Source: Limimonas halophila
GTDB taxonomy: Bacteria; Pseudomonadota; Alphaproteobacteria; Kiloniellales; Rhodovibrionaceae
Assembly (NCBI RefSeq): GCF_900100655.1
Contig: NZ_FNCE01000001.1
Span: 545,252 to 569,251, forward strand
Reading direction: 5' to 3'
DNA length: 24,000 nt
Part shown: in pieces, positions 1 to 24,000 of the stretch
How positions within the stretch are numbered: the first letter of the stretch is position 1
Layout: the number at the start of each line of letters is the position of its first letter
Translations under genes and position numbers: made by a program
Notes under the pieces: generated by a model
Seen by the model: the letters and a program-made list of their open reading frames with translations, nothing else
Databases searched by the model: none
Told to the model about the DNA's origin: nothing

Positions 1-417
1 CCCGTGCCGGTGTGCTACGTTAATGTCGTGCGCGATCCCTGGGACAACGTGGCGACCAAGGCGCTGCGCACGGGCCGGCCGGTGACGGAAGCCGCGCGCA
101 TCTTCACCGCCAACGCGCGCACGATCGCCGAGTTGACCGAGCGCGCGCCCGAGCGGGTGAGCACGCTCCACCTGGACCAGCTGATCGCCGAGCCGGCGCC
201 GGTGCTGCGGCAATTGATCGCTTTCCTGGGCGCGAGCGCGCCCGAGCGGGCCTACCTGGATGCCTGCGCGGCCCTGCTGTTCACGAAGCCGAGCCGCACG
301 CGCGAGCGCGTGACCTGGTCCGCCGAAGCGGTGGCGGAATTGGACGCGGCCTGCCGCGACATTCCCTTCCTGCAGCGCTACGCGCGCGGCGCCGAAGCGG
401 ACTCCGCGCCAGCATAG
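1..417 (+). CDS. sulfotransferase-family protein, C-terminal part (5' end lies outside the window)
   Basis: The ORF runs in from the window edge and stops at TAG 415-417. The sequence VRDPWDNVAT...LHLDQLIAEP...LIAFLG resembles the C-terminal half of bacterial Sulfotransfer_3-type proteins. Third-position GC is typical of the coding regions here. Confidence 0.45.
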   Translation, partial: PVPVCYVNVVRDPWDNVATKALRTGRPVTEAARIFTANARTIAELTERAPERVSTLHLDQLIAEPAPVLRQLIAFLGASAPERAYLDACAALLFTKPSRTRERVTWSAEAVAELDAACRDIPFLQRYARGAEADSAPA

Positions 418-1571
418 GCGAGACTCGGGGGCACGGCGGGTGCCACGCCGAGCATCCGGCGCACGGCAGCCACCGAGCGGATCAGGGCGTCAAGTTCGCG
501 CGCCGGCGGCTGCTCCACCAGGAGCTGCCCGTCCGACGTCCACGACGCCAGGCCACCCGCCACGAGCGCGCGGTGCACGGCGGCGATCTCGCGCGGCGGG
601 GTGACGATGCCGCGCCGCGTCAGGGCAGGCAGCGCCGGGCGGGCCAGCGCGGCCGCACCCGCCAGGACCCGCGCGCCCAGCCGCATGGGCAGCGGCACGA
701 CGTGCACCGGCTTGCCCGTGGCGCAGGTGTCCGACAGCGCCGAGACGCTGTCGCCGCTGACGACGAAGCGGTCGGCCAGCGCCAGATACGCCGTGAACGG
801 GTTGGGCTGGCTGCGATCGCGGTCCCAGCGATAGACGTTCGCCGGCACGCTCAGCGCCTGCTCGGCCGCCGCCGCGGCGTTCGCCGGGGTGCGTGGCCCG
901 GTCGTCATCAGTACCGAGCCGCCGGCGCGGGCCGCCAGGGCGTCGGCGGTCGCCGCGATGCGCCGGGCCGTCGCGGTGTCCAGCCGGTGCGAGGACGAGG
1001 GGCCGCCCAGGATGCAGCCGATGCGCGGGCGCGGCAGATGCGCCAGGCGGGGTTGCCATTCCGCCGCCGCGGCCGCCAGGGCCTGGGTGGTGACGCCGTT
1101 CAACGGCAAGAGGTTGTGCAGCACGTTGGGGGCTTGGGGCAGGCCGTACTGCGGCGTGGTGATCACGAGGTCGAACCACGCCAGCGGTGCGCGCGGCCGG
1201 CCGATCTGCACCAGCCGGGGGCTTCCGTTCGCCTGACGCTTGATCCAGCGCGCCACCGGCACGCTGCGCTGCCCGGTGCCGATCACGACGTCGGGCCAGG
1301 GCGGCCGCAAGTGCTCGCCGCCGCTGCGCAGCGACCGCGGCGAAGCGCCCTGCAGCCCTTTGGGCACATGGTGCCACGGGTTGTGGGCCAGGGGAATTTC
1401 GCGGTAGGGCCAGCCCAGGGCCTCCGCGAGCTGCCGGGCCTGGACGTTATCGCCCGTGCGCGCGCCCATGAGGACCCAGATGCGCGGCGGCTCACCCGAG
1501 GTGGCGGTGGTTCGCGCGGTCTCCCCGGCCTGGTCGGGCCGCGCCCCGATCTTGTCCGTCGATGGCCGCAC
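378..1571 (-). CDS. ELM1/DUF1022-family protein (mitochondrial-fission ELM1-like, glycosyltransferase-like fold)
   Basis: These are the last 397 codons of the 807-aa ORF-track entry. The N-terminus RIWVLMGARTGDNVQARQLAEALGW and the overall pattern are typical of the ELM1/DUF1022 family. A GTG at 1569-1571 has GGAGG 7 nt upstream. The ATG at 1467-1469 is an alternative start but would remove the conserved IWVL strand. The gene converges on, and overlaps, the sulfotransferase gene by 40 nt. Confidence 0.6.
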   Translation of the reverse strand: MRPSTDKIGARPDQAGETARTTATSGEPPRIWVLMGARTGDNVQARQLAEALGWPYREIPLAHNPWHHVPKGLQGASPRSLRSGGEHLRPPWPDVVIGTGQRSVPVARWIKRQANGSPRLVQIGRPRAPLAWFDLVITTPQYGLPQAPNVLHNLLPLNGVTTQALAAAAAEWQPRLAHLPRPRIGCILGGPSSSHRLDTATARRIAATADALAARAGGSVLMTTGPRTPANAAAAAEQALSVPANVYRWDRDRSQPNPFTAYLALADRFVVSGDSVSALSDTCATGKPVHVVPLPMRLGARVLAGAAALARPALPALTRRGIVTPPREIAAVHRALVAGGLASWTSDGQLLVEQPPARELDALIRSVAAVRRMLGVAPAVPPSLAYAGAESASAPRA

Positions 1572-1627
1572 GCGTCCGCCTCCAAGCGGGCTGCCCGGCC
1601 GGGATGCCCGGTCGGGCGCGGGCGAGA

Positions 1628-2962
1628 TCAGGTCAATTCGTGGGGAAGCCGGCGAACCGCTTCCCGGAGCCCGTCGTACGCCGTCGCGAGCTGGTCGTCC
1701 GTGATCCCGAACGGCGGCATCAGGTAGACGACGTTGCCCAGCGGCCGGATCAAAAGCCCCTTCTCGCGGAAGAACCGCTTCAGCCACGGCCCCGCCGCCG
1801 AGCGGTACCCGCCGGAATCGTCGCCCAGCTCCACGTCGAATGCCATCAGCGTGCCGTAAACGCGCGGGCGCGTCACCACGTCTTCCTTCATCAACTCCGC
1901 CAGGGCGTCGCGGTGCTGTTGCTCGATGTGGGCGCGCTGGCGCGTGCAGCGCTCGCCCTCCAACAGGTCGAGCGAGGCCAGCGCGGCGGCGCAGGCCAGC
2001 GGGTTCGCCGTGAAGGAATGGCCGTGCAGGAAGGCGCGGTCGATGCTCTCGCCCAGGAAGGCGTCGTGGATGTAATCCTGTGTGACGGTCAGGGCCATGG
2101 GCAGGAAGCCGCCCGTCAGCCCCTTGGACAGGCAGATCAGGTCCGGCGTCACCTCCGCCTTGAGGCAGGCGAACTGCTCGCCCAGGCGCCCGAAGCCGGT
2201 CATGACCTCGTCGAAGATCACCAGCACGCCGTGGTGGTGCAGGCGGTGGGCGACCGCGCGCAGAAACTCGGGGCGGTGCATGCGCATGCCGCCGGCGCCC
2301 TGGACCAGGGGCTCGATAATGGCGGCGGCGGTGCTGTGGCCGTACTGCTCCAGGTGGGTGTCCAGACGCGCCAGGGCCTCCTGCTCGCGCTTCTCGATCT
2401 CGGTGTCGCCGTCGAAGGTGGGCGGCACGGGCGCGACGTCCACCGGGAAGAGCAGGTCGTTGAAGGGGTCGAAGAACTGCGAGGACACGCCCGCCGACAT
2501 CGCGCCCACGGTGTCGCCGTGGTAGCCACCGTCGAACGCCAGGAAGCGGGTGCGCCCGCTGTCGCCGACGTTCTGGCAGTACTGCAGTGCCATCTTGAGC
2601 GCCACTTCGACGGCCGTGGAGCCGTTGTCGGAGAAGAAGGTGCGGTTCAGCCCGCCCGGCAGGATGTGCGCCAGCCGCCGGCTGAGCTCCGCCGCCGGGG
2701 CGTGGGTGTTGCCGGCGAAGATGACCTGCTCGACCGTCTGCGCCTGGCGGTGGATGGCCTCGACGATCTCCGGCTGGGCGTGGCCGTGCAGCGTCGTCCA
2801 CCAGGACGAGATCATGTCCAGGTGCTGGTGGCCCTCGGTGTCCTCCAGCACCGCGCCGTACGCGCGCGCCACCGGGATGGGGTCGGGCGCGGTGCCGGCC
2901 TGGGTGAAGGGGTGCCAGATGTAGCGCCGGTCGCTGGCGAGCAGCTCTTCAGTCGTGGTCAT
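1628..2962 (-). CDS. bioA: adenosylmethionine-8-amino-7-oxononanoate aminotransferase
   Basis: 444 aa starting MTTTEELLASDRRYIWHPFTQ. It shows class-III aminotransferase features (SWWTTLHGH, DEVMTGFGRLG, SKGLTGG with the PLP lysine). Its ATG overlaps the bioD stop as ATGA at 2959-2962. Confidence 0.9.
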   Translation of the reverse strand: MTTTEELLASDRRYIWHPFTQAGTAPDPIPVARAYGAVLEDTEGHQHLDMISSWWTTLHGHAQPEIVEAIHRQAQTVEQVIFAGNTHAPAAELSRRLAHILPGGLNRTFFSDNGSTAVEVALKMALQYCQNVGDSGRTRFLAFDGGYHGDTVGAMSAGVSSQFFDPFNDLLFPVDVAPVPPTFDGDTEIEKREQEALARLDTHLEQYGHSTAAAIIEPLVQGAGGMRMHRPEFLRAVAHRLHHHGVLVIFDEVMTGFGRLGEQFACLKAEVTPDLICLSKGLTGGFLPMALTVTQDYIHDAFLGESIDRAFLHGHSFTANPLACAAALASLDLLEGERCTRQRAHIEQQHRDALAELMKEDVVTRPRVYGTLMAFDVELGDDSGGYRSAAGPWLKRFFREKGLLIRPLGNVVYLMPPFGITDDQLATAYDGLREAVRRLPHELT

Positions 2963-3702
2963 CGCGGGGCTCCGCTGTCGATCACGCCGGTGGCGGCGAG
3001 GCGGTCCATCAGGCCCGGCTGGGTGTCCAGCGCCGCCGCCACGGCCGCGGCGTCTGGCGTTTCCATGTGGGGAATGGGCCCGAAGACCGGCGTGGGCGCA
3101 AGGGCGTTGAGGGTCGCGGCGTTGTCGCGCTGGATCGCCGCGGCGTCCGCATCCGCCGGCACGGTTTCCGTCAGGATGGTCGCGGCCACGGGAATGCGGC
3201 GGGCGCGCAGGGCTTCCAGCGTCAGCAGGGTGTGGTTGAGCGTCCCCAGCCCGGCGCGGGCGACCAGGAGCGCCGGCAGGCCAGTCGCGGCGACGAGGTC
3301 GGTCATGAAGCGCTCGCCGTCGAGCGGCACGAGCACGCCGCCCGCGGCCTCGCACACCATCGTGCCGTACTGGCCGCGCAGCGCGGTGAGCGCCCGCGTG
3401 ATGACGGCGAGGTCGACTGGCCGCTCCGCCTCGCGCGCGGCGAGGTGCGGGCTGCACGCGGGTTCGTAGCAGCACGGCGCCATGCGCGCGTAGGTTTCCG
3501 CGTCGGGCGCGAGGTCCGTCCCCGCCAGCAGGGTGTCCAGGTCGGGCGCCCGCCAGCCGGTTTCGGTCCGGGTCGCGCCCGTTTGGACCGGCTTCATGGG
3601 TGCGGCATCGACGCCGTGCCCGCGCAGCCAGCGCAGCAGGCCGGCGGTGACGATCGTCTTGCCGGCGTCGGTGTCGGTGCCGACGACGAAACAGCCGCTC
3701 AT
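2959..3702 (-). CDS. bioD: dethiobiotin synthase
   Basis: 247 aa with N-terminus MSGCFVVGTDTDAGKT (P-loop GTDTxxGKT), typical of BioD. It has ATGA overlaps with bioC upstream (3699-3702) and bioA downstream. Confidence 0.9.
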   Translation of the reverse strand: MSGCFVVGTDTDAGKTIVTAGLLRWLRGHGVDAAPMKPVQTGATRTETGWRAPDLDTLLAGTDLAPDAETYARMAPCCYEPACSPHLAAREAERPVDLAVITRALTALRGQYGTMVCEAAGGVLVPLDGERFMTDLVAATGLPALLVARAGLGTLNHTLLTLEALRARRIPVAATILTETVPADADAAAIQRDNAATLNALAPTPVFGPIPHMETPDAAAVAAALDTQPGLMDRLAATGVIDSGAPR

Positions 3703-4472
3703 GCGCCTTTCTCCGCCACCAGGATGAGCACGCGGAAGGTCAGGGTGGCACTGCCGTCGGCGTCCGCGTAGGCTGCCAGCGCACGCCGCAGCGCGCCAAC
3801 GCTCGCCGGCCGCCCAGCGTCCGGCCGCCGCGCCGTGGCGCCGAGCGCGCGCAGGGTGCGCAGGGCCGCCAGCGCGTCCGGGCACTGCTGCGTCAGCGCC
3901 GTTTCCGCGTCCGCGATCGGGGTGGCGCCCGCGCCGCGGACGGCGTTGCGGTACGTCGCGGCGGCCGGGTAGGCAATCCCCGGCCAGGGGCGGCCCGTCT
4001 GCCGGCGGTACGCGCCCGCCAGCGCGTCCAGGCTGCCGGGCAGGGGCACGCACGCGGCCACCAGCCCGCCCGGCGGCAGCGCGGCGGCCCAGCGCCCCAG
4101 CACGCCGGGGCCGTCGGGCATCCAGTGCAGGGCGAAGCTGCTGGCGACGAGGTCGGCGGGCCGCGCCGGGGCCGTGACGGCATCGGCGACGGCGAAGCTG
4201 TGCTCGGGCCAGCGCTCGCGGCAGCGCGCAACCATGCCCTCGGCCATGTCCAGGCCCGTCACGCGCGCGCCCGGATAACGCCGCAGCAGCGCCGCCGTGA
4301 GCAGGCCGGTGCCGCAGCCCAGATCGACCATCTCGCGCACGTCACGCCCGGCGGGCAGGCGCGCCGTCAGCGCGTCCGCCGCGTGGCGCTGCACGGCCGC
4401 CGCCGCGTCGTAGGTCTCGGCCGCCGCCGAGAAGCGCTCGGCGACCGCGCTCGGGTCAGGCGCCAGCGTCAC
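3699..4472 (-). CDS. bioC: malonyl-ACP O-methyltransferase (class I SAM methyltransferase)
   Basis: The SAM motif VDLGCGTG and the SSFALHW motif are present, and the gene sits between the esterase and bioD. The ORF track starts at TTG 4478. I prefer GTG 4470-4472 because GGAGG then lies 6 nt upstream, whereas it abuts the TTG. The start is uncertain by 2 codons. Confidence 0.8.
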   Translation of the reverse strand: MTLAPDPSAVAERFSAAAETYDAAAAVQRHAADALTARLPAGRDVREMVDLGCGTGLLTAALLRRYPGARVTGLDMAEGMVARCRERWPEHSFAVADAVTAPARPADLVASSFALHWMPDGPGVLGRWAAALPPGGLVAACVPLPGSLDALAGAYRRQTGRPWPGIAYPAAATYRNAVRGAGATPIADAETALTQQCPDALAALRTLRALGATARRPDAGRPASVGALRRALAAYADADGSATLTFRVLILVAEKGA

Positions 4473-5148
4473 GGGCAACCTCCGTCAAGGCGGCGGCGAT
4501 CGTCTCCGGGTGGCTGAAGGGCAGCGCGTGGCCGCCGTCGAGCGGGATGAAGCGCGCCGCCGGCATCGCGTGCGCCAGCCGTTCGCCCGCCGCGACCGGA
4601 ACGATGGCGTCCGCGCGGCCGTGGATCACGGCCGCTGGCACCGTGACCGCCGCCGCCGTCGCGCGCAGGTCCGTTTCGGCGAGGTGGTCCAGCCCGTCCG
4701 CCAGCCGCGCGCGCGGCACACCGGTGGTGGCCCGCTCGCGCCAAGCGTCGGCGGTTTCGCCCGCCTCGGGGGCCGCCGCCCGCCGCCAGAAGTCCGCCAG
4801 CACGCGCTCGGGATCGCGCGTTACGCCCAGGCGCATGCTGCGCAGACCGCGCGCGTCCGCGCCTGGATGGTCTTCATCCGCCAGGAAGCGCGCGGGCGTG
4901 CCCACCAGCACGAGGCCCGCGACCGCGTGGGGCTTCCTCGCCGCCGCCGCGAGCGCGAGCTGTCCACCGAGCGACCACCCCACGAGCACGGGCGGCGTGG
5001 CGGCCTGGTCGAGCATGGCGTCCAGCGCCGTCGGCGGCTCGCCGAGCGCGTCCCACCACGCGCACATGACCCCCTGCCATTGCCGGCACACGGCGTTGAA
5101 GGCGCAGGCGTCGCTGCCCCAGCCGGGGATGTAGAGCGGCCACGTCAT
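4456..5148 (-). CDS. bioH: alpha/beta-hydrolase, pimeloyl-ACP methyl ester esterase (BioH-like)
   Basis: 230 aa with the nucleophile elbow GWSLGG and a C-terminal GGHALPFSHP histidine region. It occupies the BioH slot of a bioBFHCD-type operon. Its ATG overlaps the bioF stop as ATGA at 5145-5148. Confidence 0.65.
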   Translation of the reverse strand: MTWPLYIPGWGSDACAFNAVCRQWQGVMCAWWDALGEPPTALDAMLDQAATPPVLVGWSLGGQLALAAAARKPHAVAGLVLVGTPARFLADEDHPGADARGLRSMRLGVTRDPERVLADFWRRAAAPEAGETADAWRERATTGVPRARLADGLDHLAETDLRATAAAVTVPAAVIHGRADAIVPVAAGERLAHAMPAARFIPLDGGHALPFSHPETIAAALTEVARDAGA

Positions 5149-6329
5149 CTCTCGCGCGCCACCCCGCAGACGTCCGCGGCCTCGGCGAAGGCGTCCGCCG
5201 CGCGGTCGAGCAGGCCCGCGTCGTCGTGCGCCAGCGTGACCGACACACGCAGGCGCGCGGTGCCCGGCGGCACCGTGGGTGGGCGCATGGCGCCGCAGAT
5301 GACGCCGCGCTCACTGAGCGCGTCCGCCATCGCCCGCGCCTGCTCGTTGTCGCCGATGTGGACGGGCAGGATGGGCGACTGCGCCGCCGGAACCCGGAAG
5401 CCGCGCGCCGTCAGCCGCGCCGCCAGCCCGCGCGCCACCGCCAGCAGCCGCGCGCCCATCCGGCCGCCGTCTTCGCGAATGCGCCGCAGGGCCGTCTGCG
5501 CCGCCGCCGCGCTCGCGGGCGGCAGGCCCGTCGTGTAGATGAAGGCGCGCGCGTGGTTGATGAGGTAGGCGCGCAGCCGCGCGTCGCAGACCGCGAAGCC
5601 GCCGTAGCCGCCGACCGCCTTGCCGAAGCCGCCGGTGAGCACGTCGGCCCGCACGCCCGCCGCCGCGCACGCTCCCGCGCCGCCGGGGCCGAGCACGCCC
5701 AGCGCGTGCGCTTCGTCGACGATCAGCAGCGCCCCGTGCCGCCGCGCCACGGCGGCGATTTCGGCGAGCGGCGCCACGTCGCCGTCCATGCTGAACACGC
5801 TGTCGGTGACAACGAGCGCGGGCGCGCTCTCGCAGCCAGGGTTTTTGCCCAGCAGGGCGTCCAGGTGCTCGGGATCGTTGTGGCGGTAGCGCTGCCAGCG
5901 CGCCCCGGCCAGACGCACGCCGTCCAGAAGGCTGGCGTGGTTCAGGCGGTCGCAGAACACCGGCGTCCCCCGCCCGGCGAGCGCGCTGAGCACCCCCAGG
6001 TTGGCGAGGTAGCCGCTGCCGAAGACGAGCGCGCTCTCGCCGCCCATGACGGCGGCCAGCTCGGCCTCCAGGGCCTCGTGGACGGGCAGCGTGCCGGTGA
6101 CGAGGCGCGAGGCGGTCGCCCCGGCGCCCCAGGCCCGCGCGGCTTCCGCCGCCGCGTCACACACGACAGAGTCGCGGGCAAGGTCGAGGTAATCGTTGCC
6201 CGCGAAGTTGATGCCGGCGTCCCCCTCCGCTGCCGGCCGGGTCGTTAGGCTGCGCAACAGCCCCTGCTCGGCGCGCTCGCGAAGCGCCTGATCCACCCAG
6301 GTCCGGTTTGCGCTGTCGCTGGCGCTCAC
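5145..6329 (-). CDS. bioF: 8-amino-7-oxononanoate synthase
   Basis: 394 aa alpha-oxoamine synthase with NDYLDL, SGYLAN, DEAHALG and the GGFGKAVGGYGG lysine region. The start is GTG at 6327-6329, with GGAGG 4 nt upstream. Confidence 0.9.
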   Translation of the reverse strand: MSASDSANRTWVDQALRERAEQGLLRSLTTRPAAEGDAGINFAGNDYLDLARDSVVCDAAAEAARAWGAGATASRLVTGTLPVHEALEAELAAVMGGESALVFGSGYLANLGVLSALAGRGTPVFCDRLNHASLLDGVRLAGARWQRYRHNDPEHLDALLGKNPGCESAPALVVTDSVFSMDGDVAPLAEIAAVARRHGALLIVDEAHALGVLGPGGAGACAAAGVRADVLTGGFGKAVGGYGGFAVCDARLRAYLINHARAFIYTTGLPPASAAAAQTALRRIREDGGRMGARLLAVARGLAARLTARGFRVPAAQSPILPVHIGDNEQARAMADALSERGVICGAMRPPTVPPGTARLRVSVTLAHDDAGLLDRAADAFAEAADVCGVARER

Positions 6330-6342
6330 GCCACCTCCGGGC

Positions 6343-7386
6343 TCAGGCCGGCTGCGCGGCGGTCTCGTCCGCGCCCGCTTCCTCGCTCGTGCCCGCGTCC
6401 TCCGGCTCGATCTCCACCTCGAAGCCGAGGTCCTGGATCATCGCCGCCGTCTCCGAGGCGAGCTGGCCGTCGGTGGTGAGGTAGCCCTCCACGAACACCG
6501 AGTTGGCCGGGTAGAGCGCCAGCGGCTGCAGGCTGCGCAGGTTGACCTCGCGCCCGCCGGCCACGCGCACGTCCGCCGCCGGCAGCAGGAAGCGCGCCAG
6601 CGCCAGCACCTTGAGGCAGTAGCGCGGGGTCAGGCCGCTGTCGATGTTTTCGAAGGGCGTGCCCTCGATCGGGATCAGGAAGTTGAGCGGCACGGAGTGC
6701 GGCTCGATCTCGCGCAGGTGGAAGAGCATGTCGACGATGTCTTCGTTGCTCTCCCCTTGGCCGACGATGCCGCCCGAGCACAGCTCCAGCCCCGCGTCCT
6801 GGGCGTTCGCCAGGGTCGCCACGCGGTCGGCGTAGGTGTGCGTGGTGCAGATGTTGGGGTAGTGCCGCTCGGAGGTGTTGAGGTTGTGGTTGAGGCGGTC
6901 CAGCCCCGCCGCCTTCAGGCGCTCGGCCTGATCGCTCTTGAGCAGCCCGATGGACAGGCAGGTGTCGATGCCGACCTCGTCCTTGATGCGCGAGATGACG
7001 CGGCAGAGGTTGTCGATCTCGCGGTTGGTCGGCCCGCGCCCCGAGAGCGCCATGCAGTAGCGCCGCGCGTCCAGATCCTTGGCGTGCCGGGCCTCCTTGA
7101 GGAACTGCTCGTCGTTCCACATGCGGTATTTCTCGATCGCCGCCGTGGAGATCTTCGACTGCGCGCAGTAGTGGCAGTCCTCGGGGCACAGCCCGCTCTT
7201 GACGTTGCTCAGCCGGTGCACGTGCACCTTCGACCCGCGCCGCTGGCGGCGCACGCGGTAGGCGGCGTGCAACAGGGCCAGCAGGTCGTCGTCCGACGAT
7301 TCCAGGACGGACAGCGCCTGCTCGCGCGTCAGCGCGTCGCCGGCGATCGCCGTCTCGGCGAGGGTGTCGAAGCTGGGCTCGGGCAT
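6343..7386 (-). CDS. bioB: biotin synthase (radical SAM)
   Basis: The radical-SAM motif CPEDCHYC and BioB-like YCMALSGRGP and LNHNLNTS regions are present. The ORF track starts at GTG 7440. I prefer ATG 7384-7386 (MPEPSFDTL) because GAGAGGA lies about 8 nt upstream. Confidence 0.9.
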   Translation of the reverse strand: MPEPSFDTLAETAIAGDALTREQALSVLESSDDDLLALLHAAYRVRRQRRGSKVHVHRLSNVKSGLCPEDCHYCAQSKISTAAIEKYRMWNDEQFLKEARHAKDLDARRYCMALSGRGPTNREIDNLCRVISRIKDEVGIDTCLSIGLLKSDQAERLKAAGLDRLNHNLNTSERHYPNICTTHTYADRVATLANAQDAGLELCSGGIVGQGESNEDIVDMLFHLREIEPHSVPLNFLIPIEGTPFENIDSGLTPRYCLKVLALARFLLPAADVRVAGGREVNLRSLQPLALYPANSVFVEGYLTTDGQLASETAAMIQDLGFEVEIEPEDAGTSEEAGADETAAQPA

Positions 7387-7585
7387 CGGGTCGGTCCTCT
7401 CGGGCGCGCCCCGGTTCGGCGGGGCGGTCTCAATTCTCACGCACGTGGCTCGCGGGGATGGGCCGGGCCGGGAACCCGGCGCGAACCGGACGCTAATTCA
7501 AGCCCGCGCCCGCGTCCATGCTGGTTTTCCCACGCGTCACCGCAGTTTTCGCGCGGGTTTTTTCGCACGCGCGCCGCATCTCCGT

Positions 7586-7610
7586 GGAACTTTTGCGGCG
7601 CCGGCCTGTC
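7586..7610 (+). promoter_or_regulatory. ECF-type promoter candidate P1 (GGAAC-N17-GTC) upstream of the sigma factor gene
   Basis: The sequence is GGAACTTTTGCGGCGCCGGCCTGTC, ending 20 nt before the ATG at 7631. GGAAC at -35 and a GTC-type -10 match the general shape of ECF promoters. It is 23/25 identical to the second copy at 9089-9113. Confidence 0.5.
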
Positions 7611-7630
7611 GGACCACATAGACGCGCAGG

Positions 7631-8170
7631 ATGCGCGAGCCCGGGGGGCCGATGCCCGACGACACTTTCCGCTGGATGCTCACATGCGAGACGCCGCGCC
7701 TGCGCCGCTTCGCCACGGCGCTGACGGGTGACGCGGAGCGCGCGGACGATCTCGTGCAGGACACGCTGGAACGGGCGCTGCGCAAGCGCCGGCTGTGGGC
7801 CGGGACGGGCAGCATGCGGAGTTGGCTGTTCAAGCTGCTCTACCGCGTGCACCTCAACCAGCGGAGCCGCGCGCGCACCGAGGCATCGGCCCTCACGGCC
7901 GTGGAATACCGGGACACCGGCAGCATGCCGGCCAACCAGGACAGCCACGTCGAGGTGCTCAATGTCTCCGTGGCCCTGCGCGCGCTGCCGGCGGAGCAGC
8001 GCGACGCCGTTCTGCTGGTGGGCCTGGAGGGCATGGCCTACGACGAAGCCGCGGATGTGCTCGGCGTCCGCGTGGGAACCCTGAAGTCGCGCCTCTACAG
8101 GGGGCGCGAGGCCCTGTGGGCGATCCGCCGGGGCGACGTCGCGGCGACGCAGACGAAGGTGCGCTCATGA
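7631..8170 (+). CDS. ECF (group 4) sigma-70 family RNA polymerase sigma factor
   Basis: 179 aa. Region 2 reads ADDLVQDTLERAL...SWLFKLLYRVHLNQ. Region 4 reads LPAEQRDAVLLVGLEGMAYDEAADVLGVRVGTLKSRLYRGREAL. The start could also be the ATG at 7652. Confidence 0.85.
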   Translation: MREPGGPMPDDTFRWMLTCETPRLRRFATALTGDAERADDLVQDTLERALRKRRLWAGTGSMRSWLFKLLYRVHLNQRSRARTEASALTAVEYRDTGSMPANQDSHVEVLNVSVALRALPAEQRDAVLLVGLEGMAYDEAADVLGVRVGTLKSRLYRGREALWAIRRGDVAATQTKVRS

Positions 8171-9087
8171 CGACCGACGATTCGATCACCGATCTGGACC
8201 TGCTGGCCTACGCCGATGGCCGGTTGGACGCCGGACGCGCGGCGCGCGTCGAGGCCTACCTGGCCGAGCGGCCCGCGCTGCGCGACCAGATCGCCGATTT
8301 CGCCCGGCAGAACGCCGACCTGCACGCCTGCTTCGACCGCTACGCGGAAGCCGAGATTCCCGAGCGCATGCGGGCGGTGCTGAACGGTGCGCGCACGGAG
8401 CGTCCGCGCTGGCCGTCGGCGGCGATGCGCGCCGCGGCCGCGGTGGTTCTCATGCTCGCGGCCGGGGTGGGCGGCTGGTACGCGGGCGCCGGCGGCATGC
8501 TTCAGCCCGACGGGTCGCGCGATCTGGTCGCGCGCACCGCAAGCCTGCACGAGGGAGAGCCGGCGACCGAGCCGGTTTCGGCGGGCACGCCCGAAGGTAC
8601 GGCTGTGCTGGACTCGCTTCGCGAGCGTGCCGCGCTGCCGGCCCGGGCGCCGGAGTTGCGCCGGCACGGCTACCGCCTGATGAAGGTCGAGCGCGTCGAG
8701 ATGCAGGGCACGCGCGGCGTGGTGCTGCACTACGACGGTCGCGGGGAGCAGCGCGTGGACGTGGTGCTGCGCCCGCGCTGGGACGAAACGCCGGCGCGCG
8801 TGGAAACCACCACCCGCGGCGACGTGGGCCTCGCGCACTGGCGCGAGGGGCCGCTGGAGGTGGCGGTTGCCGGTCCCCGCGACGAGCGCGAGTTGCGCGA
8901 TCTGGCGCAAGCGCTGCGGCGATCCCTTCGCGCTTCGGGCAGTGGTGCGCCCTCGCAGCTGCGGCCGGACGAACCTTCACTGCAACGCAAACAGGAGGTT
9001 CAGGCCGCCAACGATCCGGACACCATGGTTCTTTCGCCCAGCCTGTCGCCGCAGCCGGCGGCGATCGGGGAAAATGTCCAACCGTGA
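8167..9087 (+). CDS. membrane-spanning anti-sigma factor (single TM, periplasmic C-terminal domain of unknown function)
   Basis: There is an ATGA overlap with the sigma gene stop at 8167-8170. The N-terminus LLAYADGRLDAGRAARVEAYLAERPALRDQIADFARQNADL is the typical anti-sigma domain helix pattern. One hydrophobic segment (AAAVVLMLAAGVGGWYAG) is present. The upstream 124 codons of the 430-aa ORF-track entry lie out of frame over the sigma gene and are ignored. Confidence 0.7.
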   Translation: MTTDDSITDLDLLAYADGRLDAGRAARVEAYLAERPALRDQIADFARQNADLHACFDRYAEAEIPERMRAVLNGARTERPRWPSAAMRAAAAVVLMLAAGVGGWYAGAGGMLQPDGSRDLVARTASLHEGEPATEPVSAGTPEGTAVLDSLRERAALPARAPELRRHGYRLMKVERVEMQGTRGVVLHYDGRGEQRVDVVLRPRWDETPARVETTTRGDVGLAHWREGPLEVAVAGPRDERELRDLAQALRRSLRASGSGAPSQLRPDEPSLQRKQEVQAANDPDTMVLSPSLSPQPAAIGENVQP

Positions 9088-9088
9088 T

Positions 9089-9113
9089 GGAACTTTCGCC
9101 GCGCCGGCCTGTC
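9089..9113 (+). promoter_or_regulatory. ECF-type promoter candidate P2 (GGAAC-N17-GTC) upstream of the DUF4168 gene
   Basis: The sequence is GGAACTTTCGCCGCGCCGGCCTGTC. It starts 2 nt after the anti-sigma stop and ends 81 nt before the ATG at 9195. It is 23/25 identical to P1. Confidence 0.5.
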
Positions 9114-9194
9114 CTCACGATGGATAGCACCCAACGGTGCAGGCCGCCGTCGGCCTGCGACGGTGGCCGATAACCACTGCAAAGGAGTTTCTGA

Positions 9195-9620
9195 ATGACC
9201 CGAGTTGCGACCCGTTCCCTGGCCGCCGCGCTCACGCTCGCCTTCGCTGCGGCCGCCGGTCAGCCGGCCCTGGCGCAGAGCGACAACAGCGGCAATTCCG
9301 GCGGACAGAGCAAGCAAGACGTCAAGACGGACTGGAGCGAGAAGAAGCTGGAGCAGTTCGCCACCGCCGCGACCGACGTGAAGGAGGTCTTCGAGGAGTA
9401 CCGCCCGAAGATCAAGAACGCCGAGAACGCCGATCAGGCGAACAAGATGCAGAAGCAGGCCAGCGACGATGCCGCCAAGGCGGTCAAGAGCTCCGGCCTG
9501 AGCGTTCAGGAATACAATCGCATCAATCAGGCGATCCAGGCGGACAAGGGCCTGCGCGACCGCGTGATGAAGATCATCCGCAAGCAGCAGGGCCAGGGTC
9601 AGGGCCAGGGCCAGCAGTAA
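9195..9620 (+). CDS. secreted DUF4168-like protein with C-terminal Gln-Gly repeat
   Basis: AAGGAG lies 7 nt upstream of the ATG. The signal peptide is MTRVATRSLAAALTLAFAAAAGQPALA/QS. The body is helical and Lys/Glu-rich, with the FxxAxxxV...Y pattern seen in DUF4168 proteins. The protein ends QQGQGQGQGQQ. Confidence 0.65.
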   Translation: MTRVATRSLAAALTLAFAAAAGQPALAQSDNSGNSGGQSKQDVKTDWSEKKLEQFATAATDVKEVFEEYRPKIKNAENADQANKMQKQASDDAAKAVKSSGLSVQEYNRINQAIQADKGLRDRVMKIIRKQQGQGQGQGQQ

Positions 9621-9884
9621 AGCGGCGGCGCTGACCGGGTCGCGGTGGCCGAAACCGCCGCCGCGCCCGCGTCCAACTGCCTCGTCCCCCGACCCCCGCC
9701 GCGGGCCGGCACGGTGCTGCCATGCCGGCCCGCGGTCTGTTGTGGCCTTGGCGCGCCCACCTCGGCATCCTGCCGGAACGGGCGCGGCCGCGGCCGGTTC
9801 CGCGATCGGCCGCCCCAGCCGCGGGGCGCCTGACGCCCCGCTCGCGCGGCGTTCGGATTGTCACAAGCGGCGAAGGAGATGCGC

Positions 9885-11039
9885 ATGGCCCCGCAGCGCG
9901 GAGGTGCAAGCCGCGATCCGGTCCGTCTGGCCATTATCGGCCTGGCGGCCCTGGTGGTGCTGATCCTGGTCATCGGGTTCGGGGTCGTGCGCGACGCCGG
10001 CTTCTTCGGCATGGCCGACCCGGTGCGATCGATCGTCTTCCCGGATCTGAAAGGCCAGCTGGAGCGCGTCGAGCGCGTGGAAGTCGCTGGCCCGAAAGGC
10101 GAGGTCACGCTGACTCGCGACGGGGATGGCTGGTCCGTCGTGCAGAAGAATGGCTACCCCGCGCAGGCCGAGCAGATCACCGCGATGCTGAACGCGATCA
10201 CCGGCATGCCGGCGCTGCAGCGGTTGGATACCGGGGAAGCGCAATTCGACGGCCTGGGCGTGGCCGCGGACAGCGAAGAGGGCACGCGCGTCACGCTGTC
10301 GACCGGCGAGGGCGAGCGTCTGCGCACCATCCTGATCGGCATGGAGAAGGCGGCGCCGGGCGCCGAGGACCTTGAGGCATATTACGTACGGGCGAGCGAC
10401 AGCCAGACGGTCTGGCTGGCGGACGCGGATTTGGCGTTCCCCGCCGATCCGATGGCCTGGCTCGATACCGAGGCCTTCGCCGTTCCCCGCGCGCGCATCC
10501 GTGCCGTCAAGACGGCGCCGGCCAGCGGCCAGCCCGTGCACATCCGCCGCGACGGGCCGGAAGACGCCACCTTCGCCGGGGTCGGCCTGCCGTCGGACAT
10601 CGAGTTGGAAGGTGACTGGGTGCTCGGCGAGCTTGTCGTGCCCTTCCAGTCCGTGCAGTTCTCGGACGTGCGGCGCGCTGACGAACCGCTCCAGCCCGGG
10701 GGTGACGAGCAGGGTTACGTTACCACCTTCGACGGCGTGAAGATCTGGTATACCCTCGAATCGCGCGACGGCGGGCAGTGGGCGCGCTTCGCCGTGGAAT
10801 CCGTCGCCAAGACCACCGCCGACGCCGAGCAGGGCGCGGCAGAAGACGGCGAAAACGGGCCGCCCGTCACGGCCGAAGACCTGAACACGCGCCTCAGCCG
10901 CTGGCAGTTCCGCCTGCCCGAGTTCCACGCCCAGCGCATGAGCCGGTCGATTGCCGACCTGCCGCGCAAGGGCGTGGGGGCGACCGAGGGCGCGACGACA
11001 GCGCCGGCGGACGCGGATGCCGAAGGCGGCGGCGACTGA
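9885..11039 (+). CDS. DUF4340-like membrane-anchored periplasmic protein
   Basis: It has an N-terminal anchor (LAIIGLAALVVLILVIGFGVV) and repeated beta-rich modules (VTLTRDGDGWSVVQKNGYPA, YYVRASDSQTVWL), as in DUF4340 proteins. The ORF track starts at TTG 9858. ATG 9885 has AAGGAG 6 nt upstream. Confidence 0.6.
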   Translation: MAPQRGGASRDPVRLAIIGLAALVVLILVIGFGVVRDAGFFGMADPVRSIVFPDLKGQLERVERVEVAGPKGEVTLTRDGDGWSVVQKNGYPAQAEQITAMLNAITGMPALQRLDTGEAQFDGLGVAADSEEGTRVTLSTGEGERLRTILIGMEKAAPGAEDLEAYYVRASDSQTVWLADADLAFPADPMAWLDTEAFAVPRARIRAVKTAPASGQPVHIRRDGPEDATFAGVGLPSDIELEGDWVLGELVVPFQSVQFSDVRRADEPLQPGGDEQGYVTTFDGVKIWYTLESRDGGQWARFAVESVAKTTADAEQGAAEDGENGPPVTAEDLNTRLSRWQFRLPEFHAQRMSRSIADLPRKGVGATEGATTAPADADAEGGGD

Positions 11040-11178
11040 CCAGCCAGCCGCGGGTGTGCCGTCCGGCCGCGATCGCCACGGCGCGCATCCGGCGACGGAG
11101 GCCCGTGACGCATCAGAGCGGTGCGGCCTTCGGCGTCCCCGGGGCGTGAGGATCGGGCAGGGACGCACCGGCCGCCCA

Positions 11179-11946
11179 TCACGATCGGCGCTTGCGCCGC
11201 GGTGCCCGGCCGCCCAGCCAGTTGGTCAGGCCGGTGATCGCCAGGGCCACCGCGGCCAGGCCGACGAGGTCCACGACGAGCACCCCGGCGGTGCCGAAGA
11301 GCCGGCCGCTGTGCAGGTCCAGCAGCAGGCGCGACCACGGAATGTGTGGGCGCCCCGCCAACTCAGCGAGGCGGGCGCGCACCTCGGCTGGCGGCTCGCC
11401 GGGCTGCGACCAGGTGTCGGGGCAGGACGTCTCGGACCAGGAGACGACGCCCGGCCCGGCGCGGTGGCAGCCGTTGGCGGTGCGCAGCACCACGCCGCCG
11501 TCCTTAGCCCGCGCCAGCGCCGTCGGTTCGCCGGGCAGCGCCGCCGCGCCCAGACTTTCCACCAGCCGGCCGTCCGGGGTCAGCAGCACCAGGGACGTCG
11601 AACCGGCGGCGACCAGCACGCGCGCGCTTGCCACCGCGCCGACGGGTGGCCCGGCGATGTCGGTCACGCGCTCGCCGTCCAGAACCAGCGTGCCGCCGGC
11701 CCAGCCGAGCCAGCGCCCGTCCACGCGGTAGGCGCGTGTCCGCGCCGCTGCGTCGTCGTGATACAGGCGCAGCAGCCAACCCCGGTGCAGCTCGGCGTCA
11801 TCCAGGCCCAGGGTTGGGCTGTGGTTGATCAAAACGCCCGTCACGGCCAGCAGCACCAGCACCGCGCCGGCCGCCAGCCCCACCCAGCGGTGCAGCTTCA
11901 GGTTCCAGGCGCGCAGGCGCTTGCGCCGCCGGTCAGCTCTCGCCAT
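11179..11946 (-). CDS. PepSY-associated transmembrane protein (PiuB/FoxB-like family)
   Basis: 255 aa. The N-terminus RKRLRAWNLKLHRWVGLAAGAVLVLLAVTGVLI is the PepSY_TM signature. A second TM segment lies at the C-terminus, after LLLDLHSGRLFG. The gene overlaps the upstream FMN-binding gene by 14 nt. Confidence 0.7.
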   Translation of the reverse strand: MARADRRRKRLRAWNLKLHRWVGLAAGAVLVLLAVTGVLINHSPTLGLDDAELHRGWLLRLYHDDAAARTRAYRVDGRWLGWAGGTLVLDGERVTDIAGPPVGAVASARVLVAAGSTSLVLLTPDGRLVESLGAAALPGEPTALARAKDGGVVLRTANGCHRAGPGVVSWSETSCPDTWSQPGEPPAEVRARLAELAGRPHIPWSRLLLDLHSGRLFGTAGVLVVDLVGLAAVALAITGLTNWLGGRAPRRKRRS

Positions 11947-12484
11947 CGCCGCCGTCCGCGCCGGTCACGGCGCCGTGTAGGACGAGCGCCATCTCGGCGA
12001 TGTTGGTGAGCGCGCGCACGCTCAGCGTGGCGCCGGAGATGCCGTCGATGTAGCGGTCCAGCCCGTCGCGCGCGGCGTTGAGCGTGGCGCCGTCGAACTG
12101 CTGGGTGAAGAAGTCCTCGCGCACCTCCCAGCCGCGGCTTTCCCGGTAAATCAGGACCTTGATGCGCTGCACCGCGCCGTCCTCGACGACGACGCCGGTG
12201 GTGATGGGTTCGTGCTTGCCGATGCGTTCGAGGATCCAGGCCGTGCGGTCGCCCCGCTGCCAGTAGCGCATGCGCAGGCTGTTGGGCTCGTCGCCCAGCA
12301 CGCGCTTGAGCCCGGCTTTCACCTCGCCGGTGATCCAGAGCACCTCGTCGCTCGGCGGCTCGCCGTCGAAGGCGCCGGCGATGAAGGCGTCCGGCTCCTG
12401 GTACACGTCCGCCGCCCACGCGGGCAGGGCGAGTGCGAGCAGCGCAAGCCCGATCAGAACCGGGCCGGTCGGGACGGAACGCAT
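11933..12484 (-). CDS. secreted FMN-binding domain protein (ApbE substrate-type)
   Basis: ATG 12482-12484 has GGAGG 6 nt upstream. The signal peptide is MRSVPTGPVLIGLALLALALPAWA/AD. The FMN_bind motif IDGISGATLSVRA contains the [ST]GA[TS] flavinylation threonine. Confidence 0.75.
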   Translation of the reverse strand: MRSVPTGPVLIGLALLALALPAWAADVYQEPDAFIAGAFDGEPPSDEVLWITGEVKAGLKRVLGDEPNSLRMRYWQRGDRTAWILERIGKHEPITTGVVVEDGAVQRIKVLIYRESRGWEVREDFFTQQFDGATLNAARDGLDRYIDGISGATLSVRALTNIAEMALVLHGAVTGADGGDGES

Positions 12485-12544
12485 GACGGCCCTCCTTCGG
12501 GGGTTCGGGGCCGGACGGCGCGGCCGCCCGGCCCGCATGCGTGG

Positions 12545-13885
12545 TCAGAACTGCAAGCCGAGGGCCAGGTTGAAGCTGCCCTCGTCGTCGCGGCTGTCTT
12601 CGTAGGTCTGGTGGGCGTAGTTGGCCTTCAGGACCATGTTGGGATCGAGCCAGTAGTTGGCGCCGACGTTGAACTCGGTGAAACGGCTGTCGATGGCGTC
12701 GCGGCCCGCCTGATCGTCGATCATGGAGACGCGGCCGAAGACGCCCAGCTCGCCGGGGCCGACGTTCTGGAAGGTGTAGCTGGGCTGCAGGTACCAGCCC
12801 CACTGCTCGTCGCGCCCGAAGCCTTCCAGCGACACCGTGGACGCCGTGCCGTCCTCGTCGAAGTCGATCTGCTGCTGCACGTCGTCGTGGAAGTCCCAGC
12901 GCGCGTACATGGCGCGGAAGCCCCACGGCCCGCGTTCGATGTCGGCGTGGGTCTCGAACAGCGTCGCCTCGACGTCCTCGCGGTCCTGGGTCACGTCCTC
13001 CTGGTACTGTCCGGTCGCGGACAGCGTCACGCCCGGCATCCCGGTCCACTGCAGGCGCAGCGTCCCGGCGCCGGATTCGGCCGTGGCGTTGGAAGCGGAC
13101 TGCGTGGACGCGGCGGCGTTGAAGGCGTTGCCGGCTTCGCCGCCCTCGGCGCCTTCCGCGCCGGTCAGCGAGGCGTCGAGCCCGGTGTGGATCATGGCGT
13201 CGTAGCTGAAGCCGCCGCCGAGCTGACCGCGCACGCTGGCCGAGGCCTCCCACCAGGTGGTGGGCAGGATGCGGCGCTCCACGATGGGCCGCTGCGTGCC
13301 GTAGAAGGTGTTGGGCTCGTGGGTTTCGTTGATAACGCCCACGGGGATCAGCTCGACACCGCCGCGCACCTCGTGGTTCTGGGCGATGTCGTAGGCGGCC
13401 CAGAGCTGCTCCAGCTCAACCTCGCCCTCGCTGTCCTCGCCGCCGAAGACGAGCGCGTTCTCCACTTCCAGTTCGGAGAAGAAGCGCAGGTCCTCGTTGA
13501 ACTGGTGGCCGACCTCGAGGACAAAGCGCTTGGCGGTGGCTTCGGCGTCGCCGTTGCCGACCTCGCCGCCTTCGCCGCCTTCCAGGGCGTTGTCCCCGAT
13601 GTAGTGGACCTCGCCGTAGCCGCCGATCTGGGTGTTCTCGAACCAGCCGGACGGCCCCTGGCGGGCCTCCTTGGCGACGTTCTGAACCATGTCGCCGGTG
13701 GCTTCGACCTTGGCCTCGGTCTCCTTCTGCTCGCCTTCCAGCTGGTCGATCCGCTCCTGCTGCTGCTGGATGATCTCCCACATCCGCTCGCGGGAGGGCA
13801 GGTCGTCGGTCTGCGCCCGGGCCTGGCCCGCCGTCATGGCGGCGGCGACCAGGGCCGAGGTCATCAGCAAGCTGCTGCGTCGCAT
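12545..13885 (-). CDS. outer-membrane beta-barrel porin with N-terminal coiled coil (OprO/P- or DcaP-like)
   Basis: These are the last 446 codons of the 830-aa ORF-track entry. The signal peptide is MRRSSLLMTSALVAAAMTAGQARA/QT. A coiled-coil stretch (IIQQQQERIDQLEGEQKETEAKVE) is followed by alternating beta-strand patterns. The protein has the OMP-type terminus LALGLQF. Confidence 0.75.
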   Translation of the reverse strand: MRRSSLLMTSALVAAAMTAGQARAQTDDLPSRERMWEIIQQQQERIDQLEGEQKETEAKVEATGDMVQNVAKEARQGPSGWFENTQIGGYGEVHYIGDNALEGGEGGEVGNGDAEATAKRFVLEVGHQFNEDLRFFSELEVENALVFGGEDSEGEVELEQLWAAYDIAQNHEVRGGVELIPVGVINETHEPNTFYGTQRPIVERRILPTTWWEASASVRGQLGGGFSYDAMIHTGLDASLTGAEGAEGGEAGNAFNAAASTQSASNATAESGAGTLRLQWTGMPGVTLSATGQYQEDVTQDREDVEATLFETHADIERGPWGFRAMYARWDFHDDVQQQIDFDEDGTASTVSLEGFGRDEQWGWYLQPSYTFQNVGPGELGVFGRVSMIDDQAGRDAIDSRFTEFNVGANYWLDPNMVLKANYAHQTYEDSRDDEGSFNLALGLQF

Positions 13886-13945
13886 GGGATACCCCCTTGG
13901 TTGTAGCGCCCGCCGACCGTGATGGCCGGCGCGCGCCTCCGTAAT

Positions 13946-13964
13946 GCGAATGCGACGCATTTGC
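13946..13964. promoter_or_regulatory. Fur-box-like palindrome 1, proximal to the porin operon
   Basis: The sequence is GCGAATGCGACGCATTTGC, with arms matching 8/9 around a central A. It matches the classical GATAATGATAATCATTATC consensus at 11/19 positions and is 16/19 identical to box 2. It lies 61 nt from the porin ATG. On the minus strand it fills the 17-nt spacer between TTGCAA and TACGGA. Confidence 0.4.
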
Positions 13965-14074
13965 AACACGCCTTCTGTCCGGTTACAACCCGGCTGTGGC
14001 TTGCGGCGGACGCGCCGCGCACCGGGGCATGTCCCGCTTTGACGCGGGGCGCCGGAGCGTGCCGCGACCATCTT

Positions 14075-14093
14075 GAGAATGCAAAGCATTTGC
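14075..14093. promoter_or_regulatory. Fur-box-like palindrome 2, proximal to pepM
   Basis: The sequence is GAGAATGCAAAGCATTTGC, with a core of TGCAAA-GCA-TTTGCA. It matches the classical Fur consensus at 13/19 positions. It lies 60 nt from the pepM ATG. It overlaps a possible TTGAGA-N17-TAGCGT promoter. Confidence 0.4.
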
Positions 14094-14152
14094 AATAGCG
14101 TCCCGAACGCCGGGTGGCCGGATGGCCGGCCGGCGCGGGGAAGGGGGAGCCC

Positions 14153-15097
14153 ATGACGCTGCACATCGACCAGGAAAGCGCGCCCGCGACGAGTCGCCTG
14201 CGCGCGTTGCTGCACGCCGGCGCGCCCATTCCGGTGATCGACGCCTACGACGCGCTCTCGGCGCGCATCGTCGAATCGGCGGGCTACCGGGCGATCTGGG
14301 CCTCGGGCCTGGGTATCTCGGCGTCCTTTGGGCTGCGCGACAACAACGAGGCGTCGTGGACGCAGATCCTCGACTCGCTGGAGCTGATGGCGGAGGCCAC
14401 GAGCGTTCCCATCCTGGTCGACGGCGACAGCGGCTTCGGCAACTTCAACAACGTCCGCCGCTTCGTGAAGAAGATCGGCCAGCGCGGCCTGGCGGGCGTG
14501 TGTATCGAGGACAAGGCTTTCCCGAAGGCCAACTCCTTCGCCGAGCGCACGCACGAGCTGTGCCCGGCTGGCGAGTTCTGCGGCAAGATCCGCGCGGCCA
14601 AGGACAGCCAGCCTGACGACGACTTCGTCGTGGTCGCGCGCACCGAGGCGCTGATCGCCGGGCACGGGCTGGACGCGGCGCTGGCACGGGCGGAGGCGTA
14701 CCGCCACGCCGGGGCGGACGCCATTCTCGTCCATTCCAAGGCCACGACCGCGGAGGAAGTGGCCGCCTTCGCCGCCCGCTGGGGCGGCCGCGCGCCGCTC
14801 GTCGTCGTGCCCACGACCTACGCGGATACGCCGGCTGACACCTTCCAGCGCATGGGCGTGTCGCTGGTCATCTGGGCCAACTTCACGCTGCGCGCAGCCA
14901 TCCAGGGGATCGAGAACGCCTGCGCCGCCCAGCAGGCGAACGGCGGCGCGCCCGAGCCCGGCGACGCGCGCTACGCGCCGCTGAAACGCGTCTTCGAGCT
15001 GACCGACGAGCAGGAGCTGCGCGCGGCCGAGCAGCACTACATGCCCGCCGCCGAGGACGGTCCAGCGCCCGCGCGCCTGCGTGCAGCCGGGTCCTGA
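14153..15097 (+). CDS. pepM: phosphoenolpyruvate mutase
   Basis: The protein has an isocitrate lyase/PEP mutase fold and carries the PepM-diagnostic EDK-x5-NS motif (IEDKAFPKANSF). ATG 14153 is preceded by AAGGGGGAG. The ORF track starts at GTG 14114. Confidence 0.88.
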   Translation: MTLHIDQESAPATSRLRALLHAGAPIPVIDAYDALSARIVESAGYRAIWASGLGISASFGLRDNNEASWTQILDSLELMAEATSVPILVDGDSGFGNFNNVRRFVKKIGQRGLAGVCIEDKAFPKANSFAERTHELCPAGEFCGKIRAAKDSQPDDDFVVVARTEALIAGHGLDAALARAEAYRHAGADAILVHSKATTAEEVAAFAARWGGRAPLVVVPTTYADTPADTFQRMGVSLVIWANFTLRAAIQGIENACAAQQANGGAPEPGDARYAPLKRVFELTDEQELRAAEQHYMPAAEDGPAPARLRAAGS

Positions 15098-15108
15098 GGG
15101 GGCAGGCG

Positions 15109-16290
15109 ATGCACGAACCCGGTGCGCTGCTCGACACGCTCGCCGCCCACGGCGTGGATTTCGCCGCCGGAGTGCCGTGCTCGCTCCAGGGCGGGGTGTT
15201 CGCCGCGCTGGAGCAGGGGCGCGCGGATATCCCCTATGTGGCTGCCAGCGGCGAAGGGGAGGCGGTCGGCATTGCCGCCGGCGCCTGGCTTGCCGGGCGG
15301 CGGCCGGCGGTGCTCCTGCAGAACTCGGGCCTGGGCAACACCGTGAACCCCCTGGCGGCGCTCACGCAGCCCTTCGGGATTCCAGTGCTGCTGTTGGTGT
15401 CCTGGCGCGGGCAGCCGGGCACGGGCGACGCGCCGCAGCACGCCGTCATGGGCGCGGCGACCCACGCGGTGCTGAGCGATCTGGGCATCGCGCACGAAGA
15501 GCTGGCGGAAACCCCGGACGGCGTGGCGGCGCAGCTCGCCCGCCTGACGGCGTGGATGGACACCGAACGGCGCAGCGCCGCCCTGATCGTGCCGCCCGGC
15601 CGGATCGCCGAGCACGACGCGGGCACGGCATCACGGGTGAGCGCGGTCGCGGACGCGGACCCCGCACGCCGGGAGCCGGCCCCGCACCGGGATTTTCGGG
15701 CCGGCGGAGCGCCGCCCGCTCGTGCCGAGACCCTCAGGGCCGTCGCCGAAACCTTGCCGCCGGAGGCCGCCGTCGTCGCCACCACGGGCAAGATCGCACG
15801 CGAATGCTACGCGCTCGCCGACCGGCCGCGGAATTTCTACGTCACCGGCGGCATGGGCAGCGCCGCCGCCATTGGGCTGGGCATCGCCCGCGCGCAGCCG
15901 GCGCGGCCGGTCGTGGTGCTGGACGGCGACGGCGCGGCGCTCATGCGCCTGGGAACACTGGCGACCGTGGGGGCACAGGCCCCGGCGCGGCTGACCCACG
16001 TGCTGCTGGACAACGGCGCGCACGATTCCACGGGCGGGCAGCGCACCGCCAACCCCGGCGTCGACTTCGCCGCCGTCGCGCGCGCCTGCGGCTACGCCGC
16101 CACGGCCGCCTGCGACACCCGCGACGGCCTTGCCGAGGCGCTGCGCGCACCGGACGGCCCGGCGCTGGTCCATGCGCACGTGGCAACCGGGGCGCTGCCG
16201 AAGCTGGGCCGCCCACAGGAAACGCTGCCGGAGCTGGCCGCGCGCATGCGCGCGCACCTGACCGCCACGGAGGACTCCCCCGATGCCTGA
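15109..16290 (+). CDS. ppd: phosphonopyruvate decarboxylase (ThDP-dependent)
   Basis: 393 aa. The N-terminal PYR domain reads GVDFAAGVPCSLQ...LQNSGLGN. The C-terminal PP domain has the GDGAALM...NGAHDSTGGQ ThDP motif. The gene lies 11 nt downstream of pepM. Confidence 0.88.
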   Translation: MHEPGALLDTLAAHGVDFAAGVPCSLQGGVFAALEQGRADIPYVAASGEGEAVGIAAGAWLAGRRPAVLLQNSGLGNTVNPLAALTQPFGIPVLLLVSWRGQPGTGDAPQHAVMGAATHAVLSDLGIAHEELAETPDGVAAQLARLTAWMDTERRSAALIVPPGRIAEHDAGTASRVSAVADADPARREPAPHRDFRAGGAPPARAETLRAVAETLPPEAAVVATTGKIARECYALADRPRNFYVTGGMGSAAAIGLGIARAQPARPVVVLDGDGAALMRLGTLATVGAQAPARLTHVLLDNGAHDSTGGQRTANPGVDFAAVARACGYAATAACDTRDGLAEALRAPDGPALVHAHVATGALPKLGRPQETLPELAARMRAHLTATEDSPDA

Positions 16291-17740
16291 CGCCGCATCC
16301 GCCCGCGAACCCGCGCCCGACGCCTCGGCCGCGGCCGAACCGGGCGGCTGGCCCGCCGTGAACGTGCCGCGCTCGCACGCGCCCGGCGTGGTCTGGCCGG
16401 CCGTGCCGGACTGGCGCCAGGCGGTGGTCCTGGGGCTGCTGCACCAGTTCAACCAGGCGCAGTGGTGGTCGCCGGACGACCTGTGGCACTGGCAGCGCGC
16501 CCAGGCCGCGCGGCTGATCCTGCACGCCCAGAAGCACGTGCCCTTCTACCGCAAGCGCCTGAAGCGGGTGCCCATCTTGCGCGACGGCACCGTGCCGGAA
16601 GGGGCGTGGCGCCGCATCCCGTGGCTGCGGCGCGAGGACATGCAGAATCAGTACGAGGCCCTGTGCAGCCAGGCGATCCCCGAAGGCCACGGGCGCGTGT
16701 CCGCCGTGCATTCCTCGGGCTCGACCGGCCGGCCCATCAAGGCGCTGCGCACGCAGCTCTCGGTGCTGTTCTGGGAAGCCTTCACGCACCGCGACCACGA
16801 CTGGCACGGCCGCGACCGCAACCAGACGGTCGCCGTTATGCGCCACGCGGGCGAGGGGGACGACCCCTATCCCGAGGGCACGCGCGCCCGCAACTGGGGC
16901 AAGGAGCCCACGGCCGTCTACGACACGGGGCCGTGCGTGGCGCTCAACCTCAACACGCCGTTGGATCAGCAGGTGGAGTGGCTGCAGCGCCAGCAGCCCG
17001 CCTATCTGCTCACCTTCCCCTCGAACGTCGAGCGCCTGGCCCGGCACTGCCTGGAGACCGGCGCGCGCATCCCGACGCTGCGGCAGGTGCAGCTCATCGC
17101 CGAGGTGGTGCGCCCCGAGCTGCGCGAGCTGGTGCGGGCGGCCTGGGGCGCCGAGGTGGTGGACACCTACAGCTCGCGCGAGGCCGGGTATCTGGCGCTC
17201 CAGTGCCCCGAGCACGAGCACCTGCACGTGCAGAGCGAGGGCGTCATCGTCGAGGTGCTGAAGGACGACGGCACGCCCTGCACCCCCGGCGAGATCGGGC
17301 GCGTCGTGGTGACGCCGCTGCACAACTACGCCATGCCGCTGATCCGCTACGACATCGGCGACTACGCGGAAGTGGGCGAGCAATGCCCGTGCGGCCGGGG
17401 GCTCCCGGTGCTGCGGCGCGTTCTCGGGCGCGCGCAGACCACCTTCGTGCTGCCCGACGGCAGCCGGCGGTGGACGCTGCTGTCCAGCGGCGAGATCCGC
17501 GAGCTGCTGGCGATCGGCCCCATCCGGGGCTATCAGTTCGTGCAGACAACCACGGACCATGTCGAGGCGCGGCTGGTCGCCGACCGCGCGCTCACGACCG
17601 ACGAGGAAGAGCAGGTGCGCGGCTGGCTGCGCCACAAGCTGCAGCATCCCTTCGCCGTCACCATCGCCTATCGCGACGAGCTGCCGCTGACGGCCGGCGG
17701 CAAGTTCTTCGACTTCATCTCGGAGGTTGCCGCGCCATGA
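16283..17740 (+). CDS. PaaK / coenzyme-F390-synthetase / CapK-like adenylate-forming ligase (ANL superfamily)
   Basis: 485 aa. It carries the AMP-binding motif SSGSTGRPIK, the YSSREAG and PLIRYDIGD regions, and a C-terminal GGKF. GGAGGA lies 8 nt upstream of the ATG. The gene overlaps the ppd stop by 8 nt. Confidence 0.75.
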   Translation: MPDAASAREPAPDASAAAEPGGWPAVNVPRSHAPGVVWPAVPDWRQAVVLGLLHQFNQAQWWSPDDLWHWQRAQAARLILHAQKHVPFYRKRLKRVPILRDGTVPEGAWRRIPWLRREDMQNQYEALCSQAIPEGHGRVSAVHSSGSTGRPIKALRTQLSVLFWEAFTHRDHDWHGRDRNQTVAVMRHAGEGDDPYPEGTRARNWGKEPTAVYDTGPCVALNLNTPLDQQVEWLQRQQPAYLLTFPSNVERLARHCLETGARIPTLRQVQLIAEVVRPELRELVRAAWGAEVVDTYSSREAGYLALQCPEHEHLHVQSEGVIVEVLKDDGTPCTPGEIGRVVVTPLHNYAMPLIRYDIGDYAEVGEQCPCGRGLPVLRRVLGRAQTTFVLPDGSRRWTLLSSGEIRELLAIGPIRGYQFVQTTTDHVEARLVADRALTTDEEEQVRGWLRHKLQHPFAVTIAYRDELPLTAGGKFFDFISEVAAP

Positions 17741-18729
17741 CCACACGGCGGACGCTTCTCGGCACGCTCGGCGGCCTCGCCGGCGCGGCCGTGTTGCCCT
17801 GGCCGCTGGCGGCGGGTGAGCGCGCACGCCGCGAACCGCTGACGTTCATGGGGGTGTCGGGCCGCGTGACCCTGGCGGACCCCGGTGACGGCCGCGTCGA
17901 GGCCGCGCTGGCGCAGGTGCGCCGCGAGCTGCGGCGCCTGGAAGCGGCCGTGAGCCTCTACGATCCAAACAGCGAACTCTCGCGCCTCAACCGCGACGGC
18001 CGGCTGGCCGGGGCCTCGCCGGCGCTGCGCGCGGTGCTGGACCGGGCGTTGGCGGTCGCGCGGGCCACGGACGGCGCCTTCGATCCCACGGTGCAGCCGC
18101 TGTGGGAACTGCACGCGCGTTTCTTCCGCGATGCGAACGCCCCCGCGCCCCCGCCGCAGCTGCTGCGCGAGCGCGCGGCCGGGCTGGTCGATCATCGGCG
18201 CGTGCGCGTGGACAGCGATGGCGTGGCGTTCGACCGGCCCGGCATGGCGGTGACGCTCAACGGCCTGGCGCAGGGCCGCGCCACGGACCTCGTCACCGAA
18301 ACGCTGCGCCGTCATGGCCTGCACCGGCACCTTGTGGATCTGGGCGAATTCAGCGCCCGCGCCGGAAACGACGGCGAGCCGTGGCGTGTGGGCGTGGCCG
18401 CGCCGGCGGGCGGGCGGCTGACGCTGGTGCGCACTGTCCCGCTGACGTCGGGTGCGCTCGCCACCTCGGCAGGCTACGGCACACCCTTCGACGCCGAAGG
18501 CCGGCACCACCACCTCTTCGATCCCGCGACCGGCGGCAGCACCACGCGCCACGCCAGCGTCAGCGTCACCGCGCCCGACGCTGCCACCGCGGACGCGCTG
18601 TCGACCGCCTTTTCGGCCATGCCCACGGGCCGCATCGCCGCCGTGGTCGCGGACCGGCCGGGGCTGGGCGCGCTCGTCGTGGATCACGCCGGGGCGGTAG
18701 AAACCTTCGGCCGCTTTGCGGCGGCGTGA
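17737..18729 (+). CDS. apbE: FAD:protein FMN transferase (ApbE family), Tat-exported
   Basis: There is an ATGA overlap with the ligase stop. The twin-arginine signal is MTTRRTLLGTLGGLAGAAV. ApbE motifs are FDPTVQPLWELH, LNGLAQGRATD and TSAGYGTPFDAEGRHHHLFDPATG. The first 425 codons of the 755-aa ORF-track entry lie out of frame over the ligase gene and are ignored. Confidence 0.85.
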   Translation: MTTRRTLLGTLGGLAGAAVLPWPLAAGERARREPLTFMGVSGRVTLADPGDGRVEAALAQVRRELRRLEAAVSLYDPNSELSRLNRDGRLAGASPALRAVLDRALAVARATDGAFDPTVQPLWELHARFFRDANAPAPPPQLLRERAAGLVDHRRVRVDSDGVAFDRPGMAVTLNGLAQGRATDLVTETLRRHGLHRHLVDLGEFSARAGNDGEPWRVGVAAPAGGRLTLVRTVPLTSGALATSAGYGTPFDAEGRHHHLFDPATGGSTTRHASVSVTAPDAATADALSTAFSAMPTGRIAAVVADRPGLGALVVDHAGAVETFGRFAAA

Positions 18730-18739
18730 CGGGCTCAGC

Positions 18740-19840
18740 ATGGCCGACGACGACGCGCCCATTCTGCTGACGCCGGGGCCGCTTACGACCTCCGCCGGCG
18801 TCAAGGCGGCGATGGACCGCGACCACGGCTCGCGCGATCCGGGATTCCTGGCGCTGACGCAGCGCGTGCGCGAACGCCTGCTGCGTGTCGTCGGCGGCGA
18901 TCCGGCAACGCACGCAGCCGTGCCGCTCGCGGGCAGCGGCACCACGGCCGTGGAGGCCATGGTGCTATCCCTCGTGCCGCCCGACGGGCGGCTGCTGATG
19001 CTGGTCAACGGCGCCTACGGCGAGCGCATGGCGCAGATCGCCCGCGCGGCCGGTCGCGACGTGACGACGCTGACCTGGCCGGAAGACAGCCCGGTCGATC
19101 CCGGGGCGGTGGACGCGGCGCTGGCCGCCGATCCGGCCATCGGGCACGTGGCCGTGGTCCACGTCGAAACCACCACGGGGCTGGAAAACCCCCTGCATGC
19201 GATCGCGCGCACGGTCCAGGCGCGGGGGCGGGCGCTGCTCGTGGATGCGGTCGCGAGCGTCGCGGCCACACCGTTGGATTTGCAGGAAACGCCCGTCCAC
19301 GCCCTGGCGGGCACGGCGAACAAGGGGCTGCAGGGCGTGCCGGGGCTGGCCTTCTGTGTCGCCCGGCGCGATGCGCTGGACGCGGCGGACGGTCGCGCGC
19401 CCAGCCTCACGCTCGATCTGGCCGCGCAGTGGCGGCGGTTCCAGCGCGATGGGCAATGGCGCTTCACGCCGCCGACGCACGCGGTCGCGGCCCTGGATCG
19501 CGCCCTGGACGAGCTGGACGGCGAGGGCGGCGTGCCGGCCCGCATCGCCCGCTACCGCGACAATTGCGCCACGCTGCGCGCCGGCCTGCGCGCGCGCGGG
19601 TTCGTGCCGCTGCTGCCCGACGCGCACCAGGCGCCCACGATCGTTACGGTGCACCGGCCGCCCGAGCTGGCGTTCGATGCGCTCTACGACGGTCTCGCCG
19701 CGCGCGGATTCCTCATCTATCCGCGCAAGCTGACCGCGGCCGAAACTTTCCGCGTCGGCTGCATCGGCGCCATCGGCCGCCGCGAGATCGAGGGATTCCT
19801 CATTGCGCTCGACGACGTGACGGCGAGCCTGCGCCCATAG
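18740..19840 (+). CDS. phnW: 2-aminoethylphosphonate:pyruvate aminotransferase (class V)
   Basis: 366 aa counted from ATG 18740. The N-terminus is ILLTPGPLTTS, and TANKGLQGVPGLAF contains the PLP lysine. Its position directly after pepM and ppd argues for a biosynthetic role. Confidence 0.85.
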   Translation: MADDDAPILLTPGPLTTSAGVKAAMDRDHGSRDPGFLALTQRVRERLLRVVGGDPATHAAVPLAGSGTTAVEAMVLSLVPPDGRLLMLVNGAYGERMAQIARAAGRDVTTLTWPEDSPVDPGAVDAALAADPAIGHVAVVHVETTTGLENPLHAIARTVQARGRALLVDAVASVAATPLDLQETPVHALAGTANKGLQGVPGLAFCVARRDALDAADGRAPSLTLDLAAQWRRFQRDGQWRFTPPTHAVAALDRALDELDGEGGVPARIARYRDNCATLRAGLRARGFVPLLPDAHQAPTIVTVHRPPELAFDALYDGLAARGFLIYPRKLTAAETFRVGCIGAIGRREIEGFLIALDDVTASLRP

Positions 19841-20186
19841 CTTGCAGTTGGACGCCGCCGCGACCCCATGCACTCGGATGGGCGAGCCGCGCACACCGCT
19901 CGGATCGACGTACCTGATCGGGATTACAAGTTGACGAATGCCGCGCCGACAACCGCGCTGGCATCACTGACGCAGGCCATAAAAATGGCTGGGGGACCAG
20001 GAAGCGCTCCCTCCACCGATAAATTCTTTGTTTTTCAATTTCTTAGCGAGTTGGTCCATCCTTGTGTGGACAAGCGCTGTGGACTCCCGCTGTGTCATTG
20101 CCACGTCCCCTCACTGGGTGGCTTATTCGTGATGCGAAGCCCATGGCTAGGACTACCCAGAGTACACGGTAATTGATGGCGCAAAG

Positions 20187-20704
20187 TTAGAATAGCTCGT
20201 TCGGGGTCTCGATAACGTTGCGGGCGACGTGCGGGGTGACGCCCTGTTCGCGCAGCTCCGCCACAAAGTCCTTGGTGTCGTAGCCTTTGTCGGCGCCGAG
20301 CGTTCGCCTTGCGTGTCGGGCATGTGCAGCGCGGCCATTCTCTTCGTAGGCGGGGTGCGCACGTCCACGACGCGACCGTGCCTGTTCTTGGTGAACACAC
20401 GATCCATGTAAGCGAGTCCCGATGTTTGGCCCGCGGCTTTGTGGAACAGATGTAAACCCGGATCGGCGCTCGAGCGGCTGGTGGCGTTAGAACGGCGTTC
20501 GCCGCGGAAAAACTCCGCCCATGTTGCACGGGTCGGTCGCCCCGCAATCCCAGGTCCGTAACCGCAGTTGTCGTTCCCACTCTCACGATCGACTGGATAG
20601 AAGTTCCCAACCAACACCTAAGCTTGGATCAGCGCGCCGCCGACCGAGCGATGGTCCAAACTCAACAGCGCCTTCGCGCGCTCATTCTCCAGTACCACCG
20701 TAAG
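20187..20704 (-). pseudogene. decayed internal fragment of an IS5/IS1182-family DDE transposase
   Basis: The minus-strand translation reads TVVLENERAKALLSLDHRSVGGALIQA*VLVG...FFRGERRSNATSRSSADPGLHLFHKAAGQTSGLAYMDRVFTKNRHGRVVDV. After a frameshift it continues TLGADKGYDTKDFVAELREQGVTPHVARN and ends abruptly. There is an in-frame TAG where Trp is expected. The N-terminal part and the C-terminal roughly third of the protein are missing. Confidence 0.7.
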
Positions 20705-20734
20705 AAGTTATTCGTTATTTTGACTCAGAATAAG

Positions 20735-21185
20735 TCACATATCGCGGCTGGGGATGTTGTGCTCCTGGGCGCCCTCGGCACCCACGGCGTCCGCGTAGAT
20801 GGCCGTGGTGCTGAGCTGCGCGTGGCCGAGCCACTTCTGCACCATGTTGAGCGGAATACCGGCCTGCATCGCCGCCACGCCGAAGCCGTGGCGCAGGCCC
20901 TTGGGCGTGGCCTGCGGGCCGTCCAGGCGGGCCTCGTGCATGACGGCCGCGACGTGCCGCCAAGCGGTCGGCCGGCTCCACGACCATAAGCACACGCCGC
21001 GCGCGACTGCGCCGCTGCAGTTGGCGGACGTCGTGCACCAACTCCAGCGCGTCGAGCACACTGGTTGGCACGGGCACGGCCCGATACACGGCAGACCGGC
21101 GCTCTTCAGCCGTTAGGTGCTTTCGCGGGCCTTGGGCGTCGTAGAGTTCCAGGTGGGCGGGCGCGTGGTCGGTGCGCGCGGTCAT
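20735..21185 (-). pseudogene. short tyrosine recombinase/integrase, frameshifted and probably internally deleted
   Basis: The C-terminal catalytic region reads PKGLRHGFGVAAMQAGIPLNMVQKWLGHAQLSTTAIYADAVG (the R-H...H...Y box). The N-terminal frame starts at ATG 21183-21185, with GGAG upstream, and reads MTARTDHAPAHLELYDAQGPRKHLTAEERR. The two parts are in different frames, since the 451-nt span is not a multiple of 3. The region carrying the first catalytic Arg appears to be absent. Confidence 0.6.
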
Positions 21186-22361
21186 GTGATCTCCGTGTAC
21201 GCATGCCGCGCCTTTACGGCCGCCGCATGCTGCAGTGCGCGCAAGGCCGCCTCCGGGTTGTGGGTCGGCATTGAGGGAGGGTGCCGATTGGCCCCGTAAG
21301 TTAGTGATGCACATGACTTTCCAGGGGTTAGACGCTGACGCCGATCGACACGCAGGCGCTTCTTTGTGCTTCACGCGGAGGCTCTCGCGGTTACATACGA
21401 CAACAAGGCGCCCGGCAATTCCGCCCGGCGGAATATTGGCCGATACCCAGCACACACCTCCCCCGCGTTTTTTCTTCCGCAGCGCAAACGGGCGGCAGGC
21501 ATCTGCGCGGTCGGCAGCAGGCACAGCAAGCATCAGCAGAGCGCGAACAGCAACTGCGAACGAGCGCCAGGGCGGGGGAGGACCCTTCGCTAGACCCGGC
21601 CCATGTGATCCTGTTCGCGAGGTGGTGGCGAGCGCCGGGCACTGCTTGCTCTCGGCACGTTCAGGCTGTCGGCCGCGGCTCGCCGGCGGGCATGGTGCGC
21701 GTTGCTTTCAGGTGGCTCGCTGCAGCGCTGTCACCGGCACCGGTGGAAAACGCGGCTGGCAAGGCCAGCGTGGTCGTGGCGGAGCCGATGCTCGCCAAGG
21801 TGTAAGCGCGATCGACCCAGTCCGGCCGCGCCGCGCGGGTGTCAGCTGACCGCACTGCGCCGTCCTGCGGCGCGTCCAAGATCGCGGGCAGCGGGGCGGC
21901 TTTTGTATTCGGGGACAGCAAGGTGCGCCTGTCGCGCAGCTTCGAGAAAGTGGGGAAGGGCAACAAGGAGAACGGGGTTGGCGATCCGTGTCGCCCCCTT
22001 CGCCACCACGATGAAGAACCTTTGTGCACGCGCATTTTCCTATGCGCTTCCCACCGCTGGGAGATGAAAGTGTATTCGCTTCACTCACCGGCCAAGGGCT
22101 TGTGCCAGAACGTTCCTGGCGTTTCGCTATGACATCTTGGGGAGCTCCCTTCGGAGACGCTCGTGGGACACGTAGGGCTTTGAGAGGGTGGGTATGCAGA
22201 GTTCGAACGGTGTTCATCAGGCTGCATGGGGTTTTCCAGATGCAGTGTGACGACGTGACCCAAGATCATGGCTATGTTTCTGCTTTCCCTGAATAATTCG
22301 ACTTTTTGCTTGATGAATGAATCAACGCGTGTGGTGATTCAGCGGCTCTCGTGGATTAGGG

Positions 22362-22389
22362 TTGACGGAAATTGAAAACATAATATAGA
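22362..22389 (+). promoter_or_regulatory. near-consensus sigma70-like promoter candidate in an AT-rich island
   Basis: The element is TTGACG (22362-22367), a 16-nt spacer, then TATAGA (22384-22389). No annotated gene lies downstream, only a 32-codon ORF without an RBS. Confidence 0.3.
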
Positions 22390-22760
22390 TCAATTATTTA
22401 TGAGCTATGATTTTGATAGGCTGCATTTTGCAGATTCATCAACGAATCGAGCGACCTCTTTATTAATTCAGGTAGACGCGTTGTTTCTGCATCACTGATG
22501 CACTGTGTTGACAAGATAAAGCTGCGCTCGAAGCCGTCTGAGCCGCCTAGCGAACGAGGCGATCAGGGCCGGGTCTAGCGCGTGCCTGCCACCATCCAAT
22601 CGCTGCATCTCGCGCTGATGCGAAACAGCCACGTAAGCGCTTACTGGGGCGCCTCTGGCTTTCAGGGGCGGGCCCCACGTAGCCCCCAACCCCCAAAGGC
22701 CCCTCAGCGGCGAAAAAATCGGCCCTGGCGGGCATCTCTGCGCGCGATCAAACCCCGGCT

Positions 22761-23213
22761 CTAGTAGCCGACGCAGCGAACGCTGCCATAGCCGGTCGGG
22801 AAGCACTCGATGTCGACGGTCGGCGTGGGCGGCGTCTTCCGGGGCCGGGCCGGCGTCATCTCCGGCACCTCGGCCTGATGAATGCCGTCCCTGGCCGAGA
22901 CCTCCAGGTAGAGCGATCCGTTCCGGCCGAAGCTGTAGCTGACGCTCGTATTGCTGCTCGGCGCGTCCCAGATCCCCTGACAGCCGGCGTACGAGCCGTC
23001 CATGCTCTCGAACCGGAGCCGGCACAGGGAATCGTCGACCCAGGGCCTAGCCGCGAAGGTCTCCGCCAGGGCCGGGTGCGAGAACGCCGGGTCGGTCTTC
23101 GACGTCTCCGGCCAGGGCGTGTCGGCGAGGGCCGGGCCGAAGGGCAGGGTGAAGGCCAAGCCGAGGGCGAGGGCATGCCGAGAGCGTGATCGGTGCCGGG
23201 GTAAGCTGTCCAT
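22761..23213 (-). CDS. hypothetical secreted protein (150 aa, 4 Cys)
   Basis: AGGAGA lies 7 nt upstream of the ATG. The signal-peptide-like N-terminus is RHALALGLAFTLPFGPALA/DT. Third-position GC is high within an otherwise lower-GC island. I recognise no family. Confidence 0.4.
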   Translation of the reverse strand: MDSLPRHRSRSRHALALGLAFTLPFGPALADTPWPETSKTDPAFSHPALAETFAARPWVDDSLCRLRFESMDGSYAGCQGIWDAPSSNTSVSYSFGRNGSLYLEVSARDGIHQAEVPEMTPARPRKTPPTPTVDIECFPTGYGSVRCVGY

Positions 23214-23268
23214 CCATCATTCTCCTGTCGGTGAGGGCTTCCAACCTTGCGGCGCGCAGCGCCGCGCA

Positions 23269-23304
23269 CAAGAAAGATAGATCCGTCAGGATCTATCTTT
23301 CTTG
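23269..23304. repeat. perfect 16-bp inverted repeat with a 4-nt loop
   Basis: The sequence is CAAGAAAGATAGATCC-gtca-GGATCTATCTTTCTTG, verified base by base. A GC hairpin GCGGCGC-gca-GCGCCGC at 23249-23265 immediately precedes it. Confidence 0.85.
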
Positions 23305-23355
23305 CTAGTCTTCTTAACTCTCTCTTACTTTCTTTCTTCTATAAGAATCTCTAAT

Positions 23356-23404
23356 AGTATATTTATTATATAATATAAGAGTATCTTTATTATATAGTAT
23401 CTAG
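23356..23404. repeat. imperfect tandem duplication of about 24 bp inside a roughly 100-bp AT-rich tract
   Basis: Unit 1 is AGTATATTTATTATATAATATAAG. Unit 2 is AGTATCTTTATTATATAGTATCTAG. The units share AGTAT-N-TTTATTATATA-N-TAT. Confidence 0.7.
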
Positions 23405-23457
23405 AATGTGCGCACGCGTGTGTGTGCGAGCGCGCCCACGCGCGCGAACGCGCGGGG

Positions 23458-24000
23458 TTAGTGTAACCCCGATCGCGTCGGCCGGGGAGGAAAATCTCGG
23501 CCGGCATTCCGGCCGCCACCGACGTGACCATCGACGTTGCCACCGTCGGTATCGTCTCCGCTGTGCTCGCCGAGGAGCTGGAAGCTCGCCATCGACGCCC
23601 ACGCTTGGATCAGCGTGCCGTCGACCGAGAAATGCTCCCGGCTCAACAACGGCTTGCCCCGCTCGTGCTCCAGGATCGCGGTGAGAAACCGTTGCTCCAC
23701 CTCCGTGGCGACCAGCCGCTCACGGTTCTTGGCGTAGACGCTGGAATGCCAGACCGCATCCTCGATCCCCAGGCCCACGAACCAGCGGAGCAGAAGATCA
23801 AAGTCGAGGCGCTCCATCATCTGGCGCTCGGACACAAAGTCGCTGGCCGAAGGCCAGCTAACAGATGCCGTGGTGCAGCTGGAGCACCAGCGCACGCATC
23901 AGCCACTCCGGGGGAATGCTCGGCCGTCTGCGATCGCTATAGATCGCTTCGAACGTCGGCGACAGTTCCTTGAGCGCGTCATCCACCACGCCCCGGATCA
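23458..24000 (-). pseudogene. N-terminal part of a second, decayed IS5/IS1182-family transposase (continues beyond the window)
   Basis: The minus-strand translation reads IRGVVDDALKELSPTFEAIYSDRRRPSIPPEWLMRALVLQLHHGIC*. After a frameshift it continues SERQMMERLDFDLLLRWFVGLGIEDAVWHSSVYAKNRERL...EHFSVDGTLIQAWASM...GGGRNAGRDF. This is the InsH-N/DUF772-type N-terminal domain. Homology stops near 23490. Confidence 0.7.

Follow-up and report, generated by a model that had tools for sequence, protein, structure and literature searches.

Gene clusters that associate a PepSY-like membrane protein with flavinylation have been proposed to encode assimilatory iron reductases, and in Shewanella and Caulobacter Fur represses members of this group (Meheust et al., eLife 2021, PMC8238504). 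These systems were defined computationally, and each cluster combines a PepSY_TM membrane protein with ApbE and with a secreted bearer of the ApbE target motif, usually DUF2271 or DUF4198; neither porins nor phosphonates are mentioned in their description. The PepSY_TM Pfam family also includes FoxB, PiuB and VciB, and FoxB (PDB 7ABW) is reported to bind haem at two sites with a conserved pair of histidines at each (PMC11334425). Canonical clusters for 2-aminoethylphosphonate (AEP) encode PepM, Ppd and an AEP transaminase, and most bacterial AEP goes into cell-surface decoration (PMC6697681, PMC8942020). A published catalogue of the genes around pepM makes no mention of a link to ApbE, porins or siderophores (PMC8942020).

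Organization of the divergent locus

In a 24,000-nucleotide stretch of the genome of the halophile Limimonas halophila (the window), eight genes form two divergent operons that flank a control region of exactly 267 bp (13886-14152; Table 1). Placement of all eight genes by third-position GC frame analysis and ORF translations matched the arrangement described in an initial annotation of this DNA, including the position of apbE inside the phosphonate operon, between the ligase gene and phnW. The two-operon reading is supported by overlapping start and stop codons (8 nt for ppd/ligase, 4 nt for ligase/apbE and 14 nt for FMN_bind/PepSY). As the same eight-gene layout recurs in the related loci L171/L172 and, to their contig ends, in L086 and L091, chance juxtaposition is ruled out. 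The arrangement also holds in L001, full conservation being confined to a narrow clade of Limimonas-like Rhodovibrionaceae.

Table 1. Genes and control elements of the locus (positions in the window).
Feature	Position	Strand	Remarks
PepSY_TM	11179-11946	-	leftward operon
FMN_bind	11933-12538	-	leftward operon; probable start 12484
porin	12545-13885	-	first gene of leftward operon
Fur-type operator 1	13942-13966	.	TAATGCGAATGCGACGCATTTGCAA; 57-81 bp upstream of porin start codon
Partly conserved island	13982-14000	.	GTTACAACCCGGCTGTGGC; phylogenetic footprint
Putative rightward promoter and Fur-type operator 2	14073-14101	+	-35-like TTGAGA, spacer ATGCAAAGCATTTGCAA, -10-like TAGCGT
pepM	14153-15097	+	rightward operon
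ppd	15109-16290	+	rightward operon
ligase	16283-17740	+	rightward operon
apbE	17737-18729	+	rightward operon
phnW	18740-19840	+	rightward operon; alternative TTG start 18716

Fur-type operators in the control region

Comparison of four loci revealed two palindromic Fur-type operators, one at each promoter, as the sole strongly conserved intergenic islands, near-invariant despite diverged flanking intergenic DNA. Operator 1 is identical in the window, L171 and L091 and carries one substitution (C68A) in L086. Operator 2 doubles as the 17-nt spacer ATGCAAAGCATTTGCAA of a putative promoter ahead of pepM, whose -35 and -10 elements are our own assignment; a consensus promoter scan found nothing. 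It is kept in the four loci with three variable positions and deviates from TTGCAAATCATTTGCAA by 2 mismatches, a match that arose 0 times in 100 shuffles of the window. When aligned with the symmetrised Fur operator crystallised with Magnetospirillum Fur, a footprinted operator (PMC4506495), the cores of operators 1 and 2 agree at 13/17 and 15/17 positions, respectively. The Shine-Dalgarno sequence GGGGGAG ahead of pepM is conserved as well, and the partly conserved island GTTACAACCCGGCTGTGGC may belong to the promoter of the leftward operon or bind a second regulator. No Pho box was seen by eye in the intergenic sequence.

Similar sites occur beyond the clade: in 30% of 33 distant loci, a Fur-box-like site (at most 5 mismatches) lies upstream of the porin, versus 3.6% in shuffled controls. 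Fur-type operators at both promoters are the best computational indication available of regulation by iron limitation, with the proviso that Fur-family boxes alone cannot discriminate Fur from Mur or Zur. As apbE is one of the right-hand genes, its presence alone could account for the Fur control there.

The porin, FMN_bind and PepSY proteins form a widespread module

The left half of the locus is an autonomous module. A scan identified 402 metagenome relatives, and the gene order porin, FMN_bind, PepSY was found in 54 of 84 fetched loci and is universal where the flank permits. The initial annotation had speculated that these proteins process the metal complex of a phosphonate, but only 1 of the 84 PepSY-anchored loci carries phosphonate or ligase genes, and phosphonate is therefore not part of the module's general working.

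The matches of the three proteins to FMN_bind (35.6 bits), PepSY_TM (PF03929, 45.8 bits) and Porin_4 (29.7 bits) all exceed the Pfam cut-offs. With translation from 12484, the FMN_bind protein likely has a Sec signal ending in AWA; it contains the motif DGISGAT, a motif of the same class being present in 67/68 orthologues, and is a predicted secreted protein and putative substrate of covalent flavinylation. The corresponding enzyme would be ApbE (Pfam E 5.5e-58), which has a Tat-type signal (MTTRRTLLG...) and is predicted to be a periplasmic FAD:protein FMN transferase. With the ApbE target motif encoded on the left and apbE translationally coupled to the ligase gene on the right, the two halves are indeed interlocked, as had been claimed. 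In the distant relatives L087 and L089, apbE follows the PepSY gene in the same operon.

The PepSY protein (255 aa) also matches PF16357 and has a 100% identical NCBI entry from Limimonas halophila; the initial annotation had named FoxB and PiuB as examples of PepSY-TM proteins. It shares with FoxB, PiuB and VciB the PepSY_TM family, histidines conserved within or close to the membrane helices (H19, H42 and H212 are invariant among 25 homologues) and an iron-regulated context. However, in its model (pLDDT 89) a pair of long TM helices is joined to a periplasmic domain rich in beta structure, unlike the four-helix FoxB architecture, it has three invariant histidines, it is paired with a porin and not with a TonB-dependent receptor, and a Foldseek search of the PDB with this model gave no FoxB match. 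We propose that it is a transmembrane electron carrier. The locus likewise resembles the flavinylation-associated systems introduced above in gene content. It differs from them in having FMN_bind as the flavinylated partner and a dedicated porin as first gene, in the 2 TM helices of its PepSY protein and, within the Limimonas clade, in the placement of apbE, which has joined the ligase and AEP genes in another operon.

The porin, a predicted outer-membrane protein with an N-terminal coiled coil, was modelled with 16 strands (pLDDT 67.6). Its homologues are annotated as Porin_O_P or OprO/OprP-family, and Foldseek retrieved general porins along with OprO/OprP (TMq up to 0.55), the best TM-scores being those of OprO and OprP; a PDB sequence search with the porin returned no OprP or OprO match. 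The invariant pore-candidate residues are mostly Glu and His, without an OprP-like arginine ladder, and should suit free cations better than anionic phosphonate complexes, which weakens the earlier suggestion that a phosphonate-metal complex enters through this porin. The locus also lacks genes for an exporter, a TonB-dependent receptor, a periplasmic binding protein and an ABC or other inner-membrane importer, which further weakens the initial interpretation.

The phosphonate enzymes and the CapK/PaaK-type ligase

Pfam and NCBIfam profile searches assigned the phosphonate enzymes to families. PepM matches PEP_mutase (Pfam E 7e-63), has the EDKxxxxxNS motif in the form IEDKAFPKANS and has TIGR02320 as its best match, at 312.6 bits just below the cut-off of 319.55; Ppd exceeds the TIGR03297 equivalog cut-off (377.5 versus 312.5 bits), as PhnW does those of NF010006 (422.7 versus 296) and TIGR03301 (418.2 versus 360.8). 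The predicted activities are phosphoenolpyruvate mutase, phosphonopyruvate decarboxylase and 2-aminoethylphosphonate:pyruvate aminotransferase (PhnW/AepZ), so that the enzymes of canonical AEP clusters are all present at equivalog or near-equivalog scores. Surface decoration with AEP usually requires a PntC-type nucleotidyltransferase. Unlike the canonical clusters, the locus has no such enzyme fused to or adjoining PepM and no lipid or glycan tailoring genes; a CapK/PaaK-type ligase gene and apbE lie among its AEP genes, and a Fur-type operator precedes them all.

The ligase (485 aa) is predicted to be a cytoplasmic adenylate-forming enzyme of the CapK/PaaK type. Its AMP-binding match barely passes the cut-off (30.0 versus 29.9 bits), its homologues carry CapK_C (PF27533), the C-terminal catalytic Gly-Lys pair (G473 and K474) is invariant, and its nearest solved relatives are AjiA1 (PDB 6wuq) and a PaaK-like ligase (PDB 6siw; E about 1e-21). 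Natural-product PaaK-like ligases, namely these two and the BagE/FevW family, belong to the same adenylate-forming fold family and are its best PDB/NCBIfam relatives, but the similarity is at family level only, far under the equivalog cut-offs. The window protein belongs to a distinct family that is highly conserved, numbers more than 4000 members and shares an invariant cysteine cluster (C333, C368 and C370); no recurrent neighbours were found in this wider family. AjiA1 and the deposited PaaK-like ligase make ester or amide bonds without CoA.

The clade-specific invariant partner of the triad is this ligase, not the AEP genes. Its gene is divergent from the porin in 8/8 ligase-linked loci (window, L171/L172, L086, L091, L001, L002 and L003, two of them nearly identical) and through at least four architectures. 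AEP genes are embedded in 6/8: L002 has the ligase and no AEP genes within 10 kb, and L003 has a different phosphonate cluster of the surface-decoration type, with a PntC-type PepM-nucleotidyltransferase and a PhnX-like hydrolase. The module-linked ligases are monophyletic, and both branches of the basal split in their tree include AEP-embedded layouts.

A proposed iron reductase with an AEP/ligase addition

Conservation within a narrow clade, the interlocking of the halves and the Fur-type operators thus uphold one part of the initial interpretation, whereas phosphonate is no general part of the module and the PepSY protein is not FoxB-like in architecture. We favour a Fur-controlled divergon whose conserved core is a four-protein periplasmic flavin/PepSY reductase with iron regulation, to which AEP and ligase genes were added for a ligand; the core is likely, and we put the probability of the whole explanation at about 0.5. 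Whereas a reductase of this kind has been described computationally, its iron-regulated AEP-plus-ligase addition is new. The porin would admit metal to the periplasm, Fe(III) being the most likely species, the 2-TM PepSY-family protein would move electrons across the inner membrane, and the soluble FMN_bind protein, with FMN covalently attached by ApbE, would hand them to the substrate, the reduced metal being imported by a general transporter whose gene lies outside the locus. On this reading, apbE has moved in the Limimonas clade into the divergent operon behind the ligase gene, and the PepM, Ppd and PhnW genes have been built into this apbE/ligase operon. Given the shared Fur-controlled divergon, iron starvation is predicted to turn on AEP synthesis, ligase and reductase together. 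The added genes would most likely serve to make a small AEP amide: the ligase would activate a carboxylic acid, for whose supply the locus contains no gene, and the AEP amine would attack it. This low-molecular-weight product may bind or solubilise Fe(III) for the reductive pathway, a role for the phosphonate that is plausible yet doubtful. The control region shared by the apparently iron-regulated module, the AEP genes and the ligase gene hints that a phosphonate may aid iron acquisition.

Alternatively, only the reductase module and apbE would be iron-related, and the ligase and AEP genes could be unrelated hitch-hikers (for a phosphonate secondary metabolite or a phosphorus/nitrogen store) that entered the Fur operon by lineage-specific rearrangement. 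Such an origin, which we regard as unlikely, is consistent with the absence of ligase and AEP genes from 83/84 PepSY-anchored loci, the linkage in only one narrow clade, the lack of recurrent neighbours in the wider ligase family and the fact that apbE requires Fur control of the right-hand operon anyway, but it accounts poorly for the ligase-porin divergence in all eight loci and at least four architectures, for AEP-embedded layouts straddling the basal split, for the translational coupling of ppd, ligase and apbE, and for a conserved operator exactly in the promoter spacer upstream of pepM.

Less probable again is a cell-bound phosphonate, with the ligase joining AEP to the envelope under iron starvation (as N-acyl-AEP lipid or by amidation of glycan uronic acids) and thereby altering surface charge near the porin. 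The main fate of bacterial AEP (PMC6697681, PMC8942020), the CapK name of the ligase family, the lack of an exporter and the PntC-type cluster beside the module in L003 point that way. On the other hand, the operon lacks a nucleotidyltransferase, glycosyltransferase, phosphatidyltransferase and flippase, the ligase is predicted to be cytoplasmic, and linkage to a reductase module would have no obvious logic.

In 10-13 sediment loci, CusCBA/CusF-type efflux genes adjoin the triad, which makes copper a candidate metal in place of iron, but Cu(II) to Cu(I) reduction, or phosphate release from ferric minerals through an OprO/OprP-like porin with the phosphonate genes serving phosphorus economy, is improbable: the Cus neighbourhood is restricted to one lineage, and the cupredoxin gene next to the module in L087 and the OprO/OprP annotations and TM-scores of the porin are outweighed by Fur-type operators without a visible Pho box, Glu/His in place of an arginine ladder, the missing OprP/OprO sequence match in the PDB, and FTR1 and imelysin neighbours, which are iron-uptake families.

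Consistent with the favoured iron reductase, FTR1/cupredoxin or imelysin genes, and sometimes apbE, accompany the triad in some loci. The L089 operon includes imelysin and di-haem oxidoreductase genes, and the FTR1/cupredoxin operon adjoining the module in L087 is preceded by the same type of Fur box.

Organization of the divergent operons

Because the window has a G+C content of 72%, reading frames were picked by third-position GC and the translations were then read. Together with the Pfam and NCBIfam families, this bore out all eight genes of the initial annotation, which had described two operons diverging from one 267-bp control region, and that region is exactly 267 bp long. The stop codon of one gene overlaps the start of the next at ppd/ligase, ligase/apbE and FMN_bind/PepSY, which indicates two operons. 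A scan for terminators at the operon ends found none except a weak terminator-like site (20104-20120), and the window contains no tRNA gene and no RNA element from Rfam, so that no riboswitch was detected.

Features of the window and representative triad operons (porin, FMN_bind and PepSY genes) of two metagenomic loci
Feature	Position	Direction	Remark
Sulfotransferase, partial	1-417		downstream of biotin operon
ELM1-like protein	378-1604		downstream of biotin operon
Biotin operon, complete	1628-7440	minus strand	bioB, bioF, bioH-like esterase, bioC, bioD, bioA
ECF sigma factor	7631-8170		PhyR_sigma2-type region
PepSY_TM	11179-11946	leftward	
FMN_bind	11933-12538	leftward	probable start 12484
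Porin	12545-13885	leftward	
Control region	13886-14152		
Operator 1, predicted	13942-13966		TAATGCGAATGCGACGCATTTGCAA; near-invariant island
Island between both operators	13982-14000		GTTACAACCCGGCTGTGGC; partly conserved in four relatives
Operator 2, predicted	14073-14098		TTGAGAATGCAAAGCATTTGCAATAG; near-invariant island
pepM	14153-15097	rightward	
ppd	15109-16290	rightward	
Ligase	16283-17740	rightward	
apbE	17737-18729	rightward	
phnW	18740-19840	rightward	
Triad of L087	8156-11751		widespread conserved operon
Triad of L106	4373-6965		widespread conserved operon

A predicted flavin-dependent reductase module behind a dedicated porin

The left half of the locus together with apbE conforms to the operational definition of PepSY-like flavinylation-associated systems, namely a PF03929/PF16357 protein clustered with ApbE and/or an FMN-binding flavinylation substrate, the substrate being secreted and carrying the ApbE motif (Meheust et al. 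2021, PMC8238504). Matches to PF03929 (45.8 bits), PF16357 (33 bits), ApbE (197 bits) and FMN_bind (35.6 bits) lie within 8.7 kb; the FMN_bind protein has a visible N-terminal signal-like sequence and the ApbE target motif DGISGAT, the general form of which (D[GAS]x[ST]GA[ST]) recurs in 67 of 68 orthologues, and ApbE has a twin-arginine signal. Such systems have been proposed as iron reductases, some of them Fur-repressed, in a paper that mentions neither porins nor phosphonates (Meheust et al. 2021, PMC8238504). The present locus differs from them in three respects: FMN_bind stands in for DUF2271 and DUF4198, the usual partners, neither of which was found; there is a dedicated porin; and the PepSY protein has two transmembrane helices.

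The last of these bears on a likeness to FoxB and PiuB drawn in the initial annotation, which the protomer did not sustain. Whereas a FoxB/PiuB-type reductase would be expected to have two haem sites in its membrane core, with a pair of conserved histidines forming each site, the model of the window protein (pLDDT 89) has a periplasmic domain rich in beta structure and two long transmembrane helices (residues 3-41 and 204-246), and the invariant histidines are three (H19, H42 and H212). A Foldseek search of the model against the PDB returned no match to FoxB (7ABW) and nothing at E ≤0.001, the best matches being weak beta-propeller fragments (TMq ≤0.35). Dimerization could rebuild a four-helix core.

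The porin model, of modest confidence (pLDDT 67.6), has an N-terminal coiled coil and shares the 16-strand barrel of OprO (4rjw) and OprP (2o4v), with a TMq of 0.55 to both, similar to the scores of general porins. Porin_4 alone matches the window protein (29.7 bits), while many homologues carry PF07396. Searches of the PDB with the single sequence and with the family profile gave no usable match to any solved porin, so the arginine ladder of OprP could not be aligned. In the porin alignment (A4), five basic residues are invariant, yet the invariant charged positions are mainly acidic or histidine (E92, H94, H127, E138, E140, E142, E157, E159, H189, E190, E203 and H313, with a NETHEP loop at 186-191); E138/E140/E142 and E157/E159 alternate on adjacent strands, and the coiled-coil motif LPSxEEMWxIIQxQQKQIE is conserved. 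From strand periodicity, which alone gives the orientation of these side chains, the lumen is tentatively read as acidic and favourable to metals, and not as lined by an arginine ladder like that of OprP. This suggests a metal-cation-selective pore despite the OprO/OprP-family annotation of homologues.

The triad is found well beyond this genome. A metagenome scan anchored on PepSY returned 402 relatives, the majority of them from marine sediments. Wherever the contig was long enough, FMN_bind immediately preceded PepSY, and the porin preceded FMN_bind, in the 84 loci examined (L087-L170), 54 of which had the complete triad. Of the 84 loci, nine have an apbE gene in the fetched stretch, and five of these nine belong to the 16 loci that reach 10 kb or more; in L087 and L088 apbE comes fourth in the triad operon, and it also belongs to that of L089. 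The L089 operon (3605-10334) is a variant in which imelysin (Peptidase_M75) and di-haem oxidoreductase (DHOR) genes are inserted between the porin and an FMN_bind-like gene, PepSY and apbE following; ahead of this operon stands AGAATGCGAATTGTTCGCAATA, a sequence that closely resembles the window's operator 2. Fur-box-like sites are found 5' of the porin gene, in most cases no more than ~100 bp from where it is estimated to start: at ≤5 mismatches to GATAATGATAATCATTATC they occur in 30% of 33 porin-upstream loci versus 3.6% of shuffled controls, and at ≤6 mismatches in 61% versus 14%. In L087 an FTR1/cupredoxin operon that adjoins the triad bears the same kind of Fur-like box. Gene order, the occurrence of apbE and the Fur-like boxes thus point to an ancestral unit of porin, FMN_bind and PepSY, with or without apbE, under Fur-type control. 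As one unit the triad appears to be uncharacterised so far; in the open-access literature we found no paper uniting PepSY, FMN-binding, porin and iron.

Two other neighbourhoods recur. In a sediment clade (L103, L106, L108, L119, L125, L140, L151, L155, L158, L160 and L161) the genes adjoining the triad are of CusCBA/CusF type: after the triad come genes for a small secreted protein rich in His, Cys and Asp, an efflux protein of the outer membrane, a CusB-like adaptor that has CusF and HMBD domains, and an RND pump, a set that reads as copper/silver-type efflux. An Nfu_N/NifU iron-sulfur scaffold gene lies one or two genes from the PepSY end in three loci (L001:2298-3209, L086:1163-2068 and L171:13999-14919) and is not at the corresponding position in the Limimonas window.

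Phosphonate genes and a CapK-type ligase joined to the module

The right half is predicted to encode the enzymes of 2-aminoethylphosphonate (AEP) biosynthesis. PepM has TIGR02320 as its top NCBIfam match at 312.6 bits, 7 bits short of the cut-off of 319.55, with the phosphonopyruvate hydrolase model far lower (207.7 bits), and its translation contains IEDKAFPKANS, an instance of EDKxxxxxNS, which we take to be the PEP mutase signature. Ppd scores above the equivalog cut-off for phosphonopyruvate decarboxylase (TIGR03297, 377.5 versus 312.5), as does the AEP transaminase in two models (NF010006, 422.7 versus 296; TIGR03301, 418.2 versus 360.8).

The ligase matches PF00501 at 30.0 bits (cut-off 29.9), the catalytic Gly-Lys pair of its C-terminus (G473 and K474) is invariant in the 20 sequences of the ligase alignment (A1), and its structural relatives are PaaK-like (E 1e-21 to 5e-16), AjiA1 and a PaaK-like ligase being nearest; its AMP-binding core and C-terminal lysine place it, as a prediction, among the PaaK/CapK-like adenylate-forming ligases of the ANL superfamily. 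It is not a phenylacetate-CoA ligase by the equivalog model (TIGR02155, 44.3 bits versus a cut-off of 646.3). Invariant cysteines in the family (C333, and C368/C370 in a CPCGRG motif) suggest a metal site. The family is large, with more than 4000 homologues at 50-60% identity across phyla and often several paralogues per genome, and since no neighbouring gene family recurs in more than 12 of 82 loci, its wider context gave no functional hint. An aid to flavin or haem maturation was considered because the coupling of ligase and apbE is conserved, and was dropped for want of supporting evidence. In L085 (915-3404) a ligase domain forms part of an 829-residue fusion; the genes clustered with it encode methyltransferases, an acetyltransferase, two more CapK_C paralogues and a Lant_dehydr_N/AMP-binding protein, and the whole looks like a natural-product gene cluster.

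Conservation of the whole arrangement, which the initial annotation had proposed as a check, held among near relatives and not among distant ones. Ligases of at least 65% identity (window, L171/L172, L086, L091, L001, L002 and L003) are always divergent from a porin/FMN_bind/PepSY operon. The layout varies from pepM-ppd-ligase-apbE-phnW in the window type to phnW-pepM-ppd-ligase-apbE in L001 and the ligase alone in L002; in L003 the ligase is present, and a PepM-nucleotidyltransferase cluster lies apart from it, with a PhnX-like hydrolase, across the module. Neighbour joining groups these module-linked ligases as one clade, with AEP-embedded layouts on both sides of its basal split. By contrast, ligase and AEP genes accompany the triad only at L091 among the 84 PepSY-anchored loci, and as read from gene content they are a clade-specific addition to the ancestral unit. 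Of 80 ligase genome loci, any of the seven partner genes was found only at the closest (L004, the same contig as L001), and the contexts of the nearest outgroup ligases (P0015 and P0008) are unrelated. An apparent phnW beside a Bradyrhizobium ligase (L026) proved to be a spurious 35-residue match and the ppd hit in L022 a partial TPP enzyme, so that phosphonate genes have no independent association with the ligase family. That unrelated genes have hitch-hiked beside the triad would accommodate the single locus among 84, and has to be set against the invariable divergence and the two-sided distribution of AEP-embedded layouts; we consider it unlikely.

The known phosphonates include antibiotics, herbicides and decorations of the cell surface. 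A phosphonate modification that stays bound to the cell would have precedent, and would leave the pairing with an iron-reductase-like module to be explained; we rate it as decidedly unlikely. An inventory of pepM neighbourhoods leaves ApbE, porins and siderophores all unmentioned (PMC8942020).

Predicted Fur-type operators in the control region

We aligned the intergenic DNA of the window with that of three relatives (L171, L086 and L091). Amid diverged flanks, the four-way footprint preserved the ribosome-binding sites as well as two islands that are nearly invariant, operator 1 on the porin side with one variable position and operator 2 on the pepM side with three, both kept in the orthologous control regions. 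The two are palindromic and resemble the Fur operator of Magnetospirillum gryphiswaldense, in its DNase-footprinted form (TTAATCGCAACTCATTCGCAATTGC) and in the symmetrised form crystallised with Fur (TTAATTGCAAATCATTTGCAATTGC) alike (PMC4506495): operator 2 matches the symmetrised feoAB1 operator at 15 of 17 core positions, a grade of match seen 0 times in 100 shuffles of the window, and operator 1 at 13 of 17. The partly conserved island between them could be the site of a second regulator or an element of the leftward promoter.

Operator 2 exactly occupies the 17-nt spacer between TTGAGA (-35-like) and TAGCGT (-10-like), which on manual reading form a candidate pepM promoter; an operator inside the spacer would have classical repression geometry. 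We grade this promoter no higher than candidate because a scan of the control region for consensus sigma-70 promoters reported none. Both operators are predicted as Fur-type from sequence alone, and Mur- or Zur-type regulators are candidates too; reading the intergenic region by eye gave no convincing Pho box. A role of the locus with another metal, or in phosphorus, strikes us as improbable.

A possible route for iron

On the reading that we prefer for the core of the locus, a metal species, most likely Fe(III), would enter through the porin, electrons would cross the inner membrane via the PepSY protein to covalently bound FMN and reduce the metal, and the reduced ion would be taken in by transporters encoded elsewhere. 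We put the probability of this reductase part at about 0.7. In Limimonas, iron starvation would also turn on the ligase and the synthesis of AEP. As the simplest chemistry, the ligase would yield an amide formed from an activated carboxylic acid and the amine of AEP, and the simplest role for that amide would be as a small Fe(III) ligand, an assignment that we hold as tentative, with the odds against it.

The initial annotation had proposed a phosphonate-based metal acquisition system, of which the observed arrangement stood and the interpretation found support in part. In its full form, our hypothesis would make the ligase-derived AEP amide of Limimonas and its relatives the first phosphonate metallophore, synthesized under Fur control, its ferric complex passing through the porin to be reduced by periplasmic FMN and PepSY independently of TonB; we regard this chain as a whole as doubtful. 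No siderophore-type synthetase (NRPS, NIS or opine) with exporter and uptake genes is present among the eight genes or their window neighbours, and our literature searches turned up neither iron-regulated biosynthesis of phosphonates nor a phosphonate acting as metal ligand or metallophore. If the product of AEP and ligase did serve iron acquisition, it would give phosphonates a new biological role and one branch of the large ligase family a function; the triad, for its part, may be a common means of bringing iron reductively across the Gram-negative envelope without TonB. It is unusual for a predicted iron-regulated module to be coupled with a CapK-type ligase and AEP synthesis, and the coupling is testable in a named organism: Limimonas halophila, an extremely halophilic member of the Rhodovibrionaceae with an NCBI protein 100% identical to the window's PepSY protein, has an NCBI genome record, so direct tests are possible, given growth under controlled iron.

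Flanking genes of the window

Most genes of the biotin operon score at or near the NCBIfam equivalog level. The ECF sigma factor is followed, within 7631-11039, by a protein of 306 residues that matched no family and is probably an anti-sigma factor. Next come a DUF4168 protein, which is secreted, and a DUF4340 protein, whose gene is convergent with PepSY in L171 and L086 too. Beyond phnW, the stretch 19900-24000 drops to 57-67% G+C from 72% elsewhere and contains a fragment of an IS5-type transposase (DUF772, 23458-23895) as well as reading frames that are broken. It is probably a strain-specific insertion; L171, a close relative, has Inositol_P, DUF6134 and NUDIX genes after phnW in its place.

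Follow-up and report, generated by a model that had tools for sequence, protein, structure and literature searches.

Little is understood of how Gram-negative bacteria can reduce and import iron when no TonB-dependent siderophore receptor takes part, or of how PepSY_TM reductases are connected to their partners; for FoxB we know of no electron donor so far. Among the closest described systems are the PepSY-like flavinylated systems, which were defined bioinformatically and for which a role in iron reduction or assimilation, with Fur repression in some species, has been proposed (Meheust et al. 2021, eLife, PMC8238504). The substrate in 2833 of the 3220 published PepSY-like clusters is a DUF2271 protein, often accompanied by DUF4198 (PMC8238504). 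Flavinylation by ApbE takes place at a motif of the form D-x-x-[S/T]-G-A-[S/T] (PMC12052999). FoxB binds two b hemes via conserved His residues (bioRxiv 10.1101/2021.01.28.428567), and the PepSY_TM protein CrpH has been linked to copper, with a proposed role in Cu(II) reduction for oxidase assembly (PMC13038864).

The window analysed here is a stretch of 24,000 nt from Limimonas halophila. It carries two divergent operons (Table 1), one of which specifies a porin, an FMN_bind protein and a PepSY_TM protein (the triad), while the other carries genes for phosphonate enzymes together with apbE. An original prediction, made from the DNA sequence, had proposed that the ApbE flavinylates the FMN_bind protein and that both act in iron reduction.

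Results

Table 1. Features of the divergent operons and of their shared control region (positions in the window).
Feature	Position	Strand	Details
PepSY_TM protein, 255 aa, two TM helices	11179-11946	minus	14-nt overlap with FMN_bind gene
FMN_bind protein, exported, 183 aa + stop	11933-12484	minus	Pfam, homologue alignment, Shine-Dalgarno sequence
Flavinylation motif DGISGATLSV	12017-12046	minus	Predicted FMN-phosphoester site Thr153, codon 12026-12028
Sec-type signal peptide, residues 1-24, ...AWA/AD	12413-12484	minus	Inspection
Porin, 446 aa, first gene of minus-strand operon	12545-13885	minus	Porin_4; start ATG 13885
Fur-like iron box 1, GCGAATGCGACGCATTTGCAA	13946-13966		61-81 nt 5' of porin start codon; PWM 29.1 bits
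Fur-like iron box 2, GAGAATGCAAAGCATTTGCAA	14075-14095		58-78 nt 5' of pepM start codon; PWM 32.9 bits
PEP mutase (pepM)	14153-15097	plus	NCBIfam PEP_mutase 312 bits, just under cut-off 319.55
Phosphonopyruvate decarboxylase	15109-16290	plus	NCBIfam Ppyr-DeCO2ase 377 bits
CapK/PaaK-like adenylate-forming ligase	16283-17740	plus	Pfam; CapK_C annotation of homologues
ApbE (FAD:protein FMN transferase), 330 aa	17737-18729	plus	Pfam 197 bits (PF02424)
2-Aminoethylphosphonate:pyruvate aminotransferase, last gene of operon	18716-19840	plus	PRK13479 422 bits, PhnW-AepZ 418 bits (NCBIfam)

The start codon of the FMN_bind gene was placed at ATG 12484, 6 nt downstream of the Shine-Dalgarno sequence AAGGAGG. 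An upstream start (ATG 12538, giving a 201-aa form) was rejected, as both the Shine-Dalgarno sequence and the alignment of homologues, which begins at the signal-peptide region and continues onward, favour 12484. Residues 1-24 are MRSVPTGPVLIGLALLALALPAWA, a Sec-type signal with an AWA end that was called by eye and not by a predictor. The Pfam FMN_bind model (PF04205) matches residues 89-167 with 35.9 bits (cut-off 22), and 20 of 20 homologues of the protein match it as well. Inside this match lies the motif, in which D147-G-I-S-G-A-T153 fits the canonical ApbE pattern; GAT is invariant in the 20 aligned homologues and is kept by 120 of 120 database homologues, seven of which have the motif Asp swapped for N or H. 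The pattern D-x-x-[S/T]-G-A-[S/T] occurs nine times in the genome, about the number expected by chance, and only the DGISGATLSV occurrence falls in an FMN_bind domain. The motif by itself does not rise above chance. Read along with the FMN_bind domain, the signal peptide and its invariance among homologues, it is not a chance match. The eight other occurrences were rejected as ApbE substrates, their count being close to that expected by chance, and two of the proteins concerned (FtsH-like and acyltransferase-like) are cytoplasmic, as judged by eye from flanking residues.

The AF2 model of the FMN_bind protein (pLDDT 82.5) has a helix at residues 156-174, following the motif. A Foldseek comparison of this model with the PDB brought up none of the solved FMN_bind structures (best E 0.7) and a sequence profile returned nothing significant from the PDB, so that the Pfam model and the motif are the grounds for placing the protein in the FMN_bind domain family. 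Cys is absent from the mature protein, and FMN is therefore the only plausible redox cofactor. The protein is predicted to be flavinylated by ApbE and to carry electrons in the periplasm by means of its flavin; that it is secreted and carries a flavinylation motif, as originally claimed, was confirmed by the signal peptide, the FMN_bind match and the GAT of all 120 homologues.

ApbE is specified by the fourth gene of the plus-strand operon, which overlaps the preceding gene by 4 nt. The protein begins MTTRRTLLG, with the twin-arginine signal TRRTLL (17743-17760) and no lipobox Cys, and TatC is encoded in the genome. It matches the solved ApbEs 6NXI, 5MGY and 3PND (E 5e-24 to 4e-23), and its segment H259-L-F-D-P-A-T-G aligns to S-H-I-I-D-P-T-T-G of V. 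cholerae ApbE (motif S-H-x-x-D-P-x-T-G); going by its position, H259 would be equivalent to His257 (PMC12052999). The start codons of the FMN_bind gene and apbE are 5253 nt apart, with the divergent operons separated by 13886-14152. The description of this enzyme as the only ApbE of the window, with a twin-arginine signal and 5.2 kb away in the opposite operon, is accurate and can be strengthened: the genome (3.04 Mb, 100% complete) encodes exactly one ApbE, one FMN_bind protein and one PepSY_TM protein, and a whole-genome search found DUF2271 and NqrB/RnfD to be absent. ApbE and the FMN_bind protein can thus be paired by exclusion, because they are the sole enzyme and the sole recognisable substrate of a complete genome.

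Across 41 relatives the presence of ApbE and FMN_bind co-varies (23 versus 22 genomes), and one genome (G004) has two of each, with an adjacent ApbE for each substrate. The original view of a pair split across two operons stands as far as the two divergent operons are concerned, but the arrangement is not peculiar to this genome and is the usual state of the module. An ApbE lies within 10 kb of the triad in about 13 of 85 loci, and triad genomes without a nearby ApbE encode one elsewhere in 31 of 31 cases checked. Nqr or Rnf is likely to be present in many triad genomes, which makes the latter count weakly diagnostic. Most triad-linked ApbEs of other genomes have RR motifs, and in other lineages the triad operon has apbE directly 3' of the PepSY_TM gene or in its stead.

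The membrane protein of the triad matches the PepSY_TM model with 45.8 bits (cut-off 28.8), as do 24 of 24 orthologues, none of which has a PepSY domain (PF03413). Its AF2 model (pLDDT 90.5) consists of two long transmembrane helices and a beta-rich periplasmic domain (about residues 70-173). Among 65 sequences of the family H19 and H212 are conserved in 100% and H42 in 92%, and these residues are found at both membrane faces. A profile of the family matched FoxB (7ABW, E 2.5e-6), with TM1 corresponding to FoxB TM1/TM3 and TM2 to FoxB TM4/TM2. Judged from sequence and model, the 255-aa protein is a half-unit variant ('half-FoxB') and not a FoxB orthologue, a label given because it has two helices instead of four and no PepSY domain.

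The porin has an N-terminal signal peptide (MRRSSLLMTSALVAAAMTAGQARA) and ends in GLQF, with an aromatic residue at the C-terminus. A conserved helical/coiled-coil segment near the N-terminus (MWxIIQxQQxxIxxL...) precedes the beta-barrel. The Porin_4 model matches with 29.7 bits (cut-off 27), while Porin_O_P (PF07396) is matched by 9 of 20 orthologous porins (best E 2e-14) and not by the window porin itself; a sequence search of solved porins in the PDB with the window porin gave no match. The dedicated coiled-coil porin that had been noticed alongside the other two proteins turns out to be conserved as the operon's first gene in nearly all of the 80 other genomes examined.

The 267 bp (13886-14152) between the divergent operons hold two 21-nt Fur-like boxes. 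They were scored with a position weight matrix (PWM) trained on 10 sites, all outside the window, and both rank within the top 12 or so sites of the 3.04 Mb genome. The remaining top sites precede genes for an FbpA-like binding protein and FbpB-like permease, Bfr and Bfd, a PiuC-type hydroxylase, a TonB-dependent receptor with Peripla_BP_2, and an ABC ATPase; the genome has three Fur-family genes. At loci L091 and L093 the orthologous intergenic region has kept both boxes. More widely, a canonical Fur box (at most 5 mismatches) is found 5' of the porin gene in 21 of 72 other loci, against 0.3 expected, and the density of such boxes is 0.83 per kb upstream of the porin and 0.03 per kb elsewhere in the same loci (about 28-fold). 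A scan of 10900-14300 for consensus promoters (strict sigma-70) and terminators found none. One orthologous triad locus has genes for ferritin, Bfd and FecCD as neighbours. The two operons share iron-repressor-like sites that are predicted Fur operators, and these, along with the Fur boxes before orthologous operons elsewhere, lend independent support to the link with iron that had been suggested at the outset.

Nearly all of the 80 species genomes examined have the order porin, FMN_bind, PepSY_TM on the same strand. The triad occurs in Gamma-, Alpha- and Betaproteobacteria, Verrucomicrobia and Acidobacteria, with at least 588 confirmed matches in at least several hundred species genomes, and there are thousands of metagenomic proteins. 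None of the papers searched describes the triad as a unit. An Emcibacter cluster, in which a Tat-ApbE gene adjoins an OprO/P-type porin gene followed by FMN_bind, stands unremarked in a supplementary table (PMC8238504). In a separate search, FeoB_N proved unspecific: each of the 14 control genomes had matches to generic GTPases and rings.

The triad, the phosphonate genes, the ligase gene and apbE are adjacent in four contigs with differing gene orders (the window, L091, G004/L093 and L111), and in L005 the ligase gene alone adjoins the triad. Within the family, this block is present or absent as a unit. Among 80 genome loci none had a PepM match within 10 kb of the triad, and one (L069) had a weak AEP-transaminase-like match. 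An 829-aa homologue of the ligase (P0126) was rejected as a ligase-ApbE fusion, its only match being to the AMP-binding domain, and the CapK-like ligase family was rejected as a general companion of the triad or of ApbE, other members occurring in unrelated contexts.

Discussion

The triad is most likely an iron-starvation-induced, TonB-independent module for reductive iron acquisition, that is, a periplasmic ferric reductase, a reading held with moderate confidence. Under iron limitation both operons would be derepressed jointly. ApbE would be exported folded to the periplasm and there move FMN from FAD onto Thr153. The PepSY_TM protein would dimerise to a FoxB-like four-helix bundle, and heme binding would depend on this putative dimer, in which the H19 pair and the H212 pair, perhaps with H42, could ligate two b hemes. 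Electrons from the cytoplasmic side or the quinol pool would pass through the hemes across the inner membrane to the covalently flavinylated periplasmic protein, which would in turn reduce Fe(III) species let in by the dedicated porin, giving Fe(II) or labile iron for uptake. We infer flavinylation, heme binding, ferric reduction and a complete route from the outer to the inner membrane, and the interpretation given in the original prediction is supported, every step that could be checked in silico having held. The position of apbE in the neighbouring operon is best seen as a regulatory solution and not as a sign of separate function; expression of ApbE and its substrate would be matched because the same operator stands before both operons.

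Of the other readings, a redox module of the periplasm that acts on a non-iron substrate, such as Cu(II) for oxidase assembly or an envelope or periplasmic component in need of repair or reduction, is unlikely but survives best, and would make the iron control indirect. Replacement of an iron protein by a flavoprotein under iron limitation is an established theme, as in flavodoxin for ferredoxin, and a flavoprotein could spare iron-rich electron carriers here too; the operon moreover includes neither a ferrous-iron importer nor a TonB receptor. PepSY_TM proteins are functionally diverse, and CrpH is tied to copper (PMC13038864). An indirect role of iron is harder to reconcile with Fur-like boxes before the operon both here and in many unrelated lineages, with the same operator preceding genes for iron uptake and storage in this genome, and with the orthologous locus beside ferritin, Bfd and FecCD, and the characterised PepSY_TM relatives are ferrisiderophore reductases.

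It is rather unlikely that all eight genes form, in this lineage, one iron-controlled system for TonB-independent uptake of iron with an AEP-derived phosphonate metallophore. PepM, phosphonopyruvate decarboxylase and AEP transaminase would supply an AEP-derived molecule, to which the CapK/PaaK-like ligase would join a carboxylate; the ferric complex would enter via the OprO/P-related, anion-type porin, and the ApbE-flavinylated protein and the half-FoxB cytochrome would free its iron by reduction. The iron boxes before both operons, the adjacency in four contigs, the unity of the block within the family and the ligase of L005 are in favour of such a system, whereas the 80 loci lacking PepM within 10 kb of the triad, and the failure to find an exporter or a product, speak against it.

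Very improbable is an outward electron conduit, formed by porin and flavoprotein, to extracellular Fe(III) minerals or shuttles in the manner of MtrAB-type porin-cytochrome complexes or of the Listeria PplA system. The barrel, of about 370 aa and related to Porin_4/Porin_O_P, is, by comparison with the known sizes of OprP-type and MtrB-type barrels, far below the MtrB-type sheaths and probably too small for a folded 17-kDa protein, and Fur control suggests assimilation rather than respiration; the strict synteny of porin and flavoprotein, the frequency of the module in sulfur- and iron-cycling lineages (Thiohalobacter, Thiogranum, Sedimenticola, Gallionella) and the action of flavinylated PplA in extracellular electron transfer (PMC8238504) would nevertheless fit it. 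Least probable of all is that ApbE serves as a periplasmic FAD pyrophosphatase or flavin-trafficking enzyme (like Treponema Ftp), or belongs in function to the phosphonate operon, leaving the FMN_bind protein with non-covalent flavin or none: some ApbE homologues do hydrolyse FAD (PMC4767422), and apbE sits between the CapK-like ligase and AEP transaminase genes with overlaps of 4 and 14 nt, an order kept in L091 and G004, but the other four products of the operon have no export signal while ApbE has a Tat signal, 120 of 120 homologues keep the substrate threonine, the genome has only this ApbE and only this substrate, and elsewhere apbE directly follows or replaces the PepSY_TM gene of the triad operon.

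As a predicted ferric reductase, the triad would offer a compact, strongly conserved, minimal and genetically tractable system for periplasmic electron transfer from flavin to iron, and this genome, with its single ApbE and single substrate, makes a clean test bed. The locus also illustrates how a shared operator, and not operon membership, may link a cofactor-attaching enzyme to its substrate.

Comparison with known systems

With NqrC and RnfG, which are ApbE substrates, the triad flavoprotein has in common the FMN_bind domain and the D-x-x-[S/T]-G-A-T motif, and phosphoester-linked FMN is expected here as well. NqrC and RnfG are, however, membrane-anchored parts of large ion-pumping complexes, which are absent here, whereas the triad protein is predicted to be soluble after signal cleavage and, unlike them, has a family-specific N-terminal part (RxRYW, AWILExIGK). 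In the PplA/FmnB system of Listeria an extracytosolic flavinylated FMN_bind protein with a dedicated flavin transferase acts as a terminal ferric reductase, and the counterpart here is a predicted one; the Listeria system is Gram-positive and lipid-anchored, with Ndh2, DMK and EetAB feeding it, and has neither a porin nor a PepSY_TM protein.

The phosphate-selective porins OprO and OprP (PF07396) resemble the window porin in size and through the matches of nine of the 20 orthologues. The window porin itself matches only Porin_4, and neither its coiled-coil-like N-terminal extension nor the fixed pairing with a flavoprotein is a feature of OprO/OprP.

The PepSY_TM protein shares two motifs with FoxB, FsrB, FpvG and HiuB, HR...G in the first helix at its cytoplasmic end and H-[SG]-G-R before the last helix, and FoxB-type ferrisiderophore reductases have an iron-regulated context, as the triad is predicted to have. 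FoxB is a single four-helix chain with two PepSY domains, in place of which the triad protein has two helices and a beta-rich periplasmic domain; FoxB acts alongside a TonB-dependent receptor and is not known to have a flavoprotein partner, whereas the triad combines a porin with a predicted flavinylated protein.

Closest are the PepSY-like systems of Meheust et al. (PMC8238504), in which a PepSY_TM or PepSY_TM_like_2 protein stands beside an exported ApbE substrate. The same holds here, where the PepSY_TM gene overlaps the FMN_bind gene, in keeping with the operational definition of these systems and with the original suggestion that PepSY-like proteins, ApbE and FMN_bind are linked in iron reduction. 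In their typical form the substrate is a DUF2271 protein, a domain absent from this genome, where FMN_bind takes its place, and none of the Pfam-scanned ORFs of the window matched DUF4198. Their membrane partner has three helices and that of the triad two; the main text of that study nowhere uses the word 'porin', while the triad nearly always begins with a porin gene. On sequence evidence the triad is most likely a variant of the PepSY-like flavinylated systems, uncharacterised yet widespread.

Gene map

Two operons diverge from a single 267-bp region (13886-14152), in a window with a G+C content of about 72%; their genes are collected in the table. The minus-strand operon encodes a porin, an FMN_bind flavoprotein and a PepSY_TM protein with two transmembrane helices (the triad). 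The plus-strand operon (14153-19840) carries a complete 2-aminoethylphosphonate (AEP) biosynthetic core (PepM, Ppd and AEP transaminase) together with a CapK/PaaK-like ligase and apbE, all behind a Fur-like box.

Coordinates of features in the window
Feature	Position	Strand	Remarks
Tyrosine-recombinase C-terminal remnant	20735-21061	minus	
IS-type transposase N-terminal fragment	23458-23895	minus	
PepSY_TM protein	11946-11179	minus	14-nt overlap with FMN_bind
FMN_bind flavoprotein	12484-11933	minus	183 aa; 60-nt gap after porin
Porin	13885-12545	minus	446 aa
Fur-like box 1, GCGAATGCGACGCATTTGCAA	13946-13966		21 nt, intergenic
Fur-like box 2, GAGAATGCAAAGCATTTGCAA	14075-14095		21 nt, intergenic
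PEP mutase (PepM)	14153-15097	plus	
Phosphonopyruvate decarboxylase (Ppd)	15109-16290	plus	
CapK/PaaK-like adenylating ligase	16283-17740	plus	
ApbE	17737-18729	plus	330 aa; Pfam ApbE, 197 bits
AEP transaminase	18716-19840	plus	

Directly after the plus-strand operon, between 20000 and 24000, the G+C content falls to 57-67% and some ORFs have no Pfam match. This drop and the recombinase and transposase remnants suggest that the eight-gene block sits at the margin of a segment gained by horizontal transfer, in line with its scattered occurrence in the family (2 of 41 genomes have the triad). On the other side, a DUF4340 gene (9858-11039) is convergent with the PepSY_TM gene. In 7631-9620 a gene for an ECF sigma factor (PhyR_sigma2/Sigma70_r2/r4 hits) precedes those for a putative anti-sigma factor and a secreted DUF4168 protein, and 378-7440 holds a minus-strand biotin operon (bioB, bioF, alpha/beta hydrolase, methyltransferase, bioD, bioA) and then an ELM1-family gene.

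The flavoprotein and its presumed transferase

The start of the FMN_bind gene was placed at 12484 because an AAGGAGG motif lies 6 nt before this ATG and the homologue alignment begins at the same point; an ATG at 12538 was set aside on these grounds. The original prediction of a secreted 183-aa protein with the flavinylation motif DGISGATLSV is confirmed: the first 24 residues, up to AWA, make up a signal of the Sec type, residues 89-167 match Pfam FMN_bind (35.9 bits, cut-off 22), and the motif, coded at 12017-12046 with Thr153 as predicted acceptor, conforms to the D-x-x-[S/T]-G-A-[S/T] pattern published for ApbE recognition (PMC12052999). G151, A152 and T153 are invariant across 20 aligned homologues, and the GAT core is present in 120/120 database homologues among the matches listed, only the Asp varying (7/120). 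Across the genome, GC3-rich frames contain nine copies of the motif alone, close to the chance expectation, and DGISGATLSV is the only copy inside an FMN_bind domain. The mature protein lacks cysteine, which leaves FMN as the sole plausible redox cofactor. A fold search with the flavoprotein model returned nothing informative. A second element, QF-x-G-A-T-L, lies upstream of the true site at residues 129-137 (window ~12074-12100) and in some homologues (e.g. P0006, P0011) reads D-Q-F-T-G-A-T, formally meeting the ApbE motif. Such homologues might carry two flavins, or the element may be nothing more than the QFxG stretch usual in FMN_bind domains.

ApbE shows homology to FAD:protein FMN transferases of solved structure (E ~5e-24). 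In the alignment its H259 falls on the histidine of S-H-x-x-D-P-x-T-G, a position that suggests equivalence to His257, named as the general base in a published review (PMC12052999). The twin-arginine signal noted originally is confirmed by the N-terminus (MTTRRTLLG), and TatC is present in the genome. The gene does lie in the opposite operon, so that the flavin transferase is embedded among phosphonate genes, and 5.25 kb separate it from the gene of the substrate that it presumably modifies. What had been described as the sole ApbE of the window proved to be the only one in the entire genome (3.04 Mb, 26 contigs, rated 100% complete), which encodes exactly one ApbE, one FMN_bind and one PepSY_TM protein, and neither DUF2271 nor NqrB/RnfD.

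Across 41 relatives the distributions of ApbE (23 genomes) and FMN_bind (22 genomes) agree almost completely. G004, a relative of another genus, has two of each, one pair orthologous to the window arrangement and the other forming a cluster of its own on contig C1. In this genome (L093; contig C1:79997-82818) each ApbE adjoins one substrate system, a one-transferase-per-system pattern, and one neighbours a long FMN_bind protein (859-aa open frame). In other lineages, most ApbE proteins encoded next to the triad have an RR motif. Where a triad genome has no ApbE within 10 kb, one occurs elsewhere (31/31), although this is weakly diagnostic as many such genomes likely have Nqr or Rnf. Exclusion, co-occurrence and compartment support the predicted pairing of the window ApbE with the FMN_bind protein.

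Conservation of the triad

The flavoprotein family comprises more than 5000 database clusters, and contigs representing one genome per species gave at least 588 confirmed matches, from which 80 loci were fetched. In nearly every locus with sufficient contig, a porin homologue lies directly upstream and a PepSY_TM homologue directly downstream on the same strand. The triad occurs in Gamma-, Alpha- and Betaproteobacteria, Puniceicoccaceae/Coraliomargarita and one acidobacterium. ApbE lies within 10 kb in only ~13/85 loci, where it usually follows the PepSY_TM gene immediately or takes its place (loci L007, L014, L059). The split between transferase and substrate, as originally proposed, is thus real but nothing special: it is the rule. 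What sets this locus apart is the shared putative operator.

Predicted iron control

Each Fur-like box lies ~60-80 nt upstream of the start codon of its own operon. Scored with a PWM built from ten sites, all outside the window, box 1 (29.1 bits) and box 2 (32.9 bits) are among ~12 distinct top sites in the genome, which has three Fur-family genes. Related sites elsewhere in the genome cluster before genes for bacterioferritin and Bfd, for an FbpA-like binding protein and FbpB-like permease, for a TonB-dependent receptor accompanied by Peripla_BP_2, for a PiuC-type hydroxylase and for an ABC ATPase, and before a DUF6746 gene. The predicted regulon of ~12 operator sites includes C10:479-482 kb, C15:390-392 kb and C7:28-37 kb (L094-L096); one site precedes an unannotated 306-aa secreted protein.

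Both boxes are also present between the orthologous operons of L091, a locus with an 85%-identical flavoprotein, and of G004. A classical Fur box (≤5 mismatches) is found upstream of the porin gene in 21/72 other loci, against 0.3 expected from shuffles, at a density of 0.83 sites per kb compared with 0.03 per kb over the remainder of these loci. The predicted iron link generalises beyond this genome. In a Thiohalobacter contig (L006; 11381-12130, 16001-20522), ferritin and Bfd genes directly flank the triad, with FecCD/ABC and TonB-dependent receptor genes nearby, which adds another contextual link to iron.

The phosphonate neighbourhood

The triad is divergent to PepM, Ppd, ligase, ApbE and AEP transaminase genes also in L091 and, with another gene order, in G004. 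In locus L111 the triad stands between the ligase and the group of transaminase, PepM and Ppd, so the association recurs with differing gene orders; in L005 the ligase alone (67% identical) adjoins it. Within the family, the triad and the orthologues of this ligase and PepM are confined to L. halophila and G004, and a true PepM is also found in relatives without the triad. PepM was within 10 kb of the triad in none of 80 genome loci, and an AEP-transaminase-like gene in one (L069, a weak hit), which supports a lineage-specific coupling. That triad and phosphonate genes together serve a phosphonate-based metallophore seems improbable. Iron-controlled phosphonate synthesis, if true, would be unusual.

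Proposed mechanism and comparison with known systems

Domains, motif, signals, uniqueness of the pair, synteny and sharing of the putative operators are established from sequence and comparative analysis, and the biochemical steps that we infer are as follows. Iron limitation would derepress both operons, ApbE would be exported by Tat and flavinylate Thr153, a PepSY_TM dimer would pass electrons across the inner membrane, and the flavoprotein would reduce Fe(III) species let in by the porin.

The porin matches Porin_4 (29.7 bits, cut-off 27), nine of 20 orthologues match Porin_O_P, and its C-terminus is ...GLQF. An N-terminal segment, MWxIIQxQQxxIxxL..., followed by KVEAT, is kept across orthologues and is a putative coiled coil. 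Sequence searches of solved porin structures gave no match.

All 24 aligned PepSY_TM orthologues match both PF03929 and PF16357 but give no match to the PepSY domain proper. Their profile matches the ferrisiderophore reductase FoxB (7ABW, E 2.5e-6), the first helix resembling FoxB helix 1 and weakly helix 3, the last helix 4 and weakly helix 2. Since both helices match both halves, the protein corresponds to half of FoxB, which is internally duplicated. In the AF2 model (pLDDT 90.5) it has a pair of long helices and, on the periplasmic side, a domain rich in beta structure; two histidines, H19 and H212, never vary among the orthologues, and a third, H42, is 92% conserved. In FoxB, conserved His at both membrane faces bind two b hemes (bioRxiv 10.1101/2021.01.28.428567), and a PepSY_TM homodimer could do likewise.

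'PepSY-like' flavinylated systems were defined bioinformatically by Meheust et al. 2021 (PMC8238504), who proposed iron reduction and found DUF2271 used in 2833/3220 clusters. The triad has a porin, which is not mentioned in the main text of that study or in the 2024 follow-up, although an Emcibacter cluster of this type is listed without comment in the 2021 supplementary table. The literature searched on flavoprotein, PepSY, porin and iron yielded no published description of the triad as a unit. We regard it as a variant of these PepSY-like flavinylated systems.

Follow-up and report, generated by a model that had tools for sequence, protein, structure and literature searches.

Two Predicted Fur Operators Between Divergent Porin/Flavoprotein and Phosphonate Operons in Limimonas halophila

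Organization of the divergent locus

The window – the whole 24,000-nucleotide stretch of Limimonas halophila DNA that was analysed – contains two operons that are transcribed away from each other, with a spacer of 267 bp between the start codons of their first genes. The leftward operon has three genes and the rightward operon has five, as follows (coordinates are those of the window):

11179–11946, minus strand: PepSY_TM membrane protein (Pfam PepSY_TM)
11933–12538, minus strand: secreted FMN_bind-domain protein (Pfam FMN_bind; database form 183 aa)
12545–13885, minus strand: porin with a signal peptide and an N-terminal coiled coil (Pfam Porin_4); first gene of the leftward operon
14153–15097, plus strand: PEP mutase, pepM (Pfam PEP_mutase, 7e-63); first gene of the rightward operon
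15109–16290, plus strand: phosphonopyruvate decarboxylase, ppd (NCBIfam TIGR03297, 377.5 bits, over the cut-off)
16283–17740, plus strand: PaaK/F390-synthetase-like adenylate-forming ligase (partial, sub-cut-off NCBIfam matches to the DVU_1553 family, FlxY and PaaK)
17737–18729, plus strand: ApbE flavin transferase (Pfam ApbE, 5.5e-58)
18716–19840, plus strand: 2-aminoethylphosphonate:pyruvate aminotransferase, phnW/aepZ type (NCBIfam NF010006, 422.6 bits, and TIGR03301, 418.1 bits, both over the cut-off)

PepM scores 312.6 bits against NCBIfam TIGR02320, just below the cut-off of 319.55. In the leftward operon, the FMN_bind protein is likely a flavinylation substrate, and the PepSY_TM protein may carry electrons across the membrane or partner a ferric reductase. 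PepSY-like flavinylation clusters have been proposed to encode iron reductases, and are reported to be repressed by Fur in Shewanella and Caulobacter (PMC8238504). The FMN_bind protein has 2951 homologues at E ≤ 1e-10, mostly metagenomic, and among 127 genomes of the order it is found only in L. halophila (referred to here as G000) and in the relative G004 described below. The annotated ORFs beside the two operons include no regulator gene.

Two 21-bp boxes in the divergent spacer

The first-pass annotation had described two near-identical, Fur-box-like palindromes of 19 bp placed symmetrically in the spacer, and a direct reading of the window sequence finds both where they were reported, GCGAATGCGACGCATTTGC at 13946–13964 and GAGAATGCAAAGCATTTGC at 14075–14093. 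A recount agrees that the two are 16/19 identical to each other, and that 61 nt separate 13946 from the porin ATG (13885, minus strand) and 60 nt separate 14093 from the pepM ATG (14153). Two parts of the description need amendment. Comparison with relatives establishes that the conserved unit is 21 bp rather than 19 bp. The placement is indeed symmetric, with 64 and 65 nt between the box centres and the spacer centre, but both boxes have the same orientation on the plus strand, and they are mirror-placed without being mirror-oriented; this matters little because each box is near-palindromic. With their full extents, the boxes are:

13945–13965, no strand assigned: predicted Fur box 1, 21 bp, TGCGAATGCGACGCATTTGCA; predicted operator proximal to the porin operon
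14074–14094, no strand assigned: predicted Fur box 2, 21 bp, TGAGAATGCAAAGCATTTGCA; predicted operator proximal to the pepM operon

Each box is a near-palindrome of the form TGCRAATGC-N3-GCATTYGCA, and can be read as a pair of 7-1-7 inverted repeats (TGCRAAT-n-ATTYGCA) that overlap with a 6-bp offset; the 7-1-7 model fits the GCGACGC centre of box 1 more poorly than it fits other sites. A 19-nt pattern common to both boxes has four strand-matches in the window against 0.14 expected, and the exact 13-nt core, AATGC-N3-GCATT, occurs at only these two places in the 3.04-Mb genome. The classical gammaproteobacterial Fur consensus, GATAATGATAATCATTATC, aligns in register but at modest identity because the hexamer GCRAAT replaces GATAAT; our count of 11/19 matches for box 1 and 13/19 for box 2 agrees with the earlier one, and in a genome of 70% GC, identity to the E. 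coli consensus would not be convincing alone.

Conservation of the locus in relatives

Two other copies of the divergent gene pair are known. The nearest relative with the locus, G004, is an uncultured Rhodovibrionaceae MAG of a different genus that has the same eight genes (the PepM proteins are 66% identical, the porins 54%, and the PaaK-like ligases 67%), with phnW shifted to the head of the rightward unit. G004 has four boxes – a tandem pair upstream of the porin and single ones upstream of phnW and of pepM – which are the only matrix matches in 19 kb, and each transcription unit has a box. When the G000 and G004 spacers are compared, the boxes are the only significant similarity (20–22 nt, 95% identity), box 1 being 95% identical to three of the G004 boxes. 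The other copy, on metagenome contig L131, has the G000 gene order and an FMN_bind protein that is 85% identical; its box 1 is identical and its box 2 has two changes, whereas the 100 nt between the boxes have diverged. Computational comparison thus finds the boxes to be the only conserved non-coding stretches in these two copies, despite rearrangement. The location of apbE in a second, divergent operon with pepM, ppd, phnW and the PaaK-like ligase was seen only in G000, G004 and L131.

Candidate promoters

Each box fills the spacer of a pair of hexamers that the first-pass annotation had put forward as -35 and -10 elements:

13938–13966, minus strand: candidate porin-operon promoter, TTGCAA (13966–13961), N17 filled by box 1, TACGGA (13943–13938)
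14073–14101, plus strand: candidate pepM promoter, TTGAGA (14073–14078), N17 filled by box 2, TAGCGT (14096–14101)

The hexamers are present with the 17-nt spacing proposed, but both pairs are weak matches, because a strict sigma-70 consensus scan of 13700–14300 calls no promoter. The pepM promoter geometry recurs in L131 as TTGAGA-17-TAGCCT, and the phnW box of G004 is enclosed by a similar TTGCAA-17-TACCGT. On the porin side, the -10 hexamer TACGGA lacks the final T, and the corresponding hexamer in L131 is TACGCC. The pepM box of G004 follows a good TTGACA-N17/18 element, and may lie downstream of this better promoter, giving a different geometry there. Promoter occlusion is plausible at both operons, the predicted occlusion geometry being reasonably supported for the plus-strand (pepM) promoter and weakly supported for the minus-strand (porin) promoter.

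The motif at iron genes across the genome and the order

Searching the genome with the 21-mer pattern at ≤2 mismatches returns nine sites against none for the reversed control, and approximately 15 sites are obtained when two matrix scans are added to the pattern search. Sites elsewhere in this genome are positioned as follows:

before genes for an FbpA-like binding protein and an FbpB-like permease
between divergent genes for a periplasmic binding protein and a TonB-dependent receptor
at a second TonB-dependent receptor gene, divergent from exbB-exbD-exbD
before a gene for a FhuC-like ATPase (siderophore-type ABC system), followed by a FhuF-domain ORF
before a gene for a PiuC-like hydroxylase
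before a bacterioferritin gene
before a DUF6746 gene

The first-pass annotation had asked whether a genome scan would place the motif at known iron-uptake genes; it does, with the best other sites at iron genes, and the predicted box-bearing gene set is an iron regulon. A further site inside a chemoreceptor gene (G000:C10:652055) was judged to be a false positive.

Beyond this genome, the 21-mer pattern is present in 81 of the order's 127 genomes, with near-zero control counts. The flanks of 30 sites, taken one per genome from 30 other genomes, include eight TonB-receptor Plug domains, five FbpA-type binding proteins, four STN domains, one imelysin and one ExbB. A tblastn search of the window proteins against 30 loci with the motif in other genomes gave no match; those sites are located at other iron genes. 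For an alphaproteobacterial family that has been little studied, the result defines a predicted Fur box, TGCRAATGC-N3-GCATTYGCA, together with a compact Fur regulon, and the regulon is transferable to the genomes of the order that carry the pattern.

Two other interpretations of the motif were considered and dropped. A dedicated local phosphonate regulator was suspected because the exact core occurs only twice, and was ruled out by the nine iron-gene sites. A division into two motif classes for different Fur paralogues – 9-3-9 with a GCGWCGC centre, and 7-1-7 plus a hexamer – was rejected because the sites across the family grade into one another as arrays of TGCRAW hexamers, and because box 2 shares 18/21 positions with the box in front of the fbpA-like gene (G000:C10:479456).

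Motif identity

The identity of the motif was established computationally using two matrices. The Caulobacter matrix was built only from 27 Caulobacter crescentus Fur sites (Table 3 of PMC2724300), none of which comes from the lineage studied here; 11 Caulobacter Fur sites have been validated by gel shift (PMC2724300). Run over the genome, this matrix recovers the same iron loci together with both boxes. Four overlapping 19-mers in the boxes score 14.7–18.3 bits, those of box 1 (starts 13943 and 13949) ranking 14 and 16 and those of box 2 (starts 14072 and 14078) ranking 23 and 9 of ~3.04 M positions. The family matrix, made from 46 sites in nine other genomes of the family, gives both boxes 33.8 bits and ranks 3–4 in the genome, although it is partly circular and not independent because the pattern used to collect its sites came from the boxes themselves, a circularity from which the Caulobacter matrix is free.

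Each box holds two Caulobacter-type sites at a 6-bp offset, and would therefore probably accommodate two Fur dimers rather than one. The single dimeric regulator suggested by the first-pass annotation agrees with the Fur-class motif in both boxes, but two dimers per box are the likelier arrangement.

The same type of site is associated with related genes well outside the order. Six distant loci carry a porin gene together with an FMN_bind gene (57–65% identical); PepSY_TM is present in five of them and replaced by ApbE in the sixth. At all six, the best or second-best Caulobacter-matrix match in the 8–18 kb locus lies directly before the porin, and at one the top match is upstream of a DUF6746 gene, itself located ahead of the porin. 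These distant, predicted Fur-fronted porin modules agree with the Fur repression reported for PepSY-like flavinylation clusters, which probably reduce iron (PMC8238504). The findings as a whole add independent support for the porin/flavoprotein/PepSY module as an iron-starvation system.

The candidate regulator

The genome has three PF01475 genes. One carries an HHH motif known from Irr and reads as Irr; the other two are:

G000:C15:452280-452633: Fur (PF01475, 124.9 bits)
G000:C10:542291-542647: Zur-like, reads as an alphaproteobacterial Zur; ~17 kb away

The closest solved relative of Fur is the Magnetospirillum gryphiswaldense Fur (4RAY, E=1.8e-36), and the second closest is 5FD5, the Rhizobium leguminosarum Mur. 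In an alignment with Magnetospirillum Fur, the L. halophila protein differs at three of the four ligand positions of one metal site, and because these positions differ, a canonical metal response of Fur is not guaranteed.

As judged from sequence, Fur is by far the best candidate regulator, and we put the probability that Fur of this organism uses both boxes as operators, of the alphaproteobacterial 'Fur-alpha box' type, at roughly 0.85. Control of both operons by a regulator of the Fur/Mur/Zur class, as first proposed, is supported, and is narrowed to Fur by the iron-gene regulon; the class narrows because Zur has an AT-rich box of its own, a Nramp gene was not found in the genome, and the ICE motif of Irr is different.

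If the Fur orthologue acted as a Mn-responsive Mur, as in the Rhizobiales and Rhodobacterales, the two operons would answer to Mn and not Fe. The relationship to 5FD5 is in keeping with this, as is the presence of an irr gene, which also occurs in lineages where Fur became Mur. Moreover, the MRS motif resembles the Fur-alpha box (Rodionov et al., PMC1698941). We nonetheless consider it very unlikely, as the motif precedes iron genes (TonB receptors, exbBD, fbpAB, FhuF, bacterioferritin and piuC), no gene for a Nramp Mn transporter was found in the genome, and the sole ZnuA/SitA-family binding protein is paired with Zur under another box. The ICE motif is also nearly absent – the genome and its reversed control have one site each, and the window has none – and Irr is not the apparent main iron regulator.

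The motif could alternatively be read by a non-Fur iron-responsive regulator (RirA, an IscR-like protein or another) or by Irr, with the likeness to Fur sites arising by convergence. There is faint similarity among the Fur-alpha, RirA, Iron-Rhodo and IscR boxes, with the consensus TG-N11-CA (PMC1698941), and Fur binding in this lineage is a prediction from sequence. However, the motif matches validated Caulobacter Fur sites position by position in the 7-1-7 core, it is unlike the published consensus sequences of both RirA (TGA-N9-TCA) and Irr (TTTRGAAYNRTTCYAAA) (PMC1698941), and sites of this type stand in front of the porin module in distant bacteria that vary in GC content, all of which makes such a regulator highly improbable.

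We attach next to no likelihood to the boxes being Zur operators and the divergent gene pair a zinc-starvation response. The Zur-like gene is close by, and the AATG...CATT core of the boxes has a vague resemblance to Zur boxes. The Zur-like gene is, however, divergent from the sole ZnuA-family (ZnuA/SitA) gene of the genome, and the spacer between them contains TTGACA followed by a different, AT-rich palindrome, TATAATATAACGTAT, with no copy of a TGCRAATGC-type site; elsewhere the motif is found beside iron genes and not beside zinc genes. It is scarcely credible that the boxes involve no repressor and are just promoter elements in common or a duplicated piece of the spacer: a box ends in TTGCAA, a -35-like hexamer, and the common orientation is duplication-like, but the boxes are near-palindromic, the ~15 genome sites are at iron genes, and the boxes have survived gene rearrangement and are shared between genera, in a spacer that has otherwise diverged.

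A model for coordinate regulation

For the preferred reading, with Fur as the regulator of both operons, we infer Fur binding, the metal that is sensed, whether Fur represses or activates, and how exactly the operators overlap the promoters, as follows. Under iron-sufficient conditions, metal-loaded Fur, probably as two dimers per box, would occupy the one box beside each start codon, and would block two back-to-back promoters having one operator each. When iron is scarce, both operons would be derepressed together. The leftward operon would then act as a widely conserved, Fur-controlled module for putative reductive iron uptake, and the rightward operon would both supply the flavin transferase for the leftward flavoprotein and make 2-aminoethylphosphonate or a derivative of it.

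Comparison with known systems

The classical Fur box, GATAATGATAATCATTATC, of E. coli and B. subtilis is reportedly described by Baichoo and Helmann in 2002 as three hexamers or as two overlapping 7-1-7 repeats. The boxes here share its 6-6-1-6 hexamer layout and the 6-bp offset between 7-1-7 repeats, but with the hexamer GCRAAT in place of GATAAT. They are closer to the Fur-alpha box (PMC1698941, PMC2724300), with which they have in common the half-site TGCGAA(y/t) in a 7-1-7 / 9-1-9 inverted repeat, the type of regulon (TonB receptors, fbpABC, piuB/piuC, exbBD and bfr), and a frequent position between divergent genes. Members of the Fur-alpha regulon include piuB and piuC (Rodionov et al., PMC1698941), and the iron-gene set found here matches the Fur regulon content described for Alphaproteobacteria outside the Rhizobiales and Rhodobacterales (PMC1698941). 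There are also differences: most sites here are 21-bp triple-hexamer units comprising two 7-1-7 repeats with a 6-bp offset, A is frequent at position 4 (TGCAAAT), T replaces C at position 7, and box 1 has a GC-rich centre (GCGACGC).

The arrangement of the two operons resembles that of E. coli fepB-entC, where Fur represses two back-to-back promoters with one operator each (PMC5020551). Both have a short divergent spacer with one Fur box per direction, and in both one arm is for small-molecule biosynthesis and the other for an uptake component. However, the fepB-entC product is enterobactin and its boxes and promoters have been mapped experimentally, whereas the biosynthetic arm here is for a phosphonate and the system is described from its DNA sequence.

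The leftward operon is a member of the PepSY-like flavinylation systems (Meheust et al. 2021, PMC8238504), sharing with these modules the three genes, the gene order, and the Fur site in front. It departs from them in that apbE lies outside the module, in the divergent and predicted Fur-controlled phosphonate operon. Both the motif and Fur regulation of the porin/flavoprotein/PepSY module are thus of known kinds.

A phosphonate pathway with a predicted Fur operator

The new element of the locus is a complete 2-aminoethylphosphonate pathway with its own predicted Fur operator in all three known locus copies. Induction of the 2-aminoethylphosphonate operon in iron starvation is predicted, and is less expected than for the porin operon. 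Other pepM loci in the order have no box, and no link of Fur or iron to pepM or to 2-aminoethylphosphonate synthesis was found in the literature searched.

It is possible, but rather doubtful, that iron acquisition involves a molecule derived from 2-aminoethylphosphonate, which could serve as a phosphonate metallophore or Fe(III) ligand and cross the co-regulated porin. PepM, Ppd and PhnW would make the 2-aminoethylphosphonate-derived molecule, the PaaK-like ligase may condense 2-aminoethylphosphonate with an acid, and a reductase formed by the ApbE-flavinylated FMN_bind protein and PepSY_TM would release the iron in the periplasm. If true, the locus would give the first example of a phosphonate natural product that functions in iron uptake, and its pepM cluster would be the first one assigned to a Fur regulon. 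Iron limitation is a concrete condition under which to seek the phosphonate product and its function.

Among 35 loci with homologues of the PaaK-like ligase, the pepM/porin context is seen in G004 only; elsewhere the family is present without pepM.

The DNA 3′ of phnW is of low GC content, and contains a transposase fragment.

Possible links between the ligase, DUF6746 and the porin module

The PaaK-like ligase, third gene of the rightward operon (16283-17740, + strand), may have a counterpart outside phosphonate synthesis, at locus L134 of a distant metagenome genome, where two genes adjoin:

L134:5793-7235, - strand, 480-aa gene with a faint AMP-binding match
L134:7524-8933, + strand, porin of a porin-FMN_bind-PepSY_TM module

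The 480-aa gene and the module are divergently oriented with a single Fur-type site between them, and pepM is absent from their neighbourhood at L134. If the 480-aa gene is homologous to the PaaK-like ligase, the ligase may be functionally part of the porin module rather than of phosphonate synthesis. Many MAGs of Burkholderiales and other proteobacteria also carry homologues 42-47% identical to the ligase, in sets of two or three paralogues arranged in tandem (loci L092, L093, L095, L097, L108, L109 and others), and pepM is absent beside the paralogues at these loci, which may represent an unrelated type of biosynthetic cluster.

Strong Fur-type sites also stand in front of DUF6746 genes, in the source genome (G000) and at a distant locus:

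G000:C7:28520-28546 (L067:6493-6969), DUF6746 gene with its site
L135:3961-4455, DUF6746 gene with its site

At L135 the porin-FMN_bind-PepSY-ApbE genes directly follow DUF6746, which looks like an uncharacterised Fur-regulon member tied to the porin-FMN_bind-PepSY module.

The phnW Fur box and the Fur protein

In the uncultured Rhodovibrionaceae MAG with the same gene set (G004), the phnW Fur box (L031:8910-8948) lies within an inverted repeat whose two 17-nt arms, GGACGGTATTGCAACTG and its complement, flank a 5-nt centre; this repeat far exceeds every other site in length.

The source genome encodes Fur on contig C15 (L032:1465-1884, - strand). In an alignment with Magnetospirillum Fur (MgFur, 4RAY), its residues QHYH correspond to HHDH, and further along its D and R correspond to E and H. 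Of the four ligand residues of one metal site, three are thus changed in the Limimonas protein relative to MgFur; its H/E/H/H site appears intact.

DNA flanking the locus

Immediately after phnW the GC content falls from about 74% to 42-69% (19841-24000), and few open reading frames of this segment have family matches, among them:

23458-23895, DUF772 transposase fragment

The phnW/porin locus is also rare within the order, and in combination these features suggest that it borders or is part of acquired DNA. About 2.3 kb beyond the window end, in low-GC DNA without a clear gene, a weak Fur-matrix match (14.7 bits) lies near a copy of the AATGC-N3-GCATT core that has one mismatch (G000:C10:571514-571550; L068:2515-2551).

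Approximately 2-3 kb before the window start, the only ZnuA-family gene in the genome and a Zur-like gene are divergent (G000:C10:542291-543835). Their spacer (L126:1330-1380) contains TTGACA followed by the AT-rich palindrome TATAATATAACGTAT, which is probably a Zur box that overlaps a promoter.

Follow-up and report, generated by a model that had tools for sequence, protein, structure and literature searches.

Region 11179-19840 of the Limimonas halophila sequence analysed here (a stretch of 24,000 nucleotides, hereafter the window) is interpreted as one iron-responsive mosaic locus, in which two divergent operons would be served by a common promoter region with predicted Fur boxes; we put the probability of this interpretation at roughly 0.5. 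A preliminary description had presented the five plus-strand genes at 14153-19840 as a 2-aminoethylphosphonate (AEP) operon with an embedded ligase and a candidate new phosphonate product. Its gene calls, the AEP pathway and the PaaK/CapK-type family of the embedded ligase all stand, but we do not read the five genes as a self-contained phosphonate pathway or as a cluster dedicated to phosphonates. The features of the locus are listed below.

11179..11946, minus strand: PepSY_TM membrane protein, 255 aa (PF03929, PF16357)
11933..12484, minus strand: secreted FMN_bind flavoprotein, 183 aa counted from the start in the NCBI record (PF04205)
12545..13885, minus strand: outer-membrane porin with signal peptide, 446 aa (PF13609 Porin_4)
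13943..13967, no strand: predicted Fur-alpha-type operator cluster 1 (Fur PWM, palindrome)
14072..14096, no strand: predicted Fur-alpha-type operator cluster 2 (Fur PWM)
14153..15097, plus strand: pepM, PEP mutase, short form without nucleotidyltransferase domain, 314 aa (PF13714, EDKAFPKANS)
15109..16290, plus strand: ppd, phosphonopyruvate decarboxylase, 393 aa (TIGR03297)
16283..17740, plus strand: PaaK/CapK-like adenylate-forming ligase, 485 aa (PF00501, PaaK-family fold)
17737..18729, plus strand: gene 4, ApbE FAD:protein FMN transferase, 330 aa (PF02424)
18740..19840, plus strand: phnW, AEP:pyruvate aminotransferase (PhnW/AepZ), 366 aa (TIGR03301, NF010006)

Organization of the locus and the AEP pathway genes

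The five plus-strand open reading frames at 14153-19840 are singled out by their third-position GC of 0.83-0.94. Their junctions are as first described, with an 11-nt gap between pepM and ppd, an 8-nt overlap of ppd with the ligase gene, an ATGA overlap of the ligase gene with gene 4 (apbE) and a 10-nt gap between apbE and phnW, and GGAGG-type ribosome-binding sites precede both the ligase gene and gene 4. Next to the operon lies DNA of lower GC content that contains fragments of integrases and transposases.

The three AEP enzymes that had been recognized from their sequences were recovered by profile searches. PepM matches PF13714 at 7e-63 and carries the EDK-x5-NS signature of PEP mutase as EDKAFPKANS in its translation, with ppd 11 nt downstream; its score of 312.6 bits against TIGR02320, the PEP mutase equivalog, lies 7 bits under the cutoff of 319.55. 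Phosphonopyruvate hydrolase, the second-best family, was rejected, as it reaches just 207.7 bits against a cutoff of 374. Ppd scores 377.5 bits against TIGR03297 (cutoff 312.5) over profile positions 1-360 of 360, and PhnW exceeds the cutoffs of both TIGR03301 (PhnW-AepZ; 418.2 bits, cutoff 360.8) and NF010006 (422.7 bits, cutoff 296). PepM would thus convert PEP into phosphonopyruvate, Ppd would convert phosphonopyruvate into phosphonoacetaldehyde, and PhnW would yield AEP. As had been reported, the usual AEP-consuming partners are missing: the window ORFs that were scanned yielded no gene for a cytidylyltransferase, LicD, a CDP-alcohol transferase, a glycosyltransferase, an ATP-grasp enzyme or an NRPS. 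The nearest PepM relatives outside the clade discussed below lie in ordinary nucleotidyltransferase/CDP-alcohol-transferase clusters, and the placement of phnW varies between lineages.

ApbE and the divergent porin-flavoprotein module

Gene 4, which was left unnamed in the preliminary description, encodes ApbE, with a PF02424 match of 197 bits over profile positions 1-265 of 266 and a Tat/lipoprotein-like N-terminus. It shares ~50% identity with the ApbE proteins of loci L167 and L168, whose genes lie within porin-FMN_bind-ApbE operons. Divergent from the phosphonate operon runs a second operon, porin-FMN_bind-PepSY_TM (11179-13885), which had been missed. The FMN_bind protein (PF04205, 1.5e-8), 100% identical to an L. 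halophila protein, begins with what resembles a signal peptide and contains the flavinylation motif DGISGATLS, and its gene is situated about 5 kb from apbE on the opposite strand. With a full-length ApbE domain and a nearby [S/T]GA[S/T] substrate motif both present, the FMN_bind protein is the predicted substrate of the divergently encoded ApbE. Since gene 4 would serve the divergent FMN_bind protein, the five-gene unit does not appear to be a self-contained phosphonate pathway.

The PepSY_TM gene overlaps the FMN_bind gene by 14 nt. Its product matches PF03929 (9.5e-12, 45.8 bits) as well as PF16357, has homologues similarly placed in L001, L002, L003, L166, L169 and L170, and is predicted to be the transmembrane electron-transfer partner of the flavoprotein. 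The first gene of this operon, with its start codon at 13885, encodes the porin, whose assignment to PF13609 Porin_4 is weak (28.3 bits, cutoff 27); its positional homologues match PF07396 Porin_O_P, the phosphate/pyrophosphate-selective family. PepSY-like flavinylation systems have been defined by a PF03929/PF16357 protein in a gene cluster with FMN_bind or ApbE (Meheust et al. 2021), and this is the arrangement in the window, where PepSY_TM overlaps FMN_bind and ApbE is divergent. Such systems have been linked to iron reduction and Fur repression (PMC8238504). Other proteobacteria have the general module in the form porin-FMN_bind-PepSY_TM-ApbE or porin-FMN_bind-ApbE, without the ligase or pepM. 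The left operon would represent a widespread kind of extracytosolic electron-transfer module that depends on ApbE and has been tied to Fe(III) reduction and assimilation, and ApbE, relocated out of this module, would load FMN onto the neighbouring flavoprotein at the threonine of DGISGATLS.

Predicted Fur operators in the shared promoter region

The divergent promoter region of 267 bp contains two clusters of Fur-alpha-type boxes, also missed before, one about 57-82 bp upstream of each start codon. They were scored with a position weight matrix (PWM) built from 27 Caulobacter Fur sites, the training median of which is 23 bits; the scores in the window (15-19 bits) are lower than this median, and 16-19 bits corresponds to about the 95th percentile of shuffled maxima. 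Cluster 1 (13943..13967), located 58-82 bp upstream of the porin ATG, comprises two overlapping 19-mers (16.4 and 16.2 bits) within a 21-bp palindrome, TGCGAATGCGACGCATTTGCA, for which the palindrome search expects 0.00-0.02 chance matches. Cluster 2 (14072..14096, AATGCAAAGCATTTGCAAT), located 57-81 bp upstream of the pepM ATG, scores 18.9 bits for one match, higher than anywhere else in the window, and 15.2 bits for the other; a 33-nt sequence occurs twice in direct orientation, 129 bp apart, and cluster 2 falls within the second copy. The four best matches in the 24-kb window all fall within 13943-14096. The segment at 19.9-24 kb is far more AT-rich, yet holds no top match.

These boxes recur in five related loci, and in other proteobacteria they precede the general porin-flavoprotein module. 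The intergenic region between the porin and the ligase operon holds the top match in the window, L001, L002, L003 and L166; L001 and L172 have further boxes directly upstream of pepM and phnW; and the porin gene is preceded by boxes in L167, L169 and L170, as is bfd in L169. At the sequence level, then, a 19-bp 9-1-9 palindrome is found in the promoter and conserved in orthologous loci. Rank-1 boxes also precede the stand-alone ligases of L005 and L008, so that the Fur regulon appears to include some members of the ligase family. What the sequences show directly are the identities and arrangement of the genes, their conservation between loci and the operator-like sites; we infer Fur control, co-transcription, flavinylation and any low-iron role of AEP. 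At low iron, Fur would leave both operators and all eight genes would be expressed together, from which it follows that AEP synthesis is predicted to be iron-repressed. A text search of the literature returned no paper tying phosphonate biosynthesis to iron limitation or Fur, and the predicted control of AEP synthesis by iron seems not to have been reported before.

The PaaK/CapK-like ligase

The ligase possesses the P-loop-like motif SSGSTGRPIK and a C-terminal GGK lysine (invariant G473-K474), and matches PF00501 with 30 bits. The AF2 model (pLDDT 85.5; first 24 residues disordered) retrieved PaaK-family folds with Foldseek at 1e-26, with BT_0428 and PaaK1 at 2e-26 and a TM of about 0.6, and a profile search of the PDB returned PaaK, AjiA1 and NatL2 at ~1e-26. 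Fold, P-loop-like motif and C-terminal catalytic lysine together place it in the PaaK-type small ANL superfamily. Pfam PF27533 CapK_C is among the precomputed matches of homologues at 51-60% identity (P0007-P0012), and has no precomputed listing for the closest relatives P0001, P0003 and P0005. The earlier assignment of a 485-aa PaaK/CapK-type ligase holds, and CapK_C is carried by homologues at 59-60% identity.

In the profile scan the ligase fell under the cutoff of every NCBIfam equivalog. Phenylacetate-CoA ligase PaaK was rejected, with 44.3 bits against TIGR02155 (cutoff 646) and 70.1 bits against NF041878 (cutoff 700); no paa genes were found in the window. The DVU_1553-family AMP-dependent CoA ligase was likewise rejected (NF045666, 139.8 bits, cutoff 300; best stretch residues 219-383 only). 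The family is very large, with more than 4,000 homologues found. Ligases of the clade differ from their stand-alone relatives by only seven clade-specific substitutions, all conservative, so that nothing points to a new substrate; taken together with the 89 invariant columns in an alignment of 42 sequences, they give no sign of an altered substrate pocket. Most likely the ligase uses ATP to activate a carboxylate just as its stand-alone relatives do, and it is probably not a dedicated phosphonate-tailoring enzyme.

Linkage of the ligase to AEP genes

The ligase and AEP genes occur together only in one Rhodovibrionaceae clade (at least 63% ligase identity), in three of its four sublineages, where the AEP genes lie <10 kb from the ligase on both sides of the clade root. 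Among 158 loci with ligase homologues at 38-60% identity, 87 of them with at least 8 kb of flank, none has pepM, phnW, a full-length ppd or cassette genes. Partial Ppd matches (about 35% coverage) at two of the 158 loci come from another ThDP enzyme. The enrichment of the ligase beside pepM, on which the preliminary description had staked its proposal, thus holds within the clade and not among the more distant loci. The family normally has no conserved neighbour and is stand-alone, as it is in the sister lineages L005, L008 and L173.

Within the clade, it is the porin-FMN_bind-PepSY_TM cassette that always accompanies the ligase, in all four sublineages against three for the AEP genes. L002 keeps the ligase and the cassette and lacks AEP genes within 10 kb; it is nested inside the AEP-linked clade in a neighbour-joining tree, so the missing genes may reflect a secondary relocation. 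In L003 the whole cassette lies between the ligase and an AEP cluster of a different type, with a PepM-nucleotidyltransferase fusion. The ppd-ligase overlap is kept in two lineages, window/L166 and L001/L172, with ligases only 64-68% identical. A functional pepM-ppd-ligase unit would look like this, and the overlap counts against the mosaic reading.

The right operon would then be a three-part mosaic of the AEP pathway, ApbE and a PaaK/CapK-type ligase, the last drawn from a large, highly conserved and normally stand-alone family that would have its own Fur box in sister lineages. The iron-responsive mosaic model offers no positive reason for AEP production at low iron.

Alternative explanations

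The ligase could instead be a tailoring enzyme, joining an adenylated carboxylate to the AEP amine, or activating a phosphonate-bearing acid, to give an AEP amide or N-acyl-AEP, with ApbE as a passenger; we regard this as possible, if rather unlikely. In the type 1 capsule of S. aureus, made by the locus after which CapK is named, taurine, the sulfonate counterpart of AEP, is bound through an amide, and PaaK-like enzymes that form amides or esters directly are known (AjiA1, NatL2). With no other AEP-consuming gene among the window ORFs, the ligase is the sole candidate for a tailoring step in the operon, a point against the mosaic model, and both its translational coupling to ppd in the window, L166, L001 and L172 and the proximity of AEP genes in three of four sublineages favour tailoring. 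A genetic precedent exists in V. cholerae, where genetic evidence shows that the glycine amide carried by GulNAcA in a polysaccharide depends on the PaaK/CapK-like VpsH (PMC13463779). Against it stand the stand-alone sister lineages, L002 with ligase and cassette but no AEP genes, and L003, where the cassette parts the ligase from the fusion-type AEP cluster. None of the 158 more distant loci has pepM, the cassette is the constant partner and the clade substitutions are few and conservative amid the invariant columns; AEP amidation is therefore not the best-supported reading.

Phosphonates and aminophosphonates bind Fe(III) well, and a phosphonate-assisted iron uptake can be imagined, in which AEP or a ligase-made AEP conjugate, such as an amide with a carboxylate, would leave the cell as a small anion that binds Fe(III), the resulting ferric complex would re-enter through the anion/phosphate-type porin, and the ApbE-flavinylated FMN_bind/PepSY_TM reductase would reduce it to free Fe(II). 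The Fur-box region common to all eight genes, the Porin_O_P homologues, the tie of PepSY-like systems to chelated-iron reduction (PMC8238504) and the survival of the AEP-ligase-cassette linkage through rearrangement agree with this. We nevertheless hold it to be improbable: the general module does without AEP genes in many lineages, the window porin is only weakly assigned (Porin_4, 28 bits), the literature text search gave no phosphonate-iron or Fur link, and a siderophore or metallophore gene cluster was rejected, as a search of the window ORFs and of the genes called in L001, L003 and L166 revealed no NIS/NRPS or other known siderophore synthetase, exporter or TonB-dependent receptor. Slightly more improbable is a neutral juxtaposition, in which AEP would feed surface phosphonoglycans or phosphonolipids via enzymes encoded elsewhere, its genes would have come to lie beside the iron module through rearrangement close to a region rich in mobile elements, and the Fur boxes would act on the porin operon only. 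The adjoining integrase and transposase fragments, the inconstant position of phnW and the ordinary clusters of out-of-clade PepM relatives would suit it; the separate predicted Fur cluster upstream of pepM, the boxes immediately upstream of pepM and phnW in L001 and L172, the placement of the module-required ApbE inside the AEP operon, and a linkage that holds across ligases diverged to 64-68% identity all argue against it.

Implications

To our knowledge, the AEP pathway is widespread and its roles are largely unclear beyond lipid and glycan decoration; most discussion of its regulation centres on phosphorus. If true, the iron-responsive mosaic reading, with a complete AEP pathway behind predicted Fur operators and presumably co-transcribed with the flavin transferase gene of an iron-reduction module, would be the first link of phosphonate synthesis to iron limitation, directly testable in the cultured halophile L. 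halophila. Phosphonate-assisted iron uptake, if true, would provide the first phosphonate metallophore and the first iron-tied physiological role of AEP. For genome mining, the locus cautions against taking every enzyme encoded within a phosphonate operon for a tailoring enzyme: here ApbE is clearly something else, and the same may be true of the ligase. It further offers a way into the very large, conserved and uncharacterised family of CapK/PaaK-like ligases.

Comparison with known systems

All three enzymes of the canonical AEP core, catalogued by Li & Horsman for AEPT-type phosphonate neighbourhoods (bioRxiv 10.1101/2021.04.07.438883), are present here, with Ppd and the transaminase above their equivalog cutoffs. 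Different from that core, the PntC-type cytidylyltransferase domain or gene, LicD, CDP-alcohol transferase and ATP-grasp are missing, the genes are interrupted by the PaaK/CapK-like ligase and ApbE, and Fur-type operators lie upstream. The AEP neighbourhood inventory of Li & Horsman mentions no AMP-forming ligase, ApbE or porin (bioRxiv 10.1101/2021.04.07.438883), in keeping with the earlier remark that the tailoring logic was not recognized from described pathways.

With CapK/VpsH-type ligases, the ligase has the small ANL (PaaK-family) fold in common, and some of its homologues carry CapK_C; unlike CapK/VpsH polysaccharide loci, the locus has no glycosyltransferase, Wzx/Wzy or sugar-nucleotide genes nearby. 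PaaK, AjiA1 and NatL2 are its best solved-structure matches by both sequence profile and fold, but they are only about 20% identical to it, and the ligase further differs by an extended N-terminus and by having no paa genes nearby. The divergent operon resembles the PepSY-like systems (Meheust et al. 2021, eLife, PMC8238504), in which PepSY_TM is likewise clustered with an FMN_bind substrate and ApbE. It differs in that the flavinylated partner would be FMN_bind instead of DUF2271, a porin stands in place of the TonB receptor or DUF4198, and ApbE has been shifted in this clade to the divergent operon, together with the AEP genes and the ligase.

Organization of the AEP operon

In the window, whose GC content is about 72%, real genes were picked out by third-position GC analysis. 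This bore out the five plus-strand genes of the preliminary description at 14153-19840, together with their junctions (an 11-nt gap, an 8-nt overlap, an ATGA overlap and a 10-nt gap, in order):

14153-15097, +, pepM
15109-16290, +, ppd
16283-17740, +, ligase
17737-18729, +, gene 4, apbE
18740-19840, +, phnW

The ligase gene and gene 4 are each preceded by a GGAGG-type ribosome-binding site. HMM searches confirmed the three-enzyme core of 2-aminoethylphosphonate (AEP) synthesis. PepM carries the EDKAFPKANS motif and matches PF13714 at 7e-63, with a TIGR02320 score (312.6 bits) that lies 7 bits below the cutoff; Ppd (TIGR03297, 377.5 bits) and the AEP aminotransferase PhnW (TIGR03301, 418 bits; NF010006, 423 bits) exceed their cutoffs. 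The usual AEP partners are absent as claimed, the scanned ORFs of the window including no cytidylyltransferase, LicD, CDP-alcohol transferase, glycosyltransferase, ATP-grasp or NRPS. Neither a riboswitch, another RNA element nor a tRNA was found in the window with Rfam and ARAGORN, while a sigma-70 scan gave no promoters and terminators only at shuffle level, both uninformative in 72% GC DNA.

ApbE and the divergent flavin module

Two features of gene content had been missed by the preliminary description. Gene 4 encodes ApbE, an FAD:protein FMN transferase (PF02424, 197 bits) with a Tat/lipoprotein-like N-terminus, and a three-gene operon, here called the cassette, runs divergently from pepM:

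12545-13885, divergent from pepM, porin
11933-12484, divergent from pepM, secreted FMN_bind protein with the canonical flavinylation motif DGISGATLS
11179-11946, divergent from pepM, PepSY_TM membrane protein

The FMN_bind protein is 100% identical to one from Limimonas halophila. Gene clusters that combine a PepSY-like protein with ApbE and a flavinylation substrate form a described class of extracytosolic electron-transfer systems, linked to iron reduction, assimilation and Fur repression (PMC8238504). In other proteobacteria the module is a single operon, ordered porin-FMN_bind-PepSY_TM-ApbE in loci L170/L171 and porin-FMN_bind-ApbE in L167/L168; in L169 it adjoins bacterioferritin and bfd (9381-10130). 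None of these module loci (L167-L171) contains a ligase or pepM. The ApbE of the window is about 50% identical to the module-encoded proteins and 52% to that of L172, an AEP-type locus; to judge from these nearly equal values, it is a displaced part of the neighbouring module and not a phosphonate enzyme. Iron-related genes flank the cassette elsewhere too: PepSY_TM has an Nfu/NifU-type Fe-S scaffold gene as its neighbour in L001 (2298-3209), and in L166 one of that type is close to it (1163-2068).

Predicted Fur boxes between the divergent operons

The divergent intergenic region (13886-14152, 267 bp) holds a 33-nt direct repeat with palindromes in each copy:

13945-13965, palindrome 1, TGCGAATGCGACGCATTTGCA
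14078-14096, palindrome 2, AATGCAAAGCATTTGCAAT

The repeat copies (13934-13966 and 14063-14095) are 76% identical, lie 129 bp apart and carry both predicted Fur-box clusters, one 58-82 bp upstream of the ATG of the porin gene, the other 57-81 bp upstream of that of pepM. A single operator seems to have been duplicated, giving each divergent promoter a copy of its own. With a position weight matrix built from 27 Caulobacter crescentus Fur sites (PMC2724300), the best four matches of the 24-kb window all fall within 13943-14096 (15-19 bits), inside the intergenic region, although the DNA at 19.9-24 kb is far richer in AT. The top site of L001, L002, L003 and L166 lies in the equivalent porin/ligase-operon intergenic region, and L001 and L172 have further boxes immediately upstream of pepM and phnW. 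Among the module loci, L167, L169 and L170 have their best or second-best matches upstream of the porin or the gene preceding it. The matrix is validated by L169, whose best match is found upstream of bfd, a well-known target of Fur. Since single scores reach only about the 95th percentile of shuffled maxima, the case for Fur rests on repeated co-location and not on any one site.

The stand-alone ligases of L005 and L008 have rank-1 predicted Fur boxes (16-17 bits) just upstream. Across the broad ligase family, upstream matches of at least 14 bits occur in only 4 of 133 loci (L002, L003, L005 and L008), which rules out Fur boxes as a family-wide feature. The palindromes match neither a Pho box nor the Irr ICE or the RirA box in the form given by PMC1698941. 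In the Rhodospirillales, to which Limimonas halophila (Rhodovibrionaceae) belongs, motifs of this class are ascribed to the iron-sensing Fur and not to Mur (PMC1698941). From the predicted boxes we infer that both divergent operons would be iron-repressed. A strong Fur-like box, AATGATAACGACTTGCATT (18.1 bits), also occurs at 6527-6545 of L003, in the tail-to-tail gap between an aminotransferase gene and PepSY_TM, a place for which one would not expect a promoter; a small gene may have gone uncalled there.

Distribution of the ligase-AEP linkage

We collected 80 genome and 80 metagenome loci of relatives and searched them with the window's proteins. The metagenome scan yielded one close relative only (L102, 95% identity, partial, with the same lig-apbE-phnW order), the ligases of the other 79 loci being 38-58% identical. 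The linkage of the ligase with pepM, on which the preliminary description had built a tailoring role, stood in a single clade of ligases at least 63% identical to that of the window, and did not extend further: none of the 158 loci whose ligases are 38-60% identical (87 of them with at least 8 kb of flank) has pepM, phnW, apbE, FMN_bind or PepSY_TM. When flanking ORFs were clustered all-vs-all, the best conserved ligase neighbour was present in 9 of 82 loci; the commonest neighbours are unrelated (ABC ATPase, 17-kDa antigen, PolA and similar). The clade comprises four sublineages:

Limimonas type (window; L166, 90%; L102, 95%): pepM-ppd-lig-apbE-phnW
Rhodovibrionaceae MAG type (L001/L004, L172): phnW, then pepM-ppd-lig-apbE
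L003 type: ligase divergent from the cassette, with a PepM-nucleotidyltransferase-fusion AEP cluster on the far side
L002 type: ligase and cassette, no AEP gene within 10 kb

The ligase is therefore always accompanied by the cassette (4/4 sublineages) and frequently by AEP genes (3/4). Neighbour-joining nests L002 next to the L001 group (76% identity), so AEP linkage probably goes back to the clade's ancestor and has disappeared or been relocated in L002. The ligase stands alone in the sister lineages L005/P0007, L173/P0008 and L008/P0014 (locus/ligase protein); L005 comes from MAG J153 (RFLL01) and L008 from a member of the Kiloniellaceae (JBHHZJ01), and stand-alone orthologues of the L005 or L008 type share about 58-60% identity. 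The nearest PepM relatives outside the clade (at most 58% identity) are mostly PepM-nucleotidyltransferase fusions, and the two contexts inspected are ordinary, L174 with a nucleotidyltransferase and CDP-alcohol transferases and L175 with an unrelated gene set.

The AEP cluster of L003 (1-6507) is of a different type, encoding on one strand a 538-aa PepM, Ppd, an APH/choline-kinase-like protein and an enolase. Divergent from these genes are a HAD hydrolase and a class-V aminotransferase, which could equally be a catabolic phnX-phnW pair.

Family and sequence features of the ligase

The ligase (485 aa) carries SSGSTGRPIK and barely reaches Pfam AMP-binding; it falls far under the NCBIfam equivalog cutoffs for PaaK proper, F390 synthetase, FlxY, BagE/FevW and DVU_1553. 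Among solved structures its family profile picks out PaaK, AjiA1 and NatL2-type enzymes at about 1e-26; these PaaK-family structures are also what its AlphaFold model (pLDDT 85.5) resembles. PF27533 (CapK_C) is present in homologues at 51-60% identity. The earlier PaaK-like label is therefore correct, and its CapK-like part probable. The structure search with the model gave nothing further than PaaK-family membership.

The family has more than 4,220 matches, typically at 50-55% identity, in several phyla. Across all 42 aligned ligase sequences 89 columns are invariant, and only seven positions are clade-specific (clade-invariant versus a residue in at least 80% of 35 outgroup sequences). All seven changes are conservative (A/L, S/T, E/S, A/S, V/L, A/V, V/I) and none is a convincing active-site change; nothing in these alignments indicates a substrate change in the AEP-linked ligases.

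Four cysteines are family-invariant in alignment A1 (residues 308, 333, 368 and 370 of the window ligase), including those in QCPEHEH and CPCGRGLPV, and the Asp of the ANL A8 hinge is replaced by an invariant Gln (GRxQ). Several MAGs have tandem or multiple family copies, some at three separate loci; L047 and L068 have three matches each, and L043, L046, L049, L058, L061 and L072 two each. In the 829-aa homologue P0004 the N-terminal half is the ligase and the C-terminal half has no Pfam match.

Other genes in the window

A complete biotin operon lies at 1628-7440 on the minus strand, followed by a sigma-factor gene:

6343-7440, -, bioB
5145-6329, -, bioF
4456-5148, -, BioH-type alpha/beta-hydrolase
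3699-4478, -, BioC-like methyltransferase
2959-3750, -, bioD
1628-2950, -, bioA
7631-8170, +, EcfG/PhyR-type ECF sigma factor

A 306-aa ORF without Pfam match follows the sigma gene with overlapping stop and start codons (pair 7631-9087, +) and may encode its anti-sigma factor. At 19900-24000 the GC content falls to 57-67%, no tRNA is present, and two fragments occur:

20735-21112, -, tyrosine integrase, C-terminal fragment
23458-23898, -, IS5-type DUF772 transposase fragment

The AEP operon thus abuts decayed mobile-element DNA, which may be related to the different position of phnW in the Limimonas lineage.

A proposed mosaic, iron-responsive locus

We propose, at a probability of roughly 0.5, that the locus is mosaic and iron-responsive, which is the best-supported picture. 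At low iron, Fur would release both promoters. The porin, PepSY_TM and a periplasmic flavoprotein flavinylated by ApbE would then provide for reduction outside the cytosol, with Fe(III) species as the most plausible substrates and with ApbE supplied from the opposite (pepM) operon, whose transcript would also yield the AEP enzymes and the CapK/PaaK-like ligase. Within the iron response, the ligase seems to be an older member that was there before the AEP genes arrived.

That the ligase amidates AEP, as the preliminary description had it, is a tentative reading that we consider rather unlikely. In its favour, ppd and the ligase gene have stayed translationally coupled in two lineages despite a ligase identity of only 64-68% between them, and the scanned ORFs of the window include no other AEP consumer. 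Amide-linked taurine, the sulfonate analogue of AEP, is found in the type 1 capsule of S. aureus. Recent genetic work supplies a precedent for a CapK-like protein acting in amidation with a small amine: in V. cholerae the glycine amide on GulNAcA depends on VpsH (PMC13463779). The "new tailoring logic" drawn from the operon is, on the other hand, unsupported by the family-wide ligase survey. It is quite improbable that the product is an AEP-based Fe(III) ligand, imported via a phosphate-type porin and reduced by the flavoprotein: this would agree with the predicted co-regulation, but it lacks an exporter, a receptor and any precedent. Pure chance juxtaposition of AEP genes and iron module is less probable still, because pepM is preceded by separate predicted Fur boxes and apbE is embedded in the AEP operon.

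Comparison with known systems

Literature searches that paired pepM with phenylacetate-CoA ligase, or phosphonate biosynthesis with Fur or iron limitation, gave no relevant paper, and no report was found of an interrupted AEP core, of its divergent pairing with such a module, or of Fur control of phosphonate biosynthesis. Only a small group of halophilic Rhodovibrionaceae has the architecture; its worth lies in the predicted iron link and in hypotheses that are directly testable in a cultured organism. Every component belongs to a known family. What appears to be new is an AEP core interrupted by a CapK/PaaK-like ligase and ApbE, the divergent pairing of that core with a porin-flavoprotein-PepSY module, and the predicted control of phosphonate biosynthesis by Fur.
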